Assembly (NCBI GenBank): GCA_050747905.1
Contig: JBOGKQ010000013.1
Coordinates: 3,529 to 67,528, forward strand
DNA from: Terriglobales bacterium
Lineage (GTDB): Bacteria > Acidobacteriota > Terriglobia > Terriglobales > SCQP01
Length of the DNA: 64,000 nt
Reading direction: 5' to 3'
Made by a program: the position numbers and the translations under genes
The notes under the pieces: generated by a model
Database searches by the model: none
Told to the model about the DNA's origin: nothing
The model's input: the letters and a program-made list of their open reading frames with translations, nothing else
Shown here: in pieces, positions 1-64,000 of the stretch
Layout: each line of letters starts with the position of its first letter
How positions within the stretch are numbered: position 1 is the first letter of the stretch

Positions 1-3000
1 AGCGGGTGCGTAGGTGGTGGTACCGGGCACCAGGCATTGCTTGCCGTGACTGTTATACACCGACGCGAACGCCGCCGGATTCAGCCACTGGTAGTTGCCC
101 GCCTCGGTTCCGGCGACGGGAGTATTCCTCGAATAGGGGCTGACGCCGGTCAAATAATAGGCCGTGTTGTCCGGGCCGGTTCCGTTGTGCAGGATGTTCA
201 AGCTCGGGCTACCAACAAAGATCGGGTCGCCACCTTGCGAGAACGTGGACCCGGAAATCTGCCAGCCATTGACGATCTGGCCGAGCAGGGCCGAGCCGTG
301 CACATGCCATGGCAGCGCATAAGTATAGTTCGCGCTCAGGACGTTGAACGGCGTGCCCGACTGGTCGCGGTAGGTCTCGCTCACCGGGATGGAATCGAGG
401 AAGGGCGCGTTGGTCTGCAGCGCATGCGCCCAGGCGTAGTTGAGGCCGAGCGTGAAGCCATGATAGCTGCGCCAGGTTGAGCCGAGCTGAAGGCCATTGT
501 AGGTGGTATAGCCATCGTAACGATCCTGGCTGATGGAGGTGAACCGGGCGTCCGGGGTGACGCCGGCGGCCGAATAGTAGAACGGCGCGAAGCAGCCCGA
601 GCAAAGGTTCTGGTACGAGTTCGGGTCCACCGTATCCTCGTTGTGATAGCTGCGGTTGCCAACGTAGTTGGCTTTGACGGAGATGCTCTGTCCAAGTTGG
701 CGTTCAATCCCGAAGCTCCACTCATCCGCATAGGGCGCACTCAGCCCTTGCTGCGGCTGGATGGTCAGCCGCTGCACGGGAACGCAGGCGGTCGGCGGAG
801 CTCCGGGTGCGGTGCAGGAGGGCGCCTTGGCCGCAAAATTTGACTGGAACAGTTGATTCGCCGTGCCCATGGCGCTCACCACGCTGTTGGCCTGGGAGGG
901 ATCGTACAGCGCATAACACTGCGGATTGCCCGCCCCAGCGCCCAGGACCTCGAACGGACAGCCAGCCGCGCTCGGTCCGGTTCCAGTGCCATCGGTGGGA
1001 ATCGTGCCCAAATCGCCTTGGTCATAACCGCCGTTGTAGCTGGGATCGAAAGGGGCGTTGCGCGCCATGTTGTCAATCGCATCCGCCGGCGCCACGGCTT
1101 CAAACATTCCCCAACCGCCAGTAACGAGGGTGTTCTGCCACGGCTGCCATGAAAACGCCAGCCGCGGCTGCGCGAACACAAACGGAACATGGCTGAAAAG
1201 CTTGTTCGAGGGGCCGATGACGTTGGCAGGAGAGATACCCAGCGAATGCGTCATCAGCTCCCAGTCCTGCGGGTTGCCCAGTACCCCGGCGGGATCATGC
1301 GGATTGCTGTTATTGGTCAGGCGCACGCCGTAGATGAAGGTAAAGTTGCGGCTCATCTGCCAGGTGTCGCCGGCATAGGCCTCGATCGAATAGATGCGCA
1401 CCGGCTGGTCGGGATTGACGGGTACCGAGATGCTCGCGTCGGGCGCCACGCCGTAGTCGAACTCCGCCAGGCTGCCGGCGCTAATGTTGGGCTTTTCGCT
1501 GCCCTCGAAGTCATAATCGGTAATCCACTCGCGCAGGAAGTTGACGCCCACGCGGAACTGGTGGCTGCCCTTCACTATGCTCAGGTTGTCAATGACGCCG
1601 AAATTGGTGACGTTGCGTCCCTGTGGGAACGAGGTCGAGCCCAAAGTGTCCCACGGCGTGTTGAAGCGCAAGGGCTGCACCGCGTCCACCACGGACTGAT
1701 CGGCGTACTCGAACGGGGCGCTGTACCAGAGCTGGCTGAAGCTCAAGTCGTTCACGACGTCGGGGGAGAAGATGTGCGTCCAGTCGCCGTTGGTGCCCCA
1801 CTCGGGCTGGAACGAGTCCTGGTTGAAGATGGGGTTGATGGCGCTCAGCCCGGTGGCCTGCAAGCCGCGGTCGTTCGTGTAGCTGAACCAGAAGGTGTTG
1901 TTTTCGCCGGGGTGCCAGTCCACGCGTGTAATCAGCTTGTTTTCCCACGTCAGATTGCTGCCGCTGAAGGTTACCTGGTTGGCGCAGCCGCTGTCGGTGG
2001 GTATGAAGTTGGCGTCGCCCTTCGCCTGACCGCCGGCCACTTGCGGGTTGAAGGTAGCGTCCAGGCTGCCGTTGGGCAGGAGGTTGCAGCCAAACATGGG
2101 ATACGGCGTGGACTGCAGGGCGGGGTTGTTGATTTTATACAGGGAGAGCTCATGCGACTGGAACGCGGCTTCCTGCGGCTGGGGAGGTAGGTAAAGATAG
2201 TTGCCGTTTTCGCCACTGGCCACGCCCGGCTGCGTCGCACCGCTCACGGCGCAGTTACCCGTCGCCGGCGCGGTGCCGCCCCCGGACGTGGGATTGAAAT
2301 ACGTGGGATCGGTTTCACATCCGCCGACCAGGAGCTGCTGCTTGGCATATTGTTCGTAGCCTGCCGTGGGCATCAGCACCCCGGTGTCCACGACCGGCAA
2401 ATCAATCCGCGCGCCTTCGTCGTCCACGAAAAAGAACACTTTGCTGTGCGCGATAGGACCACCCACGCTGCCAGTGTAAAAGTTGACGTTGTCGAAGGGC
2501 TTGGGCCCCACCGGCGACGTCATCTTCTGGAAAGTGTCGTAGGCGTTGAGCACGCGGCCGTTCCACTGCTCGCTGAGGTTGCCGTGCCAACTGTTGGTGC
2601 CGTGCTTGCTGACGTAGTTGACGTTGGCGCCCTCGGAATGGCCCTGGTCCACCGAATAGGGGTTGGTGGCGACCGTCACCTCGGAGATATCATTGGCGCC
2701 CATCGAGAGGTTGGTGGGGCCGGAGTTGTTGATGCCCAGGTAGGGGTCATTGTAGCTGCCGCCGTCAATGGTGAAATTGCTGGTTGTGCCCGGCAGGCCA
2801 TTGTAGGTGGCATTGTAGTAGCTGCCATTTTTCGTGATCGTCGCCCCCGGCGTCAACTGCGCCAGGTAGGTCAAGTCGTTGCCCGGATTGGGCAGGTTTT
2901 CGATGGCTTGCGCGTTGAGCGTGGTCGAGATGTTCGGATTTTCCGGCTGCAGCAGCGGCGCCTGGCCGGTGACCTCGACAGTTTGCGAGGTCTGGCCGAT

Positions 3001-3339
3001 CGCCAGCTTGAAGTTCAACCCGATATTGCTGGTCACCGCCACCGCCACAGCCACTTGCTTGGCGGTGCTGAAACCGGGGTGGGTGACGGTCACGGTGTAG
3101 CTGCCCGGTTGCAGCAGCGGAATGATGTAGCCGCCGTTGGGCTGGGTCACGGCGCGATAGGCGCCGCCAGTCTGCAGATTGATGGCCAGCACCGTGGCGG
3201 CGGGCACGGAGGCGCCGCTGGGATCGGTGACTTTTCCGCTGATCGCGCCGGTGGTGGCGTTTTGCGCCCAAGCTGCCCCCGCGCTCAACATCAGAGACAG
3301 CATCACCTGAATAAGAACCCTCACAGTTGGACGGATCAT
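1..3339 (-). CDS. TonB-dependent outer-membrane receptor with N-terminal carboxypeptidase-regulatory-like domain (C-terminus runs off the window)
   Basis: Hand translation from ATG (cat at 3337-3339): MIRPTVRVLIQVMLSLMLSAGAAWAQNATTGAISGKVTDPSGASVPAATVLAI... This gives a signal peptide followed by the SGKVTD..G..V motif typical of acidobacterial CarboxypepD_reg/TonB receptors. Every ORF listed in 1-3342 lies in the other frames, consistent with this frame staying open to the window edge. Confidence 0.75.
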   Translation of the reverse strand, partial: MIRPTVRVLIQVMLSLMLSAGAAWAQNATTGAISGKVTDPSGASVPAATVLAINLQTGGAYRAVTQPNGGYIIPLLQPGSYTVTVTHPGFSTAKQVAVAVAVTSNIGLNFKLAIGQTSQTVEVTGQAPLLQPENPNISTTLNAQAIENLPNPGNDLTYLAQLTPGATITKNGSYYNATYNGLPGTTSNFTIDGGSYNDPYLGINNSGPTNLSMGANDISEVTVATNPYSVDQGHSEGANVNYVSKHGTNSWHGNLSEQWNGRVLNAYDTFQKMTSPVGPKPFDNVNFYTGSVGGPIAHSKVFFFVDDEGARIDLPVVDTGVLMPTAGYEQYAKQQLLVGGCETDPTYFNPTSGGGTAPATGNCAVSGATQPGVASGENGNYLYLPPQPQEAAFQSHELSLYKINNPALQSTPYPMFGCNLLPNGSLDATFNPQVAGGQAKGDANFIPTDSGCANQVTFSGSNLTWENKLITRVDWHPGENNTFWFSYTNDRGLQATGLSAINPIFNQDSFQPEWGTNGDWTHIFSPDVVNDLSFSQLWYSAPFEYADQSVVDAVQPLRFNTPWDTLGSTSFPQGRNVTNFGVIDNLSIVKGSHQFRVGVNFLREWITDYDFEGSEKPNISAGSLAEFDYGVAPDASISVPVNPDQPVRIYSIEAYAGDTWQMSRNFTFIYGVRLTNNSNPHDPAGVLGNPQDWELMTHSLGISPANVIGPSNKLFSHVPFVFAQPRLAFSWQPWQNTLVTGGWGMFEAVAPADAIDNMARNAPFDPSYNGGYDQGDLGTIPTDGTGTGPSAAGCPFEVLGAGAGNPQCYALYDPSQANSVVSAMGTANQLFQSNFAAKAPSCTAPGAPPTACVPVQRLTIQPQQGLSAPYADEWSFGIERQLGQSISVKANYVGNRSYHNEDTVDPNSYQNLCSGCFAPFYYSAAGVTPDARFTSISQDRYDGYTTYNGLQLGSTWRSYHGFTLGLNYAWAHALQTNAPFLDSIPVSETYRDQSGTPFNVLSANYTYALPWHVHGSALLGQIVNGWQISGSTFSQGGDPIFVGSPSLNILHNGTGPDNTAYYLTGVSPYSRNTPVAGTEAGNYQWLNPAAFASVYNSHGKQCLVPGTTTYAPA

Positions 3340-3423
3340 TAATGACCTCCCCTGACCGGACAGATACTTTATACGCCCAACCACTGGAGGATGCAACCCC
3401 CTAATTTGCACGAAGTTACATAG

Positions 3424-3503
3424 GGTGGCGCGGGCCCTGCGCGGCTGCTGCGCGCGGCCCTGCGCGCCGATTTTGCCCACGGTGCCAAGCGGCGTGAACC
3501 CCT
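3424..3503 (+). repeat. Dispersed intergenic repeat family, short copy (modules i+iv)
   Basis: ggtggcgcgggccctgcgcggctgc...gcgccgattttgcccacggtgccaagcggcgtgaacccc shares both terminal motifs with the long copies at 3562, 27628, 55181 and 62397. Confidence 0.7.
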
Positions 3504-3561
3504 CGATATGATCATGCTATCATTTTCTTACCTCCGGCGACCGCGTTTCGCGGCAACTTTA

Positions 3562-3812
3562 GGTTGGCGCGGAACTCAGCCCGGCTGCTTCGCCCTGCTG
3601 GAGTTGCGCCGGGCGGCTTGCTCGCGTCGGGTTGCCCGCCCTGTTGTGAGTGCGCAGGGCGGGTTGGGAGCCCTTGGCCCCAACCCGACGCTGCGCCTCG
3701 CCGGGGCCGCGCCCGCGCATTTCCCTGGGGCGCTCGCTGGGACACTCGCCCGTGCGGAATTCCGCAGCCCTGCGCGCCGATTTTGCCCACGGTGCAAGGC
3801 GGCGCGACCCCC
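3562..3812 (+). repeat. Dispersed intergenic repeat family, long copy
   Basis: Starts ggttggcgcgg, contains gggttgggagcccttggccccaacccgacgctgcgcctcgcc, and ends gattttgcccacggtgcaaggcggcgcgacccc. Collinear with 27628-27859 and with the reverse complements of 55181-55431 and 62397-62685. Confidence 0.8.
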
Positions 3813-3843
3813 GCACCGCGGCGCTTGCTACACTGAGCCTGAC

Positions 3844-4872
3844 ATGGCGCAGCGATGGCTGGTTACCGGAGGCGCGGGATTCATCGGTTCCAATTTCCTC
3901 CGCCTCGTGCTGGCCTCGCAGCCGGATGTGCACCTGGTCAACCTCGATGCCCTGACTTATTCGGGAAGGCGTGAGAACCTGGCGGATTTGGAAAAGCGGC
4001 CTGGTTACGAGTTTGTTCAGGGCGACATCTGCCGGCCCGCCGCAGTGCGGCAAGCGCTGGCGCGGCTGGGCGGAGGGGCGGAGGCCATCATCCACTTCGC
4101 CGCCGAGAGCCACGTGGACCGCAGCATCCACGACGCCTCCGCCTTCATCCGTACCAATGTGCAGGGCACGCAGACACTGCTGGACGAGGCGCGCGCGCAC
4201 GGGGTTGGCCGCTTCCTGCACGTTTCCACCGATGAAGTCTACGGCAGCCTGGGGCCGGAGGGGCGTTTCCGCGAGGACTCGCCCCTGGCTCCTAACTCCC
4301 CCTATGCCGCCTCCAAAGCCGCCAGCGACCTGCTGGTGCGCGCCGCCTTCCACACCCACGGATTGCCGGCGATCATCACCCGCGCTTCCAACAACTACGG
4401 GCCCTACCAGTTTCCCGAAAAACTGATGCCTCTGGCGATAAGCAACGCCGCCGCGGACCAGCCCGTGCCCATGTATGGCCAGGGCGAAAACGTCCGCAAC
4501 TGGATTTACGTGGACGACCACGCGCGCGGCATCCTGGCGGCGCTGCAGCGCGGGCAGCCGGGGCAGGTCTACAACCTCGGCGGCAACGACGAAGTCGACA
4601 ACCGCACTTTGCTGCATACCCTGCTGCAGCTCATGGGCAAACCCAGCAGCTTGATCCGCAGCGTCACCGACCGGCCTGGCCATGACTTGCGCTACGCGCT
4701 CGATTCCCGCCGCGCCCATGAGGAACTGGGCTGGGCGCCTCAAGTATCGCTGCGGCAAGGGATGCTCGCCACGGTGGAGTGGTACCGGACGCATGCGGAT
4801 TGGCTGGCCAGCGCGCGCGACCGGCAATTCCGGGAGTATTACCAACGGCAATACGCGGAGGCCGAGGTATGA
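3844..4872 (+). CDS. rfbB: dTDP-glucose 4,6-dehydratase
   Basis: MAQRWLVTGGAGFIGSNF (Rossmann GxxGxxG), YAASKAASD (YxxxK), extended SDR fold. Start moved from the 3508 ORF start to ATG 3844 because 3508-3843 is repeat DNA. Confidence 0.9.
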   Translation: MAQRWLVTGGAGFIGSNFLRLVLASQPDVHLVNLDALTYSGRRENLADLEKRPGYEFVQGDICRPAAVRQALARLGGGAEAIIHFAAESHVDRSIHDASAFIRTNVQGTQTLLDEARAHGVGRFLHVSTDEVYGSLGPEGRFREDSPLAPNSPYAASKAASDLLVRAAFHTHGLPAIITRASNNYGPYQFPEKLMPLAISNAAADQPVPMYGQGENVRNWIYVDDHARGILAALQRGQPGQVYNLGGNDEVDNRTLLHTLLQLMGKPSSLIRSVTDRPGHDLRYALDSRRAHEELGWAPQVSLRQGMLATVEWYRTHADWLASARDRQFREYYQRQYAEAEV

Positions 4873-5624
4873 AGGGTGTGGTGCTGGCCGGCGGGCTGGG
4901 CACGCGGCTGCTACCGTTGACGAAGATCACCAACAAACACCTGCTCCCGGTCTACGACCGCCCGATGGTGTATTTTCCCATTCAGATGCTGGTGGACGCC
5001 GGCATCGAAGACGTGCTGCTGGTGACGGGCGGCAACAACGCCGGCGACTTCCTGCGCCTGCTGGAAAACGGGGAGGCGTTCGGTTGTTCGCTGCGCTACT
5101 CCTATCAGCGCGGCGAGGGCGGCATCGCCGCCGCCCTGCGGCTGGCGCGCGACTTTGCCGGCGGCGAAGCGCTTGCGGTCCTGCTCGGCGACAACCTCTA
5201 CGAACACGGGATCGCGGGCGCCGCGCGCGATTTCGAGCGGCAGCAGCGCGGGGCGCGCGTGCTGCTGAAACAGGTACCCGATCCGCAGCGCTTCGGGGTG
5301 CCCGCGTGGGAGGGCACGCATATCGCCAGGATTGTGGAAAAGCCCACGCATCCGCCCTCGCCCTATGCGGTGACGGGATGCTATTTCTATGACGCCTCGG
5401 TGTTTGACAAAATTGAGCGCTGCCAGCCCTCGGCGCGCCACGAGCTTGAAATCACCGATGTCAATAATCTCTATCTGGCGGAGGGGACGCTCGAATATAG
5501 CCTGGTCGAGGGCTGGTGGGCCGATGCCGGCACGGTCGAGTCGCTGCATCGGGCGGCCGGGCTGGTTGAGGTGGCCATGCGCACCGCACAGGGCGCCAAA
5601 CGCGGCGACTTGCCCACGCCCTGA
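4869..5624 (+). CDS. rfbA: Sugar-phosphate nucleotidyltransferase (glucose-1-phosphate thymidylyltransferase-like, short form)
   Basis: MKGVVLAGGLGTRLLPLTKITNKHLLPVYDRPMVYFPI matches the G-x-G-T-R-L nucleotidyltransferase signature. ATGA overlap with the rfbB stop at 4869-4872. Confidence 0.8.
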   Translation: MKGVVLAGGLGTRLLPLTKITNKHLLPVYDRPMVYFPIQMLVDAGIEDVLLVTGGNNAGDFLRLLENGEAFGCSLRYSYQRGEGGIAAALRLARDFAGGEALAVLLGDNLYEHGIAGAARDFERQQRGARVLLKQVPDPQRFGVPAWEGTHIARIVEKPTHPPSPYAVTGCYFYDASVFDKIERCQPSARHELEITDVNNLYLAEGTLEYSLVEGWWADAGTVESLHRAAGLVEVAMRTAQGAKRGDLPTP

Positions 5625-5643
5625 GCGCCAAATGACGCGAGAC

Positions 5644-6879
5644 TCAATCGCCGCCGCCGCGGCGAGTTGACAACCTGGGCAGCCGCGTGCGGGCCAGCAG
5701 CAGGGCGCCGGCCAGCATGAGCGCGGCGGCGGAGGCAAACGCCAGCGGCGGGGAGACCGCCCACAGCGAGCCCACCAGGGCGCTGGCGACAAAATCGCCG
5801 ACGCCGTCCACCGTGCCCAGGGCGCCATAGCCGGTGGCGCGCGCCGGAGCCTCCAGCAGTTCCGCCGAGATTGTTCCTTCCAGCGGGTCCTGGATGGCCA
5901 CGTAGGCGCCCGCGCCGGCAAATACCAGCGCCAACCCCAGCAGGCTGGAACTGTGCCGCGCCAGGAGAACCGCCAGCCCGGCCGCCGTCGCTGCGCCCAG
6001 CACATAGCCGCCCACCAGCAGCCGCGGCTTGGAGACGCGGTCGGCGAGCACCCCCACAGGAAACGCGCCGGCGGCATAGACGAGGTTATGAAGCACGTAC
6101 AGTAGCGCCGCCCCCTGCGCCGCATGGATGGCCCCGAGGCGCGGCGTCAGCATTTGCACGCCGGCGAGAATCAGCAACGTGTGGGAGAAGTCACCCAGAC
6201 CGAACAACCCCACCGCCCGCACAAAGCGGCCAAAATCGCCGGGTAGCGCGCGCACCGCATGCACCAGTCCGAGGCCGTGGCGCGCCGGATGGCTGCGCTC
6301 ACCCACCAGCAGCAACCATGCCGCCACCGCCGCCAGCCCGGGAATAAGCGCCAGCAGGAAAATCCAGCGATAGGGCTGCGCCAGCGACGGCCGTGGCAGC
6401 ACCGCCAGCAGCCCCACCCCCGCCAGCGGGCCCAGCACCGCGCCCAGCGTGTCGCCGGCACGATGCAGCCCAAACGCCTTGCCTCGCACCTCGGGCGCCA
6501 CCGCTTCCGCCAGCATCGCCTTGCGTAGCGGCGAGCGCACGCCCCGGCCCATCCAGGCGACGACGCGCCCGATTAAAATCAGCGGCCAGCTCACGGCCGC
6601 CGCCATGATCGCCAGCGCGGCCGTGGTGACGAAGTAGCCGCCCGCCACCAACGGCTTGCGCCGACCCACGCGGTCGGAAATCCATCCTCCTCCCAGCTTG
6701 ACGAAGCTCGAAGACGCGTCCGCCGTGCCCTCGATCCACCCCAGCGCCGCCGCGCTCAGCCCCAGGGCGCGGAAAAAACCCGGCAGCACGGCGGTCACCA
6801 TCTCGTGTCCGGCGTCGGACAAAAAACTGGTAAGCGTCATGCCCACGACGTCGCGGTTCAGCCAGCCCGGCCATCGCAT
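5644..6879 (-). CDS. MFS transporter
   Basis: 411 aa and multi-TM. Contains the DRVGRRKPL loop motif between TM2 and TM3 and FLSDAGHEM near the N-terminus. Alternative start at 6840. Confidence 0.8.
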   Translation of the reverse strand: MRWPGWLNRDVVGMTLTSFLSDAGHEMVTAVLPGFFRALGLSAAALGWIEGTADASSSFVKLGGGWISDRVGRRKPLVAGGYFVTTAALAIMAAAVSWPLILIGRVVAWMGRGVRSPLRKAMLAEAVAPEVRGKAFGLHRAGDTLGAVLGPLAGVGLLAVLPRPSLAQPYRWIFLLALIPGLAAVAAWLLLVGERSHPARHGLGLVHAVRALPGDFGRFVRAVGLFGLGDFSHTLLILAGVQMLTPRLGAIHAAQGAALLYVLHNLVYAAGAFPVGVLADRVSKPRLLVGGYVLGAATAAGLAVLLARHSSSLLGLALVFAGAGAYVAIQDPLEGTISAELLEAPARATGYGALGTVDGVGDFVASALVGSLWAVSPPLAFASAAALMLAGALLLARTRLPRLSTRRGGGD

Positions 6880-6907
6880 AACAGGGATATGATAGTAGGT
6901 GCAGCTC

Positions 6908-6961
6908 GGGCGTTGGAGTTCGCCTGACCCAACCGCTCCTCACGAGCAGATGACTCCTACC
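6908..6961 (+). promoter_or_regulatory. Fluoride riboswitch (crcB RNA motif) aptamer
   Basis: GGGCGUUGGAGUUCGCCUGACCCAACCGCUCCUCACGAGCAGAUGACUCCUACC aligns with the B. cereus crcB aptamer GGCGAUGGAGUUCGCCAUAAACGCUGCUUAGCUAAUGACUCCUACC. It sits directly upstream of crcB. Confidence 0.85.
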
Positions 6962-6987
6962 GAATTTTTCGCGTCAGGAGTCTCGCC

Positions 6988-7422
6988 ATGCCCGTCCCTG
7001 CTTCCGAACAAACCGAACTTGTCCGCCATGCGCTTTCCGGTCGCGTGCTGGCACTCGGCATTGCCCTGGCAGGCGCCCTGGGCGCGCTCAGCCGCTGGGG
7101 CCTGGGACAGTTCTTCGAAACCCTGGCGGGCGGGCGCTATCCCTGGGGCACGCTGGCGGCCAACCTGATCGGCTGCTTTATGCTGGGCCTGGTCATGGAG
7201 GCGGGAGCGCGCAGCCACTGGATGAGCGGCCCGGTGCGCCTCATCCTGTCAGTCGGCTTCATCGGCGCCCTGACCACGTTCTCCACCTGGGAATTCGAGA
7301 CCCTGCACATGGCCCGCGGTGGCGATGTGCTGCTGGCCGCCGGCAACTTCGCCGTCAATGTCTTCTTCGGTTTCCTGCTGCTGTGGGCCGGCGCCCGCCT
7401 AGCCGCGGTGTGGATGCCGTAG
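6988..7422 (+). CDS. crcB: Fluoride ion channel CrcB/FluC
   Basis: 144 aa with 4 TM segments. PWGTLAANLIGCFMLG and GFIGALTTFSTWEFE are typical CrcB motifs. AGGAG at 6976-6980 precedes the ATG. Confidence 0.9.
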   Translation: MPVPASEQTELVRHALSGRVLALGIALAGALGALSRWGLGQFFETLAGGRYPWGTLAANLIGCFMLGLVMEAGARSHWMSGPVRLILSVGFIGALTTFSTWEFETLHMARGGDVLLAAGNFAVNVFFGFLLLWAGARLAAVWMP

Positions 7423-7477
7423 CTGCAAGCGGCGGCCTCCCACCGTCTGCAGCCCGGCGGGCCTGCCTGCGATCAAT

Positions 7478-7750
7478 CTAAAGAGCGACGACCGACTGCA
7501 ATCCCGTAATTTCAAACGTCTTGCGGCAGCGCGGGTTGGAGCAGGCCAACTTGTCGTCGCGCCGCACCATGTAGCTCGACAGCTTGATGAATTTGGCGCG
7601 GTCGAGCGAATCGGCGCGAGGCGGGGGCGCAGGTTTCTTGCGCCGCACCACCCAGGTCACGGCGTATTCAGCCTCGGCGCGGCAATGCGGACAGATGAGG
7701 CGCGCCTTTCTGGCCTCGTTGGACTCGTTGAAAAACTCTCGCTCTTCCAT
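7478..7750 (-). CDS. Small zinc-ribbon protein (hypothetical)
   Basis: CPHC...CSNPRC forms a pair of CxxC motifs. Start taken at MEEREFF, which avoids overlap with the mrp stop at 7764. Confidence 0.45.
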   Translation of the reverse strand: MEEREFFNESNEARKARLICPHCRAEAEYAVTWVVRRKKPAPPPRADSLDRAKFIKLSSYMVRRDDKLACSNPRCRKTFEITGLQSVVAL

Positions 7751-7763
7751 ATTATCCAAGCCC

Positions 7764-8594
7764 TCAAGCGCGCACGTGCAGTACATCGCCCCCGCTGCTC
7801 AGCTCCCCCACCGCCGCCAGCATGCGCCGCGCCACCTCGAAAAATGGCCGCGCCGCCTCAGCGTCGGCGCCCTCGGTGGCCACCGGCTGACCGCTGTCGC
7901 CGCCGCGGCGCACCGCGGGCAGCAGGGGCAGGGCGCCCAGAAAGGGCACGCCGAACTTTTCGGCCGTCTGCTCGCCGCCGCCATGGCTGAAAATATCCAC
8001 TCCGTAGTGGCAGTGCGGGCAGGTGAAATAGCTCATGTTCTCGATCACGCCCAGCACGGGAATGCGCAACTGCTGGAACATGTTGAGCGCCTTGCGCCCG
8101 TCCTGGAGCGCCACATCGGAGGGAGTGGTCACCACAATAGCGCCCTCCAGCGGCACGCTTTGCGCCAGACTGAGGGCGATGTCGCCCGTGCCCGGCGGCA
8201 AGTCAATCAGCAGAAAGTCCAACTCGCCCCACTGCACCTGCCGCAAGAACTGCTGCATGGCGCTGTGCAGCATGGGCCCACGCCAGATCACCGGCTTGTC
8301 GCCGGGGTTGAGCAGCCCCATGGACATGAATCGCACCCCAAACTGCGACAGGGGCTGGATCTGGTTGCCCTCGAGCACTCGCGGCATCTCGGTTTTGCCC
8401 ATCATCAGGGGGACGTTGGGGCCATACACGTCGGCGTCCAGCAGGCCCACCATCTGTCCCAACTCGGCCAGGGCCACGGCCATATTCACGGCCACGGTGG
8501 TTTTGCCTACCCCGCCCTTGCCGCTGCCGATCGCCACCAAATGCTTCACGCCCGGCAGCGACTGGCTGGGCGCGGCTTGCGGAGGATGTGCCAT
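7764..8594 (-). CDS. apbC: Mrp/NBP35/ApbC family ATP-binding Fe-S cluster carrier
   Basis: VAIGSGKGGVGKTTVAVNMAVAL is a deviant Walker A; also LLIDLPPGTGD and CPHC. Start moved to MAHPPQ (cat 8592-8594). Confidence 0.9.
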   Translation of the reverse strand: MAHPPQAAPSQSLPGVKHLVAIGSGKGGVGKTTVAVNMAVALAELGQMVGLLDADVYGPNVPLMMGKTEMPRVLEGNQIQPLSQFGVRFMSMGLLNPGDKPVIWRGPMLHSAMQQFLRQVQWGELDFLLIDLPPGTGDIALSLAQSVPLEGAIVVTTPSDVALQDGRKALNMFQQLRIPVLGVIENMSYFTCPHCHYGVDIFSHGGGEQTAEKFGVPFLGALPLLPAVRRGGDSGQPVATEGADAEAARPFFEVARRMLAAVGELSSGGDVLHVRA

Positions 8595-8615
8595 AACAGC
8601 TTTATTATAGACGCT

Positions 8616-9548
8616 GTGATTTGCTCGGTTTCGCTCAACCCTGCGGTGGACAAATACCTGCGCCTGTCGCGCTTGCGCCGCGGCGAGCATCTGGAAGTGC
8701 AGGAGGTGGTATCCTCAGCCGGCGGCAAGGGCATCAACGTCGCCGGCGTGCTGCGCGTGCTGGGCGAGACGGTCGAGCTGATCGGCTTTTTCGGCGGCTA
8801 CACCGGCGACTATATCCTCGATGAGATTGCCCGCGAGGGCATCCACACCGATGCCGTGCGCATTCGCGCCACCACGCGCACCGCCTTTGTGCTGGTCGAG
8901 GAGGACGGTAGCGAGACCGAAGTGGTGGAACCCGGGGGCGCGGTCAGCGCGAGCGAAATTGACGCGCTGCGCAGCCGCCTGCGGCTGGCGGCGCGCCGGG
9001 CTGCCGTGGTGGTGCTCAGCGGCAGCGTCCCGCCGGGCTGCCCCGATGACATTTACGTGCAATTGCTGGGGGACTGCGGCGGCCATTGTCCGGTGATTGT
9101 GGACACCAGCCGCCGCTGGCTGGACGCCCTGCTGCAGGCGCGCCCCCAGCCCGGCGCGGCGGTCATCAAGCCCAACCGCCGCGAAGCCGAGTGGGTCCTG
9201 AATGAATCCCTCGGCGACGAATTCGCCATGCAGCGCGGGCTGCGGCGCCTGGCTGGCGCGGGCGTGGCCATGCCGATAATTTCCAATGGCGCCGACGGGT
9301 TCTACGCCTTCGCCGGCGGGCGCATGTGGCACGCCCGCATGCCCGCGCTGGAGCGGGTCAACTCCGTCGGTTCCGGCGATGCCACCGTCGCGGGCCTGGC
9401 CGCCGGCTTGGCGCGCGGCCTCCCGCCGGAAGCCATGCTCCGTCTCGCCGCCGCCTGCGGTGGCGCCAACGTCCTCACCAAGGAGTGCGCCCGCGTCCGC
9501 CCCGAAGACGTCGCCCGCCTCCTCGACCGGATTACAATCCGGAGCTAG
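8616..9548 (+). CDS. PfkB-family 1-phosphofructokinase/hexose-phosphate kinase
   Basis: ICSVSLNPAVDKYL, SAGGKGINVA and GSGDATVAG match the PfkB signatures. Only the C-terminal 310 aa of the 654-aa ORF are plausible. The GTG at 8616 avoids overlap with the divergent mrp. Confidence 0.8.
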   Translation: MICSVSLNPAVDKYLRLSRLRRGEHLEVQEVVSSAGGKGINVAGVLRVLGETVELIGFFGGYTGDYILDEIAREGIHTDAVRIRATTRTAFVLVEEDGSETEVVEPGGAVSASEIDALRSRLRLAARRAAVVVLSGSVPPGCPDDIYVQLLGDCGGHCPVIVDTSRRWLDALLQARPQPGAAVIKPNRREAEWVLNESLGDEFAMQRGLRRLAGAGVAMPIISNGADGFYAFAGGRMWHARMPALERVNSVGSGDATVAGLAAGLARGLPPEAMLRLAAACGGANVLTKECARVRPEDVARLLDRITIRS

Positions 9549-9563
9549 CGGGCGCGCGAGCAA

Positions 9564-10730
9564 TCACAGTTCGGTTCCCAGGTGAATCGGCACCTGGATT
9601 TTGCGGCCCTTTCTCTCGACCGTCAGCGTCAGCGTGCTGCCCGGCTTCTGCAGCAGCAGGATGTTGCCGAGCTGCCCCTGGTCCTGGACCGGCTCGCCGT
9701 TTACCGCCAGGATGATGTCGCCGCCGAAATGCACCGGGGTGTTGCCGATGTAGCCCGGCTCACTGCCGGCGCGCAGCCCCGCCGAGGCCGCCAGCCCGCC
9801 CCGCCGCACCCCCAGCACCAGCAGGCCGCGGGAGACGCGCAGACCGAGCTGCTGCGCCACGCTTGGCGACAGGGCAAACGTCATCATCCCCAGCGAAACC
9901 GCCTGCACATGCCCGGCCGTGATCAACTGCTGCAGGACGGCCTTGATGCTGTTGATCGGGATGGCAAAGCCGATGCCGATGTTGGATCCGGTCTGGGAAT
10001 AGATCATCGTATCCATGCCGATCACCTCGCCCAGAGAATTCAGCAGCGGGCCGCCGCTGTTGCCAGGGTTGATGGGGGCGTCGGTCTGAATGGCGTTTTC
10101 AATATCGGCGCCCGGCCCGCCGGTGTCGGTTTGGGCCTCATGCACGGTGCGGATGGAGCTGATGATGCCGGAGGTCATCGTGCCCGGCAGGCCGTAGGGG
10201 TTGCCGATGGCGAGCACGCGCTGGCCCACCTGCAGGTTGCCGCTGTCGCCCAGCGTCACCGGCGGCACCGGCTGGTGGGCGCTGATCTTGATCACCGCCA
10301 AATCCAGCTCCGGCGCCGTGCCCACCACGGTGGCCGGAAACTGCTGCGAGTCATCTTTTTTCGGCGTCCAGGTGACCGTCAGTTTTTGCGCGTTGGCGAT
10401 GACGTGATAGTTGGTGAGGATATAGCCGTTGGTATTGATGAAAAAGCCCGAGCCCTGCCCGGATTCCGGCACCGGACCCCAGAGCAGATTGTAGGCGATG
10501 ATCCGCGAGGTGACGTTGACCACGGCGGGCGATACGCGGCGGTAAATGCCGATGTCGCGGCGCTCGCCGGGCGAGAATTGGGTCTGCGGCGGCGCCTCCG
10601 CCAGCACCACGGGATGCCCCACCCCGGAGGGAAGTCCCAGTGCGGTGCGGAAGCCGGCGCGGGTGGAGACATAGAAGAAAAATCCGCCCGCCAGAATCAG
10701 CGCCAGCGCCAGCACCGGACGCAACCTCAT
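9564..10730 (-). CDS. HtrA/DegP-type S1C serine protease with PDZ domain
   Basis: TNYHV, DLAVIK and GNSGGPLLN carry the catalytic His/Asp/Ser. N-terminal TM anchor and C-terminal PDZ-like region. The ATG at 10730 overlaps the coaE stop (ATGA); alternative start at 10757. Confidence 0.85.
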   Translation of the reverse strand: MRLRPVLALALILAGGFFFYVSTRAGFRTALGLPSGVGHPVVLAEAPPQTQFSPGERRDIGIYRRVSPAVVNVTSRIIAYNLLWGPVPESGQGSGFFINTNGYILTNYHVIANAQKLTVTWTPKKDDSQQFPATVVGTAPELDLAVIKISAHQPVPPVTLGDSGNLQVGQRVLAIGNPYGLPGTMTSGIISSIRTVHEAQTDTGGPGADIENAIQTDAPINPGNSGGPLLNSLGEVIGMDTMIYSQTGSNIGIGFAIPINSIKAVLQQLITAGHVQAVSLGMMTFALSPSVAQQLGLRVSRGLLVLGVRRGGLAASAGLRAGSEPGYIGNTPVHFGGDIILAVNGEPVQDQGQLGNILLLQKPGSTLTLTVERKGRKIQVPIHLGTEL

Positions 10731-11305
10731 GCGCCCTCCCGGGCGCCGAGTTGCCACAGCATGCGCTCGACCTGCGGCAGGAGCGCGGATTCAGGGCCGT
10801 TGTTGTCAATCACGATATCAGCTTGCTCCACTTTGGCCGCATCCGGCAACTGGTGTGCCATCCGCGCCAACGCCTGCGCGCGCGTGCCACCGCGCTGGAG
10901 GTAACGCTGCACGCGCAGCTCCGCACCGGCGGCCACCACCACCACCCGGTCAAAGCCCGCCAACAGTCCCGCTTCGATCAACAGCGCCGCTTCCACGCCC
11001 GCCATCGCCTTGCCGGCGCACTCCCACTGCCGCAACTGCTCCCCCGCCTTGGCCATGATGCGCGCATGCAGAATGCGGTTCAGCTGTTCGAGTCGCGCGC
11101 CGGCGCCAGGCGCAAACACCAGCTCGGCCAGCGCCGCCGGCTCGGCCGTGCCAAACTGCTCCCGCACCTCGTCCCGGGCTTCGTTCTGCAGCAGCTCGTG
11201 TCCCAGCCGGTCGGCATCCACCACCGGCACCCCCCGGCCGCGCAGCAAGGCCGAAACGGTGCTCTTGCCGCTGCCCAAACCGCCGGTAATCGCCAGGCGC
11301 AGCAT
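10727..11305 (-). CDS. coaE: Dephospho-CoA kinase
   Basis: MLRLAITGGLGSGKSTVSALL (P-loop), 192 aa. The N-terminal extension of the 368-aa ORF was rejected because it overlaps folD. Confidence 0.9.
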   Translation of the reverse strand: MLRLAITGGLGSGKSTVSALLRGRGVPVVDADRLGHELLQNEARDEVREQFGTAEPAALAELVFAPGAGARLEQLNRILHARIMAKAGEQLRQWECAGKAMAGVEAALLIEAGLLAGFDRVVVVAAGAELRVQRYLQRGGTRAQALARMAHQLPDAAKVEQADIVIDNNGPESALLPQVERMLWQLGAREGA

Positions 11306-11310
11306 CCGGG

Positions 11311-12243
11311 TCAGGGCGCGGCGAGGGGCTGGCGCTGGCGGCGGGCGGCGGCCAATGCGACCGTGTTGCTCATCAGCATGGCGATGGTGAGGGGGCCCAC
11401 CCCGCCGGGCACGGGCGTATAGGCGGAGGCCAGGCTGCATGCCGCCCGTGGATCCACATCGCCGATCAGGGTGCGGCCGCGGCGCTCGAACTCTTCCCGG
11501 CGCTTGGCATTGCCGGGGAAATACGTTTCGACCTCCTGGGCGCGGCTCAGCGCGTTCATACCGACATCCACCACCACGGCGCCGCGCCGGACGTGGCGCT
11601 CGTTGAGCATGGCCGGTCGTCCGATGGCGGCAAACAGCAGGTCGGCGCGCTGGCACACCGCGGTCAGGTTGCGCGTGCGCGAGTGACAGATGGTCACGGT
11701 GGCGTGCGCGTGCAGCAGCAGCAGCGCCAGCGGCTTGCCCACGATGTCGCTGCGGCCCACCACGACCGCTTCCCTGCCCTCCACCTCGATCTGATTGCGC
11801 CGCAGCAGCTCCATGATTCCGGCCGGCGTGCATGGCCGCGGCCCCGGACGCCCGCTCATCAGCTTGCCCAGGTTGAACGGGTGGAACCCATCCACATCCT
11901 TTTCTGGCGCCACCGCCAACAGCACCGCCGCCGCGTCCACCTGCGGCGGCAGCGGCAGTTGCACCAGGATGCCGTCAATGTCCTCGCGCGCGTTCAGCGC
12001 CGCCACGTGCGCCAGCAGCGCGGTGGTTGTGACCGCGGCGGGTGGCCGGACTTGCTCGGAAACTATACCCAGTTCGTGGCAGGCCCGCACCTTCGAGCGG
12101 ACGTAGAGGGCCGAGGCGGAGTCGTCGCCGGCCAGGATCACCGCCAGCCCCGGCGGACGAGCGCCGAAGCTGCGCACCCGCTCCGCCACCTCCGCGCGTA
12201 TGGCCGCGCCCACCGCGGTACCGTCCAAGGTTTTCGCACTCAC
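11311..12243 (-). CDS. folD: Bifunctional methylenetetrahydrofolate dehydrogenase/cyclohydrolase
   Basis: LAVILAGDDSASALYVRSK, GILVQLPLP, VVGRSDIVGKP and TPVPGGVGP are classical FolD motifs. Confidence 0.95.
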   Translation of the reverse strand: MSAKTLDGTAVGAAIRAEVAERVRSFGARPPGLAVILAGDDSASALYVRSKVRACHELGIVSEQVRPPAAVTTTALLAHVAALNAREDIDGILVQLPLPPQVDAAAVLLAVAPEKDVDGFHPFNLGKLMSGRPGPRPCTPAGIMELLRRNQIEVEGREAVVVGRSDIVGKPLALLLLHAHATVTICHSRTRNLTAVCQRADLLFAAIGRPAMLNERHVRRGAVVVDVGMNALSRAQEVETYFPGNAKRREEFERRGRTLIGDVDPRAACSLASAYTPVPGGVGPLTIAMLMSNTVALAAARRQRQPLAAP

Positions 12244-12288
12244 CCTTCAAGTCTAAACGAGCATGGTGGGCGCGTGCCCAGGGGACGG

Positions 12289-14148
12289 TTACGCCGGATC
12301 AATCATGGCCGGGGCGGCCGCGGGCATGGCGGCGGCGTAGTCGGCAAACTGCAGGTCATAAAGCCGCCGGTAAAGGCCGTGGGCGGCGTGCAGTTCGTCG
12401 TGGCTGCCGGCTTCGACAATCGCGCCGGCATCCAGCACCAGAATGCGGTCGGCGTTGCGCACCGTCGAAAGCCGGTGGGCGATCACGATCACCGTGCGGT
12501 GGCTCATCAGGTTGGCGAGCGCCCGCTGCACCAGCATTTCGCTCTCGTTGTCGAGCGCGCTGGTGGCCTCGTCCAGGATGAGGACGGGCGCATTCTTGAG
12601 AATTGCCCGCGCGATGGCGATGCGCTGGCGTTGCCCACCCGACAGGCGCAGCCCGCGTTCGCCCAGGCGGGTGTTGTAAGCCTGCGGAGTGGCGGCGATG
12701 AACTCGTCTGCCAGCGCCGCCTGCGCCGCCGCCCGGATGGCCGCCGGGGTGGCGGCGGGGCTGCCGTAGGCAATGTTGTTGGCGACCGTTTCGTTGAACA
12801 GAATCGTATCCTGGGTGACGTAGGCAATCTGCGAGCGCAGCGAGCGCAGGGTGCACTCGCGCACATCCACCCCGTCCACCAGCACCGCTCCGGCGGTGAC
12901 GTCGAACAGGCGCGGGATCAAGTTGATCAGCGTGCTCTTGCCCGCCCCGCTGGATCCGACCAGAGCCACGACCTCCCCGCGCCGCAGCTCGAAATCGAGA
13001 TCGTGCAGCAGCGGCTCCCCGGGATGATAGGCAAACGCCACCCCGGCGAAACGGATGCCGGAGTGGAAGGGCGCCAGCGCGCGCGCCCCCGGGCGCTCGT
13101 GGATTTCCTCATTCACATCCATGAACTCGAACACCCGCTGCGCGCAGCCGGCGGCGGTCTGGAAGTTGTTATAAATGCCCGCCATCCGCCGCAGGGGCTC
13201 ATACAGTTTGATCAGGGCATAGAGAAACCCGACCACCATGCCGGTGGTCATGATGCCCGCGCCCACAATGCCGCGCGCGTAGAGCAGGAACAGGATGATG
13301 GTGATGGCGCCCAGGATTTCCATCAGCGGCGAGGCGATGCTCTGCTGCAGGATGTAGCGCAGGTTGGAGCGCAGCAGGCGGTGGGCGGCGGCGCGGAAGC
13401 GGCTGATTTCCCGCGCCTCCATGCTGAACGCCTTCACGATGCCGTGGCCGGTGATGGTCTCGTACAGAATGTGCTGGACATCCGCCATTTCGTCCTGGCC
13501 GCGGCGGGCGGTGTGGCGCACATGCTTGCCCAACCAGGCCGTCGGCAGAATCACCGCCGGCGTCAGGATGAGGGCGAACAGGGTCAGCTTCCAGTCCAGC
13601 ACCAGCAACACCGCCACAAAGGCGAGGAGCGTGAATCCCTGCTGCACGCTGTCGGCCAGCGAGGCCGAGGCCGCCACCGAGATTCGCTCCAGATCGTTGA
13701 CCACGGTGGACATAAGTTTGCCGGTGGCCTGGCGGGAAAAAAAGGCGGCCGACTGGTGGATCAACTTGGCATAGACCGCGTTGCGCAGATCGGTGATGGC
13801 GCCGTAGCCGACGTAGTTGATCAGGTAGGTGCCCAGGTACTCGCCCACCGCCTTGCCCGCGACCAACACGATCAGCGCCAGGGCAATGATGGAGGCGGGG
13901 TTGTGGGAAAACCCCGGCGGCATGAAGCTGTTGAGGTAAATGGGGTGGTTGAGCAGGGGGGGGCGCGCCTGGGTCAGCAGGATGGCCCCGCCGCCGCTGG
14001 CGGGCTTGAGCAGCTTGTCCACCACCGGCGCCAGCACCAGCGCCACCGCGGCATCAAGGGCGCTGGCCACCGCCATGAGCACCAGTGCCACCGCGAACTG
14101 CAGCCAGTAGCGGCCAACGTAGCGCAGCAGGCGGTAAAACGGCCGCAT
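12289..14148 (-). CDS. ABC transporter, fused permease/ATPase (MsbA-like lipid exporter)
   Basis: Six-TM N-terminal domain, GSSGAGKST (Walker A), LSGGQRQRIAIARA (signature), LILDEATSALD (Walker B). Confidence 0.9.
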   Translation of the reverse strand: MRPFYRLLRYVGRYWLQFAVALVLMAVASALDAAVALVLAPVVDKLLKPASGGGAILLTQARPPLLNHPIYLNSFMPPGFSHNPASIIALALIVLVAGKAVGEYLGTYLINYVGYGAITDLRNAVYAKLIHQSAAFFSRQATGKLMSTVVNDLERISVAASASLADSVQQGFTLLAFVAVLLVLDWKLTLFALILTPAVILPTAWLGKHVRHTARRGQDEMADVQHILYETITGHGIVKAFSMEAREISRFRAAAHRLLRSNLRYILQQSIASPLMEILGAITIILFLLYARGIVGAGIMTTGMVVGFLYALIKLYEPLRRMAGIYNNFQTAAGCAQRVFEFMDVNEEIHERPGARALAPFHSGIRFAGVAFAYHPGEPLLHDLDFELRRGEVVALVGSSGAGKSTLINLIPRLFDVTAGAVLVDGVDVRECTLRSLRSQIAYVTQDTILFNETVANNIAYGSPAATPAAIRAAAQAALADEFIAATPQAYNTRLGERGLRLSGGQRQRIAIARAILKNAPVLILDEATSALDNESEMLVQRALANLMSHRTVIVIAHRLSTVRNADRILVLDAGAIVEAGSHDELHAAHGLYRRLYDLQFADYAAAMPAAAPAMIDPA

Positions 14149-14165
14149 GCGGTCTTAAACCCCCC

Positions 14166-15107
14166 TCATCGCCGCAGGTCGCGGTGCGTGAGCGTGGGGG
14201 GATAACCCAGCTTGCGCAGCTCGCGCCGCAGCGCCTCGGCGATATACACGGAGCGATGCCGTCCGCCGGTGCACCCAATGGCGATGTTGAGGTAGCTCTT
14301 GCCCTCCTTGATGTAATGCGGGATGAGATAGGCGAGCAGGCTGCGGATACGGAAGAGGAACTCCTCGGTCTGCGGAAACGACCGGATGTAGTCGGCGACC
14401 TTGCGGTCCCGGCCGGAATGCATGCGCAACGCGGGTATGTAGTTGGGGTTGGGCAGAAAGCGTACGTCAAACACCAGGTCGGCGTCGCTCGGCAGCCCGT
14501 TGCGGAATCCGAAGCTGGTCACCGCCAACTGCAGGCTGGGCGCAAGCCCGCTGGCGATCACCTGCTCGCGCAGATAATCACGCAGCTCATGCACGTTGAA
14601 GCGCGAGGTGTCCACCACCAGGTCGGCGGCGGAACGGATTTTCGCCAGTGCCTTGCGCTCCTCCTGGATGCCGTGGCGCAGCTCGCTTTCGCCCTTCAGG
14701 TGCTCGCGGCGGCCGCCCTCGCGCTCCGCCAGCGGATGCGGCCGCCGCGTCTCGCTGAAGCGCCGGAGGATGACTTCGTCGCTGGCCTCCAAAAACAGCA
14801 GCGTCAGCTTCAGCGGGCTGTCGCGCAGGTTCTGCAGCAGCCCCGGCAGGGGGTCCAAGCGGTGGCCCTCGCGGATGTCCACCACTACCGCCGCGCGCTG
14901 TACATCTCCCCCCGGCGCCGCCTGGCGCACCAGCTCCACAAAGGGCGCCAGCAGGCCCATCGGCAGGTTGTCCACGCAGTAATAGCCGGAATCCTCGAAG
15001 ACTTTGACCGCCGAGCCTTTGCCGCTGCCGCTCAGCCCGGTGATCACCACCAGGTGCAGGTCCCGGCGCGCGGACGGGGAGGGCCGGCGCCGCTCGCGCT
15101 TGCTCAT
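14166..15107 (-). CDS. rapZ: RNase adapter protein RapZ (YhbJ family P-loop NTPase)
   Basis: LVVITGLSGSGKGSAVKVFEDSGYYCVDNLP and GCTGGRHRSV. Start at MSKRERR (15107) directly abuts the rpoN stop. Confidence 0.9.
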   Translation of the reverse strand: MSKRERRRPSPSARRDLHLVVITGLSGSGKGSAVKVFEDSGYYCVDNLPMGLLAPFVELVRQAAPGGDVQRAAVVVDIREGHRLDPLPGLLQNLRDSPLKLTLLFLEASDEVILRRFSETRRPHPLAEREGGRREHLKGESELRHGIQEERKALAKIRSAADLVVDTSRFNVHELRDYLREQVIASGLAPSLQLAVTSFGFRNGLPSDADLVFDVRFLPNPNYIPALRMHSGRDRKVADYIRSFPQTEEFLFRIRSLLAYLIPHYIKEGKSYLNIAIGCTGGRHRSVYIAEALRRELRKLGYPPTLTHRDLRR

Positions 15108-16717
15108 CGCATCCGCCGCTGGTGGGTGGAGGGAATGTGCAGGTCTTCGCGGTACTTGGCAATGGTGCGGCGCGTGACCTGAATGCCCTGCTGACACAGA
15201 ACCGCCGCCACCTTATCGTCGGTGAGCGGGTGCTTGGGATCCTCCTCCTCGATCAATTTCTTCACCCGCCGCTTGAGGATCAGCAGCGAGGTCTCGATAC
15301 CCCGCGTCCCCATCACCGCCTCGGTGAAAAAGAACCGCAGCTCGAACACTCCCTGCAGGGTGTGCACGTATTTGTTGGCCACCGCGCGGCTGACGGTGGA
15401 GGGGTGCACGCCGATTTCCTCGGCCACTTCCTTGATCATCATGGGCTTGAGAAAGTCCATGCCGAAATCCAGAAAATCCGTCTGGCGCGCGATAATCGAA
15501 TGGCAAACGCGGGCAATGGTCTGCTTGCGCTGCTCGAGGTTGCGCAAAAACTGGATGGCGCTGGCGTAGCGTTCCTTGATGTAGCGGCTGGCGTCGCGCT
15601 GGTCGCGCCCGAACTTCATTTCCCGATACTCACGGTTGAGGTGCAGGCTGGGCAGACCGTCGTCGTTCATGATGATCTGGTAACGGTTCGGACACGACTC
15701 CGATCCGCACACCGGACAGCGGTCCCCATGCCCCTTCACGAAGGCCACGTCCGGCTCGATCAGGCGCGTGTTGGCGGGGTTGTAGCGCCGCCCCGGAAAC
15801 GGATCCAGCTTGCGGATCTCGGCCAGGGCGCCGGCGATCTCCTCCTCGCTTACGTTCAGCACCCGCGCCAACTCCTGCCGCCGCGCGTTCTGCAAATCCG
15901 ACAAATGCTCGCTCACCAGCGCAATCGCCAGAATCTGCACGCTCGGCAACTGAAAGAGCTGCACCAGCAGGCATTCGCGCAAATCCCGGGCGCCCACCCC
16001 GGCCGGATCAAAGCGCTGGACCAGGCTCAGCGCCTCGCGCACCAATTGCTCGGGCATGCCCTCGCTGGCGGCAATCTCCTCGACCCGCAAGGGCCGCCGC
16101 CCCTTGTCGTCTTCGGCGGTCAAATAACCGTCCTCATCTAGGTTGCCGATGATCGCCTCGGCCGCCGCCCGCAGGTCCAGCTCGATGGGCTCCACGCTGA
16201 GCTGCCAGCGCAGGTGATCGGTCAGGGTGACCGGCGCGCTGATAAAGTTGTCAAAAGACGGCCGCTCCCCAGCCTCCTCCATCTGCGCGGGCTGATAGCC
16301 AGGGTCGAGATAGTCCTTGAAAAAGTCGCCGTAGTCAATTTCCTCGAACGCATCGCCGGCGGGCGCCTCCAGGCTGCTTTCCGGCACCTCGACCCCCGCC
16401 GCATTGTTTTCTGAAATGCCGCCCCCCCCCTCCGCTGCACCCCCCTCGCCCGCTGCCGCGGCGGCTTCCTCGACCCCTGCGCCTCGCTCCGATTCGGTTT
16501 GCTGACGCAGCTCTTGTTCCAACCGCCCCAGCTCGTCCAGCCCGGGCCCGCTGTCTTCCGCAACTTCATCCAAAAGCGGGTTCTCGAGCAGTTCCTGGCT
16601 GATCGCGTCCTGCAGCTCCAGCTTGTTCATGGCCAAAATGTTGACCATTTGCACAAGCCCCGGCGTCAGCGTCTGCTTCAACGACAGTTTTTGGATCAGC
16701 TTGGGGCCCAGGTTCAT
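15104..16717 (-). CDS. rpoN: RNA polymerase sigma-54 factor
   Basis: N-terminal MNLGPKLIQKLSLKQTLTPGLVQ; HTH segment GVHPSTVSRAV; RpoN box TRRTIAKYRE near the C-terminus. Confidence 0.95.
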   Translation of the reverse strand: MNLGPKLIQKLSLKQTLTPGLVQMVNILAMNKLELQDAISQELLENPLLDEVAEDSGPGLDELGRLEQELRQQTESERGAGVEEAAAAAGEGGAAEGGGGISENNAAGVEVPESSLEAPAGDAFEEIDYGDFFKDYLDPGYQPAQMEEAGERPSFDNFISAPVTLTDHLRWQLSVEPIELDLRAAAEAIIGNLDEDGYLTAEDDKGRRPLRVEEIAASEGMPEQLVREALSLVQRFDPAGVGARDLRECLLVQLFQLPSVQILAIALVSEHLSDLQNARRQELARVLNVSEEEIAGALAEIRKLDPFPGRRYNPANTRLIEPDVAFVKGHGDRCPVCGSESCPNRYQIIMNDDGLPSLHLNREYREMKFGRDQRDASRYIKERYASAIQFLRNLEQRKQTIARVCHSIIARQTDFLDFGMDFLKPMMIKEVAEEIGVHPSTVSRAVANKYVHTLQGVFELRFFFTEAVMGTRGIETSLLILKRRVKKLIEEEDPKHPLTDDKVAAVLCQQGIQVTRRTIAKYREDLHIPSTHQRRMR

Positions 16718-16729
16718 AAGCGGCAGTGA

Positions 16730-17455
16730 CTAAGCGAGACTGAACCTGTCTCCCAGATAGACCCTTTGCACGTCGGCATCGTCGCCCAGCTCGGCGGGCG
16801 TGCCCATGCGGAATATGCGCCCGTCATGCATGATGTAGGCCCTGTCGGTCACGCTCAGCGTCTCCCGTACATTGTGGTCGGTGATCAATACCCCTATGTT
16901 ATCGGCGCGTAGCTGGGAAATGATGTGTTGTAAATCCAACACAGCCAGAGGGTCAATGCCGCTAAAGGGCTCATCCAGCAGCATGAACGCCGGCTCCAGC
17001 ACCAATCCCCGCGCGATTTCCACCCGCCGCCGCTCGCCCCCCGACAACGCGTAGCCCAGCGTCCGCCTGACTTTTCCCAGCCCCAGCACCTCCAGCAGCT
17101 TTTCCAGCCGCTCTTTGCGCTGCACCGGCGACAGCGGCGATACTTCCAGTATTGCCGCCAGGTTCTGCTCCACGCTCAGCTTGCGGAATATAGACGGCTC
17201 TTGCGGCAGGTAGCTGATCCCGAGCTCTGCCCGCTGGTACATCGGCAGCGACGTGATGTCGTGCTCGTCAAGCAGAATACGCCCCATATCCGGAGCGATC
17301 TGCCCAACAATCATGTGAAACGTCGTGGTCTTGCCTGCTCCGTTAGGCCCCAGCAAGCCCACCACCTCGCCCCGCGCCATCGTGATACTGACGCCATTGA
17401 CCACAGCCCTGCCCTTGTAAAGCTTGCAAAGCTGATCGGTTGAGAGGCGCTCCAT
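16730..17455 (-). CDS. lptB: LPS export ABC transporter ATP-binding protein
   Basis: [27 protein letters not shown] and [12 protein letters not shown]. Position upstream of rpoN is the canonical context. Start taken at MERLS. Confidence 0.9.
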
Positions 17456-17527
17456 AGGTTCACGGAGTGAAAAAGTGGAAACCCGGTTCCAAGTCAGGGA
17501 GTAATCGGTAAGCTCATGAAAAGACAA

Positions 17528-19837
17528 TCATTTATGTCCGTGAGTCTGACCGAAAGCGCGGGTCCCATGCTTGCCACCAACCTGAATTTCATCACTCGCC
17601 AAAGAAAAAGTCAAGGGATCCCCACTGATTTTGCCATGTTCGGCATCAAAAATGCTAGGAGGTCCGCCGGTCAGCTCCAGCCGGTTGCGTACGAAGTCAA
17701 AGCTCAACTGTTGGGCGCTGGCGTGGCGCCCCGGCTGCACCACACTGACCCCGCCGGAGGCCACGGCGCGCTGCAGCGCCGCCGTTTTCGCCGCGCCACC
17801 GAAATAAAGAGTCAGCTCGGGTGCGCTCAGGGTCGCATCATTGACCTGCATCCTGACCCCGCCGGAGTAGCGGGCAAGCTGCTGCGGCTGCGAGTAGTTC
17901 AAGGTTTGCGCCAGCACACGCACCGCCTGCACCGCCGCGCCCCGAGTCAGCGGCGCCCGCCCGGCGGCGTGAACTTCACCGGTGTTAAGAAACTCGGTTT
18001 GGACGTGACCGCTTGCCTGCAGGTGCGCGGCCTGAGTGCCGCTTTCGGCGCTGATGGTGAGCTGGTCCGCGCGCAGCAGATCGGGGGCTTGGAGCAGCCG
18101 CACCGCGCCGGTGAACACCGCCCGGCCACGGAATCCGCCGGGTCCACCCGCGCCCGCCGGTTGCGCCCAGCTCAGCCGTTGCGCGGTGATCACCACCGGA
18201 CGGCTGGCCGCCGGGGTGCCCGCCGCCGCCGGCAGCGCCACCCCCGCGCCCGGCAGCAAGCTCACCGTCAACGCCCTGCCGTTCCCGTCGTCAGCCGCCA
18301 CCGCGCTCAGCGTGGCGCTGCCGTTGGGGCGGCCGACCCAGGCCGCCGACGCCGCCGTTAACCGCGCCTGCGGATCGGAGACGACCACCGCACCGCTGAG
18401 CACGGCCCGGTCCTGCGCCGGCGTGTACACCAACTGTTGCGCGCGGGCGCTGCGTTCGCCTTGCTGCAGGCGCACCCCGCCGCTTTCGCGCACCAGCGCG
18501 GGGCGCGCGTTCGCCCCCGCGGCAAATTGAATGGCGAGCACCTGGCATTCGCTGCGGCGTTCCCCTCCCGCCGCCTGCTCGCGCACCTGAACCTGGCCAC
18601 GGGCCACGGCCCAACGCGGCTGCTGGTCCGCGCGCAGGAAAATCTGCACCGCATCGGCCTGCGCCTGCAAGCTCGGCCCCCGCTCCAGGCGCGTGCGCCC
18701 GCGCGTGGCAATCGCGCTTAGGGCGGCCACGCCCGCCGCGCCCCCGCCGGGACCGAAGCTGAAGTCAATTTCGGGAGCGGCCAGCACTCCCGCCGCCGCT
18801 CCCGACGCGGTCAGAACCGCTCCCTGGCTGGCCACCAGCGACCGCAGCGCGTCGCCCGCGGCAAAGTGCAGGGCCAGCTGCCCGGCCTGCAGCCGCCGCG
18901 CGATCGTCGCTCCCGGCGCACCCGCAGTTTGCATTGCATCCACCCGGCCCGCCAGCACCAGCGACTCAATCTGCTGCCCGGCAGGGTTGAAATCGGCATG
19001 CGCGGCCTGGGCGCGAACCTGCAGCGCGTCGGCGGCCGACCGCTGGTCAGCCTCCACATGCCCGAAAGCATCCAGATGCCGCAAGGTGTGGCCAGGCGTG
19101 ACCTGCGCCAGCAAACGGTCCGCAGCCAGGCTCTCGCTGCCCTGGCGCAGGCGCGCCTCGCCTTGCAGCTCCACCTGCACCACCCCGCCCGCCTGGCGCC
19201 GCAGCTCCGCCTGCTGACTCTGCAGATCCAATGCGCCCTGGCCGGGACGCGCCCACTGCAACTCGACGCCACCGGAAAAATCCGCCACCCCGGTGCGGCT
19301 GTTCAGCGCCGCGGCCCCGGCGCTTCCCGCGGCCGATCCCAACGCAAACTTCACCCCGGCGGCAATGGTTCCCGTACCCTGCTTGACGTTATAGCGCAGG
19401 CCGTGCGCCGTCACCTGGATCTGATCCTCGAGTTGAATATGCACATCCCCGTCGGCGTAGAGGCTGCCGCTGGCTTCGTCGTAGCGAAACGAGTTGCCGG
19501 TGATCGCATCGGCGTGCTGCCCCTGCTGGTCGTAGACCAGAATGCGCACCTGCCGCAGCTCGTCCAGTCCTCCCAGACGCAGCTTGTCGGCACTCGCCGC
19601 AAAAATCCGGAACACCGGCCGGCCGTTCACCGACTTGGATACATCCACGCCCGCCGCGCTTTGCTGCACCTGGATGCCCAAAACCGGCGCCTGCGGGGCA
19701 GGCGCGTGCCGGCGCCGCAGCAGATAGAGCGCAATCACCACTCCGGTTCCCGCCACCAGCGCCGCGGCTACCGTCCGGCGCAGGCGCACCAGCCACCGCA
19801 CGCGGCGGGTGTAGGGATTGGCCGTGGGTGCCGCCAT
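17528..19837 (-). CDS. Large membrane-anchored LptA/OstA-like repeat protein (possible LptC-LptA fusion)
   Basis: 769 aa with an N-terminal TM anchor (VAAALVAGTGVVIALYLL). Ala/Gly/Gln-rich segments recur in an OstA-like beta pattern. Sits directly upstream of lptB. Assignment rests on context and composition only. Confidence 0.45.
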   Translation of the reverse strand: MAAPTANPYTRRVRWLVRLRRTVAAALVAGTGVVIALYLLRRRHAPAPQAPVLGIQVQQSAAGVDVSKSVNGRPVFRIFAASADKLRLGGLDELRQVRILVYDQQGQHADAITGNSFRYDEASGSLYADGDVHIQLEDQIQVTAHGLRYNVKQGTGTIAAGVKFALGSAAGSAGAAALNSRTGVADFSGGVELQWARPGQGALDLQSQQAELRRQAGGVVQVELQGEARLRQGSESLAADRLLAQVTPGHTLRHLDAFGHVEADQRSAADALQVRAQAAHADFNPAGQQIESLVLAGRVDAMQTAGAPGATIARRLQAGQLALHFAAGDALRSLVASQGAVLTASGAAAGVLAAPEIDFSFGPGGGAAGVAALSAIATRGRTRLERGPSLQAQADAVQIFLRADQQPRWAVARGQVQVREQAAGGERRSECQVLAIQFAAGANARPALVRESGGVRLQQGERSARAQQLVYTPAQDRAVLSGAVVVSDPQARLTAASAAWVGRPNGSATLSAVAADDGNGRALTVSLLPGAGVALPAAAGTPAASRPVVITAQRLSWAQPAGAGGPGGFRGRAVFTGAVRLLQAPDLLRADQLTISAESGTQAAHLQASGHVQTEFLNTGEVHAAGRAPLTRGAAVQAVRVLAQTLNYSQPQQLARYSGGVRMQVNDATLSAPELTLYFGGAAKTAALQRAVASGGVSVVQPGRHASAQQLSFDFVRNRLELTGGPPSIFDAEHGKISGDPLTFSLASDEIQVGGKHGTRAFGQTHGHK

Positions 19838-19887
19838 TGCCTTCAGTGTATCGCCACCGCGTGATCCCGATCACATCCCGCCGCGGG

Positions 19888-22332
19888 CTACTCCTGCCGC
19901 AGCGCCCGCAGCGGGTCCACGCGCGCGGCGCGCAGCGCAGGCACCAGGCTGGCGAGAGCCGTGACCACGAGCAGCAGCGCCGCCGCGGCGATATAACTGA
20001 CCGGGTCCGCCGGGCTCATGCCGTACAGCAGCGCGGTCATGGAGCGCGTCAGCAGCGCCGCAAGAATCACACCCGCGAGAATCCCCCAGCCGGCCAGCCG
20101 CAGACCCTGGCTCAGCACCAGCCGCAGCAGCGCCCCGGCATCGGCGCCGAGCGCCAGGCGGATGCCGAACTCGCGCGTGCGCCGCGCCACCGTCGTCGCC
20201 ATCACGCCGTAAAGCCCCACCACCGCCAACAGCAGCGCCAGCAGGCCGAAGCCGGCGAGCAGCACCCCGATCATGCGGGCGGTGAACAGCGGCGCCTGCA
20301 TGAACTCGGCGCCGGTTTCAATATCGGTGTTGAGCAAGTTGGGGTCGAGCTTTTGCAACTTGGCCCGCACCGGACCGATGAAGGCCTGCGGATCGCCGGC
20401 CACATGCATCAGCAGGGACGCGGGGCTGGCCACTGCCTGCAATTCGTAAAAGTACGGCCGCGGGGCTTCATCCAACGTATGGTACTTGCCATCGGCGGCG
20501 ACGCCGACGACCGTGGCGGGGGCGCGGCTGCCGCCAGGAAAAACCACGCTGCGGCCCACCGCACCGCCCTGCGGCCAGAAGTGCCGGGCCAGGGTCTCAT
20601 TGAGCACCACCAGATGGCGGCCCGAGGCGAGGTCGGCATCGGTGAAGCCGCGCCCGGCATCGAGCGGCGTGCCCGTGGCACGGAAAAACTCCGGCGAAAC
20701 ATCCGTGTACTCGCTGCGGTAGCCGCGCCCCTGCGCGTCGGGCGCCACCCCCGAGGGCAGCAACTCCGTATCCGACTCGCCCACCTGGAGCTGAGGCGAA
20801 GTGGTATAGGCGGCGGCGGTCACGCCCGGCACCGCCTCCACCGCCGCCCGCAGGTTCTGCAGAAACTGATGCGCGTCCGCGCCGCTGTGCCCGAGCGCTT
20901 CCGGGTCTACGTCGCTCACCACCACCAAGTGCTGCGTGTCAAAGCCAGGATTGATGCCGCGCGCCCGGGCCAGCGAGCGCAGGCACAGCGCCGCGCCCAC
21001 CAGCACCACCACGCACAAGGCGATCTGCGCCGTGATGAAGCCGCTGCGGGTGCGCGAGCGCGCCGCGCCCGAACCAGGCGTGCCGTCCTTGATGTAGTCC
21101 AGCACCCGCACCCGCGCCGCCTGCAGCGCCGGCGCCAGGCCAAACAATATACCGATCACCAGCGCCAGGCCAAAGGTGAACCACACCACCGCGGCATTCA
21201 GCGCCGCGGGCATGGCCACCGGCGTTCCCGCCGGCGCCAGCTGCAGCAGCAGCGGCTTCAGCAGTTGCGCAATGCCCAGCGCCAGCCCGCCGGCTATAAG
21301 CGCCAGCACCACACTGTGCACCAACCCCTGGCGCACCAGGCGTCCGCGCCCGGCGCCCAGCGCCGAGCGCAGCGCCCACTCCCGCTGCCGCCCCAGCGCC
21401 TCGGCTAAAAGGACCAAGGCAGCGTTCGCGCAGGCGATCAACAGCACCAGTCCCACCACCACCTCCAGCAGCAAAATGCCTTCGGTCGCAAACCCGCGAA
21501 ATGGCAGCGGGATGGCGCCAATCGGCGCCGCCAGTGCCCCAAACGTCGGCGATTCCTGTTTGGGGTACTCGCGGTCCAGCCGGTGCTGCACCGCATCCAA
21601 CTGGGCGCTGGCAGCAGCTACGGTCACCCCTGGTTTCAGCCGTCCCACGGCAAACAGGCCGCGGCTGCCGCGTTGGTCCAAAACCCCGGGCCCGCCCAGG
21701 CCCTCCGACATGGTCACGGGCGCCCAAAAATCGCACTTCACTCCGTCGAACAGGCCCTTAAACCCGCGCGGTGCAACTCCAATCACGACATACGGTGCGC
21801 CGTTCAGCGTCACCGTGCGGCCCAGGATGCCGGGCTCGCCGCCGAAGCTCGTCTTCCACTTCGCCCACGAAAGCACCACAACCGCGCTGGCTCCCTTCAC
21901 CGCTCCCTCACCCGGCAAAAACCACCGCCCCAGCGCCGGATGAATGCCGAGTACATCGAAGTAGTTGGCGGAGACCAGTTGCCCGGTCCAGGGTTGTGGC
22001 GCCGAATCCGGCGAGATGATGGCGTTAGGCCGGCTGAGCGGGCTGTAGACGAGCAACCCGGACAGGCTGGTGCCCTGGCGGACATAATCGAGATAATCCA
22101 GATAGCTGAGCGGGTAGTCGCCGTTAAGCGCGGCGCGCGGGGTAGGATCGTGGGTGTACACCTCGACCAGTTGCGCCGGGCTGGCCACGGCCGGCTTTTG
22201 CAGCAGCAAGCCATGGGCGACGCTGAAAATGGTGGTGTTCACGCCCAGCCCCAGCGCCAGCGACACAACCGCAATCAGTGACAGCCAGGGGCTTTTGGCG
22301 ATCAGACGCAACGCATAACGCAGGTCTCGCAT
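19888..22332 (-). CDS. ADOP-family duplicated FtsX/MacB-type ABC permease
   Basis: MRDLRYALRLIAKSPWLSLIAVVSLALGLGVNT is the typical ADOP N-terminus. 814 aa with two FtsX-like 4-TM modules (LLIACANAA... and a C-terminal repeat). Confidence 0.85.
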   Translation of the reverse strand: MRDLRYALRLIAKSPWLSLIAVVSLALGLGVNTTIFSVAHGLLLQKPAVASPAQLVEVYTHDPTPRAALNGDYPLSYLDYLDYVRQGTSLSGLLVYSPLSRPNAIISPDSAPQPWTGQLVSANYFDVLGIHPALGRWFLPGEGAVKGASAVVVLSWAKWKTSFGGEPGILGRTVTLNGAPYVVIGVAPRGFKGLFDGVKCDFWAPVTMSEGLGGPGVLDQRGSRGLFAVGRLKPGVTVAAASAQLDAVQHRLDREYPKQESPTFGALAAPIGAIPLPFRGFATEGILLLEVVVGLVLLIACANAALVLLAEALGRQREWALRSALGAGRGRLVRQGLVHSVVLALIAGGLALGIAQLLKPLLLQLAPAGTPVAMPAALNAAVVWFTFGLALVIGILFGLAPALQAARVRVLDYIKDGTPGSGAARSRTRSGFITAQIALCVVVLVGAALCLRSLARARGINPGFDTQHLVVVSDVDPEALGHSGADAHQFLQNLRAAVEAVPGVTAAAYTTSPQLQVGESDTELLPSGVAPDAQGRGYRSEYTDVSPEFFRATGTPLDAGRGFTDADLASGRHLVVLNETLARHFWPQGGAVGRSVVFPGGSRAPATVVGVAADGKYHTLDEAPRPYFYELQAVASPASLLMHVAGDPQAFIGPVRAKLQKLDPNLLNTDIETGAEFMQAPLFTARMIGVLLAGFGLLALLLAVVGLYGVMATTVARRTREFGIRLALGADAGALLRLVLSQGLRLAGWGILAGVILAALLTRSMTALLYGMSPADPVSYIAAAALLLVVTALASLVPALRAARVDPLRALRQE

Positions 22333-22433
22333 GATTACAGAATATACGGACCATCCACGCCTTTGTTCCTGCCATTCACACCGAATATAGTGACAAGCCG
22401 CGGCTTTACAGGCACACTGTCTGGGATCGAACC

Positions 22434-23462
22434 ATGGCCATGACCAAGGCCCGCCGCAAACCGCTCGCCCGCCGCCTGCGCGAGCTGCGCCAGCTCTGGC
22501 ACGGGGTGCGCTCGACCGAGCACCCCGTGCAAGTCCACATGGTTCCCATGCGGCGGTGCAATCTCGCCTGCGCTTATTGCAACGAATACGACGACCACTC
22601 CCAGCCCGTCCCGCTGGAGGAAATGCGCCGCCGCGTGGACCACCTCGCCCGGCTCGGCAGCTCGCTGGTGACCATCAGCGGGGGTGAACCGCTGCTGCAC
22701 CCCGATCTGGATGAGATCATCGTGCGTATCCGCGAGCGCGGCATGCTGGCCGGCTGCATCACCAACGGCTACCTGTTGGTCGCCGAACGCATCCAGCGCT
22801 TGAACCGCGCCGGCCTCGATTACCTGCAAATCTCGATCGATAACGTCCAACCCGACGACATTTCCGTCAAAAGCCTCAAGGTGCTGGACAAAAAGCTGGC
22901 GCTGCTGGCCGAGCACGCCCGCTTCAGCGTCAACATCAACTCCGTGCTGGGCTCGGGCGTCAGCAACCCCGAAGACGCGCTCACGATCGCCCGCCGTGCC
23001 GTCGCCTATGGCTTTGCCACCACGGTGGGCATCATCCACGATGGCCACGGCCAGCTCCGGCCGCTCGACGCACGCGAGATGGCGATTTACGCGCAGGTGC
23101 GCCGTCTCGGCAAGCGCGAGTTTTTCCGCCTCAACAAATTCCAGGACCATATCGCCCGCGGCCTACCCAACCACTGGAAATGCCGCGCCGGCAGCCGCTA
23201 CCTTTATATTTGCGAGCAAGGCCTGGTGCATTACTGCTCGCAGCAGCGCGGCACACCCGGCGTCCCGCTGGCCGACTACACCCTGGCCGACATCCGCCGC
23301 GAGTACCTGCAGAAAAAGGCCTGCGCCCCCTTCTGCACCGTCGCCTGCGCGCATTACACCTCGATCATGGACTTCTGGCGCGACGAGCAGCAGGAAGCCT
23401 CCGGGGCCGCAGCGCCGACCGCCGCGCTGCCCGACCCGGCGCAGCTCGTGCAGATAAAATAA
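22434..23462 (+). CDS. Radical SAM protein (unknown substrate; Cys-rich C-terminal region)
   Basis: CNLACAYCNEY (CxxxCxxC) and ISGGEPLLHPD. Additional Cys cluster in the C-terminal part: CRAGSRYLYICEQGLVHYC...CAPFCTVAC. Confidence 0.8.
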   Translation: MAMTKARRKPLARRLRELRQLWHGVRSTEHPVQVHMVPMRRCNLACAYCNEYDDHSQPVPLEEMRRRVDHLARLGSSLVTISGGEPLLHPDLDEIIVRIRERGMLAGCITNGYLLVAERIQRLNRAGLDYLQISIDNVQPDDISVKSLKVLDKKLALLAEHARFSVNINSVLGSGVSNPEDALTIARRAVAYGFATTVGIIHDGHGQLRPLDAREMAIYAQVRRLGKREFFRLNKFQDHIARGLPNHWKCRAGSRYLYICEQGLVHYCSQQRGTPGVPLADYTLADIRREYLQKKACAPFCTVACAHYTSIMDFWRDEQQEASGAAAPTAALPDPAQLVQIK

Positions 23463-23469
23463 ACTCGCC

Positions 23470-25194
23470 GTGGACAGTTGCCAGTTGCCAGTTCGAGCGG
23501 CCGGGCGCTTTCAGGTGGCGTTGGGCGTTTCGCCCCTGTTGGCCCGCCTGCTCGCGGCCCGCGGCTGGAGCGAAATCGCAGCGCTCACCGCCTTCCTCTA
23601 CCCGCGCCTGGAGCACACCCACTCGCCCTGGCTGCTGCACGGCATGGAGGCTGCCGTGGCACGCACCCTGGCTGCCGTCGCCGCCGGCGAGCGCATCCTG
23701 ATTTTGGGCGACTACGACGCCGACGGCACCCTCGCCACCGTGATCCTGCGCCAGGCGCTGCGCGCCCTGGGGGCCGAGGTCAGCTATGCCCTGCCCGAGC
23801 GGCTGCGCGCCGGCTACGGCCTGCAGACTGATTGCATCGAGCGCTCGGTGCGGGCCGGCGTTCAGCTCGCCATAACCGTGGACACCGGCATCCGCGAGTT
23901 CGAACCCCTGGGGCGTGCGCGCGAGCTGGGGCTCGACGTCATCATCACCGATCACCACCTGCCGGGCGAGCAACTGCCGCCGGCCTACGCCATCATCAAT
24001 CCCCATCAGCCCGCCTGCGCCTATCCCGACAAGGGCCTGTGCGGTTCCGCCCTCGCCTTCAAGCTGGCCCATGCGCTGCTGGAGCGCGCCGGCAAGCTCG
24101 ACGGCGCCTGGCCGCCAGCGCTGCGCTCCTACCTGAAGCTGGTCGCCATCGCCACCGTGGCTGATGCCGCTCCCCTGTTGGGCGAAAATCGTGTGCTGAC
24201 GCACTTTGGTTTGGCAGGCCTGGAAAACCCCGTCAACCTCGGCCTGCGCGCCCTGCTGGCCCACGCGCTGCCCGCCGGCTCGCAGGGCGTCAGCAGCCAG
24301 ACGGTGGCGTTTCGCATTGCCCCGCGCCTCAACGCGGCCGGACGCATGGGCGCCGCCGACCGCGTCGTCGAGCTGTTCTCGGCCCCGCCTGCCGAGGCCG
24401 AAGCCATTGCCACCTCACTCGAGCTGCTCAACCAGCAGCGCCAGCAACTGTGCGCCCGCATCCTGGCCGACATCGAAGCCCGCCCGCCCAGCCCGGGCGC
24501 GATTCAGCTGCTGGCCGGCGAGGGCTGGCATCGCGGCGTGCTGGGCATTGTTGCCAGCCAGATCCTGCAGCGCTCCGGCCGCGCCGCCGTGATCGTTAGC
24601 CTGGACAACGGCCTCGCCCATGGCTCCGGCCGCGCGCCCCAAGGCCTGCATCTGCTGCAGGCCCTCGAGGGCTGTCAGGAGCTGTTTGACCGCTTCGGCG
24701 GCCACGCCCAGGCCGTCGGTTTCTCCATGTCCGCCAGCAAACTCGACGCCTTGCGCTCCTGCCTCGATCAGGTCCAGGTCACGGCTGCCCCGCCTGCGCA
24801 GGACTGCTTCGAGCTCAGCCTCGCCGAGTTGACGCCGGCCTCGTGCCGTGAGCTGGCCCGCCTCGAACCGTTTGGCGAGGCCAACCCCCAGCCCTTGTTT
24901 CGCGCCCGCGGGGTGCGCCTCGCGCAGGCGCCCACGGTCCTGAAGCAGCGCCATCTTAAGCTGCTGCTGGAAGATGCCCAGGGCAGTCGCCGCCACACGG
25001 CGCTGTTCTGGAACCTATGGCGCGATGGGCTGTACCAAAGCGCCCCGCGCCGCCCCGCCTGCGCCGCCCTCGTACCCGGGGCGGAGCTGGAGATCGTCTT
25101 CCGCCTCGAAACCACTCGCCATGCTCAATACGGCGAGCAGACGCAGCTCATTCTGTGCGAGTTTTTTATCACCGCCGCGGCGGCCAGCCACTAG
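23470..25194 (+). CDS. recJ: Single-stranded-DNA-specific exonuclease RecJ
   Basis: ILILGDYDADGTLAT, VDTG, IITDHH and ATVADAAPL are the DHH family motifs I-IV. Confidence 0.9.
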   Translation: MDSCQLPVRAAGRFQVALGVSPLLARLLAARGWSEIAALTAFLYPRLEHTHSPWLLHGMEAAVARTLAAVAAGERILILGDYDADGTLATVILRQALRALGAEVSYALPERLRAGYGLQTDCIERSVRAGVQLAITVDTGIREFEPLGRARELGLDVIITDHHLPGEQLPPAYAIINPHQPACAYPDKGLCGSALAFKLAHALLERAGKLDGAWPPALRSYLKLVAIATVADAAPLLGENRVLTHFGLAGLENPVNLGLRALLAHALPAGSQGVSSQTVAFRIAPRLNAAGRMGAADRVVELFSAPPAEAEAIATSLELLNQQRQQLCARILADIEARPPSPGAIQLLAGEGWHRGVLGIVASQILQRSGRAAVIVSLDNGLAHGSGRAPQGLHLLQALEGCQELFDRFGGHAQAVGFSMSASKLDALRSCLDQVQVTAAPPAQDCFELSLAELTPASCRELARLEPFGEANPQPLFRARGVRLAQAPTVLKQRHLKLLLEDAQGSRRHTALFWNLWRDGLYQSAPRRPACAALVPGAELEIVFRLETTRHAQYGEQTQLILCEFFITAAAASH

Positions 25195-25247
25195 CCACTG
25201 GCAACTCTTGTGTGCTAGCGTAACCGGGTAGCAGGAGGAGAACCCGG

Positions 25248-25544
25248 ATGGAAGCTTTGGGATTGATTGAAACCAGGGGTCTGGTGGGCTCGATCGAGGC
25301 TGCCGATGCCATGGTGAAGGCCGCCAACGTGGTCCTGCTGGGCAAGGAATACATCGGTGCCGGCTACGTCACGGTGATGGTGCGCGGGGACGTGGGCGCG
25401 GTCAAGGCCGCCACCGACGCCGGCGCCGCCGCCGCCCGCCGGGTGGGCGAGCTGGTGAGCGTGCATGTGATCCCGCGCCCGCACAGCGAAGTCGAAAAGA
25501 TCCTGCCGAACAAAGGCGTCGTCGCCGCCGACAGTAAAAAGTAG
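25248..25544 (+). CDS. Bacterial microcompartment shell protein, BMC-H (PduA/EutM/CcmK-like)
   Basis: [59 protein letters not shown] is a canonical Pfam00936-type sequence. AGGAGG lies upstream. Confidence 0.9.
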
Positions 25545-25559
25545 CGCGCCTGAGGCACG

Positions 25560-27254
25560 ATGGGAGACCCATCCCAGCCGGTCGCCGAGGCCCGCGAGCT
25601 GATCGAGCGGGCGCACGCCGCCTGGCAGACCTACCGCGAGTTTTCTCAGACCCAGGTGGACGCCATCGTGGACGCCATGGCGCAGGCCGCCACCGCCCAC
25701 GCCGAGCGCCTGGCGAAGCTGGCGGTGGCAGAGACCACCTATGGCAAGGTGGCCGACAAGACCCAGAAAAACCTCTTCGCCTCCGAACGTGTCTACGCCG
25801 CCATTCGCGGCATGCGCACCGTCGGGGTGCTGCGCGAGGACCGCGCCGCGGGCATCCTCGAGCTGGGGGTTTCCATGGGCGTGGTGGCGGCCATTCTGCC
25901 CTGCACCAACCCCACCTCCACCGCCATCTACAAAATCCTGATCGCCCTCAAGGCCGGCAACGCCATCGTGCTCAGCCCCCATCCCTCCGCCCTGCGCTGC
26001 ATTTGCGAAACCGTCGGCCTGATGCGCCAGGCGGCCATCGCCCAGGGCGCGCCCGATGGCCTCATTGGCTGTTTCTCCATGCCCACCCGCGAGGGTACGC
26101 AGGCGATGATGTCGCACCCCAGCTCGAAGGTGATCCTCGCCACCGGCGGCATGGGTATCGTCAAAGCCGCCTACAGCTCGGGCAAACCCGCCTTCGGGGT
26201 CGGGCCGGGCAACGTTCCCGCCTTCGTGGATCGTTCCGCGGATGTGCCCGATGCGGTCGCCAAGGTGGTCGCCGGCAAAAGCTTCGACTGGGGCACCCTC
26301 TGCTCCTCCGAACAGTCACTGGTGGCCGAAACCGCCCTGCGTGACGCCGTTCTGGCGGAACTGAAAAAGCAAAATGTCTACCTGATGTCCGCCGAGGAGG
26401 CGGAGAAACTCGCCGCCCTGCTGATCCACAAAGAGACGTTTTCGGTCAATCCCAAATGCGTGGGCCAATCGCCGCAGAAGCTCGCCGCCATGGCGGGCTT
26501 TGGCGGTCGCGTGGGAGCGGACCTGCGGGTGCTCGCGGCCGAGCTGGCGGGCATGGGCAAGGCGCATCCGCTCTCGGCGGAAAAACTTTCGCCGGTGCTG
26601 GCGCTGTTTTTTCTTCCCGACCGCGTCCGCGCGATGGAGCGCTGCCGCGACTTGCTGCACTTTGGCGGTCTCGGCCACACCTGCGTCATTCACGCCCGCG
26701 ACGAGGCGGTCATCCGCGATTACGGGGCCCGCATGCCCGCCTATCGCGTGGTGGTGAACTCGCCCGCTCCGCAAGGCTCCATCGGCCTGACCACGAACCT
26801 GTTTCCGGCGATGACGCTCGGCTGCGGCGCCCTCGGCGGCAACATCACCAGCGACAATATCGGGCCCCAGCATTTGATGAACATCAAGCGCATCGCCTGG
26901 GATCGCGGTTCCCTGCCCGCGGCGGCGGCGGGGAGGGAGGCGGAGCCCTCCACCTGCACCTGCCCGCACGCGGCGCCCCAGGATGACCTGCGCGCCAACA
27001 TTGAACGCATCCTCGCCGAGCGCGGGATACTCCCGCCCGGCCAGCCCGAGGCAGGCTCAGGCCCTCAGACGGCGCCGCCTGCCTTTACACCCCCGCCGCT
27101 GCCTCCCGCGCCCGCTCCCGTCCCCTTTGTCTGCGAAGCCGACGTCCGCGATGCGATCCAGTCCGGCAAAAAAATCGCGATCGGCCCCAAGACCATCATC
27201 ACCCCCGCGGCCCGCGACCTCGGCCGCGAGCGCAACGCCTTCGAAACGGTGTGA
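25560..27254 (+). CDS. CoA-acylating aldehyde dehydrogenase (PduP/EutE-like) with about 120-aa C-terminal extension
   Basis: [14 protein letters not shown] and GTLCSSEQS (catalytic Cys context). The extension holds the amphipathic [17 protein letters not shown], a Pro-rich linker, then [33 protein letters not shown]. Confidence 0.85.
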
Positions 27255-27284
27255 TCCCGAAACCCTATTGAGCGTTAGCAGGAC

Positions 27285-27566
27285 CTAAGCCGCGTGTACC
27301 TGCGGAATCGGGTCCAGGTAATCGCTGTCCACATAGCACCAGGCCCAGTCCTCGCCCGCCTTAAAGGCTCGCATGACGGGGTGCTGTGTCTGGTGAAAAT
27401 GCGCCGTAGCGTGCTTGTTTTTCGACGAGTCGCAGCAGCCGACATGGCCGCAGACCATACACGCACGCAACTGCACCCAACGATCGCCCGTCTGGAGGCA
27501 CTCCTCGCAGCCCTCGCTGCGCGGCCGTACATCCTGAATTTGATCCACATGCGAACAGGTAGTCAT
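27285..27566 (-). CDS. UBP-type zinc-finger domain protein
   Basis: CSHV...CEEC...WVQLRACMVCGHVGCCDSSKNKHATAHF shows the ZnF-UBP Cys/His pattern. 93 aa. Confidence 0.8.
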   Translation of the reverse strand: MTTCSHVDQIQDVRPRSEGCEECLQTGDRWVQLRACMVCGHVGCCDSSKNKHATAHFHQTQHPVMRAFKAGEDWAWCYVDSDYLDPIPQVHAA

Positions 27567-27627
27567 GGCGGTAGGCTCCTAAGGGGAGTCTACCAAGCAT
27601 CCCGAGCCGTTGCGCTCACCCGTCAAT

Positions 27628-27859
27628 GTTGGCGCGGGCCCCAGCGCGGCTGCGCCGCGCGCCCCGCTTATGCTCGCGTCGGGTTGGGGGCCCTTGGCCC
27701 CAACCTGACGCTGCGCCTCGCTCCCACCCCAAGGCGCAGGCGCCTTGGGGGCCCCGGGGGTGGGGCCGCGCCTGCATGTCTCCCCGGGGGCGGGCCGCCG
27801 TGCCGAATTTCGCAGCCCTTCGCGCCGCTTTTGCCCACGGTGCAAAGCGGCGCGACCCC
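27628..27859 (+). repeat. Dispersed intergenic repeat family, long copy
   Basis: gttggcgcgggccccagcgcggctgc ... gggttgggggcccttggccccaacctgacgctgcgcctcgc ... gaatttcgcagcccttcgcgccgcttttgcccacggtgcaaagcggcgcgacccc. Confidence 0.85.
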
Positions 27860-27922
27860 TGCGAACTGACAATTCGCCGCATGCTAAACTGGCTACGTCT
27901 CCGGCGCCTTGGCGCGTGCCGC

Positions 27923-28000
27923 GTCCCCGTCGTCTAGCCCGGCCTAGGACACCGCCCTTTCACGGCGATAACACGGGTTCGAATCCCGTCGGGGACGCCA
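27923..28000 (+). tRNA. tRNA-Glu (anticodon UUC), CCA encoded
   Basis: GTCCCCGTCGTCTAGCCCGGCCTAGGACACCGCCCTTTCACGGCGATAACACGGGTTCGAATCCCGTCGGGGACGCCA. The acceptor stem pairs GTCCCCG with CGGGGAC. Anticodon loop CUUUCAC; T-arm GGTTCGAATCC. Close to E. coli tRNA-Glu. Confidence 0.9.
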
Positions 28001-28017
28001 ACAAAATAAAGAGCTTA
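27954..28017 (+). repeat. 64-bp direct repeat, left copy (tRNA-Glu 3' 47 nt plus 17 nt downstream); attL-like
   Basis: gccctttcacggcgataacacgggttcgaatcccgtcggggacgccaacaaaataaagagctta is identical (64/64 by eye) to 31198-31261. Confidence 0.9.
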
Positions 28018-28250
28018 CTCTGGCTTTCGCTTTTCCTTCATGGTCCATTATGGTCCAATAAGCCCGCAACCCCTTTAGTTGCCATGGGCCATGGTCCAAT
28101 CTTGGTCCATCTGGAATGGCCCGCCGTATCGCTAGCGGGCCGGCGCCGTTCCACGCACCAGGCTGGCGAACCGACCTTGTGCTTCCCGTTTCTGGTGGCT
28201 GACCGCTTGCATGTAGACGTCGGTCGTCACCTTCAGGCCGCTCGTCGCGG

Positions 28251-29012
28251 GTGCTTCGCGTTCTTCTCGAACGACAGCAGGAGTGGTCGGTCAAAGGCAT
28301 TGCTGACGAATTGGCTCGCGAAGCGGACCGGCTGGCGGCGGAGGTGCCCCAATGGCAATTCGATCTTCGGGTCAGCATGGGAACCGTTTCAAAGGTCATC
28401 ACCAGCCTGGAGGAATAGCTTTGGATTCGCCGCCAGGGGAACAAAATCGTTGTTCCCGAGCCGGCGCGCCTACTCCAGCAATGGGCGGAAAAATACAAGG
28501 AGCGGTATCGGTGGCGATTGCGTGGGGCTGTTCAGACCGTGAACCCATTCGGAGCGAATATCAGCGCAATCGCAGAGGGTCTTCTGCCCGCGGTGTCGGT
28601 ACCCTGTGCGGCTTCGGGTGCCCTTGCCGTTCAAGATGTGGCGCCATGGGTTGAGGCGGACATCGTTGATCTTTTCATCCCGTCGGCGATACCAGACGCG
28701 AAAGCGCTGGCCAAGCAGTTGAGCAGCTTCGACGGCGAGGGATCAGGGAACGGCACGGGGTTCGGTCCCGGCTCAGGTAGCGGGCGCGGATTCGGCGATG
28801 GCACAGGTTCTGACGGAGACAGGGGCAGTCGCCTGCGATTCATTGTTCCCTTCGACATCGGCGTGTTCATTTACTGTCGTCGAAGGGGCGCGGCCATTGA
28901 GGTGTCGCTCGTTCAGGCGTACCTTGACCTCTATGCGCGCGGCGGACGCGATTTGAAGCAGGCGGAACATTTGCTGGCGCAAGCCATCGAGCCCCGGTGG
29001 AGGAAGCCATGA
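28251..29012 (+). pseudogene. AbiEi-like transcriptional regulator/antitoxin homolog interrupted by in-frame TAG (28416-28418)
   Basis: Single frame reads VLRVLLERQQEWSVKGIADELA...VSMGTVSKVITSLEE*LWIRRQGNKIVVPEPARLLQQWAEKYKERY..., a wHTH followed by the LL..WA..Y pattern of this family. Also contains a Gly-rich low-complexity insert, GEGSGNGTGFGPGSGSGRGFGDGTGSDGD. Confidence 0.4.
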
Positions 29013-29087
29013 TCCCTGAACCGCAAAAAGCCTGTTCATTTTGCATTGCTGTTCACGAATAGTGAACAGCAATGCAAGCGTAATCGT

Positions 29088-29474
29088 CTAATGCTTTTTC
29101 GACTCGAATAGCCTTTTGATCGCCTCCAGGCCGGCTTTTTGTCTCTTGACTTCCGCATCGCTGGCGCCGTCGATCGTAAGCTCGGCGTTAACGTCAAAGT
29201 CCTTTGGACGCCCATCCCTCTGCCACGCGGCGTGTAGCTCGGCGTGTCGAGCCCGTGCACTAACCAAACCGTGCAGGGCGACTGGCGCTGCCGGGCACAG
29301 ATTGCACAGTGGTTGGAGTGTGAAATATGGGGCGACGTCCCATCCTGCCTGGAACGCAGCGTCAGCGCTTTCGAATATTTCGGCATAACCGCAACAGAGA
29401 CATGTATACGTTGGCACGACTTCGGCACCTCGTCTTCTAGGCTTCTTCAGACCCAGGGACCGCCCGGGCTCCAC
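29088..29474 (-). CDS. Hypothetical Cys-rich protein
   Basis: 128-aa ORF with CLCCGY...CNLC. Overlaps the AbiEii 3' end by 28 nt, so the true start is probably internal. No recognisable family. Confidence 0.3.
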   Translation of the reverse strand: MEPGRSLGLKKPRRRGAEVVPTYTCLCCGYAEIFESADAAFQAGWDVAPYFTLQPLCNLCPAAPVALHGLVSARARHAELHAAWQRDGRPKDFDVNAELTIDGASDAEVKRQKAGLEAIKRLFESKKH

Positions 29475-30364
29475 TGCGCAGAAAACGGCTCCGCGGACCT
29501 GGCATATGCGAAGGGTTCGTAAAGGAAGCTCTGCAATTCTCGTACCACCTGCTCCAGGGATTCGAACTCGCTCTGTCGGCTTTTCATCACGAATGCCTTC
29601 CAGTTCGCCTGAGCCTTCGCATCCCGAATAAACCTCTCGCTGAGCGCCACAATCTCGCCATCCGGGAGAGGGGTGGCGCGGCGGCGAAACGTAGCACGGA
29701 GAGCAATGGCCAGCGATTCACCCTCAAAGGCAACGCGGCGGGCAGCCATGGCGAGGTCGCAAAAATCCTTCATCCGGCTATTCGAGATGCCGAGATCGAC
29801 CATGGCTTCGGCTTTCTCGGCCACGATAGTTTCTGTGGGATACGCGAGAACATGCGGCGCCACCATATCGGGGAGGAGTGTCGGAAATGCCAAGTCCAAT
29901 GCCGCAGGGGTGATCGCGTCGCCAAATCCGACGTCAATCTGGAGGTGGATGCGGGCGTCGGCAAGATTGGCCTGAATGACGGCACGCAGCCCGCCATAGC
30001 GATTGTCTTCCCGGATCGGATGCACCGCCAGAGTATTTGCATCGAAAACGAGTCCATCGTCATCAGCGCCCACGGAGACGATCTCGCGGAGTGCCGTATC
30101 GATGGCTGTCGCAGTGGTTTCACCCAAGCCGAGGAGATCAAGGTCTCTTGTGGCCCGATACTGTTCCCCGATGCGCACCGCGAATAGCATGGCACCCTTG
30201 AGGACAAACCGATCGCGGTACTTCGATATGGAAAGCCGATAGAGGAAACGCTCGGCGCCGTAGTTCATCAGCGTCAACGTAAAATCTTCGCGGCGCTCCT
30301 TGGCAATGTTCAAAAGGCGCGCCCTTACAGACGCGGAAACGTTCACCGGCGTCTTCCGTTTCAT
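29447..30364 (-). CDS. AbiEii/AbiGii-type nucleotidyltransferase toxin (type IV TA, DUF1814)
   Basis: SVRARLLNIAKERREDFTLTLMNYGAERFLYRLS...FVLKGAMLF...RATRDLDLL...IDVGFGD is the typical AbiEii N-terminal and NTase pattern. Confidence 0.85.
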   Translation of the reverse strand: MKRKTPVNVSASVRARLLNIAKERREDFTLTLMNYGAERFLYRLSISKYRDRFVLKGAMLFAVRIGEQYRATRDLDLLGLGETTATAIDTALREIVSVGADDDGLVFDANTLAVHPIREDNRYGGLRAVIQANLADARIHLQIDVGFGDAITPAALDLAFPTLLPDMVAPHVLAYPTETIVAEKAEAMVDLGISNSRMKDFCDLAMAARRVAFEGESLAIALRATFRRRATPLPDGEIVALSERFIRDAKAQANWKAFVMKSRQSEFESLEQVVRELQSFLYEPFAYARSAEPFSAQWSPGGPWV

Positions 30365-30957
30365 GACATCCCGTCCCAGTAAGGGCGCATGACTTTGGCA
30401 ACCCTCAGTCGATGCGCCTCACGCCACAGATCATCAACCGTGCCCTTGCGCAGGCGGCGATAGTCTCTAAGGGCCTCGACGGCGACATCAATGCCAATTC
30501 TGTTGCGGAACTTGAAGCAGTCCGCCACCGTCCTTGCCGGACTCGTCACGCGCACCTTGACACCGTCGATATTGTGGACTTCGATGCCCCCCGCTAGGGC
30601 TGCGCCCGAGACTCGGACAGTTCGGACCGGCGTGAAGTCTACTCGTGGTATTCCTGCGCGTCTGTCTACCGCGAGCCAAACCTCACGGGGATTCTCGGTA
30701 CCGAGGCTATGAAACCGAAGCGCGGTGAGCAGACAGAACGTGGCTTTAGGGACGCGTTTCGCCACTTCTGCCAGTGTGTGGTGTTCGGTCAGCTTAATGG
30801 TAGGTAGTGCATACAGTCCGCGCCCGACCCGCGTCAGTTCCCCCCGGCGCGTCAGCCGACGAACATGCTCGGGGTGGACGCCAACGGCTGTGGCTTCGGA
30901 CAGCCGAAACAGCCGTTTTTTTTGAGCCAGCCGAAGAATGCGTGCCTGGGGCTCCAT
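30361..30957 (-). CDS. AbiEi-family antitoxin/transcriptional regulator
   Basis: VRRLTRRGELTRVGRGLYAL...CLLTALRFHSLGT...ITSPARTVADCF. 4-nt overlap with the AbiEii start. Start taken at MEPQARIL. Confidence 0.85.
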   Translation of the reverse strand: MEPQARILRLAQKKRLFRLSEATAVGVHPEHVRRLTRRGELTRVGRGLYALPTIKLTEHHTLAEVAKRVPKATFCLLTALRFHSLGTENPREVWLAVDRRAGIPRVDFTPVRTVRVSGAALAGGIEVHNIDGVKVRVTSPARTVADCFKFRNRIGIDVAVEALRDYRRLRKGTVDDLWREAHRLRVAKVMRPYWDGMS

Positions 30958-31197
30958 CGCAATGTGTAATATTACTACCATTTGAATTTAAATGGTAGCG
31001 ATTCGACACGTCCGACCGGACGCCGGTTCGTCGAAACGGATTCCGCCCACATCGGAGCACCAACCTTGGTTACCACCCCGCAAAGGCGGTAACCGTTCAT
31101 GGTCCATTCATGGTCCAGTAGCCGTTCCCCAGGGTGCCAAACACGGTTTTGGGAGCCACCCGTGCCGTTGATTGTCAATGGGTTACGTGCAGTGGCG

Positions 31198-31261
31198 GCC
31201 CTTTCACGGCGATAACACGGGTTCGAATCCCGTCGGGGACGCCAACAAAATAAAGAGCTTA
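31198..31261 (+). repeat. 64-bp direct repeat, right copy (tRNA-Glu 3' fragment); attR-like
   Basis: Identical to 27954-28017. Lacks the tRNA 5' half, so it is not a functional tRNA. Confidence 0.9.
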
Positions 31262-31262
31262 A

Positions 31263-31302
31263 GTTGGGGACCCTTGGCCCCAGCCCGGCGCTGCGCCTCG
31301 CT
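31263..31302 (+). repeat. Dispersed repeat family, core-module fragment
   Basis: gttggggacccttggccccagcccggcgctgcgcctcgc matches module ii (gggttgggggcccttggccccaacccgacgctgcgcctcgc). Confidence 0.6.
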
Positions 31303-31310
31303 GAGCGCGG

Positions 31311-32196
31311 TCAGGGCGTGGCCAGGGCGATATCGAGCGTGCGCAGGCGCTCTGGAGTGCCGATGACCTCCATGGCGGCGATGCGGTCGCCGGCAAAGGT
31401 GAAGCGCAGCACGCGTGCCAGCTTGCCGCGAGGAGCGACGACGGCGCCGATTTCGCCATTCACCAGCGCCGGACGTGTGAAGCGCGTGCCGGCGCGGTAT
31501 GTCATGGCCTGCGCCGCCCAGGCGCGCGCGCCGTGGACGGCGGCGCCGGCCGCGGCAGCGCCGCCGGGCAGATCGGCGGTCACGGCGAAATTGGGATCGA
31601 GCACCGCGACCACGGCTTCGAGGTCGCCGGCGCGAAGCGCCGCAAGAAAGGTTTCCACCAGACGGCGCTGGCGGCCGAGTGGCGCCGAACCGGGGCGCGG
31701 ACCGACGCGAACACGGCGGCGGGCGCGGCTGGCGAGCTGGCGCGCCGCTTCGGGGGAACGGCCCAGGACGGAGGCGATTTCGGCGAACGAGACGGCGAAC
31801 AGATCGTGCAGCACGAACGCCAGCCGCTCAGCGGGCGCAAGGCGGTCGAGCACGACCATCAACGCAAGCCCGACGGCGTCGGCCAGCGCCGCTTCCTGCT
31901 CGGGGTCGCGGCGCCCGGCCTTGGGTTTCGCGCTCGGGCGCGCCTTCGAGCGCGGTTTCGCGCCGGCCGGCGCGGCCGCGCAACTGGTCGAGACAGATGC
32001 GGGACACCACGGTGGTAAGCCAGGCGGAGAGGTTCTCGATCCCCGGCGCGTCGGCCCGGCTGAGACGCAGCCAAGCCTCCTGCACCGCGTCGTCGGCTTC
32101 GGTGCCCGAGCCCAGCAGACGGTAGGCCACGCCGTGCAACCGGGCGCGGTTCTGCTCGAATTGCTGGGCGAGAAAATCTGCCCCCGCGCCGGTCAC
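31311..32196 (-). pseudogene. ECF sigma-70 factor (SigJ/ECF41-like with SnoaL-like C-terminal domain), frameshifted
   Basis: The N-terminal ORF (31828-32196) reads AQQFEQNRARLHGVAYRLLGSGTEADDAVQEAWLRL...LTTVVSRICLDQLR. The C-terminal ORF (31311-31862), in the +1 frame, reads DPEQEAALADAVGLALMVVLDRLAPAERLAFVLHDLF...SPEAARQLASRARRRV. The frame switch maps to about 31905-31947. Confidence 0.75.
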
Positions 32197-32290
32197 AGTT
32201 GCCTTCCCGGTTTCGTCATCCTCATGTAATCAAGACGCAGGCCAGCCGACGGGCGTGACCGCCGGCGGCAAGAAAAAGGAGACCATCGCC

Positions 32291-32779
32291 ATGGAAGCCC
32301 GCCTTAAGAATGCCATCTACCAGATCCCCGGCGCGCTGGACACGCTGCAAGCCTTCGGCAAGCTGCCGGAAAAAGCCGGGTTGCCCCTGCACATCGCCCA
32401 CGTGGTGCACTTGCGCGCCAGCCAGATCAACGGTTGCAGCGTGTGCGTGGACATGCACTGGCGCGAGGCCAAGCAGACGGGCGAGACCGACGAGCGCCTG
32501 TTCGCCGTCGCCGCCTGGCGCGACGCGCCCTATTTCACCGACGCCGAGCGGGCGGCGCTCGCGCTTACCGAAGCGGTAACGCGGATCGCGGACAGCAGCG
32601 ATCCCGTGCCCGACGCCGTTTGGAACGAAGCGGCACGCCACTTCGACGATCACGCGCTCGCCGGCCTCGTGCTCGCCATCGCCGTCATCAACACCTTCAA
32701 CCGCATCAACGTCGCGACGCGCCAAGTGGCCGGCGAATGGATCAAGGCGCAGCAAGCCCGCAAGCCCTCCGCCGCCTAG
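32291..32779 (+). CDS. Carboxymuconolactone decarboxylase (AhpD-like) family protein
   Basis: HLRASQINGCSVCVDMH carries the CxxC of the AhpD/CMD fold. Also FTDAERAALALTEAVT. Start taken at MEARLKN. Confidence 0.85.
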   Translation: MEARLKNAIYQIPGALDTLQAFGKLPEKAGLPLHIAHVVHLRASQINGCSVCVDMHWREAKQTGETDERLFAVAAWRDAPYFTDAERAALALTEAVTRIADSSDPVPDAVWNEAARHFDDHALAGLVLAIAVINTFNRINVATRQVAGEWIKAQQARKPSAA

Positions 32780-32920
32780 CTAGTACTACTGCGTTACAAG
32801 AAGCCACGGAGACAACCAGGACAGCGGGGCAGGGCGTGGGCGAGTTGGAGACCCCCGCGTATCCACCCAGCGGCGAAGGGTAGGGGCGCTGGGCGGCCAA
32901 TTGGCCGGCAGCGCGAGGCT

Positions 32921-33655
32921 TCACGCCGCTTGGGGTTGCAGCGGAAGCGGGCGGCCGGGGATGGCGGCTGACGCGGACCGCCAATTCTCGAACGGAGCGC
33001 GGCGGCTGAGGCGGACGGATTCGAGCAGGTCGCGGACGATGGCCCGGCGGGTGAGGATGCAGGCTTCAAGGCACGCTAATTCGTCGGCGGCTGCCCACTC
33101 CGGCGGAATCGCCGCCATGACTGCGTGCAACTTGGCCTCTGAGAACTGCTCGATCCGGGACAGCCACGGCTCGAACGCATCCCAGCCGGTGATGGTCTGA
33201 TAGGCACCGTTGCGCGAGTAGACGCCGCGAAGCTGGCTATCTGGGAACGTCCAGTCGCCGGCGTTGAATACGAATCCCCAATCAATGAAGTAGGCCAGCA
33301 TACGGGCGCGCGGTTTGGGGCGGCAAAACACTACCTGGCGTCCGTCGCATTGGCACAGCCATTTGTCCACGGCCAGCACGCCGGCAAACTCGGTCAGGTT
33401 GTGGACGGATTCCATGTGCGCTTCGGGCAGGTAATCGTATTTCGGGGCATCGGGATTGCCGGTCGGCACCCGCGAGGCAAATGCCAGTCCAGCCACGGGC
33501 CGTTCTTCTCTCCTGCTGCTACAGCGGAATACCATCGCGGAATTCCGCTCAATCATGTCCGGCGAAGCGTCCATGATCTCGAAGTCCAGCACGGTCGCTG
33601 TCCTCGGATAGAAGCTGGGCTTGCGAGCCGCCGCGCATGGGACGGATGTATTCAT
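32921..33655 (-). CDS. HipA-like kinase family protein (putative)
   Basis: VLAVDKWLCQCDGRQ...AYFIDWGFVFNAGDW...IPPEWAAA resembles the F-D-x-W-x-x-N-x-D-R ... IDHG pattern of HipA-like kinases, but key residues differ. No HipB partner seen. Confidence 0.4.
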   Translation of the reverse strand: MNTSVPCAAARKPSFYPRTATVLDFEIMDASPDMIERNSAMVFRCSSRREERPVAGLAFASRVPTGNPDAPKYDYLPEAHMESVHNLTEFAGVLAVDKWLCQCDGRQVVFCRPKPRARMLAYFIDWGFVFNAGDWTFPDSQLRGVYSRNGAYQTITGWDAFEPWLSRIEQFSEAKLHAVMAAIPPEWAAADELACLEACILTRRAIVRDLLESVRLSRRAPFENWRSASAAIPGRPLPLQPQAA

Positions 33656-33734
33656 TGGCGCGAATCATGGAATGCCTCCCCGGCCCGCTGCGGTCCGTGA
33701 TGCAGGACCGCAACAAGCCGCTGGAAATCGGGCG

Positions 33735-34670
33735 TTAGTTGGCCTTGGTCTCGGTAAGCGCCGCGATGATTTGGGAGGCAACGCGGGTGATGGATTCCAG
33801 CGATTCGCGGAGGGTGTCGCGGTCGCCATCGTAAAGGCTGATGTAGTCGGCGGAAGCGGTATTCATGTCCAAACCGACAGACAGTCCCACCGCGTAGGCC
33901 ACGGCCTCGGCTTCGGTTTCCTTGACCTTGCGGCTCAGTTCCTTTCGCCGTTCCCCGTCGTGCAGCAGTTCGTGTGCGAGTTCATGCACCAGCACGGAGA
34001 ATTCGCGGGCCGGTTCCAAGCCAGCGAGAATGTAGACCTTGCCCTTGGCGCTCAGCCCTTCCGCGCCGTCCAGGTTCTCCTTGTACTCCAGCGCGATGCC
34101 CTTCCGCTCGTACAGCGCCCTGATTCCTTCGAGGTCGCCTTCGAGGTTGGCCCCCGGATCGCCTTCCGCCTGGGGCGCGGATGGCAGCGGCTCCCCCACG
34201 GTCTGCGCCACATCGAACACATAGGCCACGCGGAAGCCGCACACCCGCTGCGAAGAGCCTTCCTGCGCATCTTCGGGGTCCGGCCGCTTTGTCAGGATGG
34301 GAGCCAAAATGTGGATGGCCCTTTCGTCCTTGCAAACCTGCCGTCCCAACGCCTGCCAGCGTTGGTACCCGGCGACATGGGTTGACTCGGGCCGCTGCGC
34401 GAGGATCAGAAGCTGGTTGCAAAAGCTGTAGCGATGAAACCGCGACATGACGCCCAGGTACTGCTGTATGGCATCGCTCCGGCCAGCTTCCAGCGCGTCC
34501 GCCAGCCGGTTGATAGCCTCTTCGCAGAGGATTTGCGCCTTGCTCTTTTTCTCAGGGGCATTTCTCTCAGCGCCCCCGCGCGCGCCGCCTGTGGACTCCG
34601 CCGGAAGCGTTGAGCCCGTGGCGGGCTGGAAGGAAGAAGTGCTTTCGGTGGTGATGATTTGAGAATTCAT
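33735..34670 (-). CDS. ardC: ArdC-like antirestriction protein (ssDNA-binding N-domain plus HExxH metalloprotease)
   Basis: RFHRYSFCNQLLILAQRP...GYQRWQALGRQVCKDERAIHILAP is a DUF1738-type N-domain. LVHELAHELLH is the zincin motif. Start MNSQ (cat 34668-34670) is preceded by GGAG. Confidence 0.85.
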   Translation of the reverse strand: MNSQIITTESTSSFQPATGSTLPAESTGGARGGAERNAPEKKSKAQILCEEAINRLADALEAGRSDAIQQYLGVMSRFHRYSFCNQLLILAQRPESTHVAGYQRWQALGRQVCKDERAIHILAPILTKRPDPEDAQEGSSQRVCGFRVAYVFDVAQTVGEPLPSAPQAEGDPGANLEGDLEGIRALYERKGIALEYKENLDGAEGLSAKGKVYILAGLEPAREFSVLVHELAHELLHDGERRKELSRKVKETEAEAVAYAVGLSVGLDMNTASADYISLYDGDRDTLRESLESITRVASQIIAALTETKAN

Positions 34671-34953
34671 GGTGTGCTCCTTTTTCTGCCCCGAAGCCTT
34701 TGGTGCGGGGCGCCCAAGGGCGAAGCGGGCCGCTCCCAAGGCCAAGGGCTGCATTCTTGGGGGGACCAGCGCAGCGTATGGGGGAGCCAAGAAAGCAGAA
34801 GCCCGCCGTGCCGCCAGGGCGCGGCAGTAGTCCGCTGAAGCCAGCGCCGCACCGGAGAGCGCAGGGGCGGGAGGGCACACCAGTCTCAATCACCGGCCGA
34901 AATCAACTGGATTGTCGGTCGCAGGAGGCACGGGCTGGATATCGGGGGGATCT

Positions 34954-35085
34954 CAAAAGCTGTAGTGATGAAACTGCGACATGACGCCGAAGAAATGCAG
35001 CATGGCATCGTGCTGGTCGGCTTCCATCGCATCCGCCCGCCGCTTGATCGCCGTTTCGCAGAGGATTTGCGCCTTGCTCGTTTTC
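34954..35085 (-). pseudogene. Truncated second ArdC N-terminal fragment
   Basis: About three quarters identical by eye to 34420-34550. Reads ...KAQILCETAIKRRADAMEADQHDAMLHFFGVMSQFHHYSF* and ends abruptly. Confidence 0.6.
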
Positions 35086-35184
35086 ACAGCGCCCCTTTCG
35101 GGGGCAAAGCCAAAGGCGCTCGCTTGCGACGCATCGAGATCGAGGTCCCGGTTGAGGTGGCGGGCTATACTGCCACTACCGCCA

Positions 35185-35841
35185 ATGAGCCTGATCAGGT
35201 CAAAGAAACGTGTTGCCGATCATGGAGAGGTTTTCACCCCTCCGTGGCTGGTCGAGGCGATGCTCGACCTCGTCAAGGGTGAGTCCGAGCGCATTGACTC
35301 GCGCTTCCTGGAGCCGGCGTGCGGTAGCGGAAACTTCCTCGTCCGGATTCTGCGACGCAAGCTCGCCGCCGTACAGATCAAGTACGGCAAGTCGGACTTC
35401 GAGCGCCGGAACTACGCCCTGCTCGCACTGATGTGCATCTACGGCATCGAGTTGTTGGGGGACAACGTTGCCGAATGCCGCGCGAACCTGCTCGAGATTT
35501 TCGCTGATTACCTGAACTTGGATGAACCGGGCGAACTATCCCGCGCAGCGTGCTGCGTACTGTCGCAGAATGTCGTGCATGGCGACGCGCTGGCGATGCG
35601 TGCCTCCGATGGCCAACCAATAACCTTTGCCGAGTGGGGCTACCTCGGCGCGGGCAAGTTTCAGCGGCGCGATTTCCGGCTCGACATCCTTACCGGTGCG
35701 TCCGCCTTCAGCGCGGAGGGCTCCCTCTTCGCCCACTTGGGCAAGCATGAAATCTTCACCCCGGATAAGACCTACCCGCCAATGACCGTGAGCGAGCTGG
35801 CCGCCGCCGCACACGGCGGCACGCCGAAGGAGGCCGCATGA
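35185..35841 (+). CDS. Methyltransferase-like SAM-binding protein lacking the NPPY catalytic motif
   Basis: GEVFTPPWLVEAMLDL (motif X), FLEPACGSGNFL (motif I), IYGIELL. No (D/N/S)PP(Y/F) anywhere in the 218 aa. ATGA overlap with the next gene. Confidence 0.6.
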   Translation: MSLIRSKKRVADHGEVFTPPWLVEAMLDLVKGESERIDSRFLEPACGSGNFLVRILRRKLAAVQIKYGKSDFERRNYALLALMCIYGIELLGDNVAECRANLLEIFADYLNLDEPGELSRAACCVLSQNVVHGDALAMRASDGQPITFAEWGYLGAGKFQRRDFRLDILTGASAFSAEGSLFAHLGKHEIFTPDKTYPPMTVSELAAAAHGGTPKEAA

Positions 35842-37445
35842 GCACGCAGGTTGGTTTTGCGCTGCGCGGCCGCAATCCGGATGTGCTTACGTGCATCGCG
35901 AACCTCTCAAATGACGAGGTGTTCACGCCCCCCGAGTTTGCGAACCGGATGCTGGACACGTTGACCGAGGCATGGGCCGCGAACCACAGTGGCGCGGATA
36001 TTTGGGCGGACGGGACGGCGACGTTCCTCGATCCGTGCACGAAATCAGGCGTCTTCCTGCGCGAGATCACCAGCCGCCTTAACAAGGGTTTGGCCGGTGA
36101 AATCCCGAACAGTCAGGAGCGCGTCGATCACATCCTGAACAAGCAGGTGTTCGGCATCGGGATCACGTATCTCACAAGCTTGCTGGCGCGTCGCAGCTTG
36201 TATTGCTCGAAACACGCCAACGGCGAGCATTCGATCACGAGGGGCTTCGAGAGCGACGCCGGCAACATTTGGTTCGAGCGTATCGAGCACGCGTGGGCGG
36301 GTGGCAAATGCAGGTACTGCGGGGCGAGCCAGAAGGCATTGGACCGCGGCGAGGCGCTCGAGACCCACGCCTACGGTTTTATTCACACCGGCGAAATCAA
36401 AGCTCGGATCGCCGAGCTGTTTGGAGGCGAAATGCAGTTCGACGTGATCATCGGCAACCCGCCGTACCAATTGGACGACGGCGGCTATGGCACAAGCGCG
36501 GCGCCGATTTACCAGTTGTTCGTGGAGAAGGCGCTCGAGCTCGATCCGCGCTACGCTGTGTTTGTGACGCCGTCGCGCTGGATGGCCGGGGGTAAGGGGC
36601 TCGACAAATACCGCGAGCGGATGCTCTCCGACAAGCGGATACGGCGTATCGTTGACTACCCGAAACTCTACGAGGGATTTCCGGGAGTGAAAATTCGCGG
36701 CGGCATTTCCTATTTTTTGTGGGACCGCGAACACCGCGGGCCGTGCATGGTGCAGACGATTTGGGACGGCCAGCCGACTGGCCCGGCGGTTGCGCGCCAC
36801 CTGGACGAGTTCGACGTCCTCGTTCGGCGCAACGAGGCTGTGCCAATTCTGAAAAAGATTAGGGCCAGAGGCGAGCCCACGCTCGATCGGAGCGTCTCCA
36901 GCCGTAAGCCGTTCGGATTCGCCACGAATTTCAGAGGGAAGCCGTCCGCGGCGGGTTTGAAGAGGCCCGTAAAGCTCTTCGAGAACCAGCGGGTCGGCTG
37001 GGTCGAACGAAAGGCTATTGCCGTTAACTCCGAATGGATTGACGACTGGAAGGTTCTCATGACGGCTGTCCAGGGGACGAGCGCGGCCGTCGAGACCAAG
37101 TTTTTGAGCAAGCCAGTCATCGCCGAGCCGGGAACAGCGTGTAGCGAGACGTATCTTGTCGCTGGCCATTTTGAGACCGAGAAAGAAGCGACCAACTTTG
37201 CGCGCTACCTGCGTGCTCGGCTTGTGCGCTTTCTAGTCTCACTGCGCAAGCCCACCCAGCACGCGACGCGCGACGTTTATTCTTTCGTCCCGCAGCTCCC
37301 GCTCGATCGTGTCTGGACAGACGCCAAGCTCTACAAGAGGTACGGGCTAACCAAGGCCGAGATCGCCTTCATCGAGTCGCAGGTCGCCGAACACGATGGC
37401 GAATTATTCGACGAGGTCGCTGTGGGCGAAACCGAGAATGAGTAG
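35838..37445 (+). CDS. N6-adenine DNA methyltransferase (Eco57I-methylase-domain type, gamma-class order)
   Basis: NDEVFTPPEFANRML, FLDPCTKSGVFL and FDVIIGNPPYQ (motif IV). Long C-terminal domain, presumably for target recognition. GAAGGAGG lies upstream. Confidence 0.85.
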   Translation: MSTQVGFALRGRNPDVLTCIANLSNDEVFTPPEFANRMLDTLTEAWAANHSGADIWADGTATFLDPCTKSGVFLREITSRLNKGLAGEIPNSQERVDHILNKQVFGIGITYLTSLLARRSLYCSKHANGEHSITRGFESDAGNIWFERIEHAWAGGKCRYCGASQKALDRGEALETHAYGFIHTGEIKARIAELFGGEMQFDVIIGNPPYQLDDGGYGTSAAPIYQLFVEKALELDPRYAVFVTPSRWMAGGKGLDKYRERMLSDKRIRRIVDYPKLYEGFPGVKIRGGISYFLWDREHRGPCMVQTIWDGQPTGPAVARHLDEFDVLVRRNEAVPILKKIRARGEPTLDRSVSSRKPFGFATNFRGKPSAAGLKRPVKLFENQRVGWVERKAIAVNSEWIDDWKVLMTAVQGTSAAVETKFLSKPVIAEPGTACSETYLVAGHFETEKEATNFARYLRARLVRFLVSLRKPTQHATRDVYSFVPQLPLDRVWTDAKLYKRYGLTKAEIAFIESQVAEHDGELFDEVAVGETENE

Positions 37446-39969
37446 ACCCATCGATGAGATCCTCGCACCGAAGCCGATTGCGCGGCCGAAGATCTACGCC
37501 TACTCGATTGCCGACGAGGCGCACGAGGGCCTCCTTAAAGTCGGACAAACCACCCGCGACGTGAAACTACGTGTGGCCGAACAGGTAAGGACCGCCGCCA
37601 TCAAGAACTACCGCATCGAGCTCGCCGAACCTGCCGAGCGCGACGTTGGGTCAGTCTTCACCGATCACGAGGTGCGTGCGGCTCTCGTAAGGAAGCGCTT
37701 CGAAAACGCCGACTTGGAATGGATGCGCTGCACCGTCGACGACGTGAAGACGGTTCTCGCCGAGCTTCGCGCCGGCCAAGAATTCACCGGGAGGCATTTT
37801 GCAACGTTCAAAATGCGCCGCGAGCAGACGGAGGCGGTGAAGAAAACCCACGCCTACTACCACTCGATCTGGAAGGAGGACATGCACGCCGTCCCGCGCT
37901 TCCTCTGGAACGCGAAGATGCGCTTCGGCAAGACTTTTACTGCCTATCAGCTCGCCAAGAAACTTGGCGCCAAGCGCGTGCTGGTCGTGACGTTCAAGCC
38001 CGCCGTCGAGGATTCCTGGCAGACCGAACTCGATGGCCATACGGACTTCGAAGGCTGGCAGTACCTCTCGAACTCCTCCGGCCGCGACCCGACGCAGGTC
38101 GAGCGTGGGAAGCCGGTCGTCTATTTCGGCTCGTTCCAGGACCTGCTCGGGCGCGATGCCGTCGGCAATATCAAGCCCAAGAATGAGTGGCTCCACGAGG
38201 TGAATTGGGACCTCGTGGTTTTCGATGAATACCATTTCGGAGCGTGGCGCGAGACCGCCAAGGAACTGTTCGAGGGCGAGGAGGATTCGAAGACCGAGGC
38301 CAAGCTCGAATACGACACCGGACTTGAGGAGGTGAATGAGGACCTTACTGTCCTGTCGGAGAAAGAGAGAGAGTTTCTCCCCATCACGACTAAGGCCTAT
38401 CTGTATCTCTCCGGGACGCCGTTCAAGGCGCTGGCCACGGGCGAATTCATCGAAGAGCAGATCTTCAACTGGACGTATACGGACGAGCAGCGCGCGAAAG
38501 AGGATTTCGCGAACGGGAACCCTGGAAAATGGAACCCTTACGGCGCGCTGCCGCAGATTCGACTGATGACGTACCAGATGCCGGATGAGCTGGTGGCGAC
38601 AGCGAGCGCCGGAGAGTTCGACGAGTTCGATCTCAACGAGTTCTTTGCCGCGACCGGCGCGGACAAAGGGGCACACTTTAAGCATCAGAGCGACGTGCAG
38701 AAGTGGTTGGACATCATCCGGGGCCAGTACGTGCCGAAGGCCGTCGAGAGCCTCAAGACCGGCACACGGCCGCCGTTCCCCTATTCGGACGTGCGCCTGC
38801 TGCCGTACCTGCAACACTCGTTCTGGTTCCTGCCCAATGTCGCCGCATGCCACGCCATGAAGAACCTGCTGGCCGAGAAGCACAACACTTTCTGGCGCGA
38901 ATACAAAGTAGTCGCTGCGGCCGGGGCTTCGGCGGGGATCGGACTTCAGGCACTGCCGCCGGTGCGGAAGGCGATTGCGAGCGGGTTCGACACCAAGACG
39001 ATCACGCTCTCGTGCGGCAAGCTCACCACCGGTGTCACTGTGCCGCAGTGGTCATCCATCCTGATGCTGCGCAACCTGAAATCGCCTGAGACCTATTTCC
39101 AGGCGGCGTTCCGCGTGCAGTCGCCGTGGTCCATCAAGAATCCGAATGGTGACGACCCGGGCGAGGAAGAGATTCTCAAGCCCGTGTGCTTCGTTTTTGA
39201 TTTCGCGCCCACGCGTGCGCTTCGTCAACTCTCCGAATACGGTATCCGGCTCTCGCCCAACGAATCGAATCCGGAAAACGCCATCAAAGATCTCGTGTCG
39301 TTCCTGCCAGTGCTGGCCTACGACGGCGCGAACATGACGCAGATTGATGCGGGCGGCATTCTCGACATCGCGATGGCGGGCACCTCGGCCACGCTGCTGG
39401 CGCGCAAATGGGAGAGCGCACTGTTGGTGAACGTGGACAACGAAACGCTGGGCCGCATCCTGAAAAATCCTGAAGCTATGGCAGCGGTGGAACGCATAGA
39501 GGGCTGGCGCGCGCTGGGTGACAACATCATTGAGACCATTATCAACAAAAGCGTAAAGGTCAAGGACCTCAAGAACAAGGCCAGAGACAAGGAGTTGACG
39601 AAGAAGGAGAAGAGCGTCCTCACCGAGGAGGAGAAGGAATACAAGTCCAAGCGCAAACTGGTGCAGGAGAAGCTGATCAAGTTCGCGGCACGCATCCCGG
39701 CGTTCATGTACTTGACGGACTTCCGCGAGAACACACTACAGGACGTCATCACCAAGTTGGAGCCGGATCTGTTCCTGGCTGTCACCGGTCTGACGGTCAA
39801 GGACTTCCATCTGCTCGTGCGCCTCAAGGTGTTTAACACCGAGCAAATGAACCAGGCGGTTTTCGCGTTCCGCCGCTATGAGGACGCTTCGCTGCGGTAC
39901 GCCGGCATCGAAAGCCACGAAGGGCTCTCCCATTACGGGCTGTACGATACCGTGGTGGGAAGGGAGTGA
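37438..39969 (+). CDS. GIY-YIG/T5orf172 nuclease domain fused to an SF2 (ResIII/SNF2-like) helicase; putative restriction subunit
   Basis: N-terminus KIYAYSIADEAHEGLLKVGQTTRDVKLRVAEQ is T5orf172-like. MRFGKTFTAYQLA is Walker A; VVFDEYHFGA is the DExH box. C-terminal helicase lobe. 8-nt overlap with the methyltransferase stop. Confidence 0.8.
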   Translation: MSRPIDEILAPKPIARPKIYAYSIADEAHEGLLKVGQTTRDVKLRVAEQVRTAAIKNYRIELAEPAERDVGSVFTDHEVRAALVRKRFENADLEWMRCTVDDVKTVLAELRAGQEFTGRHFATFKMRREQTEAVKKTHAYYHSIWKEDMHAVPRFLWNAKMRFGKTFTAYQLAKKLGAKRVLVVTFKPAVEDSWQTELDGHTDFEGWQYLSNSSGRDPTQVERGKPVVYFGSFQDLLGRDAVGNIKPKNEWLHEVNWDLVVFDEYHFGAWRETAKELFEGEEDSKTEAKLEYDTGLEEVNEDLTVLSEKEREFLPITTKAYLYLSGTPFKALATGEFIEEQIFNWTYTDEQRAKEDFANGNPGKWNPYGALPQIRLMTYQMPDELVATASAGEFDEFDLNEFFAATGADKGAHFKHQSDVQKWLDIIRGQYVPKAVESLKTGTRPPFPYSDVRLLPYLQHSFWFLPNVAACHAMKNLLAEKHNTFWREYKVVAAAGASAGIGLQALPPVRKAIASGFDTKTITLSCGKLTTGVTVPQWSSILMLRNLKSPETYFQAAFRVQSPWSIKNPNGDDPGEEEILKPVCFVFDFAPTRALRQLSEYGIRLSPNESNPENAIKDLVSFLPVLAYDGANMTQIDAGGILDIAMAGTSATLLARKWESALLVNVDNETLGRILKNPEAMAAVERIEGWRALGDNIIETIINKSVKVKDLKNKARDKELTKKEKSVLTEEEKEYKSKRKLVQEKLIKFAARIPAFMYLTDFRENTLQDVITKLEPDLFLAVTGLTVKDFHLLVRLKVFNTEQMNQAVFAFRRYEDASLRYAGIESHEGLSHYGLYDTVVGRE

Positions 39970-40099
39970 GGGGTGCGGGCCTTGCCTCAATAGAGCAATG
40001 TCGAGGTACCGGGACTCCCGAGCGGTGCCTTGCCTGAACATCTTGGTGGAATATGCCGATCGCAGCAACGTGGCGGCCTGTTATGGTCGAAGCCGGCAG

Positions 40100-40698
40100 T
40101 CACGGCGGCGCTGGTCGAGACCACCGCCTACACCGTCTGGTTCAGCGATTTGCTGGCAGGGTTGAAGGTGTAGCTGATCTTCGGCGACGCCGCCAAACTG
40201 GCGGCGATCGGGGTGCTGTAGGTGAAGGCCGACCGCCGCGTCGCCGAGCAAATGCTGGAAGCCTATCTGCGAGGCCAGTTTCCGGAGGTGAAGATGGCGT
40301 GGCCGGAACAGCGCGGCCTGCGGGAGCTGCTGCTGCTGCACCGGAACCGGCTGGTGTGGACCCGAACCCGGTTCAAGGACGGGCCACACCTGCTGGCCAT
40401 GAGACGGGGGATCAACCGCAAAGCTGGGCTGTTCAGCCCGGCGTGGCGGCAGGTGCTGAACCAGTTGCGGTTGAGCCGATGGGAGAGCGAGGCGCGCAGC
40501 GATCTGTTGCTGGCGCCGGATGCCTTGAAGCCCCGCATCGGGGAACTGGACCAGGCGGTGAAAGAGGCGGTGCGTGCCAATGCCCTGGCCGAGCGCTTGC
40601 GCACTCATCCCGGAGCCGGGCCAGTGACGACGCTAGCTTGGGTGCAGATCATGGGCGATTGCCGGGATGCTACGATTGTGGGGTTTCAAGAGGCTTGA
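40100..40698 (+). pseudogene. IS110-family transposase relic (both ends missing, two in-frame TAG codons)
   Basis: Frame reads AALVETTAYTVWFSDLLAGLKV*LIFGDAAKLAAIGVL*VKADRRVAEQMLEAYLRGQFPEV...LLLLHRNRLVWTRTRFK...HPGAGPVTTLAWVQIMGD. TAG codons at 40171-40173 and 40219-40221. No DEDD N-terminus or C-terminal Transposase_20 region. Confidence 0.7.
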
Positions 40699-40704
40699 GC
40701 GCCA

Positions 40705-41319
40705 ATGGGCTGTTTTCTCTGCTCTCCCGATCCGGCGTTGGTCTACGCAGCGAACGCCGAGGCTTTCGCGCTGTGCGGACTGGGGCCCCTCGTGCGCGGT
40801 TATAGCATCGTTGCGACGCGAGCCCACGTCCGATCCTGCGCCGACTCTGCCACGGAATCCCCGTCGCTCTTAGAATTCACCGAGCAGATCAGGGGATTTT
40901 TGGGCTCGATCTACGGGTCCTGCTTGGTCACGGAGCACGGGCGCCTGCCGGTCTGCGCCAGGTCAGAGGGCTCGGGGGGACACTGCTTCCACGCACATTT
41001 CCTGCTATTTCCCCGAGCCCCCGACATTGTCAATGCCTGCCGGCCCTATTTTGGACTGGCAGAGGCCACCAGCGGCCTCGGGCCCACAATGGCCCTTGCC
41101 TGCGGACGACAAGAATATTTTCTTGTGGCACCGACGCCCACCGAGTGCTGGATCATGACTCGGCCACTCCTCCTATGCCGCCAGTTCGCACGCCGGATGG
41201 TCGCCGATCGGCTTGGCATCCCCGAGGAGGCGGACTGGGCGATGCACCCCAAAGCCAACGCCGCAGAGTCGGAGGCCGAACACCTCCGGCGCCGCGTGCT
41301 AACGTGGGCGACGCCGTGA
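40705..41319 (+). CDS. HIT-like (histidine-triad fold) protein
   Basis: N-terminal CFLC. GLGPLVRGYSIVATRAHV parallels D..P...GH.LV.PK.HV. GGHCFHAHFLLFPR parallels the HxHxHxx-PR triad. Confidence 0.6.
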   Translation: MGCFLCSPDPALVYAANAEAFALCGLGPLVRGYSIVATRAHVRSCADSATESPSLLEFTEQIRGFLGSIYGSCLVTEHGRLPVCARSEGSGGHCFHAHFLLFPRAPDIVNACRPYFGLAEATSGLGPTMALACGRQEYFLVAPTPTECWIMTRPLLLCRQFARRMVADRLGIPEEADWAMHPKANAAESEAEHLRRRVLTWATP

Positions 41320-42530
41320 ACCAGAACAGGGTGGCCGTTCTGCTTGAAAAGCTTGCGGAGAAATTCGACACCGCCATCCAACAGGAAGGAGGCGCGACGT
41401 CCCAGTGGGGATGGGGGCAGTTCCTGGACGATTCAAAAGAACGGAGGCAGATCGGGCCCTACGGCACGTCAGCTGGCATGATCGTGAGGGCCCTTGCCCA
41501 GGGCGTAGGCGCAGCACCTGACGCGAGGCCTTCGGCGATCATAACCAGCTGGTGGCGCGAGTGGAAATCCGGGAGCGGGAGCGGGCGCAAGGTGTTCTGC
41601 CAGAACCTTCGGCTCGCATTCTTCCTGCTCGCGCTCCGCCTGTCTTCAATTGATGCTGCCCTCTCAGCCGAGGCCGAAGAGGAACTCCTAAAGCGAAACC
41701 TGGGCGACGACATGTGGGGGGATTACTGGGAATCCGATACGGACCACGACATGACCCCAAGCCATCTCGTTACATCTACGGTTGTGCTCGCATTTACGCT
41801 ATGCCAGCCAAGCCCCGAAGGGCAGACGGTATCGCGGCTGAGAAGATCCGTTGTTCGGCTCGAGCAGCGCTTGCTCGGCGACCCGCAGATGCCGGCCCTC
41901 CAAGCCTCATTCGCGGCCGCAGCAATAATGGCCCTTGGACCCCAAAACGCAAGAGCCATCAGAAAGCAAATCGCGCGATTTGCCATGTCGCGCGATTTTT
42001 CGCTCGCCGACCTCGGGGTGTACTTTTACGAGTACAAGTGTGACGGCAAGGCCGGCACGGATTACTTCATAGCGCCCCCGGCCATTGTCCTGGCGACCGG
42101 GGCATTCAGCTCGTCTTCCCCGATCCTTCTCCGGCAATTTGGCGAACAAGTTGCCGCACGCCTGGCGAAGAGCTTAGAAAAAAGCGACTACGGCTTCAAG
42201 CCGGACGCCGAGCAGAGAGTGTCAACGAAGAATCAGGCTTGGGCCGCGCTCCTGCTTAAGGCCTCGTTATCGCCAAACGCCAATCCGACCAGCCTCGCCG
42301 GCATGGTGTGGTACGGACTACTGCGGGAGCGTCCGGGTAACTGGTGGACCGAAATTGTCTTCCCAGTGGCTTTGATCGCGGCCAGCGCCACCGAGGCGAC
42401 ATTCATAGGTAAGCTCGGCATCGGTTGGCTCTTCGCGGCCGCGACCCTTGGCCAGGCGGCCGTCTTCGGTATTGCAATTCGCCACCTCCTCCCGTACTGG
42501 GACCGACTGTTCCCCACGGCACGCTCATGA
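41316..42530 (+). CDS. Hypothetical helical-repeat protein with C-terminal TM helices
   Basis: GTG start inside a GTGA overlap with the upstream stop. SQWGWGQF...GPYGTSAGMIVRAL and MWGDYW...HLVTSTVVLAF resemble alpha/alpha-toroid (prenyltransferase/terpene-cyclase-like) repeats. The C-terminus WWTEIVFPVALIAASA...IGWLFAAATLGQAAVFGIAI is hydrophobic. Confidence 0.55.
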   Translation: MNQNRVAVLLEKLAEKFDTAIQQEGGATSQWGWGQFLDDSKERRQIGPYGTSAGMIVRALAQGVGAAPDARPSAIITSWWREWKSGSGSGRKVFCQNLRLAFFLLALRLSSIDAALSAEAEEELLKRNLGDDMWGDYWESDTDHDMTPSHLVTSTVVLAFTLCQPSPEGQTVSRLRRSVVRLEQRLLGDPQMPALQASFAAAAIMALGPQNARAIRKQIARFAMSRDFSLADLGVYFYEYKCDGKAGTDYFIAPPAIVLATGAFSSSSPILLRQFGEQVAARLAKSLEKSDYGFKPDAEQRVSTKNQAWAALLLKASLSPNANPTSLAGMVWYGLLRERPGNWWTEIVFPVALIAASATEATFIGKLGIGWLFAAATLGQAAVFGIAIRHLLPYWDRLFPTARS

Positions 42531-43795
42531 CCATTTTCGACCCGATCTACGGACCCTGCGATCTGGCGCCGAGGCTCGCCGAGCTGGCGCTTGCCCCGGA
42601 GGTTCGGCGCCTCACCCAAATTCGACTGCTAAATACATCCAGCCCAACTCTTGCCACCCTGGGGGAGCTGCGGCGATACTCCCACACTCTGGGCGTCCTC
42701 AGGCTCGCTCTGATCAACGGGCAACCCGGATACTCCCCGGAGGAAAGGGCCGCCTTTGCCGCGTCCGTTTTGATACACGACATTGGGACCCCGCCCTTCG
42801 GTCACCTGATGGAATACCACCTCCGCGAGCAGCTTAGCTGGAGCCATGAGGAGGTCGTTGCCCGCATGCTTTGGGGTCTGCACACCGACGAGAATCTTTC
42901 CCACCAGATATTCGCCGGTATGACTCTGGAGGTGCGACGCATACTGAAAAGGCGGAGGATTTCTCTCGACATTGTTCGGAAGATACTTACGAAAGACCAC
43001 CCGCTGTCCCGGTTGCTGTTCGGGAGCATCGATCTCGACAATCTCGACAACGTCGCGAGAATGGCCTGGGCCGTCGGCATCACCTGTGTGGACTCAACCC
43101 TGGCCCTTGCGGCCGCTCTCTCGGTCTCCAGAGACGGTCGGCTGCTGCTCCCTGAATCGTGCCGACCTGCGGTGGAGCGTTGGGCAGGAACGCGGCGCAG
43201 CGTCTACGAAATTCTTCTTTTCGATCCCGCCACGGTAGCGAGTCAAGCGGTGCTCTCAAAGGCCATTGGCATCGCCATGACGGCAGGTGACATCGGCGGC
43301 GCGGACTGGTGCATGTACGACGAGACGCTTCTGGAGAAGCTCCGCCAATCACCGGGCACCCGCAAGCTCGTTACGTCTTTCCTCGGGCGCCTGCCAGGCC
43401 CTATATACGCGTTGAATTTGCGGGGGACTCTGGCGAGCTATGGCCTCGGGAACCGAGCGGCCGCGGTCGGGGCCGCCCTTTCGTCCCTGGGAGCACATCG
43501 GAGCGGCGACTGCATCGCGTATGCATTTGTGGACAAGGGCGCGACTGCCAAGGCCCTTGAATTTGCGGATCCTGCGTCGGGCAGAACGTGGTGCTTTGGC
43601 GAAACCTCCGAGAGCGTGGTATTCTCCGTGTTCTCATACGGTCGCCCCGAGAGAAAGGAGGCTACTGCGGCCGCCTCGCGGCTACTCCGCACCCTCGGCG
43701 CGCGGCCAGATGACGTGATCCGCGTGCAAATTGGTCGTGACCGTCCGGCATATAGCTCTGGCAATGACAAACAGCTTACTCTCCAGGCTCTCTAA
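42527..43795 (+). CDS. HD-domain phosphohydrolase, SAMHD1/dGTPase-like
   Basis: MTIFDPIYGPCDL, RYSHTLGVLRLA, VLIHDIGTPPFGHLMEY and GSIDLDNLDNVARMA follow the H...HD...D order of dNTP triphosphohydrolases. ATGA overlap upstream. Confidence 0.8.
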   Translation: MTIFDPIYGPCDLAPRLAELALAPEVRRLTQIRLLNTSSPTLATLGELRRYSHTLGVLRLALINGQPGYSPEERAAFAASVLIHDIGTPPFGHLMEYHLREQLSWSHEEVVARMLWGLHTDENLSHQIFAGMTLEVRRILKRRRISLDIVRKILTKDHPLSRLLFGSIDLDNLDNVARMAWAVGITCVDSTLALAAALSVSRDGRLLLPESCRPAVERWAGTRRSVYEILLFDPATVASQAVLSKAIGIAMTAGDIGGADWCMYDETLLEKLRQSPGTRKLVTSFLGRLPGPIYALNLRGTLASYGLGNRAAAVGAALSSLGAHRSGDCIAYAFVDKGATAKALEFADPASGRTWCFGETSESVVFSVFSYGRPERKEATAAASRLLRTLGARPDDVIRVQIGRDRPAYSSGNDKQLTLQAL

Positions 43796-44918
43796 AATCG
43801 ATTGGGACTTCGCCGGCTACATGAGCGAGTCGTCGTTTTCGGCGGTCCATTTCCACCCTAGCCGCTTCGCCTCCCAAATTCCAGCGGCTCTGATCGGGCT
43901 TATGAGCAGACCCGGAGACCTCGTTATGGATCCGTTCTGCGGCTCTGGCACCACCCTCGTCGAAGCGCAGCGCCTGGGTAGAAGGTCAATCGGGATAGAA
44001 CTCAACCCGGTTGCCGCGATGGTTAGCCGCGCTAAGACCCAGTGCAAATCCGCGAAGCGAATCGGTGCCGTCATCAGAGACCTCAAGGAGCAGGCGGAGG
44101 CAACAATTCGGGCAGGCCACATCTTCGTCCGCTCGGGGCCAGCGACCACTCCGGCTACGGTGCAGGCAAGCAAGTGGTACGGCCCCAAGGTCGCGCGGGA
44201 CTTGGGCTTGCTCTGGGCAGCGAATCTGAAGCTTACTGGCGTCCACCGGCTGCTCGCCGACACGGCCTTCTCCGCCATCCTTTTGACGGTCTGCAGGGAG
44301 ACGCGACACTGGGGCTACGTCTGTGACAACACGACCCCAAAGGGCCAGCGCAATGCAGACGTGCTAAGAGAATACTGTGCCCTGCTTGAGCGCCTTGCCC
44401 GGGCATATCGCGACCGGGACGAAGAGATGGAGGTCGCCGGGCACACGCTCCCAGCCGCCACGGTACTGTCAGGCGACGCATTGCAGGTGATGGAAGGCAT
44501 AACTAAGTCGACCGTAGATTTGGTCGTGACATCGCCGCCGTACTTCGGCGTCTGCGATTACATAAAGGCGCAGCGGCTCACGATGGAGTGGCAGGGCACC
44601 AAAATTGAGCCGCTCCGAGCCGAGGAGATTGGGGCTAGAAGCAAGCGCCACAGGAAGACCGCCGCTTGCGAATACATCGAAGCAATCAGTCGGGCTTTCC
44701 AATCCATGGCCCGTTGCGTGCGGCCTGGCGGGGGTCTCGCGATCGTGCTGGGCCAGTCCGACACCCGCGATGAGGTACTGAATGATCTCAGGGCGGCAAT
44801 CTCAGCGGCCAAGATGTCAATCGAGCAAGAGCTAAACCGCACGGTATCGACCCAGCGGCGACTCGCACCCAGCTTGCGGGGCGAACATCTGTTTATCCTG
44901 TCGGCGAGGCAACGATGA
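43764..44918 (+). CDS. SAM-dependent methyltransferase (DPFCGSGTT motif I followed by SPPY motif IV)
   Basis: IDWDFAG...VHFHPSRFASQIPAALIGLMSRPGDLVMDPFCGSGTTLVEAQRLGRRSIGIELNP, then VDLVVTSPPYFG. The start is uncertain (43764 or 43821). Confidence 0.75.
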   Translation: MTNSLLSRLSKIDWDFAGYMSESSFSAVHFHPSRFASQIPAALIGLMSRPGDLVMDPFCGSGTTLVEAQRLGRRSIGIELNPVAAMVSRAKTQCKSAKRIGAVIRDLKEQAEATIRAGHIFVRSGPATTPATVQASKWYGPKVARDLGLLWAANLKLTGVHRLLADTAFSAILLTVCRETRHWGYVCDNTTPKGQRNADVLREYCALLERLARAYRDRDEEMEVAGHTLPAATVLSGDALQVMEGITKSTVDLVVTSPPYFGVCDYIKAQRLTMEWQGTKIEPLRAEEIGARSKRHRKTAACEYIEAISRAFQSMARCVRPGGGLAIVLGQSDTRDEVLNDLRAAISAAKMSIEQELNRTVSTQRRLAPSLRGEHLFILSARQR

Positions 44919-45943
44919 CCCTTCGAGATTTGGGCGAGAGGCGCATTCTGAGGGAGGTCCTGCCAGAGTTCTGCCCGCTTGCGGGCGACGATTGCACCTT
45001 CCTAGCCCGCGACCTCTCCGGCATTGTGATCACCACGGACCCAGCCCCAGAGCCAGCCGCCAAGCTAATCGGCCGAGATGCGGACCCGTATTGGCTCGGC
45101 TGGCTGCATGTCACAATCAACGCTTCAGATATAGCCGCGGCCGGGGCGGCGCCCCTAGCCTTCGTTAGCGCGCTCGAGTTGCCGCCTGACTATGAGTTGC
45201 CCGATCTGAAGAGGCTCCTCGCAGGCACCAGGGAGTGCTGCGCGTTGCACGGGTTCACCTACGCCGGCGGGAACCTGAAAGAGGCCACCCGGGTTTCGGC
45301 CGTGGGGACTGCAATCGGCGCCGCAGAACCCCGGCGTGTGTTGGGCCGGGGCGGGGCACGGGCGGGCGACGTCGTCGTTAGCGTCGGCGAGTGCGGGATC
45401 TTCTGGCGGGACGCGCTGGCTGCGCATTCGGGCAAGGAAGTTGCGGACAAGGCACGCTCCCCGTTGTTCGCCCCTCGCGCCCAAACAGGGCCGATGCGGG
45501 CGCTTGCGGCGCAGGGTCTCATTACCGCAGCGATCGACAACAGCGACGGGCTACTCCCGTCACTTGAGCAGCTCGCTATAAGCAGCCGTGTCGACATCAC
45601 CGTCAATCTGGAGAACCTCGTCCCCCCTCCTGACGCTCCTGCCGGCCTCGATCCCGCTCGGCTTTGGCTAGGCTGGGGTGACTGGAACGTGGTCGCCACG
45701 ATGCGGGTCGGCGACCTGGCGAGCGCTAAACGGCTGGTTGCGCACGAGGGCGTGCCGGTTACGCCGATCGGCTACTGCTCGCCGGGCACCGGTAGCGTAG
45801 TCCTAGAGAGGGCAGGAAGGCGCTCTATCGCGCCCCGCCTTGAGTCCGAACGGTTCGCGGCAGATTCGTGGTTCGGAACCGGCGTAGACGGCTACATTAA
45901 ACTGATAAGGACGGTCGAATTACCCTCGCCCCCGACCCTGTAA
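44915..45943 (+). CDS. PurM/ThiL-fold ATP-utilising enzyme (AIR-synthase-related protein)
   Basis: LGERRILREVL...GDDCTFL...VITTDPAPEP...GWLHVTINASDIAAAGAAP...YAGGNL...GARAGDVVV follows the ThiL/PurM pattern. ATGA overlap upstream. Confidence 0.8.
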   Translation: MTLRDLGERRILREVLPEFCPLAGDDCTFLARDLSGIVITTDPAPEPAAKLIGRDADPYWLGWLHVTINASDIAAAGAAPLAFVSALELPPDYELPDLKRLLAGTRECCALHGFTYAGGNLKEATRVSAVGTAIGAAEPRRVLGRGGARAGDVVVSVGECGIFWRDALAAHSGKEVADKARSPLFAPRAQTGPMRALAAQGLITAAIDNSDGLLPSLEQLAISSRVDITVNLENLVPPPDAPAGLDPARLWLGWGDWNVVATMRVGDLASAKRLVAHEGVPVTPIGYCSPGTGSVVLERAGRRSIAPRLESERFAADSWFGTGVDGYIKLIRTVELPSPPTL

Positions 45944-46363
45944 GGCGCGAATCCAAGGCGGAGCTCGTGCAAAGGACGGTCCTCGCGTTTAGAGAGCCGT
46001 CATTTTCGATGGATGGCGACGACGTTCCATTCTGCCCGAGACTGGTATGTATAAGTGCTTGAGCCAAAACGATTGCGCAACGCTGCCCAGGAACAGGTCC
46101 GCGATACTGCCAAGATGGCCGGAGCCGGGCTAGATCAAGCCGAGGGACTGCAAAAGCCTTGCCTGACATTGTGGTCGGCACTTCGCGGGATTTCAACACG
46201 ATCCTTGAAGTGGGTGGGGCCGATGCCGTGTTCGTCAGTATACGCCCGCCACCGCCGCGCTCGCATGGCTGAGCAGCGTCGAACCTGCGTGATCGGCAGG
46301 CCAGCGGTCAAGACACCGCATGCGAAAGTGCCCCGCTGCCGATGCGCATCGCGGGCCATGCCA

Positions 46364-47185
46364 TTATCCCGAAAGCGCCCTTGTCACGGTACGCTCTGCA
46401 TAGTACGCGGGATCGTGCTTGTCCTGCCGGCATTCGGCAAGTGCCTGCTTTACCTTCTCTGGGGACATGCCGGCCCGGAGCTGGTCACGCACCCAAGCCC
46501 AGTCGCGCTCGGACTGGCTCAGAAGTCGCGCATCGCGCCGAAATCTCCCAGGGGCGGCCTGCCGACTGGCCGGTCGGTCTAGGGGCCAATCCGCTGGCAG
46601 AGCGGCGAAGTCACCTCGCTGGTAGACAGCTTCGGCGAGGCGATGCCCCTGAACACCGACCGGCTCATTGAACTTCTTGTTGTGGAATCCGGGCAGGCGC
46701 AACACACGGGCAGCGTCTGTTGCGGCAGGATCGCCACCAAACGCGGCGGCCATGCGGTGCAGGGCGACCTCGGCTTGCTCAAGCGTGAAACCTTCGACCT
46801 TCCAGATGACCTGGCGTTTGGCGGGCGAAGTGTCCAGGACGAAGTTCGGCTGGGGCAGCGCGGGACTGTCGAGGATTTGCTGGAGCCTTGCATCGCCCTC
46901 TTCGTCGAGGTCAAGGTAGAGATGGCGGATATCGGCGATGTCCGCTTTGGCGCGACCCCTGGCTTCGGACTTGAGCGTATTCATGGAGACGTAAATGTCT
47001 GAGCCGTGGGCGTTCTCGTAACGGAGGAAGCGCTGGATGCGGGGCGAAGCTGCATCCTGGGCTGACAGCAGCCGCTGGAGGGTGTAGTCCTCGGCACGGT
47101 TGCGGATCACGATGGCTATCCGGTCATGGGGGCGGTAGTTTTCCTTGATGAAGTCCCACGAAGTGACGGGCGCATTGGATTCCAT
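46364..47185 (-). CDS. RepB/TraC-type primase (AEP primase-polymerase fold) of a plasmid or ICE
   Basis: DIYVSMNTL, LYLDLDEEG and LRLPGFHNKK, plus a C-terminal helical domain. Start MESNAPV (cat 47183-47185) is preceded by AAGGAGG. Confidence 0.7.
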   Translation of the reverse strand: MESNAPVTSWDFIKENYRPHDRIAIVIRNRAEDYTLQRLLSAQDAASPRIQRFLRYENAHGSDIYVSMNTLKSEARGRAKADIADIRHLYLDLDEEGDARLQQILDSPALPQPNFVLDTSPAKRQVIWKVEGFTLEQAEVALHRMAAAFGGDPAATDAARVLRLPGFHNKKFNEPVGVQGHRLAEAVYQRGDFAALPADWPLDRPASRQAAPGRFRRDARLLSQSERDWAWVRDQLRAGMSPEKVKQALAECRQDKHDPAYYAERTVTRALSG

Positions 47186-47199
47186 GTATGCCTCCTTGC

Positions 47200-48264
47200 T
47201 CACTCGCATTGGTAGAGCGGGTTGAACTGATGCCGGTCGGATTCGGCATCGACTCCGGCAAGCTCGATAATCTCGGCGACCCGGCGCCTGCCGGACGCAC
47301 GCTCCAGGTGAACGATGACCTGGATCGCGTCAACGATTTGCGTCTGGAGCGCGCGGTGCGGAATATCGAGGCCAGCCTGCAGAATGCAGCTTCGCAGGCG
47401 CGTAATCGCCTGCCGGGCCGTGTTGGCGTGGACTGTAGAGAGGCTCCCGGAATGGCCAGTATTCAGCGCCTGCAGCAGGTCGTAGGCTTCCTCGCCCCGT
47501 ATCTCGCCCACGATCAACCGGTCCGGCCGGTGGCGGAGGCTGGCGCGTACCAAGTCGCGAATCGCGACGGCCGGCAGGCCCATCTATTCGCGGCGGGCTT
47601 CGAAACGGACAAGGTTGGGTTTCGCGGCATGAATCTGCGCCGTGTCCTCGATCAGCACGATCCGGTCGCCATCGGGGATGGCCGCCGCCAGGATGCCCAA
47701 CAGTGTCGTCTTGCCGGTGCCGGTTCCACCGCTGATGAGGATATTCTGCCGACGGGCGATGCGTTCCCGCAGTATCTCCGCGGCCTGGCGCGGAACCGAG
47801 CCGCGCTTGATTAGGTCGTCCATAGTGAAGTGCCGCGTGTCAAATTTTCGGATCGTCAGCGAGATGCCGTCCACGCTGCAAGGCGGTAGGACGGCGGCGA
47901 CGCGGCTCCCGTCCGGCAGGCGCGAGTCGAGAATGGGCTTTTCCTCCGAGATTTCATCGCCTAGGCTGCGGGCGATGATCTTCAGGCCGGTGAGCAGTTG
48001 CCGCTCCTCGATTGCGATCCCCGGCGCTTCCTGCAGAAGCCCGTCGCGCTCGATAAAGACGCGCCGCCCGCCGTTGACCATGATCTCGCTGATGCCTGGG
48101 TCCTCGATCAGGTGCCGGATCGGCTCCAAGAACGGGAGAATCAGCTCGAACCGGGACGCTTGTGCGTCGGCGACTCGGGGGTTATTGCCCCCGGCGCTCC
48201 CGTTGGTCGCTACGCGATTCGGCAAAATCGCGGGCATGCTCAACTCTCCTCCGGCATCGTTCAT
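47200..48264 (-). pseudogene. VirB11/TrbB-type type IV secretion ATPase interrupted by one in-frame TAG (47584-47586)
   Basis: Upstream part: ILISGGTGTGKTTLL (Walker A), IVLIEDTAQI. After RRE* the same frame continues MGLPAVAIRDLVRASLRHRPDRLIVGEIRGEEAYDLLQALNTGHSGSLSTVHA. Confidence 0.8.
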
Positions 48265-49280
48265 AGCTCTCCGGCGCGCAACTGCGCCCAGTAGGACTTC
48301 TCCCGATCCAGGTACCAGGGCTTGAGGTAGCAGTAGGTGGCCTCGTGCTGGTTCACGCCGTCAAATGGGATGACGATGCACTCGGCGTTGCGGAGCAGCG
48401 TAAAGCTGCGCTCGTCGAAGATGAAGTCCTTCTGGGTGGCGTAGGTCTTGGTCGCGCTGATTGTGTCCTTGTTCGACACGGTCTTGCCGGTAAGCAGGCT
48501 GACGCGGGCGTCGGTGGACGCCTCGGACAGCCCATAGCTGACCTTGAGCCGGTCTTCCTTGCCGCACAGCGTAGCCGCCGTCTGGATCGAGAACTCGTCC
48601 GATTGGGCGAGGAAGATCTTGGTGCGGAAGGTCTGGAGCAGCGTCCGCCAGCCTTCGCCGGCGAGGGCCTCCTTGAGCGAGGAGATGCTTTGGGTGGCGA
48701 TGATCGGGATGCAGCGGGCCTGGCGCGACATGCTAAAGAACTTCTCATCGCCGTTCGGGTCGTTCCCGCCGACGGTGGCGAAGTTCTGGTACTCGTCACA
48801 GACGAAGAACGTGTCGCGGTGATGGCGATGCCGCTCCCGCTCCATGGCGGGAATGCGCAGCAGCACCGCACGCTGGAAGTCGAGCTTCATCATGGTGCCA
48901 ATGGCCTTGGCCAGTCCGGGGTTGAGCGCCATGGGGAAGTTCAGGGCGCAAACCTTGCCCTGCTCGACCAGTGCCGCAAACGGTGGCAGCGGAATGCCCT
49001 CGGGATCGTCGGGGGTGGACCCGTTTGTATACACCTCTCTGGGTGGGCAGAAGATGCGCTTCACGTCGGGGTTGTTGTCGAAGAGCGACAGGAAGACCGA
49101 GATGCCCTCGACGATGGAGGTCCTGAGCTTGTGGTCAATGGCCAGCCAGTCGTCGTGGAACCAGCGGCGCACCGCCTCGAACTGGGCTCGCTTGTATTCC
49201 TGGGCCGGCTCCAGCGGCTTCGGGACAGCCTCGACCGCGTCGTCGAATTGGTGCTCGGCGAGGACGCCTTCGGCCTCCAT
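48261..49280 (-). pseudogene. Type IV coupling protein (VirD4/TraG/TraD-like), C-terminal part only
   Basis: FFVCDEYQNF (Walker B region), IIATQSISSL. No TM segments or Walker A. The frame is closed by a stop about 90 nt upstream of 49280. ATGA overlap with the VirB11 start. Confidence 0.65.
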
Positions 49281-49407
49281 CCCGAGCGCTTCCTCCGGCG
49301 GGCGCCGTGCCCGCCGGACCCGCCCTCCCAGGTCTGGATCAATCCGCCAAAAAAGGAGGTAAAAGCTCTCTAAACTCCCACCTCAGGTGTCTCACTCTCA
49401 TTGACAC

Positions 49408-49468
49408 GCGCCGCCGACTTTCGCGTCGGCTTTGCCCACGGGGCAAACGGCGCGACCCCCGCGAGCGG
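49408..49468 (+). repeat. Dispersed repeat family, module iv copy
   Basis: gccgactttcgcgtcggctttgcccacggggcaaacggcgcgacccccgcgagcgg. Confidence 0.65.
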
Positions 49469-49565
49469 ATGGCCTGCATTTGCCGCAATTCGCCGGGGGT
49501 CACCCTAGCGGTCTACCGCCGCACCCGCCGCCGGGCAACTAGCCGCCGACGAAACTGGCCGCCGG

Positions 49566-52500
49566 TTACGGCATGTAGATTATAGATTGCACGGCATAGT
49601 TGCCGTTGCTGTCCTCGATCGAGATCTGCCAGATGTAGGTCCCTCCGCTGGTCAGGCTTGCCACGGAAGGCGTATTGGAGCTGTCTCCGGTCGGATCGGT
49701 CCCCCAGACGATTTGCGTGATCGAGCTGGAGAAGTAGCTGCTGTTGGAGTTCTGGCTCGGGATCTGCCAGATCGTGTTGTTGTTCGAATCCACAATCTGG
49801 AACGAATAGGTGTAATTGCTGGCATCGGTCGGATCGGTCCAGGTGAAGGTCGGCGTGGTGCCGCCGGTCGCCGACAGGTTGGTCGGGAACTCGGTGATCA
49901 GGGCCGTAACCTTGGTGGTGAGCGTGTCCGATGTGCCGTCACTGTAGTTGATCTGGAAGCTGTAGGTGTCGCCGACGACCGGAGCGATGGGGATGTTGAG
50001 GTTGTACTCGAACCCCCCGCCGCAATAGTTGCCGCAAACGCTGACGTCCACGGGAACCACGTTCGGGCCGGACTCCAAATACACCGACACCGGCAGTTTG
50101 ATATTTCCCGTCACCGTGAATTGAAGGCTGTAGTTTTGCCCGATCTGGCTGCCGCTCTGGTTCTCGGACTGATAGTTCTGGGTGGCCACCGCGGCGGTGG
50201 CGTTGGCGCTGGCCAGCGTCAGGTTCAAGGTGGTGGCTCCAGTAATCGTCTGGCTCGCCTTCACGCCGCTGCCGCCGACGTTGGTGATATCGCCGGCGTC
50301 CACCACGCCGTCTTTGTTGTTGTCCAGAATGCCGACCGCGGAGCAGTTGGAGCCACTGGGCACTTGGACTGTGTAGGCTTGCGGGCTGACCGGAGAGGCG
50401 ATGTAATCGCCGTAGAATTGGCCCGCTTTCTGATCGTAGCAGCCGGCGTAGAGAGGGCCGGTAGCGGTTCCGGTGAAGGTGACCGCGCCGGATACCGTGT
50501 CGGCGCCGGTGGGCGCGCCGACCGTCACCGCGCTGGAGACCGCGGAATAGGAACTGGTCGAGCTTCCGGCGGTGCCGGAGGCGCGGAAATAATAGGTGCC
50601 GTTGGCGAGGCCGTTCACCAGCCAGACGGTGCTGCTATCGGGGCCGGTCGCGGGGAAGGTCTTGCTGCCGGTGACGGTGCCGAACGAGGAGTCCGTGCTC
50701 CACTGCAGGGTGTAGGAGGTTGCCAGCTCGAGGCCGTTGTTGTCTACCTGGGGATTGTAAATCACCAGCGCGCCGGTGTTGACGCCGGCTAGCGTTGCCA
50801 GTTCGGGGCCGAGGGTGAGGGTTACCGCCGCGGCAGGGGTCATGGTGACGGACGCGCCGGTTACGTCCGCGTTGGAGACCGTAATGCCGGTGGTGCTGCC
50901 GCTCGGGTTGGACGCGTTCGGGGCGCCGTAGCCCAAGTTGTCCATGCGCGCCTGCAGGGTATAGGTGCCGGGCGCCACGCCGCGGATGGTGAAGGCGCCC
51001 GTCGAGGAAATGCTGGTGCCGGGGACGGTGTAACTGGGGCAGCTGTTGTTGCTCAGGGTGAGGTAAATCCGGCCCGTGTCCGAGCCGCTGTAGCTGACCG
51101 TGCCGGAGACGGTGTAGCCCAGGCCGACGCTGAAGTTCTCGCTGGTGAGGTTGGCGGTGGCGATGGTGACCGCCTGGGTGGCGGGCGAGAAGGTCGTAGT
51201 TGCGGAACCGGGCGCGCTGTAGGTTGGCGTCAGCGTATAGGCGCCGGTGGCGAGGCCGGTGATGGTGAAGTTTCCGCTGCCGTCGGTGGTGGCCGTCCCC
51301 ACCGTTTTGTTGTTCGAGTCGGTGGCGGTGATGGTGACGCCGGAGACGGAATTGCTGCCGGTGCAGCTGGCGAACGTTTGCACCGACCCGCTAGCCGAAT
51401 AGCTCGTGGTGACGGCGATGGTGTAGGTCTTCGGCCCGACGGTGGCGCCGTTGCTATCGGTCACCGACGCGGTGAAGGTGACGGTGCCGGTCGCGGTGGG
51501 CGTTCCGGTGACGTTCAGGGTGCTGGTGCCGGTGTTGGAGACGCTGAGGCCCAAGCCGTTGGTGAGGGCGACGGCGGCGCCGGTGGTGGCGAGGGCGGCG
51601 CCGTTGACCGTCCAGGTGTAGCCCGGTACGCCGCCGGCGGCGTTGATGGCGCCGGTGTATGCGCCGCTGGTGGAGGCGGCGGGCAGCGAAGCCGGGTTCG
51701 GCGCCGGCAGCGCCAGCGCGGCATAGGCCGCGAGGTTCAGGCTGGCGGTGCCGGCCGCGCCGCTGGAATCCTTCACCTGGAAGGTGACGCTGCCGCTGCC
51801 GGTGGCCGTGGGCGTGCCCGAGAGCACACCCGCGCTCGATAGCGTCAGGCCGATCGTGGTCAGCGTGCTCTGGCCCGCAGTGACCGACCAGGCGTAGGGG
51901 GCGCCGCTGCCGCCGCTGGCCGCCAGCGTGGTTGTATATGCGGTGCCGACGTAGGCGGGCGGGAGGGTGGCAGTGGTGACTGAGGGCGCATTGCTGACGG
52001 TGAGCGAGAGCGCCTGGGCGGCCGAGGTGACCCCGCCGATGGTCACCGTGACGGAAAAGTTGAACGGCCCGCCGGTCGCGGTGGGCGTGCCGCTGATGAT
52101 GCCGGTCGCCGGAGCCAGGGTGAACGGCGCGGGCAGGGTGCCGCTGGACACCGCCCACGTCGCCGCGCCGGTCTGGCCATCGGCATTCGCAGTAAGCGTG
52201 GTGGTGTAGAGGACTCCGACCGAAGCCGTCGGAATCGAGGTCGTGGTCACGTCCGGCGCGCCGGCGCCGAGGGTGAGCGTCAGCGACGCCTGCTGGGTTT
52301 GTTTCGGCGTGCCCGCGTCGCTGACGGTGAAGGCGATGGCGCCGGTATTGGTCGCCGTGGGCGTGCCCGAGATGGCGCCGGTGGCCGCGTTCAGGGTCAG
52401 ACCGGCCGGCAACGTGCCCGACGACCAGACATAGGGGGTCACGCCGCCGCTGGCCGCCAGCGTGGCCGAATAGGCGACGCCGGCGGTGCCTGCGGGCAGC

Positions 52501-53444
52501 GTCGTGGTGGTGAGCGCCAGGGTCGGGATCACGGTCAGGCTGAGCGCCGCGGTCGCCTTGGTTTGCTGGAAGGCCCCGGCGCCGGAGTCGGTTGCGGTGA
52601 CCACGAGGTTGGCGATGGCGCCGGAGGCGGTGGGCGTGCCGCCGATGACGCCGCTGGAGGCGCCGATGCTGAGGCCGGCGGGCAGCCCGGTGGCGCTCCA
52701 GGTGACGGCGCCGGTGCCGCCGGTGCTGGTGAACGCCGGCGAGGTGTAGGCGGTGCCCTGCACGGCGTTCGCCAGCGCCGGCGCGGTCACCACGAGCGGG
52801 GCGGGATTGATGGTGAGGCTCAAGCTTCCGGAGGTGGCGGCGACCGGCGTTGCCGCCGAGGCGTCGGTGACGGTGACGGTGAAGGTGTAGTTGCCGGCCG
52901 TGGTGGGCGTGCCTGAGATGGCGCCGGCGGCGCTGAGCGCCAGCCCGGCGGGCAGGGTCGAGCCGCTGGGCAGGCTCCAGGCCAGCGTGCCCGAGCCGCC
53001 GCTGGCGGCGAGGGTGGCCGAATAGACCGTGCCCGCCGTGCCGGCGCTGAGGGCGCCGCTGCTGGTGACCACCGGGGGCGGATTCACCACGATGGCATGG
53101 GCCGCCATCGCGCCGGTGGAGGCGTTCGAGGTGGCGGTCACGGTGACGTTGGTGGCCGCAGTGACTGTGGCCGGCGCGTTATAGGTGGCGGCACTGATGC
53201 TGGTGCCGCTGAGGGTGCCGCCGCCGCTGACGCTCCAGGTCACGCCGGCATTGGTGGAATCATTGGCGACCGCGGCGGTGAGATTGACCGACTGGCCCCC
53301 GTCAATGGACTGGGACGCGCCCGGCACGATGGCGACGGTGATGGCAGGCGGGGTGTTCGAGCCGCCGCTGCTGCCGCAGCCGACCGCGAATCCAAGGGAA
53401 AGTACCAGGCAACCGGTGAGAACGCGTCCAGTCAAATAACGCAC
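49566..53444 (-). CDS. Giant surface lipoprotein with tandem Ig-like (putative Ig / He_PIG-type) and CarboxypepD_reg-like domains
   Basis: The lipobox LSLGFAVGC follows the signal peptide. Repeated units of the form GTAGVAYSATLAASGG..PY.WS..SG.LPAGL.L...TG.ISGTPT. 1292 aa. Confidence 0.8.
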   Translation of the reverse strand: MRYLTGRVLTGCLVLSLGFAVGCGSSGGSNTPPAITVAIVPGASQSIDGGQSVNLTAAVANDSTNAGVTWSVSGGGTLSGTSISAATYNAPATVTAATNVTVTATSNASTGAMAAHAIVVNPPPVVTSSGALSAGTAGTVYSATLAASGGSGTLAWSLPSGSTLPAGLALSAAGAISGTPTTAGNYTFTVTVTDASAATPVAATSGSLSLTINPAPLVVTAPALANAVQGTAYTSPAFTSTGGTGAVTWSATGLPAGLSIGASSGVIGGTPTASGAIANLVVTATDSGAGAFQQTKATAALSLTVIPTLALTTTTLPAGTAGVAYSATLAASGGVTPYVWSSGTLPAGLTLNAATGAISGTPTATNTGAIAFTVSDAGTPKQTQQASLTLTLGAGAPDVTTTSIPTASVGVLYTTTLTANADGQTGAATWAVSSGTLPAPFTLAPATGIISGTPTATGGPFNFSVTVTIGGVTSAAQALSLTVSNAPSVTTATLPPAYVGTAYTTTLAASGGSGAPYAWSVTAGQSTLTTIGLTLSSAGVLSGTPTATGSGSVTFQVKDSSGAAGTASLNLAAYAALALPAPNPASLPAASTSGAYTGAINAAGGVPGYTWTVNGAALATTGAAVALTNGLGLSVSNTGTSTLNVTGTPTATGTVTFTASVTDSNGATVGPKTYTIAVTTSYSASGSVQTFASCTGSNSVSGVTITATDSNNKTVGTATTDGSGNFTITGLATGAYTLTPTYSAPGSATTTFSPATQAVTIATANLTSENFSVGLGYTVSGTVSYSGSDTGRIYLTLSNNSCPSYTVPGTSISSTGAFTIRGVAPGTYTLQARMDNLGYGAPNASNPSGSTTGITVSNADVTGASVTMTPAAAVTLTLGPELATLAGVNTGALVIYNPQVDNNGLELATSYTLQWSTDSSFGTVTGSKTFPATGPDSSTVWLVNGLANGTYYFRASGTAGSSTSSYSAVSSAVTVGAPTGADTVSGAVTFTGTATGPLYAGCYDQKAGQFYGDYIASPVSPQAYTVQVPSGSNCSAVGILDNNKDGVVDAGDITNVGGSGVKASQTITGATTLNLTLASANATAAVATQNYQSENQSGSQIGQNYSLQFTVTGNIKLPVSVYLESGPNVVPVDVSVCGNYCGGGFEYNLNIPIAPVVGDTYSFQINYSDGTSDTLTTKVTALITEFPTNLSATGGTTPTFTWTDPTDASNYTYSFQIVDSNNNTIWQIPSQNSNSSYFSSSITQIVWGTDPTGDSSNTPSVASLTSGGTYIWQISIEDSNGNYAVQSIIYMP

Positions 53445-53568
53445 GGAAAACCTCCGCCCTAGTCAGGGAATTCGGCTGCAGTAACTTATAGACTCCGCGA
53501 TATATCAAAGTCAAGCGTGTGTGCGGGACCAGGTAACTTAGTTGCCAACCCCGGCTGCGCCCAACCCT

Positions 53569-53628
53569 GGGGTCGCGCCGTTTGCGCTGCGGGCAAAGCC
53601 GGCGCGAACAGGCCGCGAAATTCGGAAC
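53569..53628 (-). repeat. Dispersed repeat family, module iv copy (inverted)
   Basis: ggggtcgcgccgtttgcgctgcgggcaaagccggcgcgaa...gaaattcgg is the reverse complement of the module iv consensus. Confidence 0.6.
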
Positions 53629-54674
53629 CGGCAATTGATAGGCGCGGGACTCGGGCGGTCTGCCAGAGCGCCGCTTGGCCGATGTCGCTTGCGTGCTTAT
53701 AGCACTAGGGGCAACGTTGTCTCCGGTGTTGCGGGCGGCACGTTCTGCGGCACACAATTTCATCGAATATGCAATTCTCAATTCCCGGTTAGCTCGCTTG
53801 CATTCTAATCCGGGCTGCCAAACATTAACGGGCACATTCTCCGCTCCCGAGCTTGGACTCGTCTGGTCGTAGCCGGTCCCATACGTCTTCAGTTGACATA
53901 TGCCTTGCACGCCGATCGACCAACGCGCTACGATCTGGGCTATGGAGCCCGCTCCCGATGAGAGCGCGACGCGCCAGCAACATCACCAAGCCCGGCCAAC
54001 CCCAGGGGTCCGCACCGCGGCAGCCCCTCCTGCCAGTGGTCAAGCGGCGGTTGTGCAGCGGCCACGAGCAGGGCGCCTGCTGCAGCCTGGGCCAGCTATT
54101 TCGGCGGCAGCAACGCCCGCGCTGAAGTAACCAGCAATGGCGGCGAACCCGTCGAGGTAACGCTCGGCGACGTACGCGGGCCGAGGATAGCGGCTTGGGC
54201 GACATCGGAACCGAGCGGCATGCTCTCGACCGCGGTCGCCGCTCTCGTCGGCTGTGGGCCGCCGCCCGCCTATCATCTCCGCGGTCATTGGCTCATTCCG
54301 CCGCAAGTTGCGACTCGCCTCAAAATCCAGACAATCCGTCAGTGGGTCGGCTCGCTATTTCGGTTGCGCCAGTAATGGGCAACTTCACTGGCTCGGTGCC
54401 ACATCGCCTGTTCGTCGGCCTGCAGCAATTGCACACGTCACTCGATTCCGCGGTGGCAATGGGCCGCTTGACTCCGCCGGCCGAGCAACGCACTCTTCGC
54501 GGGCCGGGCTGGGGCACGGCAACCGGCGCCGGCGGGATGGCGCGAGGCGTGGCGGCGGCGAGAACTCTGACCGAGGTCTCGCTGAGACGACCGCGCCCGC
54601 TACTGCCGGCTGCGACGAACTTGTACTCGCGCACAACACCGTTTCTTCTTCCTGCTAAGGACGTGGAGCGTGAC

Positions 54675-55025
54675 ATGGCGCTGGTGACCGCCCCCACACG
54701 CGCCGGACTCGATCGCGCCACGCAGGCGATTCTAAGCCGCCCCAATGAATGCCGCTTCCTCACTGTCGGCAGCACCACTTGCGTTCTGGTCTCCCCGCCC
54801 ATGAACCTCGAAGCGCGACTCACGGTCGAGGTCAACGGCCGCACCGTCGCGGTACCGCTACCGGCAACTGTCGAGCAGGCGCTCGCTGCCGCGGGCGCCA
54901 ATGCGCACGCGGCGGTCAGCGTCTGGCGTCCATTTCATGGTCGAGAACGGCGTGTGCTGGCTATCAACCGCGCCGACCTGCTAAAGATGTTGCTCGCTGG
55001 CGGCGAGCACATCGAGACGCACTGA
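54675..55025 (+). CDS. Hypothetical protein
   Basis: 116-aa tail of a 276-aa ORF starting at MALVTAP, with GGAG 8 nt upstream. No recognisable motif. Confidence 0.25.
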   Translation: MALVTAPTRAGLDRATQAILSRPNECRFLTVGSTTCVLVSPPMNLEARLTVEVNGRTVAVPLPATVEQALAAAGANAHAAVSVWRPFHGRERRVLAINRADLLKMLLAGGEHIETH

Positions 55026-55180
55026 AGAGTGCCGGGTTCGGCGGGTCGCGGTGCGACGACCTTGCTTTGCGGGAAGTGAATGGCCTGCGGCGTCAACTCG
55101 GGAGCTTCCGAGCGGGCGAAGTGGTACGAGAGCCGGATGCTTACGGCGCCTTCGGTAATGTCCAGATAGTTTCGCACATT

Positions 55181-55431
55181 GGATCGCGCCGCTTTGCACC
55201 GTGGGCAAACTCGACGCGAAGGGCTGCGAAATTCGGCATGGGCGAGCGTCCCAGCGAGCGCCCCCGGGGAAACATGCAGGCGCGGCCCCAGTCCCGGGGC
55301 CCCCGAGGAGCTTGCGCCTTGGGGTGGGAGCGAGGCGCAGCGTCGGGTTGGGGCCAAGGGCCCCCACCCGCCCTGCGCAGTCCCAGCAGGGCGAAGCAGC
55401 CGCGCTGGGGCCCGCGCCAACATCGATCGCA
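55181..55431 (-). repeat. Dispersed intergenic repeat family, long copy (inverted)
   Basis: The reverse complement reads gttggcgcgggccccagcgcggctgc...gggtgggggcccttggccccaacccgacgctgcgcctcgc...gaatttcgcagcccttcgcgtcgagtttgcccacggtgcaaagcggcgcgatcc. Confidence 0.85.
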
Positions 55432-55549
55432 TCGTTTGCGAGATCCAGTGGCTCCGGTAAATCGTTTCCATCCTCCAGTGAATCATCCTTAAGCCAGCTA
55501 ATATCGAGCCTGTAGGTGCGCTTCTCGATGTCGCTGCGGCGTCACGATC

Positions 55550-55889
55550 GTGAACGTCTTGCCGGTGCCCGTCATCGCGGAGGGTGACTTCGACTTTGAC
55601 GGCTACCGCGCGCCATTCCTTTACTCCACGAACGGTGAAGTGTTCTGGTTCTACGACGCCCGGGATAAGCTCAACCGCTCACGCCAAGTGCCGGACTTCC
55701 ATACGCCAGGGGCGTTGGCAGAGATGCTGGACCGTGATTTGCCCCGAGGACCATGCCGGCCGGCATCCGGTCCGCTTCCGTCCCTACCAGGTGGCGGCGT
55801 GCGCCGCGATCGAGGAGGCTATCGAGAACCGGCGCCGGCGCATGCTCGTCGCGATGGCGCCTGAGTCACGGGGATCTTCAGGGTGCTAA
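55550..55889 (+). pseudogene. Fragment of a type I/III restriction-helicase (HsdR/ResIII-like) N-terminus, frameshifted and truncated
   Basis: APFLYSTNGEVFWFYDARDKLNRSRQVPDFHTPGALAEML in one frame, then RFRPYQVAACAAIEEAIENRRRRMLVAMA in another. It stops just before the expected Walker A. Confidence 0.45.
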
Positions 55890-55916
55890 AGTAGCCGGCC
55901 GAGACGACGCTGTAGT

Positions 55917-56270
55917 TCACCGACGGCAGGCCGCCACCAGCAGAATCAGCCCGACGAGGGCGAGCAACAGCACGCTGGCCCGATGCAATGCGACCGCGGC
56001 GCCGGGGCTGGGCCGGGCCTCCGTTTCCGGGTAAAGGCTGAGCGACATTCCCCGTTCCGTCGCGGGGTATTGGGCCGCCAGCCTCCGCGCCACGACCTGA
56101 AGCGCCGCCGCGGCAGGCGCGGAACTGGGGCGGGTCGGGCGGCTGACGTCCATCCCCTCGACGATCTCGCGCACTGACCGATCGCCTTTGCGCACACGCC
56201 GGAACACAGCCCGGCGGGTGGGATTTACAAGTGCGTCGAACGTCCGCTCAATTCGTTGTGAGGTTGCCAT
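55917..56270 (-). pseudogene. Chimeric ORF: ArsR-type HTH fragment fused to an ADOP-permease internal fragment
   Basis: The N-terminal FDALVNPTRRAVFRRV...SVREIVEGMDVSRP is ArsR-like. The C-terminal VARRLAAQYPATERGMSLSLYPE...ASVLLLALVGLILLVA resembles the ADOP periplasmic/TM junction region (compare VLLIACANAA in 19888-22332). Confidence 0.4.
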
Positions 56271-56413
56271 TGTTCTCTATCGTGAACGTGTCCGACCACA
56301 GAATCCGGCTCGTGTCGATTTGGCACTCGTCGCGATCAAAGACCAGGGGACGAAAATCAAGAAACCGCAAAACTAACACTTGACAACGACCCAAACTACA
56401 CTACCATACGGTT

Positions 56414-56761
56414 GTGAATCAGTTGGGAGCAACCTTTGCGGCTCTGTCGGATCCAACCCGGCGGGCGATGATCGAGCGGCTCTCCCATGGGCCTGCGACT
56501 GTGCATGGGTTGACGGAACCCTTTGCACTCTCGCAGCAGATGATTTCAAAACATGTCGCCTACCTGGTGCGGGCGCGGATTGTAATCAAGACGAAGCGTG
56601 GTCGAGAGAGTATTTGCAGGCTCAGGCCAGAGGCGATAAAAACTGTCAGCGACTGGGCGATCAGCTATCGCCGCTTTTGGGAAGAGAGTTTCGACAAGCT
56701 GGATGTAGTTGTAAATCAAATGAAGAAAGAGGAGTTCCGAGATGGCAAAAAACACGGCTAG
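56414..56761 (+). CDS. ArsR/SmtB-family transcriptional regulator
   Basis: FAALSDPTRRAMIERLSHGPATVHGLTEPFALSQQMISKHVAYLVRARIV. GTG start. Confidence 0.9.
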   Translation: MNQLGATFAALSDPTRRAMIERLSHGPATVHGLTEPFALSQQMISKHVAYLVRARIVIKTKRGRESICRLRPEAIKTVSDWAISYRRFWEESFDKLDVVVNQMKKEEFRDGKKHG

Positions 56762-57251
56762 CGAAATTGAGCGGATGGTTGTTACAAGAGTTTTTGATGC
56801 GCCACGCGCGTTGGTTTGGAAGGCGTGGACTGACCCGAAATGTGTGATGCAGTGGTGGGGGCCGAAGGGCTTTACTGCGCCCGTTTGCCAGATGGATTTT
56901 CGCGTTGGAGGAAAATCTCTCTTCTGCATGAAGGCACCGGATGGGCAAGAGTTCTGGAATGCGTGTGAATACCACGAGATTGTTCCGCACGAGAAGATCG
57001 TTGCCTCCATGTACTTTTCGGACCCGAAGGGAAACAAGATTGACCCTGCGCAGTTGGGAATAGAACATGAGACTATAGACGGTACGTACGACGTAACCAT
57101 CTTTGAGGATCTAGGAAACGGCCAGACGAAACTAACCTTCATCGGAAATGAACCCATGGAGAGCGCGAAAAATAGCGGTCAACTTGAGGGCTGGAACCAG
57201 ATACTCGATAAAGTTGCTGAGGTTATTGCCGGACTGGTGCAGACGCAATAA
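56742..57251 (+). CDS. SRPBCC/AHSA1 (Aha1-like) domain protein
   Basis: VVTRVFDAPRALVWKAWTDPKCVMQWWGPKGFT is typical of the AHSA1 family. The pairing with ArsR is a common arrangement. Confidence 0.85.
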   Translation: MAKNTASEIERMVVTRVFDAPRALVWKAWTDPKCVMQWWGPKGFTAPVCQMDFRVGGKSLFCMKAPDGQEFWNACEYHEIVPHEKIVASMYFSDPKGNKIDPAQLGIEHETIDGTYDVTIFEDLGNGQTKLTFIGNEPMESAKNSGQLEGWNQILDKVAEVIAGLVQTQ

Positions 57252-57295
57252 AAAGCGGAAGCTGTGACAATCGTCGTGCGCGAGATTCAGCTAAG

Positions 57296-57388
57296 GCTGG
57301 CGGCGGGGGCTGGGGCTCATGGCCCCAACCCGACGCTGCGCCTCGATTTTGCCCACGGAGCAAAGCGGCGCGACCCCCGCGAGCGGTT
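57296..57388 (+). repeat. Dispersed repeat family, modules ii+iv
   Basis: ggctggcggcgggggctggggctcatggccccaacccgacgctgcgcctcgattttgcccacggagcaaagcggcgcgacccccgcgagcgg. Confidence 0.75.
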
Positions 57389-57487
57389 TTCAACGGGTTA
57401 GGCGCCATGGCGGCCCGTTCACGTTAGCGTTTCACCTGGCCTCCGCCCCTGCGGTGTGGCATACTCGCCGCCAGGTGGGTTCTTCCG

Positions 57488-58624
57488 ATGGCCAAGCACA
57501 AAGCGCAACGCGTGAAATGCCATGCCTATTTCAAACTGCGCTCCCAGGTAAAGCGAATCGAACGCCTGCGGCCGGGAGCGGCTTCCGCGGCCCCCTGGAC
57601 CGTGCCGAATCTCTGCAAAGCCTATCACTGGCCGAGTGGGTTGGCGGGCGGCGGCTTGATCGCGATTGTGGAACTCGGCGGCGGATGGGTCATGTCGGAC
57701 ATGACTGCGTTCTTTCAGTCTGTGGGCCAACCGGTACCTTCCATCGCCGATGTGTCGGTAGACGGCACGCAGAACACGCCCAACCAGGGAGGCTCCGCGG
57801 GCGATAATGACATCGAGGTCGCGCTCGATATCCAAGTGGCCGCGGCCTCCTATTACGCGGCGACAGGCAAGCCGGCAACCATTCGCATGTACTGGTCGCA
57901 GGACATCGCCTCCGCCGTGGCGAAGGCGACCACAGACGGCTGCGACGTGTGCTCCATATCGTGGGGCGCGGACGAGGCAGTGTGGGGCACGACCGCCGCG
58001 CAGCAAATGGAGACGGCGGCCGTGTCGGCGGTGACCGCGGGCATGATCGTCTTCGCCGCGTCGGGCGACAACGATTCGAGCGATGGCGGCCCGACGCCGG
58101 CCAATGTGGATTGCCCATCTTCGTGCCCGCACGTCGTGGGCTGCGGAGGTAGCTATAAGACAACGAGCGAGGAGACGGTGTGGAACGATAACCCTGGCCA
58201 GACAGACGGCGAGGGCACCGGGGGCGGCTATTCGACTATCTTTGCGGTGCAAACCTTCCAGCTTGGCGCGCCGCCCGCGCCCGCCAACTCGAAGTACGGT
58301 TCCGGGCGCATGGTGCCCGATGCGTGCGCGGACGCGGATCCGAATACCGGGTACGACATCTTTGTGCATGGATCGGGCATGGTGGTGGGAGGAACCAGTG
58401 CCGTGGCGCCGCTTTATGCGGGGCTGTTTGCGGCCTTCGGTGGCAAGTTGGGGTTTGTAACGCCGGCACTTTGGAAGAATCACAAAGCCTTCAACGACAT
58501 CACCCAGGGCGGCAACGGTTTTTACAACGCGGCGGTGGGGCCGGACCCGTGCAGCGGGATCGGTTCGCCGATCGGGGTAAGTATTGCGGCGTTGTTCTCC
58601 CGCCCCCTCACACCTCGACCCTGA
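57488..58624 (+). CDS. S53 (sedolisin/kumamolisin-type) peptidase catalytic domain, without pro-domain or signal peptide
   Basis: LIAIVELGGGW, DIEVALDIQ (Glu/Asp), SWG and VVGGTSAVAPLYAG (the nucleophile Ser context). Confidence 0.75.
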   Translation: MAKHKAQRVKCHAYFKLRSQVKRIERLRPGAASAAPWTVPNLCKAYHWPSGLAGGGLIAIVELGGGWVMSDMTAFFQSVGQPVPSIADVSVDGTQNTPNQGGSAGDNDIEVALDIQVAAASYYAATGKPATIRMYWSQDIASAVAKATTDGCDVCSISWGADEAVWGTTAAQQMETAAVSAVTAGMIVFAASGDNDSSDGGPTPANVDCPSSCPHVVGCGGSYKTTSEETVWNDNPGQTDGEGTGGGYSTIFAVQTFQLGAPPAPANSKYGSGRMVPDACADADPNTGYDIFVHGSGMVVGGTSAVAPLYAGLFAAFGGKLGFVTPALWKNHKAFNDITQGGNGFYNAAVGPDPCSGIGSPIGVSIAALFSRPLTPRP

Positions 58625-58650
58625 GGTTGGCGCGGGCCCCCGCGCCAACC
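58625..58650 (+). terminator. Perfect 12-bp inverted repeat directly after the stop codon (terminator-like hairpin)
   Basis: ggttggcgcggg-cc-cccgcgccaacc begins 1 nt after the TGA at 58622-58624. There is no strong T-tract (ttggg). Its left arm equals the terminal motif of the repeat family. Confidence 0.45.
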
Positions 58651-58699
58651 TTGGGCCAAGTCAAACGCGTTAACAGCGGTCCGCTGCGACCGCAAGGTG

Positions 58700-59185
58700 C
58701 TACACCTGAGCGGGAGGCGACGCAGCCGGCGTGAGACCGTGGCGACTCATGATCCCGGCCAATTTAGCCCGGTCCGGCGGCCCACCGGCCGCAGCATTGA
58801 TGACCTCGGCGCACTCGCGGAAAAACTGCGGACCGAGTGCTGCGGGTGTGACGGCGCAGACTATCTTCGCCGCCTGGGTTGTGTTGTTATCGAACCGGTG
58901 AACGGCACCGCGCGGTATGCAGAGTGCCTGTCCCGGCCCCACCTCGATTTGCTTGCCGCCCACGGTCCACGTCAACACACCCTCGATACCGTAGATGGTT
59001 TCCTCGTAATGGTCGTGGCTATGCGCGGGACCCGCCAGGCGCTGCGCTCCCGGGACAACGACCTCGAAGGCCGCGATGGCGCCAGCCGAGTTCTCGCCCG
59101 TGAGTAGGAAGTGCACCGCAAGCGGTCCCACACGGATGGTTTCATCAGCGGGATTGACGCAGAGATCAATAGCTTGCTGTGTCAT
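58700..59185 (-). CDS. Cupin-domain protein
   Basis: GPAHSHDHYEETIYGIEGVL...GQALCIPRGAVHRF contains the two cupin motifs. 161 aa. Confidence 0.8.
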   Translation of the reverse strand: MTQQAIDLCVNPADETIRVGPLAVHFLLTGENSAGAIAAFEVVVPGAQRLAGPAHSHDHYEETIYGIEGVLTWTVGGKQIEVGPGQALCIPRGAVHRFDNNTTQAAKIVCAVTPAALGPQFFRECAEVINAAAGGPPDRAKLAGIMSRHGLTPAASPPAQV

Positions 59186-59471
59186 ACGGATTTCCCCCTT
59201 TGTTTAGATTCCCAATTGGGTTCGCTATGCCGAGGGAGAGGTACACCTCCGTACCTCGGGGCCGCCGCGAGCGATCGAGCGATTATATCCTGGCCGGCAG
59301 TTCGCGGGGCTCGCGCCGGGTTGGGGCCAGGGGCGGGCAACCCGCCGACGTTATGTCAATCGCCACCCGAAACTCTGCTGCTGAGCTCGGGTTAGTACTT
59401 CCATTGCGCTCAAGTTGGTATTGAAAGCAGATCGAAGAAGTCAGCCACGCCCTCACTTCATTCCAGTCATC

Positions 59472-62336
59472 ATGTCAACCCCTGCATGCTCCCGCAAACA
59501 CTGGCGCCTTTGGGGCGCGGGCTGCACCGGCACGCTCCTGTTGATCACCGCCCTCGGGGCGCAATCAATGCGGCCGTCGGCCCGCATCCAGTCAGCAATC
59601 AATAACACCCGGCGCATGACCGTGCCCGGTTCGCTGCGCCCGCAGGCGCGCGCCCAATTTGACGCCGGCGCCATGCCCGCCAGCGTGCGTCTGCAAGGCA
59701 TCAGTCTGAACTTCAACCTCGCCCCCGCGCAACAAGCTGATTTGGCGGCCTTGCTTGCCGCCCAGCAAAATCCCGCTTCACCCCTTTATCACCATTGGCT
59801 GACCCCGGATCAATTCGGCGCCCGCTTTGGCATGTCCACCGCCGATCTCGACAAGGTCGAGAGCTGGCTGCAGCAGCAAGGTTTCACCCTTGATTCGGTG
59901 TCCCGCAGCCGCACCCGCAGCCGCTTCTCCGGCACCGTAGGTCAGGTCGAATCCGCCTTTGCGGCGCCCATGCACTACTTCAACCTCGGCGGCGTCCGCC
60001 ACTTCGCGCCCGCCAGCGCCTTGTCCCTGCCCGCCGCCATTGCGCCCACCGTGCTCGCGATCGGCAACCTCGACGATTTCCGTCCGCAGCCGCGCGCCCT
60101 TTTCCGCCCCAGCGTCCGGCCGAATCCGCACTTTACCTCGAGCCTCTCCGGAAATGTCTATTTCGCTCCTGGCGACATCGCGACCACCTACGACGTCGCG
60201 CCGCTGCAGGCCGGCGGCGACACCGGCGCCGGCCAGACCATCGCCGTGGTCGGCCAATCCGCCGTGGCCTTGGCCGATATTGAAGACTTCCAAGGCGCCG
60301 CCGGCTTGACCATCAAGGATCCAACCCTCATTCTCACACCCGGTACCGGCACCGCCACCATTTTCAGCGGCGATGAAGCCGAGTCCGACCTTGACCTGGA
60401 GTGGGCCGGAGCGCTCGCCACCGGCGCCACCATCGATTTCGTCTACGTCGGCAGCGACACCAACTCCGACGTGTTCACCGCGTTGACATTTGCGGTGGAC
60501 CAGGATCTGGCGCCCATCATCAGTTCCGGCTACGGCGACTGCGAAGCCGCCGAGGGCTCCGAACCCTCCACGCTCGAACCCGTCCTGCAACAAGCCGCCG
60601 CGCAAGGCCAAACCGTCATCTCGGCCACCGGCGACGAAGGTTCCACCGATTGCTCCGGCGTCACCGGCCTGAGTACCGCCCAACAGGAGGCGCTCGCGGT
60701 CGACTACCCCTCCAGCAGCGCCTACGTGACCGGCGTGGGCGGCACCGAAATTACCGCCGCCAATGCCACCGCCGGCACGAGTTACTGGGCAGCCGCCAGT
60801 TCGGGCTCCGACGTCCTCAGCTCGGCGCTGCAATACATCCCCGAAATCGCCTGGAACGACGACAGCACCGCCAGTGGCCTGAGCGCCGGCGGCGGCGGCG
60901 CCAGCGCGCTCTTCGCCAAGCCAAGTTGGCAAACCGCAGTTCCCGGCATCCCCGCCGATGGTATGCGCGATGTTCCCGATCTCGCCCTGTACGCCTCGCC
61001 CAACTATCCCGGCTATCTTTACTGCACCAGCGATACCACCGCCTGGGCCTCCGGACAGACGGCCAGTTGCGACGACGGCTTCCGCGATGGCGCTACCGGC
61101 TCTCTCACCACCGCTGGCGGCACCAGTTTCGCCGCGCCCATCTTTGCCGGCATGGTGGCCGTGATCAACCAGGCAGCCGGGTACAGTTCCGGCCAGGGCC
61201 TCCTCAACCCTACTCTCTACTCCTTGGCGGCCAACCGTGCCACCTATGCGGCCGCCTTTCACGACATCACCAGTGGCAATAACGATTGCACGGCGGGTTC
61301 AAACTATTGCAGCAGTATCGTCGGCTTTTCCGCCGGCCCCGGCTACGATCAGGTGACCGGACTGGGATCGGTTGATCTCCATCAGTTGGTGCTGGCCTGG
61401 CCGCTCAATCCGGTTCCCGCCCTGGCAGCGACCACCACCACTGTCTCGGCATCGAGTTCTACCCCCGCCCTGAACACCAGCGTCACCTTCACTGTCGCCG
61501 TCAGCTCCAACACCGGCGGCTCCAGTCCCACCGGCACTGTCGCGCTCAACCTTGATGGCACCGCCCTCGCCCCGGTCACCCTCAGCGCCAACGGCACTGC
61601 GGTCTACACCACCACCTTCACCACCATCGGCACGCACCAGCTCCTCGCCATCTATTCCGGCGACAGCACCTACGCCACCTCCAACGGCGTCATATCGGTG
61701 AACGTTCCCGTGGTCAGTTCGGGCACGGGTTCGTTTACGCTCGCCGCCTCCAATCTCACCGTCGCCTCGGGCAATAGCGGGACTTCCACCATCACGGTGA
61801 CGCCGGCCGGCGGCTATACCGGAACGGTCCTGCTGAATATGTCCACTGCCAGCGCCACCGCTCTGGCAAACCTATGCTACGAATTCGCCAACCAGGACAA
61901 CAGTGGCGACGGCGTCGTGACGGTGGGCGGGACTGCCGCGGTCACTACCCAATTGACGCTCGACACCAACGCCGCCGATTGCGGTGCCGCGGCATCCAAA
62001 AACGCCACTGGCAAGCGCGCCTTGCGCTCCCTGCAATCCCTCCACTCCGCCCGCCGCCCCGGCAACGCCGGAATGACGCCCATGCTGATGCTGCTTGGCT
62101 TGGCGGGCTTGCTGCCGATGTGCATCTTCGCTGGCGGATTCCGCCGCCGCCGTGTTTGGGCGGGATTGATCCTCCTGCTCGTGGTCGGGCTGAGCGCGGC
62201 CGGCTGCGGTGGCGGCAGCAGTACCAACAGCACCGGCAATCCCGGCTCCGGGACCTACACCATCACCGTCACGGGACAAGATTCGGCTACGCCAACCATC
62301 ACCGCGACCACTCAATTGACCTTCACCATTCAGTAA
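59472..62336 (+). CDS. Secreted S53 peptidase with pro-kumamolisin activation domain, Ig-like domains and unusual C-terminal tail
   Basis: Signal peptide after MSTPACS. Pro-domain: HHWLTPDQFGARFG...VESWLQQQGF. Catalytic domain: IAVVGQS, ESDLDLEW, GGTSFAAPIFAGM. Ig-like units follow (TGTVALNLDGTAL...YSGDSTY). Confidence 0.85.
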   Translation: MSTPACSRKHWRLWGAGCTGTLLLITALGAQSMRPSARIQSAINNTRRMTVPGSLRPQARAQFDAGAMPASVRLQGISLNFNLAPAQQADLAALLAAQQNPASPLYHHWLTPDQFGARFGMSTADLDKVESWLQQQGFTLDSVSRSRTRSRFSGTVGQVESAFAAPMHYFNLGGVRHFAPASALSLPAAIAPTVLAIGNLDDFRPQPRALFRPSVRPNPHFTSSLSGNVYFAPGDIATTYDVAPLQAGGDTGAGQTIAVVGQSAVALADIEDFQGAAGLTIKDPTLILTPGTGTATIFSGDEAESDLDLEWAGALATGATIDFVYVGSDTNSDVFTALTFAVDQDLAPIISSGYGDCEAAEGSEPSTLEPVLQQAAAQGQTVISATGDEGSTDCSGVTGLSTAQQEALAVDYPSSSAYVTGVGGTEITAANATAGTSYWAAASSGSDVLSSALQYIPEIAWNDDSTASGLSAGGGGASALFAKPSWQTAVPGIPADGMRDVPDLALYASPNYPGYLYCTSDTTAWASGQTASCDDGFRDGATGSLTTAGGTSFAAPIFAGMVAVINQAAGYSSGQGLLNPTLYSLAANRATYAAAFHDITSGNNDCTAGSNYCSSIVGFSAGPGYDQVTGLGSVDLHQLVLAWPLNPVPALAATTTTVSASSSTPALNTSVTFTVAVSSNTGGSSPTGTVALNLDGTALAPVTLSANGTAVYTTTFTTIGTHQLLAIYSGDSTYATSNGVISVNVPVVSSGTGSFTLAASNLTVASGNSGTSTITVTPAGGYTGTVLLNMSTASATALANLCYEFANQDNSGDGVVTVGGTAAVTTQLTLDTNAADCGAAASKNATGKRALRSLQSLHSARRPGNAGMTPMLMLLGLAGLLPMCIFAGGFRRRRVWAGLILLLVVGLSAAGCGGGSSTNSTGNPGSGTYTITVTGQDSATPTITATTQLTFTIQ

Positions 62337-62396
62337 CGCTCGGGTGGCGCGAACCGCTAACCTCAACCGCGGCGGCGGCGTCCCGTCCATTTCGCA

Positions 62397-62685
62397 GGGG
62401 TCGCGCCGCTTTGCACCGTGGGCAAAATCGGCGCGAAAGCCGCGGAACCGAGTGAGGCGGCCCGCCCCCGGTTGGGTAAGCGGCGCGGCCCCTCACGGGC
62501 AGCCGCCTGGCCGCCCACGGCCAAGCGGCGCCCTGGCAGACCGCCGCAAGCGGGCTGAGGGCGGCCGCAGGCCGCCCGAGCCCCGCGCCTATCATTCGGG
62601 GCGGCTCATAAGCGGGGCGCGCGACGCAATTCGCCCTGCGCAGTCTTCCAGCAGGGCGAAGCCGCCGCGCTGGGGCCCGCGCCAA
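62397..62685 (-). repeat. Dispersed intergenic repeat family, long copy (inverted)
   Basis: ggggtcgcgccgctttgcaccgtgggcaaaatcggcgcgaa ... ccgcgctggggcccgcgccaa carries both terminal modules in inverted orientation. Confidence 0.8.
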
Positions 62686-62705
62686 TATTGACGCTCGCCC
62701 GGATT

Positions 62706-63275
62706 TTATCTTTTCCCGTGCTGCAGCGTCAGGCACATCGCCACCGCCGTGGTGGGGTTGATGGCGTCGCCCGAGAACTGAATCTTGCGGATGATTCCCT
62801 GCTTGTCGACCACGAAGGTCGTGCGCTGCGCAAACTGCATGGGGTATCCCGCCATCGTCCGTGGCGGCTCCAGAATCCCGTAGCGCTGCTCCACGATCCC
62901 GCGCATGTCGCTCAGCAGCGGGAACGTCACCCCGATCTGCTTGGCGAAAACGCCATTGGCCGCCGGACTGTCCATGCTGATCCCGAAAATGACCGCGCCG
63001 TTCTGCTGGATTTTAGCCAAATCAACCTGATAGGCCTTGAGTTCCTTCGTTCAACCGGGTGTGAACGCGAGCACGTAAAACGCCAGAATTACGCTCTTCT
63101 TGCCGCGATACTCGCTCAGGTGCACCGGCTTGAACTGGTTACTGGGCAGGGTGAAGTCCGGCGCCATCTGCCCCACCTTCAGTTGCGTGCGTATGAGTTG
63201 CGGCGCTTGCGCCGCGGCCGCCGCCGTCAGCAGCAGGGCCGTCACCAAGGCGGCTAGAAAAGCGGGCTTGCGCAT
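62706..63275 (-). CDS. Secreted peroxiredoxin (AhpC/TSA/Bcp-like) with in-frame TGA at the peroxidatic-Cys position: candidate selenoprotein, or a nonsense pseudogene
   Basis: One continuous frame reads [25 protein letters not shown]...[49 protein letters not shown]... The TGA is at 63051-63053. The family consensus is F(Y)P..FTPGCT.E. GGGAGAA lies upstream of the ATG at 63275. Confidence 0.7.
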
Positions 63276-63357
63276 CGGGTTCTCCCTGCGCAGCAGTATA
63301 ACCCGGCCCGCTCCTTTCGCAGGCAGGAAAAAAAGCGGCACCGGGCGAGGGGCTCGC

Positions 63358-64000
63358 CTACCCCGCCCGCCCCTCCACCAGCGTCACCCGCTCGCGCCGG
63401 ATTACCCGCTCCAGCTTCAATCCCGCCCTCGGCAGCAGCGTCCTGAATTCCTCTTCCGTCCGCTCCCGCCCGGTCCCCAGCACCATCATCAGCAGGTCCA
63501 TCATCGCCGCGGGAGGCTCGCTCTCGGCCGTCAGCACCGTATCGGCAATCAGCACCGTCGCATCCGGCCGCATGGCCCGCCGGACGTTGCTCAGGATCTT
63601 CTCCGCCGCCTCATCATCCCAGTCGTGAATCACGCCCTTGAGCAGGTAGCCGTCCGCGCCCCCGGGCACCTCGCGGAAAAAGTCGCCCCCTACCCTCTCG
63701 CAGCGCTCATGCCTCACCGCTCCTGCCACCACGCCGGGCAAATCGAAAACCACGCCCTGCAGCCGCGGATGGGCGTCGACAATCGCGGCCAGCGTCCGTC
63801 CCTGTCCCCCACCAACGTCCACCAGCCGCCCGAATCGCGAAAACTCATAGGCGCCCATCAGTGCTGCCGTCCACTCCGGCGAGGAGCTCATGGCGGCATG
63901 GAAATAGGCCGCATCGTCGGCGTGTTCATCCATGTGCTCAAAAAAAGATGCGCCGTAGAGCCGCCGAAACGGCGCCTGCCCGCTCATCACCGCCTCGGTC
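63358..64000 (-). CDS. Class I SAM-dependent O-methyltransferase (Methyltransf_2 type), N-terminus beyond the window
   Basis: [16 protein letters not shown] (motif I), [26 protein letters not shown]. The frame remains open to position 64000. Confidence 0.8.

Follow-up and report, generated by a model that had tools for sequence, protein, structure and literature searches.

A family of non-coding repeats of about 200 bases, each a stack of hairpins, occupies intergenic sites in one group of soil Terriglobales, and we describe it here from its copies in a 64,000-nucleotide stretch of DNA from a Terriglobales bacterium (the window) and in related genomes and metagenomes. The family is real and is apparently an undescribed member of an ordinary bacterial kind of repeat (REP/BIME/MITE-like); a full-text search of a library of papers for the family's sequences found none that contains them. 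It is notable mainly for being conserved between species better than the genes that surround it. A dispersed, non-coding, structured family of the REP/MITE kind had been predicted from an earlier reading of the window, and that prediction is borne out. The explanation towards which we lean, with modest confidence, is that the element is a lineage-specific, non-autonomous, REP/BIME-like repeat with ends on which an enzyme acts in trans, probably while the DNA is single-stranded.

Copies of the repeat in the window

An nhmmer profile was built from 13 copies, all of them from genomes other than that of the window because circularity was to be avoided, and was then run against the window. It recovers three full copies (E values from 2e-36 to 2e-47), both termini of a fourth (E 6e-12 and 6e-6), the interior of which has diverged, and five short derivatives, at 3454-3506, 31262-31305, 49414-49464, 53567-53637 and 57286-57382. 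Probes for the individual modules, with up to three mismatches allowed, gave 6, 3, 3 and 2 matches where shuffled sequence leads one to expect 0.00, and direct reading of the letters agrees with the original prediction of four long copies that carry four modules in a fixed order. The positions first given for these copies were approximately right and are refined here to 3563-3817(+), 27628-27865(+), 55181-55421(-) and 62391-62686(-); the left end of the 55 kb copy, which had been put at 55431, lies at 55421.

The copy at 27628-27865 on the + strand (profile E 1.9e-47, no mismatch to any of the four module probes) is the nearest to the consensus in the window and reads, in order, left terminus, H1 hairpin, module ii hairpin, one optional hairpin, module iii and right-terminal hairpin iv. 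Its + strand folds more stably than shuffles of the same sequence (z = -5.6), and the copy lies between a divergent zf-UBP gene (start 27566) and a tRNA-Glu gene (27923). The full-length copy at 3563-3817(+) (profile 3563-3814, E 2.4e-36) has a mutated left terminus and extra optional hairpins, and ends 26 nt upstream of a dTDP-glucose 4,6-dehydratase-like gene (ATG 3844). In tandem with it, 56 nt upstream, stands an internal-deletion derivative at 3424-3507(+) that joins a left-terminus-like segment, recognised by eye only, to hairpin iv (profile 3454-3506, E 3.9e-9). At 55181-55421(-) the 3' arm of H1 is replaced by an optional hairpin, GCCCTGC...GCAGGGC, in an otherwise full-length copy (E 3.5e-38); we considered this hairpin as an independent mobile unit and rejected the idea, since it occurs only inside copies. 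The fourth long copy, at 62391-62686(-), is internally diverged with both termini intact, so that the profile matches only its ends, and is placed between two convergent genes, one of them a split AhpC/Bcp gene and the other pro-kumamolisin-like.

Some seven short copies had been predicted as well; five are found by the profile and a sixth by orthology, and the seventh, a palindrome, only probably belongs. A solo module ii hairpin at 31262-31305(+) (E 7.8e-6) directly follows the attR copy of the tRNA-Glu 3' end. Solo right-terminal hairpins iv are found at 49408-49468(+) (E 1.4e-7), with a TTTGCCC/GGGCAAA variant of the apical stem, and, with a CCGAAT foot, at 53567-53637(-) (E 4.1e-9); the second is inverted with respect to the first, and a gene of 1292 amino acids (He_PIG) lies between the two. 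At 57286-57383(+), between an AHSA1-like and a subtilase-like gene, module ii is joined to hairpin iv in a deletion derivative seen as two adjoining profile matches (E 9.5e-5 and 7.8e-9). The sixth, a decayed derivative at 59298-59350(-) upstream of a cupin gene, fuses a module ii-like hairpin to the right terminus (GCGCGAGCCCCGCGAACTG); the profile misses it, and it was recognised by hand alignment and by an intact copy at the orthologous place in a related species. Finally, a perfect palindrome with a 12-bp stem at 58625-58650, between convergent genes, consists of the left-terminal 15-mer GTTGGCGCGGGCCCC and its inverse; the profile misses this as well, and the exact 15-mer makes it a probable member of the family.

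Every copy lies between called genes, as judged from the gene calls and Pfam, in agreement with the prediction that all would be intergenic. The ORFs that cross copies have no Pfam matches, the indels among copies are not multiples of three and copies occur in either orientation, a pattern incompatible with part of a protein-coding gene family, so that here too the prediction holds. That the repeats are part of such a family, a local duplication within the contig or an artefact of its assembly is an explanation we set at practically nil: the clustering of copies in 49-63 kb is all that speaks for it, whereas copies with unrelated flanks are present in other genomes and metagenomes and an independent Logan assembly of the window's organism has the same junction.

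Distribution of the family

When species-representative genomes were scanned with a 23-mer probe taken from hairpin iv, 16 loci were found, 15 of which are in MAGs of Terriglobales/Terriglobia: DATNED01 (9), JBOGKM01 (6) and JBOGJT01 (1). The corresponding metagenome scan gave 13 loci, 10 of them with the element, or 7 once duplicates are removed (L023, L025 and L029 repeat L012, L020 and L006). Three loci, L011, L019 and L027, were discarded as chance matches of the probe in coding DNA of unrelated organisms. Soil metagenomes and at least three further Terriglobales/Terriglobia MAGs thus contain full copies with the same order of modules, at loci unlinked to one another, and the family is not confined to the window, as had been foreseen; viral contigs and plasmids were also scanned and contain no match to the element. 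The family is resident in one subclade of the Terriglobales (Acidobacteriota).

It had been suggested that the repeats bracket accessory gene cassettes, and this does not stand as a general rule. Copies in related genomes have mostly housekeeping genes beside them (NuoM-like, alanine racemase, adenylosuccinate lyase, biotin carboxylase, CysK-like), along with aminotransferase and peptidase genes. It is true that one copy stands on each side of the tRNA-Glu islet, but the islet has att repeats of its own.

Many copies are found at the ends of contigs. A contig that matches the window, CDBHFJ010000065.1 (MAG GCA_974122065.1), breaks off within the 62.4-62.7 kb copy, and another, a Logan contig of the window's organism, stops 24 nt inside the copy at 27.6 kb. 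This is the behaviour of a multi-copy repeat.

Anatomy and predicted fold

The anatomy of the element was derived from an alignment of 17 copies and the consensus fold of that alignment. The core measures 199 nt, the length of the shortest intact copies (L014, L022, L024 and L026a). It opens with a nearly invariant left terminus of 23 nt (GTTGGCGCGGGCCCCAGCGCGGC), which in the consensus fold (GTTGGCGCGGGCCCCA) pairs over a long range with module iii (TGGGGCCGCGCC) and so encloses H1 (GCGCGGC-TGC-GCCGCGC) and the module ii hairpin. Beyond a linker, CGGGG pairs with CCC..CCG in another closing helix, and inside it lie a variable hairpin, the invariant C(C/G)GAATTTCGCAG and hairpin iv, which is long and bulged. 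The foot before hairpin iv, C(C/G)GAAT, is invariant, and ACCCCCGCGA-NN-GG, after the hairpin, forms the right end of the element. Like the left 23 nt, the right 60 nt or so, which hold hairpin iv, are nearly invariant across four genome groups, the repeated unit being a bulged hairpin of 57 nt within the 199-nt composite. H1 begins 16 nt from the left end and hairpin iv finishes 13-17 nt from the right end.

The fold comprises four or five helices, and 95.3% of the cells of the alignment fall in standard pairs, against 39-47% in controls with slid partners. Pair changes on both sides are concentrated in the helix of module ii and the other helices hardly vary; between genome groups, the stems of the variable hairpin are compensated (GTGAAAGCGCC/GGCGCTTTCAC, GCAGGACGCGCC/GGCGCGTCCTGC and GCAGAAGCGCC/GGCGCTTCTGC). 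The base pairing is real. Among 36 pairs predicted on both strands, G·T appears in nine columns and A·C in one, and the strand whose folding matters is therefore the one that reads GTTGGCG...CGCGA.

Optional hairpins are inserted at fixed sites: within the loop of H1, following GCTTATG, following module ii, ahead of the foot and directly following CCGAAT(T). The hairpin of the H1 loop (L013 at about 800-934 (-), L010, L020 and L028) is about 30 nt long, CCGGCC(A)CGGCTGTGACTGCGCCGGGCCGG, with TGC on both sides that may be a 3-nt duplication; in L013 the insert is made of three tandem units of 41 nt. In L028 the variable hairpin of one copy has, inserted in its loop, a different small element of about 150 nt (1630-1790) with terminal inverted repeats GAAGTGGTCTCAAAAA / TTTTTGAGACCACTTC.

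The short copies have arisen by internal deletion, through slippage from one GC-rich arm to a similar one, and fall into the classes i+iv, ii+iv, solo ii and solo iv. Two of the deletion derivatives, that at 3424 in the window and L017, keep both ends, and copies that are truncated, in tandem, partial or internally deleted are plentiful.

Conservation and orthologous sites

Between genomes, intact copies share 83-91% identity; within a genome they share 92-97%. For the flanking DNA, locus L001 (DATNED) is syntenic with 20.2-25.4 kb of the window at 69% nucleotide identity, and loci L039 and L040 (CCXETJ, JBOGKM) with 19.9-27.2 kb at 77%. Since the copies, at 83-91%, are more alike than the coding DNA beside them, at 69-77%, the element is under stronger constraint than nearby genes, and these comparisons of sequence indicate that selection acts on the sequence of the element.

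Two orthologous sites can be compared between species. Upstream of tRNA-Glu the copy of the window is intact and the JBOGKM/CCXETJ species has a decayed 3' half, both directly preceding a conserved GCATGCTAAACTG that is probably the -10 region of the tRNA promoter; upstream of the cupin gene it is the JBOGKM species that has the intact copy and the window that has a deletion relic. Both sites are therefore occupied in both species, each by one intact and one decayed copy, and this fits old, fixed, gene-converted copies as well as it fits ongoing transposition. In the more distant loci L043 and L044 (JANRHI/DATBOM) the spacer between zf-UBP and tRNA-Glu is 182 nt long and gives no match to the element at E values up to 100, so the element was gained at this site within the clade. 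No clean pair of filled and empty sites with alignable flanks was found, the unoccupied L043 spacer being too diverged for junctions to be placed. After gain, copies decay or stay near the consensus of their genome.

These observations bear on a rival explanation, in which the copies would be fixed host DNA sites, either bound by a nucleoid or topology protein or serving as recombination hot spots, as proposed for BIMEs; they would be kept alike by gene conversion and would no longer be mobile. Occupation of both comparable sites in two species is what it would lead one to expect, as is the high identity within genomes, and two loci speak for it. In L014 (1141-2574) the genes on both sides of the copy, a beta-lactamase-family ORF that runs from profile position 87 and the C-terminal part of an unknown protein on the opposite strand, appear truncated, which suggests that the copy is a rearrangement breakpoint; and the copy of L001 lies within a 2.8 kb insertion relative to the window. 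Gene order differs without any copy too, however, as in L040, where four genes stand between the aldehyde dehydrogenase gene and zf-UBP, and no binding protein is known. Furthermore, an asymmetry of wobble pairs between the strands is not expected of a site in duplex DNA, and the many decaying copies argue against each site being needed. We regard fixed host sites as an improbable account of the family.

Gene context and transcription signals

About 21 copies are informative as to their context: seven lie between divergent genes, three between convergent genes and, among co-directional genes, eight have the orientation of the genes and three are opposed to it. Several fill the entire spacer from stop to start codon (L006 and L010). 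Two divergent promoters flank the copy nearest to the consensus, which is upstream of the -10 box conserved at tRNA-Glu; since this copy need not be transcribed there, its position favours maintenance at the level of DNA.

Consensus scans found no sigma-70-like promoter and no intrinsic terminator that coincides with a copy or adjoins one. Hairpin iv was itself considered as an intrinsic terminator and rejected, as it is followed by ACCCCCGCGA with no T-tract and no copy has a terminator-like site. The proposed role of the repeats as a transcription signal, be it terminator or promoter, is thus unsupported by these scans.

The main rival to recognition of the ends in trans is that the family is a multi-copy structured RNA, either a cis element co-transcribed with its neighbours, with a part in processing or stability or as an insulator, or a family of small RNA genes. 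Much of what has been set out above would suit such an RNA: a + strand fold far more stable than shuffles (z = -5.6 for the 27628 copy), two long-range closing helices with 95% of cells paired, G·U pairs that greatly exceed A·C and conservation above that of coding DNA; the G·T excess and the multi-helix fold are indeed equally expected of a functional RNA. The same may be said of the co-directional copies, eight against three in the orientation of the genes, and of those that fill their spacers. This bias in orientation is weak, however, and not significant, and would also be expected of single-strand transposons. The RNA is weakened as an explanation because transcription signals are lacking in and next to the copies, because copies occur in all four gene contexts, seven of them between divergent genes and the best-preserved one of the window upstream of the -10 box of tRNA-Glu and of a divergent gene, and because decayed, truncated, tandem, partial and internally deleted copies are so abundant. 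Covariation is, moreover, confined to one helix while the others are invariant, and there is no match in Rfam even at E values up to 10. Taken together, we think it unlikely that the family is at heart an RNA.

Junctions and the search for an enzyme

The junctions of 18 full copies show no consistent direct repeat that could be a target-site duplication (TSD). Nor are there significant terminal inverted repeats (TIRs): the left 30 nt score 9 against the reverse complement of the right 30 nt, where shuffles average 7.15 and 17.6% of them reach 9 (p about 0.18). The left flanks are A/T-rich (AAT, ATT, AAA, CTA, TCG and others) and not conserved as a target. With no TSD, no significant TIR and no conserved target, no footprint of transposition is visible.

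A search for a transposase of the IS200/IS605 or RAYT type had been proposed along with the original prediction, and it finds none in the window or in the 29 loci hit by the probes (L001-L029). Here tblastn with the E. coli RAYT and six acidobacterial TIRYT proteins (PMC3733652) detected no RAYT, and a motif regex applied to six-frame translations detected no HuH-Y1 protein. In about 0.3 Mb examined, no left and right ends of the element were seen to enclose an ORF.

Acidobacteria do encode RAYT-like genes (PMC3733652), and they encode class 3 HuH-Y1 genes, beside which stand hairpins that have a CnGA foot and may be present in many copies (PMC6006769). A profile search for RAYT-like proteins returned about 8000 homologues. 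Three acidobacterial loci of this kind that we inspected (L030-L034) are flanked by a different REP, with hairpins GGGTGCCCCAGGTCTCG...GAGACCTGGG that are absent from the window and from L001-L029. The RAYT-like (PF01797) genes of L030-L033 belong to Acidobacteriaceae/Terracidiphilus MAGs and are flanked, at about 2870-2970 and at 3484-3500, by GGGTGCCCCA(C/G)GTCTCG-n-GAGAC(G/C)TGGG. By their sequences the inspected RAYT-like genes show no link to the family, and a lineage-specific enzyme may still exist.

Recognition in trans, as we would envisage it, proceeds as follows. The conserved termini would be cis-acting sites, recognised on one hairpin-folded strand by a trans-acting enzyme encoded elsewhere in the genome, for which our best guess is an HuH-Y1 endonuclease (RAYT-like or 'class 3'). 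This enzyme would copy or re-homogenise the elements, the interiors of which would be free to vary and decay. Conserved ends around a variable interior, derivatives that keep their ends, a consensus particular to each genome, multiplicity, gain within the clade, the wobble asymmetry and the lack of a footprint are all to be expected of an element recognised in trans on one strand. By analogy, its geometry, with subterminal hairpins and neither TIR nor TSD, resembles that of the IS200/IS605- and REP-type systems that use HuH-Y1 enzymes. Against this reading stand the lack of any HuH gene or transposase in the window and in L001-L029, the unrelated REP beside the RAYT-like genes inspected and the absence of any visible footprint of transposition.

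Comparison with known repeats

By architecture, not homology, the family belongs with the mosaic interspersed repeats of the BIME/BOX/RIME class. It resembles the BIME/REP mosaics of Enterobacteria and the REPIN-RAYT systems in being extragenic, hairpin-forming, multi-copy and modular with optional units, and further in its genome-specific consensus, its long-lived, vertical inheritance, the lack of a TSD and a presumed recognition as single strands. The unit is nonetheless a multi-helix composite of 199 nt, where a REP is a palindrome of 20-40 nt or a simple inverted doublet, and the 5' GT[AG]G/CGTC tag of REPs stands at no hairpin foot of the family consensus. In the loci examined, no RAYT gene flanked by the repeats of the family was found, unlike in REPIN-RAYT systems. 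Classical REPs tend to avoid the spacers between divergent genes, where copies of this family are frequent. Whereas REPINs are closely spaced inverted doublets, the family has only two inverted pairs, both with their members far apart (490 nt in L009, and 4.1 kb between the 49.4 and 53.6 kb copies of the window); tandem arrangements also occur.

The BOX elements of Streptococcus pneumoniae and the RIME elements of Rhizobium likewise have conserved end modules around a variable or optional middle, are 100-300 nt long and strongly folded, and are intergenic and non-coding with no known dedicated transposase. The family differs from them in its unrelated sequence and phylum, in ends that are not mutual inverted repeats and in being conserved across genera.

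With the PATEs derived from IS200/IS605 the family shares subterminal hairpins at both ends, strand asymmetry and deletion derivatives that keep the ends, and like them it has neither TIR nor TSD. Compared with PATEs, however, the left junction lacks a conserved tetra- or pentanucleotide, the hairpins of the two ends do not resemble each other and the loci examined contain no relative of TnpA or TnpB. The hairpins that flank class 3 HuH-Y1 genes in Acidobacteria and Planctomycetes share a phylum with the family and are described as 'atypical' structures that can reach high copy number (PMC6006769). They have a CnGA foot, to be compared with the invariant CCGA/CGGA foot of hairpin iv, in which only n varies; the match, of a four-base motif only, is a lead.

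Other classes were compared as well. The element lacks the two hallmarks of a MITE, as 18 full copies have no TSD and the termini are no more alike than shuffles; of the earlier description as MITE- or REP-like, the structured dispersed repeat stands, and the hallmarks of MITEs (TSD and TIR) and the GTAG/CGTC tag of REPs are not found. The element is not an integron attC site, for it starts with GTTGGCG, which departs from GTTRRRY at two positions, it has no initial RYYYAAC and its copies lie in both orientations; the scanned ORFs that neighbour copies include no integrase domain. No copy matches an Rfam family, including Acido-1, Acido-Lenti-1 and HEARO, at the gathering score, and with E values up to 10 the best copy yields only a chance match to a miRNA (E 8.1).

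The tRNA-Glu islet and other features of the window

A perfect direct repeat of 64 nt, at 27954-28017 and 31198-31261, duplicates the 3' end of the tRNA-Glu gene and bounds the islet, a separate insertion of 3.2 kb with low GC (58-60%) that is delimited by this repeat and not by the element. The islet carries an AbiEi/AbiEii toxin-antitoxin pair (29447-30981), and its scanned ORFs contain no integrase domain.

The block at about 33.7-49.3 kb encodes ArdC-N, an MmeI/Eco57I-type restriction-modification protein, a ResIII helicase-like protein of 857 amino acids, a RepB primase, two T2SSE (VirB11-like) ATPases and a TraG/TraD coupling protein; its GC is lower, at 58-62%, and it looks like an integrated conjugative or mobilisable element. 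A solo hairpin iv stands at its right edge. Around the end of the ArdC-like gene there is a direct repeat of 136 nt (34420-34555 and 34954-35089), the copies of which are 84% identical and 534 nt apart.

The microcompartment shell protein (PF00936) and aldehyde dehydrogenase genes at 25248-27254 are in a synteny conserved across several Terriglobales (L001, L039-L044), with lineage-specific insertions of 2.8 kb in L001 and of four genes in L039/L040. A fluoride riboswitch at 6900-6966 (Rfam RF01734, 41 bits) lies directly upstream of the ORF 6988-7422. The AhpC/Bcp-type peroxiredoxin at 62706-63341(-) is split into an N-terminal part (63051-63341) and a C-terminal part (62706-63020) and is either a frameshifted pseudogene or an assembly error; L001 has a distant AhpC homologue (41% identical) that a copy of the element follows, as in the window. 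The tRNA-Ser(GGA) called by ARAGORN at 51639-51715(+), inside the opposite-strand gene for the 1292-residue He_PIG/Ig-repeat protein, has no Rfam support and is probably a false positive.

Conclusions

The finding alone alters no established view. Its practical side is that the repeats fragment MAGs, as one public MAG contig and one Logan contig end in them, so that a model of the family would help to assemble and annotate genomes of Terriglobales, soil bacteria that are abundant and poorly cultured. An element that is 83-91% identical where genes are 69-77% identical is, furthermore, a useful case for persistence by transposition in trans or by gene conversion. The HuH-Y1 enzymes of Acidobacteria are uncharacterised, and the family also offers a concrete candidate for their substrate. 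It is a long shot, though one with consequences, that the 199-nt unit is the cis substrate, or the folded RNA or ssDNA partner, of a single-copy enzyme, for example a class 3 HuH-Y1, within a long-lived, vertically inherited system like REPIN/RAYT. If this were true, all described REPINs would be several times smaller than this unit and simpler in structure, and these bacteria would be keeping a repeat more conserved than their own genes.

What the first reader, a model, noticed from the sequence alone, without database searches (positions are those of the whole stretch)
27923..31261. tRNA-Glu with a perfect 64-bp direct repeat bounding an integrase-less 3.2-kb AbiE islet
Seen in the sequence: 27954-28017 (the last 47 nt of tRNA-Glu plus 17 nt downstream) is repeated exactly at 31198-31261. 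The interval holds an AbiEi/AbiEii pair with a 4-nt overlap, an amber-interrupted AbiEi-like gene and a Cys-rich ORF. No tyrosine or serine recombinase appears in any frame. Established knowledge: integration into a tRNA 3' end that regenerates the tRNA and leaves an att direct repeat is the hallmark of integrase-mediated islands. A 64-bp perfect repeat suggests a recent event. Inference: this is a non-autonomous, possibly trans-mobilised defence islet, or the remainder of a larger island after deletion of its integrase module.
Basis: partly seen in the sequence, partly recalled or inferred. Interest (0 to 1): 0.6.

Follow-up and report, generated by a model that had tools for sequence, protein, structure and literature searches.

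The report
Decayed tRNA-Glu island carrying AbiE
This is the stranded remnant of a mobile DNA island that inserted into a tRNA-Glu gene of a soil Terriglobales bacterium, later lost almost all of its integrase gene, and now carries an intact AbiE toxin-antitoxin/phage-defence cassette; it is a well-known kind of object, not a new one.

Summary
tRNA-Glu(UUC) lies at 27923-28000, and a perfect 64-nt repeat (27954-28017 and 31198-31261) brackets a 3.2-kb segment of 58% GC in a 67-73% GC genome. The segment is not truly integrase-free. The minus strand at 28135-28242 encodes the last 36 codons, including the catalytic Tyr, of a tyrosine integrase. That integrase is full length (394 aa) next to the same tRNA-Glu and arm repeats in related Terriglobia elements (L016, L017, L029). 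In a sister-species MAG (L025) the left arm is 236/238 identical and the integrase reads on past the window's breakpoint. A deletion with a 7-nt overlap of the two homology segments (TTCAGGC) fused this stub to the middle of a wHTH gene, which is therefore 5'-truncated and also amber-interrupted. The original cargo was replaced by a 2-kb cassette: abiEi, abiEii and a conserved Cys-rich gene. Both att arms and all six GTCCA arm-type repeats survive. The islet therefore fits the definition of a CIME (cis-mobilizable element), a decayed integrative element that keeps attL and attR. Current trans-mobilisation is untested. Two MAGs of one sister species differ in having or lacking the element at tRNA-Glu. 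Verdict: new member of a known kind, low to moderate interest.

The parts
27923..28000 (+). Intact tRNA-Glu(UUC) gene, which is the integration target. Its 3' 47 nt form part of attL.
   Evidence: ARAGORN; Rfam RF00005, 55.1 bits.
27954..28017 (+). attL identity block: 64 nt, running from the anticodon stem/loop to the tRNA 3' end plus the 17-nt trailer ACAAAATAAAGAGCTTA.
   Evidence: Perfect direct repeat. Across the family, identity begins at the anticodon loop CTTTCAC (alignments A1 and A2).
28018..28131 (+). Left (integrase-proximal) att arm. It holds four same-strand arm-type repeats: ATGGTCCA at 28040, 28050 and 28091, and TTGGTCCA at 28102.
   Evidence: The arm is 236/238 identical to L025 over 28001-28238 and about 90-92% identical to L010, L016 and L017.
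28132..28242 (-). 3' remnant of the tyrosine integrase gene: 36 codons plus stop (...SGLKVTTDVYMQAVSHQKREAQGRFASLVRGTAPAR*), including the catalytic Tyr motif.
   Evidence: Translation. tblastn of the L016 integrase matches residues 359-394 at 91.7% identity, E 1e-15. Family HMM E 7e-11, HMM positions 366-399. The full-length protein is Pfam Phage_integrase, E 9e-26.
28232..28238 (.). Deletion junction. The integrase-side and wHTH-side homology segments overlap by 7 nt (TTCAGGC), read as junction microhomology. The integrase 3' end is fused here to codon ~217 of the wHTH gene.
   Evidence: blastn segment map: 27913-28238 and 28232-29028 match non-adjacent parts of L012 and L016. The gap is about 3.2 kb in L016 coordinates and about 1.1 kb in L012 coordinates.
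28251..29012 (+). Pseudogene of a 470-aa wHTH protein. It lacks residues 1-216 and has an amber codon at 28416-28418.
   Evidence: Translation. tblastn of the L016 470-aa protein matches residues 217-467 at 72% identity, E 1.5e-112. The gene is intact in L012 and L016.
29009..29029 (+). First 7 codons (MIPEPQK) of the partner nucleotidyltransferase gene, with a 4-nt overlap onto the wHTH gene. The rest of this gene has been replaced.
   Evidence: Sequence compared with L012 and L016. Homology ends at 29028/29029. There is no tblastn match to the rest of the L016 NTase.
29041..29077 (.). Perfect palindrome with 16-nt arms (TTGCATTGCTGTTCAC..GTGAACAGCAATGCAA) at the left edge of the inserted cassette. 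It may be a bidirectional terminator or a recombination scar.
   Evidence: the repeat finder pair I16. The proposed function is inference.
29088..29417 (-). Conserved Cys-rich 109-aa gene (invariant C6, C8, C9, C38, C41, H58, H62 and a WDVAP motif). It is the third gene of the cassette. Its function is unknown, and it is probably a zinc-binding protein.
   Evidence: 36 homologues; alignment A3. The same AbiEi-AbiEii-Cys trio occurs in L020 and L023, and the gene follows HipA in L021. AF2 mean pLDDT 72.5, and no PDB fold match.
29447..30364 (-). abiEii, the DUF1814 nucleotidyltransferase toxin, full length.
   Evidence: Pfam PF08843, E 2.4e-42. PADLOC AbiEii, E 2e-103, covering residues 3-303 of 304.
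30361..30957 (-). abiEi, the wHTH antitoxin and repressor. It is 198 aa from the ATG at 30957; the longest ORF starts at 30981.
   Evidence: Pfam AbiEi_4, E 1.4e-13. PADLOC AbiEi, E 4e-75.
30974..30999 (.). Palindromic operator-like site (CTACCATTTAAATTCAAATGGTAG on the coding strand), followed by a -10-like TAATAT, upstream of abiEi.
   Evidence: the repeat finder pair I13. The half-sites are conserved upstream of abiEi in L020 and L023 (alignment A4). AbiEi autoregulation through inverted repeats is published (PMC7319586).
31072..31197 (+). Right att arm with two arm-type repeats (ATGGTCCA at 31099 and 31110).
   Evidence: 92.6% identical to the L012 right arm and 90.8% to the L016 right arm; alignment A2.
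31198..31261 (+). attR identity block, a partial tRNA-Glu 3' copy that is not a tRNA.
   Evidence: Neither ARAGORN nor Rfam calls a tRNA here.
31263..31302 (+). Host REP-like dispersed repeat immediately outside attR. It marks the return to native chromosome.
   Evidence: Four copies in the window, at 3666, 27686, 31266 and 55329. GC returns to about 0.70.

Best explanation
The 3.2-kb interval is a decayed member of a family of tyrosine-integrase elements that target the tRNA-Glu(UUC) gene in Terriglobia (Acidobacteriota).

Integration (inferred). An ancestor integrated by site-specific recombination between its attP and the tRNA gene. attP carries a copy of the tRNA 3' part plus the 13-17-nt acidobacterial trailer. 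The crossover most likely fell in the anticodon loop, where family-wide identity begins. This regenerated the tRNA at attL and left a partial copy at attR.

Decay (shown from sequence comparison). Relative to the intact relative L016, a deletion of about 3.2 kb is present, and the two homology segments overlap by 7 nt at its junction. It removed integrase codons 1 to about 358, the adjacent module (virB4'/virB3/virB2 remnants in relatives) and the first 216 codons of a wHTH gene. The surviving part of the wHTH gene then acquired an amber codon. The original cargo (nucleotidyltransferase, dGTPase and other genes in relatives) was replaced by a self-contained 2-kb cassette: operator/promoter, abiEi, abiEii and a Cys-rich gene.

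Consequence (inferred). The element can no longer move on its own. It still has attL, attR and all six GTCCA arm-type repeats. By definition it is therefore a CIME-like element. It could be excised or co-transferred only if a cognate integrase is supplied in trans, or if a related element integrates beside it (accretion).

Function of the cargo (inferred). The intact AbiE module probably acts as an abortive-infection/type IV toxin-antitoxin system. As an addiction module it may also help the remnant to persist.
For: - att structure and composition.
- Integrase remnant: residues 359-394, 91.7% identity, E 1e-15; the only hit among 1098 six-frame ORFs, E 7e-11.
- Full-length integrases in the same position beside the same tRNA and arm repeats: L016 (394 aa, Phage_integrase E 9e-26), L017 and L029. 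The family has at least 3669 members at E<=1e-60.
- Sister-species MAG L025: left arm 236/238 identical, and the integrase continues past the window's breakpoint.
- Presence/absence polymorphism: L024 and L025 differ at 7 of 2583 flank positions, then diverge from the second base after the tRNA. L024 lacks the arms.
- Segment map showing the deletion and the cargo replacement. Intact wHTH/NTase genes in L012 and L016.
- Arm-type repeats: GTCCA is invariant while its 5' flanks differ between diverged elements (A1 and A2).
- Right flank is host DNA, shown by the REP-like repeat.
- AbiE intact. The cassette is conserved as a trio elsewhere and has a conserved operator-like palindrome.
- CIME definition and the accretion model: PMC5704250. 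Tandem arrays of decayed relatives at tRNA-Glu in L011 and L012.
Against: - No empty-site allele of this host itself was found. Only the source MAG and a Logan assembly of run SRR27067711 carry its flanking proteins.
- The contig comes from a MAG. A de Bruijn graph with a 64-nt repeat is equally compatible with 'empty site plus circular or foreign islet'. The independent Logan contig breaks exactly k-1 = 30 nt inside the right repeat, so it does not resolve this.
- The order of events (deletion before or after integration here) cannot be read from one sequence.
- The 64/64 identity of attL and attR, together with intact arms, would also fit a recent arrival in trans.
- The closest parent (L025) is cut by a contig end, so its cargo and full integrase are unknown.
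- Anti-phage or addiction activity of this AbiE trio is untested.
Confidence: 0.8

Rival explanations
1. Actively trans-mobilised defence satellite. In this reading the integrase was lost before arrival. The islet, in its present form, was integrated recently into this tRNA-Glu by an integrase supplied by a related element in the same cell, and it continues to spread this way.
For: - attL and attR are 64/64 identical.
- All six arm-type repeats are intact, and the left arm is 99.2% identical to that of an integrase-bearing element in a sister population. That population appears in a neighbouring run accession (L026 from SRR27067709, against SRR27067711 for the window).
- The islet's GC has not ameliorated towards the host's.
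- The integrase family is very abundant in soil metagenomes.
- Tandem accretion occurs in the family (L011, L012).
Against: - No second occurrence of this deleted form or of its proteins was found outside the source sample.
- No cognate integrase exists elsewhere in the 64-kb window.
- Independent, different integrase truncations in L012 (residues 338-394 retained) and L011 (193-394) show that in-situ decay is common in this family.
- The backbone pseudogenes (amber codon, truncated NTase) look like neutral decay rather than a streamlined satellite.
Confidence: 0.13
2. Assembly or binning artefact. The islet belongs to another Terriglobales population in the sample, or exists there as a circle. 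It was threaded into this contig through the shared 64-nt tRNA-Glu repeat.
For: - The source is a MAG.
- The repeat is a branch node in the k=31 Logan graph.
- A nearly identical left arm exists in another population of the same study.
Against: - Modern assemblers and 150-nt reads span 64 nt.
- The islet's arm differs from L025's at 2 of 238 positions, so it is not simply that element.
- Both flanks carry this host's REP-like repeat.
- Even if the placement were chimeric, the object would remain an att-flanked, integrase-deleted islet; only its host would change.
Confidence: 0.06
3. Plain segmental duplication of the tRNA 3' end with unrelated intervening DNA, with no site-specific recombination involved.
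For: Only the bare fact of a direct repeat.
Against: - The repeat starts at the anticodon stem/loop and restores the tRNA.
- The DNA just inside both repeats is homologous to the arms of integrase-bearing elements at the same tRNA in at least 6 other loci.
- An integrase stub is present.
- A sister species shows occupied and unoccupied alleles.
Confidence: 0.01

Closest known systems
CIMEs (cis-mobilizable elements), for example the CIME derivatives of ICESt1/ICESt3 in Streptococcus thermophilus. Definition taken from PMC5704250; the named examples are from my own knowledge.
   Same: [quoted passage not shown] It arises by decay of an integrative element. Relatives occur in tandem arrays with other elements at the same site (L011, L012).
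   Different: The host is an acidobacterium and the target is tRNA-Glu. The element is very small (3.2 kb). Cis or trans mobilisation has not been demonstrated here. A 36-codon integrase stub survives.
tRNA-targeting tyrosine-integrase genomic islands and ICEs/IMEs with lambda-type att sites, meaning a core site plus arm-type integrase-binding repeats (established knowledge).
   Same: Insertion is in the 3' part of a tRNA gene, with identity starting at the anticodon loop. The tRNA is regenerated. Direct repeats are present. The integrase gene lies next to attL in intact relatives. There are repeated arm motifs (GTCCA, paired at 10-11 bp spacing) on both arms. An HTH_17 (Xis/AlpA-like) gene sits upstream of int in L029.
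   Different: The integrase is deleted here. Binding of the integrase to the GTCCA repeats is inferred from conservation only.
AbiE type IV toxin-antitoxin / abortive-infection system (Lactococcus, Streptococcus agalactiae; PMC3985639, PMC7319586), and AbiE carried on ICESsuHN105, where it stabilises the ICE (PMC11062541).
   Same: A wHTH AbiEi (PF13338) and a DUF1814 nucleotidyltransferase AbiEii (PF08843) form an overlapping bicistron. A palindromic operator-like site lies upstream. The module is carried on an integrative element.
   Different: A conserved third gene (Cys-rich, 109 aa) follows abiEii here and in L020 and L023. It is not part of the described two-gene system. Activity is untested.

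Membership tests
tRNA-integrated tyrosine-integrase element (genomic island/ICE/IME) | Insertion in the 3' part of a tRNA gene, flanked by direct repeats that regenerate the tRNA | tested here: met
   an intact tRNA-Glu at attL, and a 64-nt perfect partial copy at attR.
tRNA-integrated tyrosine-integrase element (genomic island/ICE/IME) | Encodes its own functional integrase next to an att site | tested here: not met
   Only residues 359-394 of 394 remain. The six-frame Pfam scan finds no recombinase domain.
tRNA-integrated tyrosine-integrase element (genomic island/ICE/IME) | Homology of the ends to elements that do carry the integrase at the same target | tested here: met
   Left arm: 99.2% identical to L025 and 90-92% to L010, L016 and L017. 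Right arm: 91-93% identical to L012 and L016.
tRNA-integrated tyrosine-integrase element (genomic island/ICE/IME) | Presence/absence polymorphism at the target (an empty site exists) | tested here: inconclusive
   Shown for a sister species: L024 is unoccupied and L025 occupied, with flanks 99.7% identical. An element-free acidobacterial tRNA-Glu with the same trailer exists in L013. No empty allele of this host itself was found.
CIME (cis-mobilizable element) | Retains both attL and attR | tested here: met
   both identity blocks and both arms, with all arm repeats.
CIME (cis-mobilizable element) | [quoted passage not shown] | tested here: met
   Integrase stub and deletion junction. Relatives keep int plus virB2/virB3/virB4' remnants. 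No such genes occur in the islet.
CIME (cis-mobilizable element) | Can be mobilised by a related element (accretion or trans-acting integrase) | not testable with these tools
   This needs junction reads or an experiment. Tandem arrays in L011 and L012 show that accretion happens in the family.
AbiE (type IV TA / Abi) | AbiEi antitoxin with an N-terminal wHTH, and an AbiEii DUF1814 nucleotidyltransferase | tested here: met
   PF13338, E 1.4e-13, and PF08843, E 2.4e-42. Full-length PADLOC matches at E 4e-75 and 2e-103.
AbiE (type IV TA / Abi) | Bicistronic, overlapping genes with an upstream inverted-repeat operator | tested here: met
   4-nt overlap at 30361-30364. Palindrome at 30974-30999, conserved in L020 and L023. 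Binding itself was not tested.
AbiE (type IV TA / Abi) | Toxicity neutralised by the antitoxin; abortive infection against phage | not testable with these tools
   Experimental property (PMC3985639).
AbiEi family (claimed for the amber-interrupted gene 28251-29012) | Sequence or profile similarity to AbiEi | tested here: not met
   No Pfam, PADLOC or NCBIfam AbiEi hit for the fragment or for the intact 470-aa homologue. BLASTP against the islet's AbiEi gives E 3. Only the gene context resembles AbiE: a 4-nt overlap with an NTase that hits PADLOC AbiEii at E 6e-6.
IME / phage satellite | Own integrase and/or relaxase-oriT or capsid-hijacking genes | tested here: not met
   The six-frame Pfam scan shows only AbiEi and AbiEii.

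The most novel reading that the evidence does not exclude
The islet may be a live, trans-mobilised 'defence cartridge'. On this reading, minimal att-arm shells of an abundant Terriglobia tRNA-Glu integrase family persist and spread because cognate integrases are common in the community. Their cargo slot exchanges toxin modules: here a wHTH/NTase pair has been swapped for AbiE. In addition, the conserved Cys-rich 109-aa protein may be a portable third component that plugs into unrelated toxins, since it follows AbiEii in three loci and HipA in one. That would define a tripartite AbiE variant.
Probability: 0.12. Interest if true: 0.55.

Novelty: new member of a known kind. Interest (0 to 1): 0.27.

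Why it matters
This is a clean, fully dissected example of how integrative elements decay into att-flanked islets. The deletion junction, the integrase stub and the cargo replacement can all be mapped to the base. It shows that an intact defence/TA module can outlive the vehicle that delivered it. It also points to a large, essentially undescribed family of tRNA-Glu-specific elements in Acidobacteriota, a phylum whose mobilome is poorly known. Members of this family carry defence cargo (AbiE, dGTPase, NTase pairs) and accumulate in tandem arrays. For annotation practice it is a warning: 'integrase-less' islands should be checked against related elements, because a 36-codon stub is invisible to domain profiles. 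None of this changes current concepts.

Tried and rejected
- blastn of the islet against PLSDB plasmids gave only tRNA-Glu matches.
- A viral-contig scan with the right-arm motif gave nothing.
- Exact-protein look-ups of the flanking genes and of AbiEii found only the source MAG and the Logan assembly of run SRR27067711, so there is no empty-site allele of this host. The RepB look-up found nothing.
- A search for a third att copy, which would indicate a tandem array in the window, found none, even with 3 mismatches.
- I first suspected that the 40-nt similarity between 27683-27722 and 31263-31302 indicated a segmental duplication. It is a dispersed REP-like repeat with 4 copies in the window, so I rejected that idea.
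- The six-frame Pfam scan for any recombinase or transposase found none. The integrase stub was found only by comparison with relatives.
- I tested whether the conjugative-element-like region at 33-50 kb is the missing body of the island. It has no homology to the integrase or the virB2/3/4 remnants of L016, and host-like genes and the REP-like repeat lie in between. I treat it as separate.
- The Cys-rich protein has no Pfam, NCBIfam or PADLOC family. The AF2 model is of moderate confidence, and the Foldseek search of the PDB gave no hit with E<1.
- The AbiEi assignment of the interrupted gene is not supported.
- A literature search for described acidobacterial ICEs found nothing specific.

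Full report
**1. The observation**

ARAGORN finds tRNA-Glu(UUC) at 27923-28000, and Rfam confirms one complete tRNA there (55 bits). The repeat finder reports a perfect 64-nt direct repeat at 27954-28017 and 31198-31261. No third copy of the tRNA 3' end or of the 17-nt trailer exists in the window, even with 3 mismatches allowed; shuffles give 0-0.03 expected matches. GC is 0.55-0.60 between the repeats and 0.67-0.73 outside them.

AbiEi (30361-30981, minus strand) and AbiEii (29447-30364, minus strand) overlap by 4 nt. Both match Pfam (E 1.4e-13 and 2.4e-42) and PADLOC (E 4e-75 and 2e-103) over their full length. The in-frame TAG at 28416-28418 is real. All five ATGGTCCA copies in the 64-kb window lie within about 100-150 nt of the two repeats, all on the + strand, and a TTGGTCCA lies at 28102. 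The positional description is therefore exact.

**2. Where the sequence comes from**

Exact-protein look-ups place the window on contig CDBHFJ010000065.1 of MAG GCA_974122065.1. NCBI labels this MAG a Terriglobales bacterium. The only other assembly carrying the same proteins is the Logan assembly of run SRR27067711. Its k=31 contig for the right flank starts exactly 30 nt (k-1) inside the right repeat. The repeat is therefore a genuine branch node in an independent assembly of those reads. That assembly does not tell us which traversal of the graph is the true one.

**3. Relatives found through the att core**

A genome-contig scan with GGACGCCAACAAAATAAAGAG returned five loci, all Acidobacteriota/Terriglobia MAGs.
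- L013 is an element-free tRNA-Glu followed by ACAAAATAAAGAG and then unrelated sequence. The trailer is therefore native to acidobacterial tRNA-Glu loci, which explains why identity extends past the tRNA.
- L010 has a zf-UBP homologue, tRNA-Glu, the same left arm with ATGGTCCA at +40, +50 and +91, and then the C-terminus of a tyrosine integrase on the opposite strand. The contig ends there.
- L012 and L011 hold tandem arrays of partial tRNA copies separated by decayed elements.

**4. The integrase stub**

A metagenome scan with a motif from that C-terminus gave L016 and L017. In L016, tRNA-Glu and the arm are followed by a 394-aa ORF that is a bona fide tyrosine recombinase (Pfam Phage_integrase, E 9e-26). 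tblastn of this protein against the whole window gives a single hit: residues 359-394 at 28242-28135 on the minus strand, 91.7% identity, E 1e-15. The translation is ...SGLKVTTDVYMQAVSHQKREAQGRFASLVRGTAPAR*, which includes the catalytic tyrosine motif.

I also built an HMM from 120 family members and searched all 1098 six-frame ORFs of the window. It hits only this ORF (E 7e-11, HMM positions 366-399). A six-frame Pfam scan of 27900-31300 finds only AbiEii and AbiEi_4, so the stub is invisible to domain profiles.

**5. Anatomy by segment homology**

- 27913-28238 matches L010, L016 and L017 at 90-92% identity. This segment holds the tRNA, the left arm and the integrase 3' end.
- 28232-29028 matches L012 at 85% and L016 at 72%. 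In those loci this is the 3' part of a 470-aa wHTH gene plus the first codons of a nucleotidyltransferase gene that overlaps it by 4 nt.
- 29029-31071 has no counterpart in those elements.
- 31072-31261 matches the right arms of L012 (92.6%) and L016 (90.8%).

The first two segments overlap by 7 nt (TTCAGGC) in the window. They are separated by about 3.2 kb in L016 and about 1.1 kb in L012. I read this as a deletion with a short junction microhomology. It removed integrase codons 1 to about 358, the intervening virB4'/virB3/virB2 remnants seen in L016 and L012 and wHTH codons 1-216.

Its AbiEi label is not supported by Pfam, PADLOC, NCBIfam or BLASTP. The partner NTase does hit PADLOC AbiEii weakly (E 6e-6) and Pfam NTP_transf_8 at threshold, so the pair is AbiE-like in architecture only. 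Of that NTase gene only MIPEPQK remains in the window (29009-29029).

**6. The closest parent and an occupied/unoccupied pair**

A homologue search with the flanking zf-UBP protein, followed by context look-ups, gave two MAGs of one sister species, L024 and L025. Their flanks differ at 7 of 2583 positions and diverge from the second base after the tRNA.
- L025 carries a left arm identical to the window at 236 of 238 positions. Its integrase reading frame continues for at least 80 codons to the contig end, well past the window's breakpoint.
- L024 has tRNA-Glu, the trailer ATAAAATAAAGAGCTTG and then an ISL3-like transposase remnant. It has no arm repeats.

This is the presence/absence polymorphism expected of a mobile element, although it is seen in a sister species and not in the window's host. 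L026, which has the same gene order as L024/L025, comes from run SRR27067709, a neighbouring accession to the window's run. An integrase-bearing sibling therefore probably lives in the same study system.

**7. att architecture**

In alignments of six left ends and five right ends (A1 and A2), the identity shared by all att copies begins at CTTTCAC, the anticodon loop. It runs through the tRNA 3' end into the trailer. From established knowledge of tRNA-targeting tyrosine integrases, the crossover is most likely in the anticodon loop, with the stem halves acting as core-type sites. This is inference.

Both arms carry pairs of direct repeats 10-11 bp apart. In these, GTCCA is invariant, while the 5' flank differs between diverged elements: ATG in the window type, GCG, CCG and GGG in L011 and in the neighbours of the L012 islet. 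This is the pattern expected of arm-type integrase-binding sites, although binding is not shown. L029, with an intact integrase 92% identical to L016's, has the same arm and an HTH_17 (Xis/AlpA-like) gene just upstream of int. The window retains all six repeats but has neither protein.

**8. The cargo**

The unique 2-kb block is a self-contained cassette. Window 29197-30999 is 73% identical at the DNA level to a block in L020, where the same three genes occur in the same order inside a TA-rich region. L023 has the same trio.

Upstream of abiEi there is a palindrome, CTACCATTTAAATTCAAATGGTAG, followed by a -10-like hexamer. Its half-sites are conserved in L020 and L023. This matches the published autoregulation of abiE by AbiEi binding to inverted repeats (PMC7319586). 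AbiE is a bicistronic type IV TA/abortive-infection system (PMC3985639), and on an ICE of Streptococcus suis it contributes to element stability (PMC11062541). Both genes here are full length.

The third gene (29088-29417, GTG start, 109 aa) belongs to a conserved family with 36 detected members and invariant Cys, His and WDVAP positions. It has no family assignment. Its AF2 model is of moderate confidence (pLDDT 72.5), and no PDB fold matches. In L021 a homologue follows a HipB-HipA pair instead. Its role is unknown. A zinc-binding accessory to toxin modules is a guess.

**9. Boundaries and neighbours**

One base after attR begins a REP-like repeat that has four copies in the window, and GC returns to about 0.70. 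The island therefore really ends at 31261. The lower-GC region at 33-50 kb carries ArdC, MmeI/Eco57I-type and other methylases, ResIII/T5orf172, RepB primase, VirB11-like and TraG-like genes. It is a separate conjugative-element-like/defence region. It shares no homology with the integrase or T4SS remnants of L016.

**10. Interpretation**

Shown:
- the tRNA-Glu attL/attR structure;
- the integrase stub;
- the deletion junction;
- the pseudogenised backbone;
- the replaced cargo;
- intact arms;
- integrase-bearing and decayed relatives at the same target;
- an occupied/unoccupied pair in a sister species.

Inferred:
- the crossover position;
- the function of the arm repeats;
- that the deletion happened in situ;
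- that AbiE is active.

[quoted passage not shown] The tandem arrays in L011 and L012 illustrate the accretion route by which such remnants can move again.

I give 0.80 to 'decayed, stranded remnant', 0.13 to 'currently trans-mobilised satellite', 0.06 to 'assembly chimera through the 64-nt repeat' and about 0.01 to 'plain duplication'.

**11. Novelty and score**

This is a new member of a known kind. The element family in Terriglobia and the AbiE-plus-Cys-protein trio appear to be undescribed; a literature search found nothing specific. The principles involved are standard: tRNA integration, integrase loss, persistence of a TA/defence module. Interest 0.27.

Noticed in passing
window 3666-3702, 27686-27722, 31266-31302 (+) and 55329-55365 (-): A dispersed REP-like repeat: a hairpin GGGGnCCCTTGGCCCCA followed by GCGCTGCGCCTCGCT. 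It has four copies in 64 kb, against 0 expected by chance. One copy sits upstream of the tRNA and one immediately after attR.
   Followed up: partly
window 31311-32196 (-): The ECF-type sigma factor next to attR is split over two reading frames. Region 2 lies in 31828-32196. Region 4 plus a SnoaL-like tail lies in 31311-31862. This is either a frameshifted pseudogene or a MAG consensus error.
   Followed up: no
window ~33000-50000: A lower-GC region (0.58-0.65) with ArdC, MmeI/Eco57I-type methylase/RM genes, a ResIII+T5orf172 protein, an HD protein, an N6/N4 methylase, an AIR-synthase-like protein, RepB primase, a VirB11-like ATPase and a TraG/VirD4 fragment. This is a conjugative-element-like defence island. 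No integrase was found in it and its boundaries were not defined.
   Followed up: partly
window 29088-29417 (-); L020 6001-6330; L023 4825-5160; L021 3954-4301: A conserved Cys-rich protein of about 109 aa (invariant C6, C8, C9, C38, C41, H58, H62, WDVAP). It has no family assignment and no PDB fold match. It follows abiEii in three loci and follows a HipB-HipA pair in a fourth. It may be a portable third component of toxin modules.
   Followed up: partly
L012 1-6556 (read on the minus strand) and L011 2400-3500: Tandem arrays at tRNA-Glu in other Terriglobia MAGs: several partial tRNA copies separated by decayed elements. The integrases are truncated at different points (L012 islet keeps residues 338-394; L011 keeps 193-394). 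The arm repeats are variants of NNGTCCA. L012 also has a 49%-identical, apparently frameshifted integrase in the next element.
   Followed up: partly
L016 4142-12321: A relative of about 8.4 kb with an intact 394-aa integrase. It carries virB4'/VirB3/TrbC remnants, which suggest descent from an ICE, a wHTH-470/NTase-277 pair and a dGTPase (PADLOC dGTPase, E 1e-83). Its right att appears disrupted after 12321 by sequence carrying the repeat GTGGTCACCnCAAAACCGGCCA.
   Followed up: partly
L024 6800-7000; L027 1-140; L028 1-125: An ISL3-like transposase remnant lies directly downstream of tRNA-Glu in three related Terriglobales MAGs. The same tRNA trailer region is therefore also a landing site for an IS.
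   Followed up: no
L029 6804-8336: An intact family integrase is preceded by an 83-aa HTH_17 (excisionase/AlpA-like) gene. The cargo is quite different (LysR regulator, two-component system, outer-membrane protein, HipA fragment), which shows that the cargo of this integrase family is highly variable.
   Followed up: no
window 49566-53444 (-) and tRNA-Ser 51639-51715 (+): A 1292-codon open frame overlaps a tRNA-Ser(GGA) gene in a stretch of 0.70-0.74 GC. It is almost certainly a spurious high-GC ORF. No island signature was looked for at this tRNA.
   Followed up: no

Follow-up and report, generated by a model that had tools for sequence, protein, structure and literature searches.

On balance, the three genes at positions 35185-39969 of the window (the whole 64,000-nucleotide stretch of DNA that was analyzed) appear to form a self-contained, horizontally mobile, three-subunit, ATP-dependent R-M system. 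It would be a split, Type ISP-like arrangement with a T5orf172/GIY-YIG-type nuclease, in which the first gene product (g1) works with the second (g2). Very probably the trio is a defence system of the R-M type, in which g2 is responsible for specificity and modification and the third product (g3) serves as motor-nuclease. That g1 supplies the functional SAM site for methylation is a serious candidate reading, somewhat short of an even chance. The three-gene cassette is very widespread, yet uncharacterised.

Gene content and boundaries of the cassette

Three translationally coupled ORFs were read from the sequence, all on the + strand:

35185-35841, + strand: g1, 218 aa from the ATG at 35185; truncated gamma-class methyltransferase, SAM-binding half
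35838-37445, + strand: g2, 535 aa; Eco57I-family methyltransferase
37438-39969, + strand: g3, 843 aa; T5orf172 domain fused to an SF2 helicase

The g1/g2 junction is an ATGA overlap (35838-35841), which was read directly in the sequence. The g2/g3 junction is an 8-nt overlap (37438-37445) provided that g3 starts at 37438, a start in agreement with the N-termini of its homologues. The overlaps, the coordinates and the listed motifs were all present as the original prediction had claimed.

DNA conservation starts at the g1 ATG and stops exactly at the g3 stop codon. Inside g2, DNA homology with most other loci was lost at ~36480-36640 and came back at ~37400-37450. The identical gene set, in the same order, was present in essentially every related locus of sufficient length. 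The original prediction had made a feature of the pairing with a neighboring ArdC gene. ArdC was found beside the trio at no other locus examined, and it lies outside the conserved DNA, indicating that the adjacency is incidental. Family searches of the trio gave no match to Methylase_S or HsdR. In PADLOC, g3 and g2 both matched a single REBASE-derived fused model, 'REase_MTase_IIG'.

Distribution and selection

Homologues of g1 number in the thousands, are ~218 aa long and occur in at least 12 phyla. In at least 541 species genomes, g2 and g3 come after a g1 relative in the order seen here. At E < 1e-30, the g1 family comprises 340 clusters (50% identity), and the members listed are nearly all short. 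When the search was seeded with g3, g1 was present in 60 of the 62 loci with sufficient upstream DNA, showing that the short gene is conserved beside the methyltransferase/helicase pair. The trio was intact in relatives at 40-50% identity, and Mycolicibacterium and Legionella plasmid systems also keep it. In Enterococcus, a gene for a 248-aa g1 homologue is followed, with an 8-nt overlap, by a gene for a 1445-aa helicase-methyltransferase fusion (L167). Thus, g1 stays a separate protein there even though g3 and g2 are fused.

The dN/dS values were 0.05-0.19, with dS saturated. Protein conservation across phyla was 80-87%, which is atypical of defence genes and speaks against the R-M reading. 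Some copies carry embedded accessory modules of the type found in R-M operons (Peptidase_M78+DUF4411, YhcG). Decayed copies of the locus, with frameshifted g2 or g3, also exist. The cassette was additionally seen on plasmids and on predicted viral (IMG/VR) contigs, and there are thousands of metagenomic copies.

g1 is a truncated, SAM-binding-type half-methyltransferase

The following features were located in g1:

aa 14-20, + strand: motif X, GEVFTPP, a SAM-binding motif
aa 43-52, + strand: motif I, EPACGSGNFL, a SAM-binding motif
+ strand: motif II, YGIE89L, and motif III, GD134AL, SAM-binding motifs
aa 146-165, + strand: conserved hairpin F.EW.Y...RRDF
35746-35781 (aa 188-199), + strand: relic of strand beta-4 and motif IV, HEIFTPDKTYPP, from the MAFFT alignment

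Motifs X, I, II and III are invariant or near-invariant columns among the homologues, and position 89 was acidic (E/D) in 209/209. The predicted lack of NPPY in g1 was borne out: [NDS]PP[YFW] was absent from g1 and from all 210 distinct homologues. Catalytic motif IV, motifs V-VIII and a TRD are missing from g1 as well. In the MAFFT alignment, the relic HEIFTPDKTYPP pairs with QFDVIIGNPPYQ of g2 and of one-chain phage enzymes (see below). It is also the second HSP of g1 against g2 in BLASTP, and in the g1 model this segment packs confidently (pLDDT 94, aa 191-210). The protein ends ~20 aa past the relic. Judged by these alignments, g1 is a methyltransferase truncated just after a degenerate motif IV.

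Pfam detected N6_Mtase in g1 (23.6 bits; cut-off 20.4) and MmeI_Mtase (25.6 bits, under the gathering cut-off of 27), and the g1 profile aligned with the Type I M subunit and with CamA. The AF2 model of g1 had a pLDDT of 88. In Foldseek, it matched the N-terminal half of gamma N6A methyltransferases alone, covering ~100-140 columns of the full enzymes; the methyltransferase domain of LlaBIII/LlaGI was matched weakly. The original prediction described g1 as a methyltransferase paralog. Its derivation from a methyltransferase holds, but g1 and g2 are only distant relatives, with likeness confined to motifs X-I, where BLASTP gave E = 6e-4 and hhalign a probability of 96% over 65 columns.

A role of g1 as the specificity subunit, as had been proposed, is very improbable, and the idea that it is a functionless, decaying remnant of a duplicated methyltransferase is weaker still. 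Either would suit a methyltransferase-derived protein without catalysis, whose motif IV relic is visibly degenerate. However, no variable block was found in g1 across the homologues, and g1, like g3, keeps ~75-85% identity between phyla while the g2 TRD changes, placing specificity in g2. A regulatory role of g1 is possible. Decay is ruled out by the wide spread of homologues in 340 clusters, by a dN/dS of ~0.10 over the entire gene, and by the obligate association with g2 and g3 in the g3-seeded loci; genuinely decayed copies of the locus look different. Since g1 is conserved and under purifying selection, the objection that it might be a decayed duplicate fails.

g2 carries the catalytic motif and the variable region

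The following features were located in g2:

35838-36431 (aa 1-198), + strand: N-half, 75-97% conserved
+ strand, in the N-half: motif X, DEVFTPP, and motif I, FLDPCTKSG
+ strand, in the N-half: motif II, FGIG108IT, without an acidic residue
+ strand, in the N-half: conserved Cys-rich insertion with C123, C158, C161 and H151/H183
36432-36737 (aa 199-300), + strand: catalytic core, beginning MQFDVIIGNPPYQ; Pfam Eco57I
36456-36467, + strand: NPPY (GNPPYQ, aa 206-211)
36738-37445, + strand: variable target-recognition region (~aa 301-480), then a more conserved C-terminal segment, from the conservation profile

Eco57I was the only family match of g2 (E = 3e-37), and the g2 profile aligned with CamA motifs IV-VIII. 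Its motifs run in the order X-I-...-IV, and the variable region is C-terminal. N207-P-P was present in 162/162 sequences and Y210 in 161/162. At 60% identity, aa 291-490 fell into 27 clusters versus 2 for aa 1-200 (n = 137 g2 sequences). From this pattern, specificity is assigned to the C-terminal region of g2, the only variable block of the trio.

Position 108 of g2 was G, A or S in 162/162 sequences and D or E in none, and the motif II acid, the residue that contacts the ribose, was missing at every depth sampled. The equivalence of this position with the CamA Asp and with E89 of g1 comes from alignments, in which the g2-CamA motif II segment itself is below significance. The absent acid suggests that g2 may have lost SAM binding.

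Reciprocal motif loss and one-chain phage enzymes

In the alignments, the motif loss always appears reciprocal: g1 keeps the motif II acid and lacks NPPY, and g2 keeps NPPY and lacks the acid. Phage-type enzymes combine the two halves in one chain. In one such protein (L187), aa 1-183 resemble g1 at 76% identity, and aa 184-513 match residues 196-525 of a trio-type g2 at 86% identity, TRD included. A second, 520-aa enzyme (P0433/L188) likewise joins a g1 N-half to a g2 C-half in one chain. In contigs of T7-like phages, its gene sits just upstream of that for RNA polymerase; the enzyme was read on 24 contigs, and all five places displayed are T7-like. These enzymes join a g1-type, not a g2-type, N-half to the g2-type catalytic half, which is an argument for a catalytic use of the g1 half. 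Phages probably carry the one-piece methylase to escape the system.

A possible, though rather unlikely, elaboration is a two-piece enzyme. Here g1 would be the only competent SAM pocket, docking on the catalytic half of g2, and the degenerate g2 N-half would have taken on a new task, as a switch or as a coupler to the motor-nuclease; phages would escape by having welded the halves into a constitutive, early one-chain methyltransferase. In that case, a single exchangeable subunit would govern both protective methylation of self DNA and attack by g3.

It is similarly doubtful, though conceivable, that g2 is a complete methyltransferase and g1 a non-catalytic accessory, either an allosteric SAM sensor or a structural pseudo-partner. 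Such a g1 would make restriction depend on cofactor level or on assembly of the complex, for instance by delaying or licensing cutting after transfer to a new host. Inactive methyltransferase paralogues (METTL14, Trm6) and the second Mod protomer of Type III enzymes provide analogies. g2 retains motifs X, I and IV, and its Eco57I match spans the whole domain; it may thus be self-sufficient, and were its two halves to pack against each other, g1 would have no obvious place to dock. Both points also weigh against the main reading. An accessory g1 further fits the strong purifying selection on every SAM-contacting motif in a protein devoid of the catalytic loop, and the fact that g1 is unfused even where helicase and methyltransferase are one protein. 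Moreover, the cassette is highly mobile and therefore needs establishment control. In contrast, the phage enzymes pair a g1-type N-half with a g2-type catalytic half, and g2 lacks the motif II acid at all depths sampled.

g3 as a predicted motor-nuclease

The following features were located in g3:

37495-37764 (aa 20-109), + strand: predicted T5orf172 nuclease domain (GIY-YIG clan), from Pfam
37807-39297 (aa ~124-620), + strand: SF2 helicase/translocase core; Pfam ResIII at aa 124-276
+ strand, in the core: helicase motifs Walker A GKT (164-166), II DEYH (263-266), III SGT (325-327) and VI Q555..R559
39298-39969 (aa ~621-843), + strand: C-terminal domain, helical, with a K/E-rich coiled-coil-like stretch, highly conserved

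Both domains of the T5orf172-SF2 helicase fusion that had been proposed for g3 were recovered by Pfam. The T5orf172 match scored 26.4 bits (cut-off 20) and covered profile positions 2-99 of 101. This domain carries KIYAYS and LLKVGQTTRDVKLRVAEQ. Among 144 sequences, K34/G36, R45 and E94 were retained in all, Y20 in 142, Y22 in 141 and H77 in 130. The catalytic roles of the T5orf172 Tyr, Arg and Glu, and nuclease activity of the ICP1 protein Odn, have been described (PMC8263062). A GIY-YIG-type nuclease at the N-terminus of g3 is suggested by the Pfam result together with the retention of the catalytic residues. The N-domain profile had no match among PDB sequences, and in the AF2 model of g3 (pLDDT 44 overall) the N-domain was below 50. 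No PD-(D/E)xK family matched g3, so that T5orf172 is its sole nuclease-like domain.

The helicase motif residues were all intact in 144/144 sequences. The core matched PHROG DNA helicase families and PADLOC PDLC03626 (positions 179-800). Among PDB sequences, g3 had no detectable sequence similarity to solved helicases, including LlaBIII and EcoP15I, which counts against the main reading. The C-terminal domain, which contains invariant columns, had no Pfam or PDB match; its aa ~660-750 are the sole part of the g3 model at pLDDT 70-89.

Could the trio act without cutting DNA? It might instead serve methylation-based exclusion, or be an epigenetic or addiction module (BREX-like or an orphan relic); T5orf172 would then be a DNA-binding or regulatory domain. 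In the closest studied analogue, DnmA-YeeB-YeeC of B. subtilis, DNA is methylated without restriction or phage defence, and YeeABC is inactive in defence (PMC9973331), a result that also counts against our main reading. Some T5orf172 proteins are domesticated as regulators, such as CapR of PLE (PMC8096241), and the slow protein evolution is atypical of arms-race genes. Nevertheless, we consider a non-cutting system improbable. At the GIY-YIG site, 141-144 of 144 sequences keep the Tyr, Arg and Glu; no helicase motif is disrupted; and yeeAB confers phage resistance in Vibrio crassostreae (doi 10.1101/2021.05.05.442762). In addition, TRD diversification and phage-borne, putatively cognate methyltransferases are signatures of a system that tells modified from unmodified DNA and attacks the latter.

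Proposed mechanism

The original assignment to ATP-dependent R-M-type systems is supported by the variable g2 TRD, the invariant motor-nuclease, the accessory modules and the PADLOC match; restriction activity and translocation themselves are inferred. Single-TRD enzymes are expected to have asymmetric sites and one-strand modification. In the R-M system that we favor, g2 would recognise an asymmetric target via its variable C-terminal region, N6-methylate adenine there and recruit g3. Using ATP, g3 would translocate on DNA, and its N-terminal nuclease would cut unmodified DNA. Most likely g1, the conserved SAM-binding half, would work with the catalytic half of g2; their physical contact, and which of them binds SAM, are likewise inferred. 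Cofactor binding for methylation, or restriction licensing, would then hang on a separately encoded protein. The phage answer to the system would be a one-chain enzyme, expressed early, that links the g1 N-half directly to a g2 C-half.

If correct, this would make the trio, so far unstudied, one of the commonest and best-conserved R-M-like cassettes of environmental bacteria and a GIY-YIG-type, multi-subunit counterpart of Type ISP enzymes. A new subunit type would come with it, a half-methyltransferase that binds the cofactor but never catalyses methylation alone. Reciprocal motif loss and the phage fusions show which parts are needed for methylation, making switching between modification and restriction directly testable. 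The variable g2 region on an otherwise invariant scaffold is a possible source of new methylation and cleavage specificities.

Comparison with known systems

Type ISP enzymes (LlaGI, LlaBIII) have the same set of activities: a nuclease, an SF2 helicase-like motor and a gamma-class N6-adenine methyltransferase with a C-terminal TRD. The helicase-methyltransferase chain of 1445 aa, present only in distant trio relatives, has the same order as Type ISP. However, a Type ISP enzyme is a single nuclease-helicase-methyltransferase-TRD polypeptide, whereas the trio has two genes, methyltransferase then motor, plus g1, an extra obligatory half-methyltransferase without Type ISP equivalent. The Type ISP nuclease is Mrr-like PD-(D/E)xK, that of g3 T5orf172/GIY-YIG-type. 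Neither g3, its profile nor the fused Enterococcus protein matched LlaBIII/LlaGI among PDB sequences. ATP-driven translocation with collision-dependent cleavage, as in Type ISP enzymes, may apply to the trio.

Gene cohorts of methyltransferase, helicase and GIY-YIG have been predicted as R-M systems (PMC2731913, PMC3553950), among them in 2009 the DnmA(YeeA)-YeeB-YeeC cluster (PMC2731913). That cluster is also a three-gene operon with a gamma-class methyltransferase-TRD, an SF2 helicase and a T5orf172/GIY-YIG domain. By the published descriptions, its methyltransferase is a large MmeI-family protein lacking a nuclease motif, unlike the 535-aa, Eco57I-family g2, and helicase YeeB and T5orf172 protein YeeC are separate and downstream of it, whereas g3 fuses both with T5orf172 at the N-terminus. 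The third gene of the trio is instead the short half-methyltransferase.

Type III systems (Mod/Res, e.g., EcoP15I) resemble the trio in combining a TRD-bearing methyltransferase with a helicase-nuclease; g3 matches Pfam ResIII, and the annotation of one g1 homologue reads 'type III restriction endonuclease subunit M'. Yet Mod is beta-class (PF01555, N6_N4_Mtase) with a central TRD, in contrast to the gamma-class g2 with its C-terminal TRD, and the PD-(D/E)xK nuclease of Res is C-terminal, in contrast to the N-terminal, GIY-YIG-type nuclease of g3. Type I systems have a separate HsdS with HsdM and HsdR, whereas the variable region of the trio lies inside g2. Among phage orphan anti-restriction methyltransferases, the 520-aa enzyme from T7-like phages (P0433, L252-L256) and L187 correspond to the g1 N-half plus the g2 C-half. 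These predicted active enzymes of putatively cognate specificity have neither the g1 tail nor the g2 N-half, come without g3, and are encoded as single genes in phage early regions.

Gene layout and domain matches

The locus consists of three co-directional genes (the trio): a short half-methyltransferase gene (g1), an Eco57I-family methyltransferase gene (g2), and a T5orf172-helicase fusion gene (g3).

35185-35841, plus strand, g1, ORF of 218 aa
35838-37445, plus strand, g2, ORF of 535 aa
37438-39969, plus strand, g3, ORF of 843 aa

The ATGA overlap at the g1/g2 junction was read straight from the window sequence, and the 8-nt overlap of g2 and g3 rests on the g3 start common to homologues. 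Every motif quoted for the three genes in the original prediction was found in the window ORFs. Among Pfam models, g1 matched N6_Mtase (23.6 bits; cut-off, 20.4) and, below threshold, MmeI_Mtase; g2 matched Eco57I (E = 3e-37); and g3 matched T5orf172 (aa 20-109, 26.4 bits; cut-off, 20) and ResIII (aa 124-276). The single 1359-position PADLOC model REase_MTase_IIG was matched by g3 on positions 179-800 and by g2 on positions 1009-1354, and the 348-position model MTase_II by g2 aa 199-515. When NCBIfam was searched, g3 had no model, and g1 and g2 gave subthreshold matches only. PDB sequence and profile searches with g2, g3, the g3 N-domain, and a fused Enterococcus protein (see below) returned nothing useful. 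Scanning of 34600-40400 yielded no promoter-like sites, and terminator-like sites were no more frequent than at chance level.

Spread and synteny

With one genome scanned per species, at least 541 g1 relatives were detected, in hosts that include Alpha-, Beta-, Gamma-, and Deltaproteobacteria, Nitrospira, Spirochaetota, Planctomycetota, Bacteroidota, Cyanobacteria, Chloroflexota, Firmicutes, Verrucomicrobiota, Acidobacteriota, and Actinomycetota. By tblastn, the order g1-g2-g3 was kept in essentially every locus long enough to show it. DNA similarity to the window begins at 35151-35209 (in many loci at 35180-35185, the g1 start) and stops at 39956-39978, the g3 stop; no conserved flanking DNA was detected in this comparison of loci. 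In a metagenome search seeded with g3, g1 was upstream in 60 of the 62 loci having at least 2.4 kb of upstream sequence. Relatives of g1 with 40-50% identity on metagenomic and IMG/VR contigs were still followed by g2-like and then g3-like genes. Close trios are found on plasmids of Pseudosulfitobacter, Sphingopyxis, Rhizobium, Deinococcus, and Corynebacterium.

A short first gene is also part of the more distant trios, in Mycolicibacterium (g3 identity, 43%) and in Legionella (28%). In Enterococcus, helicase and methyltransferase are fused as one 1445-aa protein, and the tblastn pattern indicated such a fusion in other Lactobacillales. Upstream of the Enterococcus fusion, with an 8-nt overlap, lies a separate g1 homologue (248 aa, 37% identity), which retains the EW hairpin described below in addition to motifs X, I, and II. 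Thus, the short subunit outlasts deep divergence and partner fusion.

Some copies carry accessory modules inside or near the trio (L030:10666-12308; L021:10817-12459 and 14062-15321; L215:8167-11032; locus and positions). A Peptidase_M78 (ImmA/IrrE-like) and DUF4411 pair can separate g1 from g2, and a YhcG/DUF1016 nuclease can separate g2 from g3; after g2, an AAA_21 ATPase pair can follow, together with IS110 (L215). Embedding of this kind is an R-M hallmark, familiar from Type I operons, where DUF1016 may lie among the core genes (PMC9881135). Decayed trio copies with frameshifted g2 or g3 exist as well. We rejected natural systems made of g1, a g2 C-half only, and g3, since the C-half-only ORFs (P0451 and P0438) are decay or frameshift products; a further contig, L186, carries g1 and a 339-aa C-half and ends soon afterward. 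Phage orphan g1-g2 pairs were also rejected, because the two contigs concerned (L215 and L211) have insertions after g2 (AAA_21 ATPase, IS110, an unidentified ORF) and no clear absence of g3.

g1 is a conserved half-methyltransferase

According to the original prediction, the proposed reading would be refuted if g1 were a decayed duplicate. At least 8000 matches to g1 were present in a database clustered at 90% identity, the best 120 being almost all 217-219 aa long and 79-85% identical. An exhaustive search of 50%-identity representatives gave 340 clusters at E < 1e-30, and those listed were nearly all short. In comparison with eight relatives, with synonymous sites saturated, g1 had a dN/dS of ~0.10, the g2 N-half one of 0.07-0.19, and g3 one of 0.05-0.13. 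None of 210 distinct g1 homologues contained an (N/D/S)PP(Y/F/W) motif. With these abundant short homologues, the low dN/dS, and the uniform lack of NPPY, g1 is not a decayed duplicate. Nor is it a recent g2 copy: its homology to the g2 N-half is limited to motifs X-I (hhalign probability, 96%; 65 columns).

Over all trio loci, we also observed protein identities of 80-87% between phyla for g1 and g3, with synonymous sites saturated. Protein evolution of g1 and g3 is unusually slow for a presumed defense gene.

In the confident AF2 model of g1 (pLDDT, 88; pTM, 0.83), strands at 41-44, 85-89, and 130-134 correspond to motifs I, II, and III. A hairpin (147-165) and a helix come next; residues 176-193 then form a disordered loop, and the C-terminal segment packs well. 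Foldseek matched the model in the PDB only to gamma-class N6-adenine methyltransferases (BsaXI, CamA, LlaBIII/LlaGI, DrdV, BrxX, and EcoKI M), over ~100-140 columns with a TM of 0.3-0.4 on the query, corresponding to the SAM-binding half only. In profile alignments, YGIE89L of g1 aligned with the YGAD motif II of CamA, and in an alignment with one-chain relatives (see below), LFAHLGKHEIFTPDKTYPP of g1 aligned with LFADLMQFDVIIGNPPYQ. By model and alignments, g1 is a methyltransferase that stops shortly after strand beta-4 and whose motif IV has degenerated.

F.EW.Y...RRDF of g1 is a conserved hairpin inserted between motifs III and IV. We considered F.EW.Y as a replacement for NPPY and rejected it, because one-chain phage enzymes carry both, with the hairpin upstream of a normal NPPY.

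BFVD contains short stand-alone phage proteins, 132-199 aa long, that share the half-methyltransferase fold of g1. A0A8S5TY28 (199 aa) matched at E = 5e-10 with a TM of 0.65/0.71; further entries are A0A1B1P8M5 and Q58MW7, and the phages include Klebsiella phage KpV477 and Prochlorococcus phage P-SSM2. The short PHROGs families phrog_21201 and phrog_4376 matched as well. These proteins could be SAM binders or decoys.

Reciprocal motif loss in g1 and g2, and phage one-chain enzymes

The motif II position of g1 is acidic in all 209 sequences (E in 167, D in 42), and motif III carries D/N134; motif IV is never present. In g2, NPPY was found in 161 of 162 sequences, and position 108, the motif II equivalent, is G, A, or S in 162/162 and never D or E. 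By-eye alignments and a nonsignificant HMMER segment are suggestive of G108 being the counterpart of the CamA Asp. The same motif split was seen in the distant proteins of L084, Mycolicibacterium, Legionella, and Enterococcus.

Between motifs II and IV, g2 has a Cys/His-rich insertion (window 36204-36320, g2 aa 123-161) that looks like a zinc ribbon. All 162 sequences have C123, C158, and C161, and H151 and H183 do not vary. The fused Enterococcus protein lacks the insertion.

On T7-like phage contigs and another IMG/VR contig, we found one-chain methyltransferases joining a g1-type N-half to a g2-type C-half:

L252-L256 (e.g., L252:3143-4705), T7-like phage contigs
L188:317-1879, T7-like phage contig
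L187:5653-7224, another IMG/VR contig

In the 523-aa L187 protein, aa 1-183 are g1-like (76% identity), and aa 184-513 align at 86% identity with aa 196-525 of a Ramlibacter g2, which is of the trio type; the match includes the target-recognition domain (TRD). No similarity of this protein to the g2 N-half was detected. P0433 (520 aa; the L188 ORF), which 24 contigs carry, belongs to a second one-chain lineage. At the five sites inspected, a T7-like RNA polymerase gene follows directly downstream, and the genomes have T7-type SSB, endonuclease I, and primase-helicase. Other members are P0392, P0393, P0394, P0420, and P0446. In these fused proteins, an N-half of g1 type and a catalytic half of g2 type do make up one complete methyltransferase domain.

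The one-chain form lacks the g1 tail, the g2 N-half, and g3; only the combination of g1 N-half and g2 C-half is kept. The g1 half would then be the part that matters for methylation, and the phage enzymes are probably early anti-restriction methyltransferases. We tentatively propose that g1 contributes the functional SAM pocket. The main rival reading, in which g1 is a noncatalytic SAM-sensing or scaffolding subunit, seems only somewhat less likely to us.

Specificity

The original prediction offered a role for g1 as specificity or regulatory subunit. Identity across phyla is 72-87% for g1 and g3. In the g2 profile, aa 1-300 are conserved and aa ~300-480 variable, and this block is where DNA similarity drops out in most loci. 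At 60% identity, 137 distinct g2 sequences formed 2 clusters for aa 1-200 and 27 for aa 291-490, the pattern of a TRD. Since variability is confined to this region of g2 and nothing comparable is present in g1, g1 is not the specificity subunit.

Predicted motor and nuclease, and relation to known systems

Walker A GKT, DEYH, SGT, and Q..R of g3 are invariant in 144 distinct sequences. In its N-domain, K34/G36, R45, and E94 are present in all 144, Y20 in 142, Y22 in 141, and H77 in 130; these residues fall on the GIY, YIG-like, Arg, His, and Glu positions of GIY-YIG nucleases. PDB sequence and profile searches gave no match for the N-domain fold, and the AF2 model of g3, built on a shallow alignment of 78-87% identity, had a pLDDT of 44. 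The T5orf172 protein Odn of ICP1 cleaves in vitro, and cleavage is abolished in a Glu mutant (PMC8263062).

Composition, synteny, selection, motif integrity, TRD variability, and fused forms were observed directly, and every function given to the trio is one that we infer. In Type ISP, Type III, and MmeI-family enzymes, recognition of an asymmetric site and modification of one strand are both the work of a single methyltransferase-TRD protein, and a helicase-nuclease partner communicates between sites with ATP and cuts unmodified DNA. We consider the trio likely to be an R-M-type system. In such a system, g2 would bind the site and methylate there; g3 would dock on g2, translocate, and cleave via its T5orf172 domain; and g1 would supply or gate a SAM site partly lost by g2.

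In architecture, Type ISP enzymes are closest; however, they differ from the trio in being a single chain and in having an Mrr nuclease, and no sequence homology of the trio to them was detectable. The trio belongs to neither Type III nor Type I, judging by the class of its methyltransferase, the type and position of its nuclease, and its lack of HsdS. It has its three activities in common with the DnmA/YeeA-YeeB-YeeC clusters, in which methyltransferase family, domain arrangement, and third gene are different. A 2009 paper predicted these clusters as R-M systems (PMC2731913), and one from 2012 mentions them (PMC3553950); Vibrio yeeAB mediates phage resistance (doi 10.1101/2021.05.05.442762), and the locus of B. 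subtilis is inactive in defense (PMC9973331).

In GenBank/PGAP, g3 homologues are already annotated as "restriction endonuclease" or "GIY-YIG nuclease family protein," and fused relatives are covered by REBASE-derived PADLOC models; thus, this kind of system is already catalogued. Among the papers found by our literature searches, none describes the trio or its short subunit, and none describes the motif pattern of g1 and g2 or the fusions in phages. The trio remains a variant of an already known type of system; what takes it beyond routine R-M annotation is that its half-methyltransferase is obligatory, that g1 and g2 have lost motifs reciprocally, that phages carry one-chain derivatives, and that it is extremely conserved and widespread.

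Surroundings of the trio in the window

The trio lies in a ~21-kb region (roughly 28-49 kb) with a G+C content of 0.59-0.65, compared with 0.66-0.72 in the upstream 18-28 kb stretch. Features of the region and its edge are as follows.

27923-28000, tRNA-Glu, beside the start of the low-G+C region
29447-30981 and 46364-49280, AbiEii/AbiEi toxin-antitoxin pair, RepB primase, VirB11-like ATPase fragment, and TraG/TrwB-like fragment
33735-34889, minus strand, ArdC (ArdcN, E = 4.5e-9; HELAHELLH motif)

The tRNA-Glu edge, the lower G+C, and these genes and fragments suggest a decayed integrative conjugative island, which ArdC and the trio probably share. The proposed pairing of the two holds as adjacency in the window but is not conserved at the other loci examined, so ArdC has no bearing on how the trio works.

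Just downstream of g3, a 158-aa ORF (40222-40698, plus strand) contains THPGAGPVTTLAWV and is reminiscent of the C-terminal part of IS110-family transposases; it had no Pfam match at E < 0.001. Five co-directional, partly overlapping ORFs follow (40705-45943, plus strand):

ORFs 1 and 2, plus strand, 204 and 461 aa, no Pfam match
ORF 3, plus strand, 456 aa, HD-domain protein (weak dGTPase match, E = 6e-4)
ORF 4, plus strand, 395 aa, beta-class N6_N4 methyltransferase (SPPY)
ORF 5, plus strand, 342 aa, AIR-synthase-like (PurM/ThiL/HypE family)

PADLOC matched only the methyltransferase and, weakly as a dGTPase, the HD-domain protein. These ORFs could form a second modification or defense module. 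Farther downstream, the tRNA-Ser(GGA) called by ARAGORN (51639-51715, plus strand) falls within a 1292-aa ORF on the opposite strand (49566-53444, minus strand) that has He_PIG and Ig-like domains; probably either the tRNA or the ORF is a spurious call.
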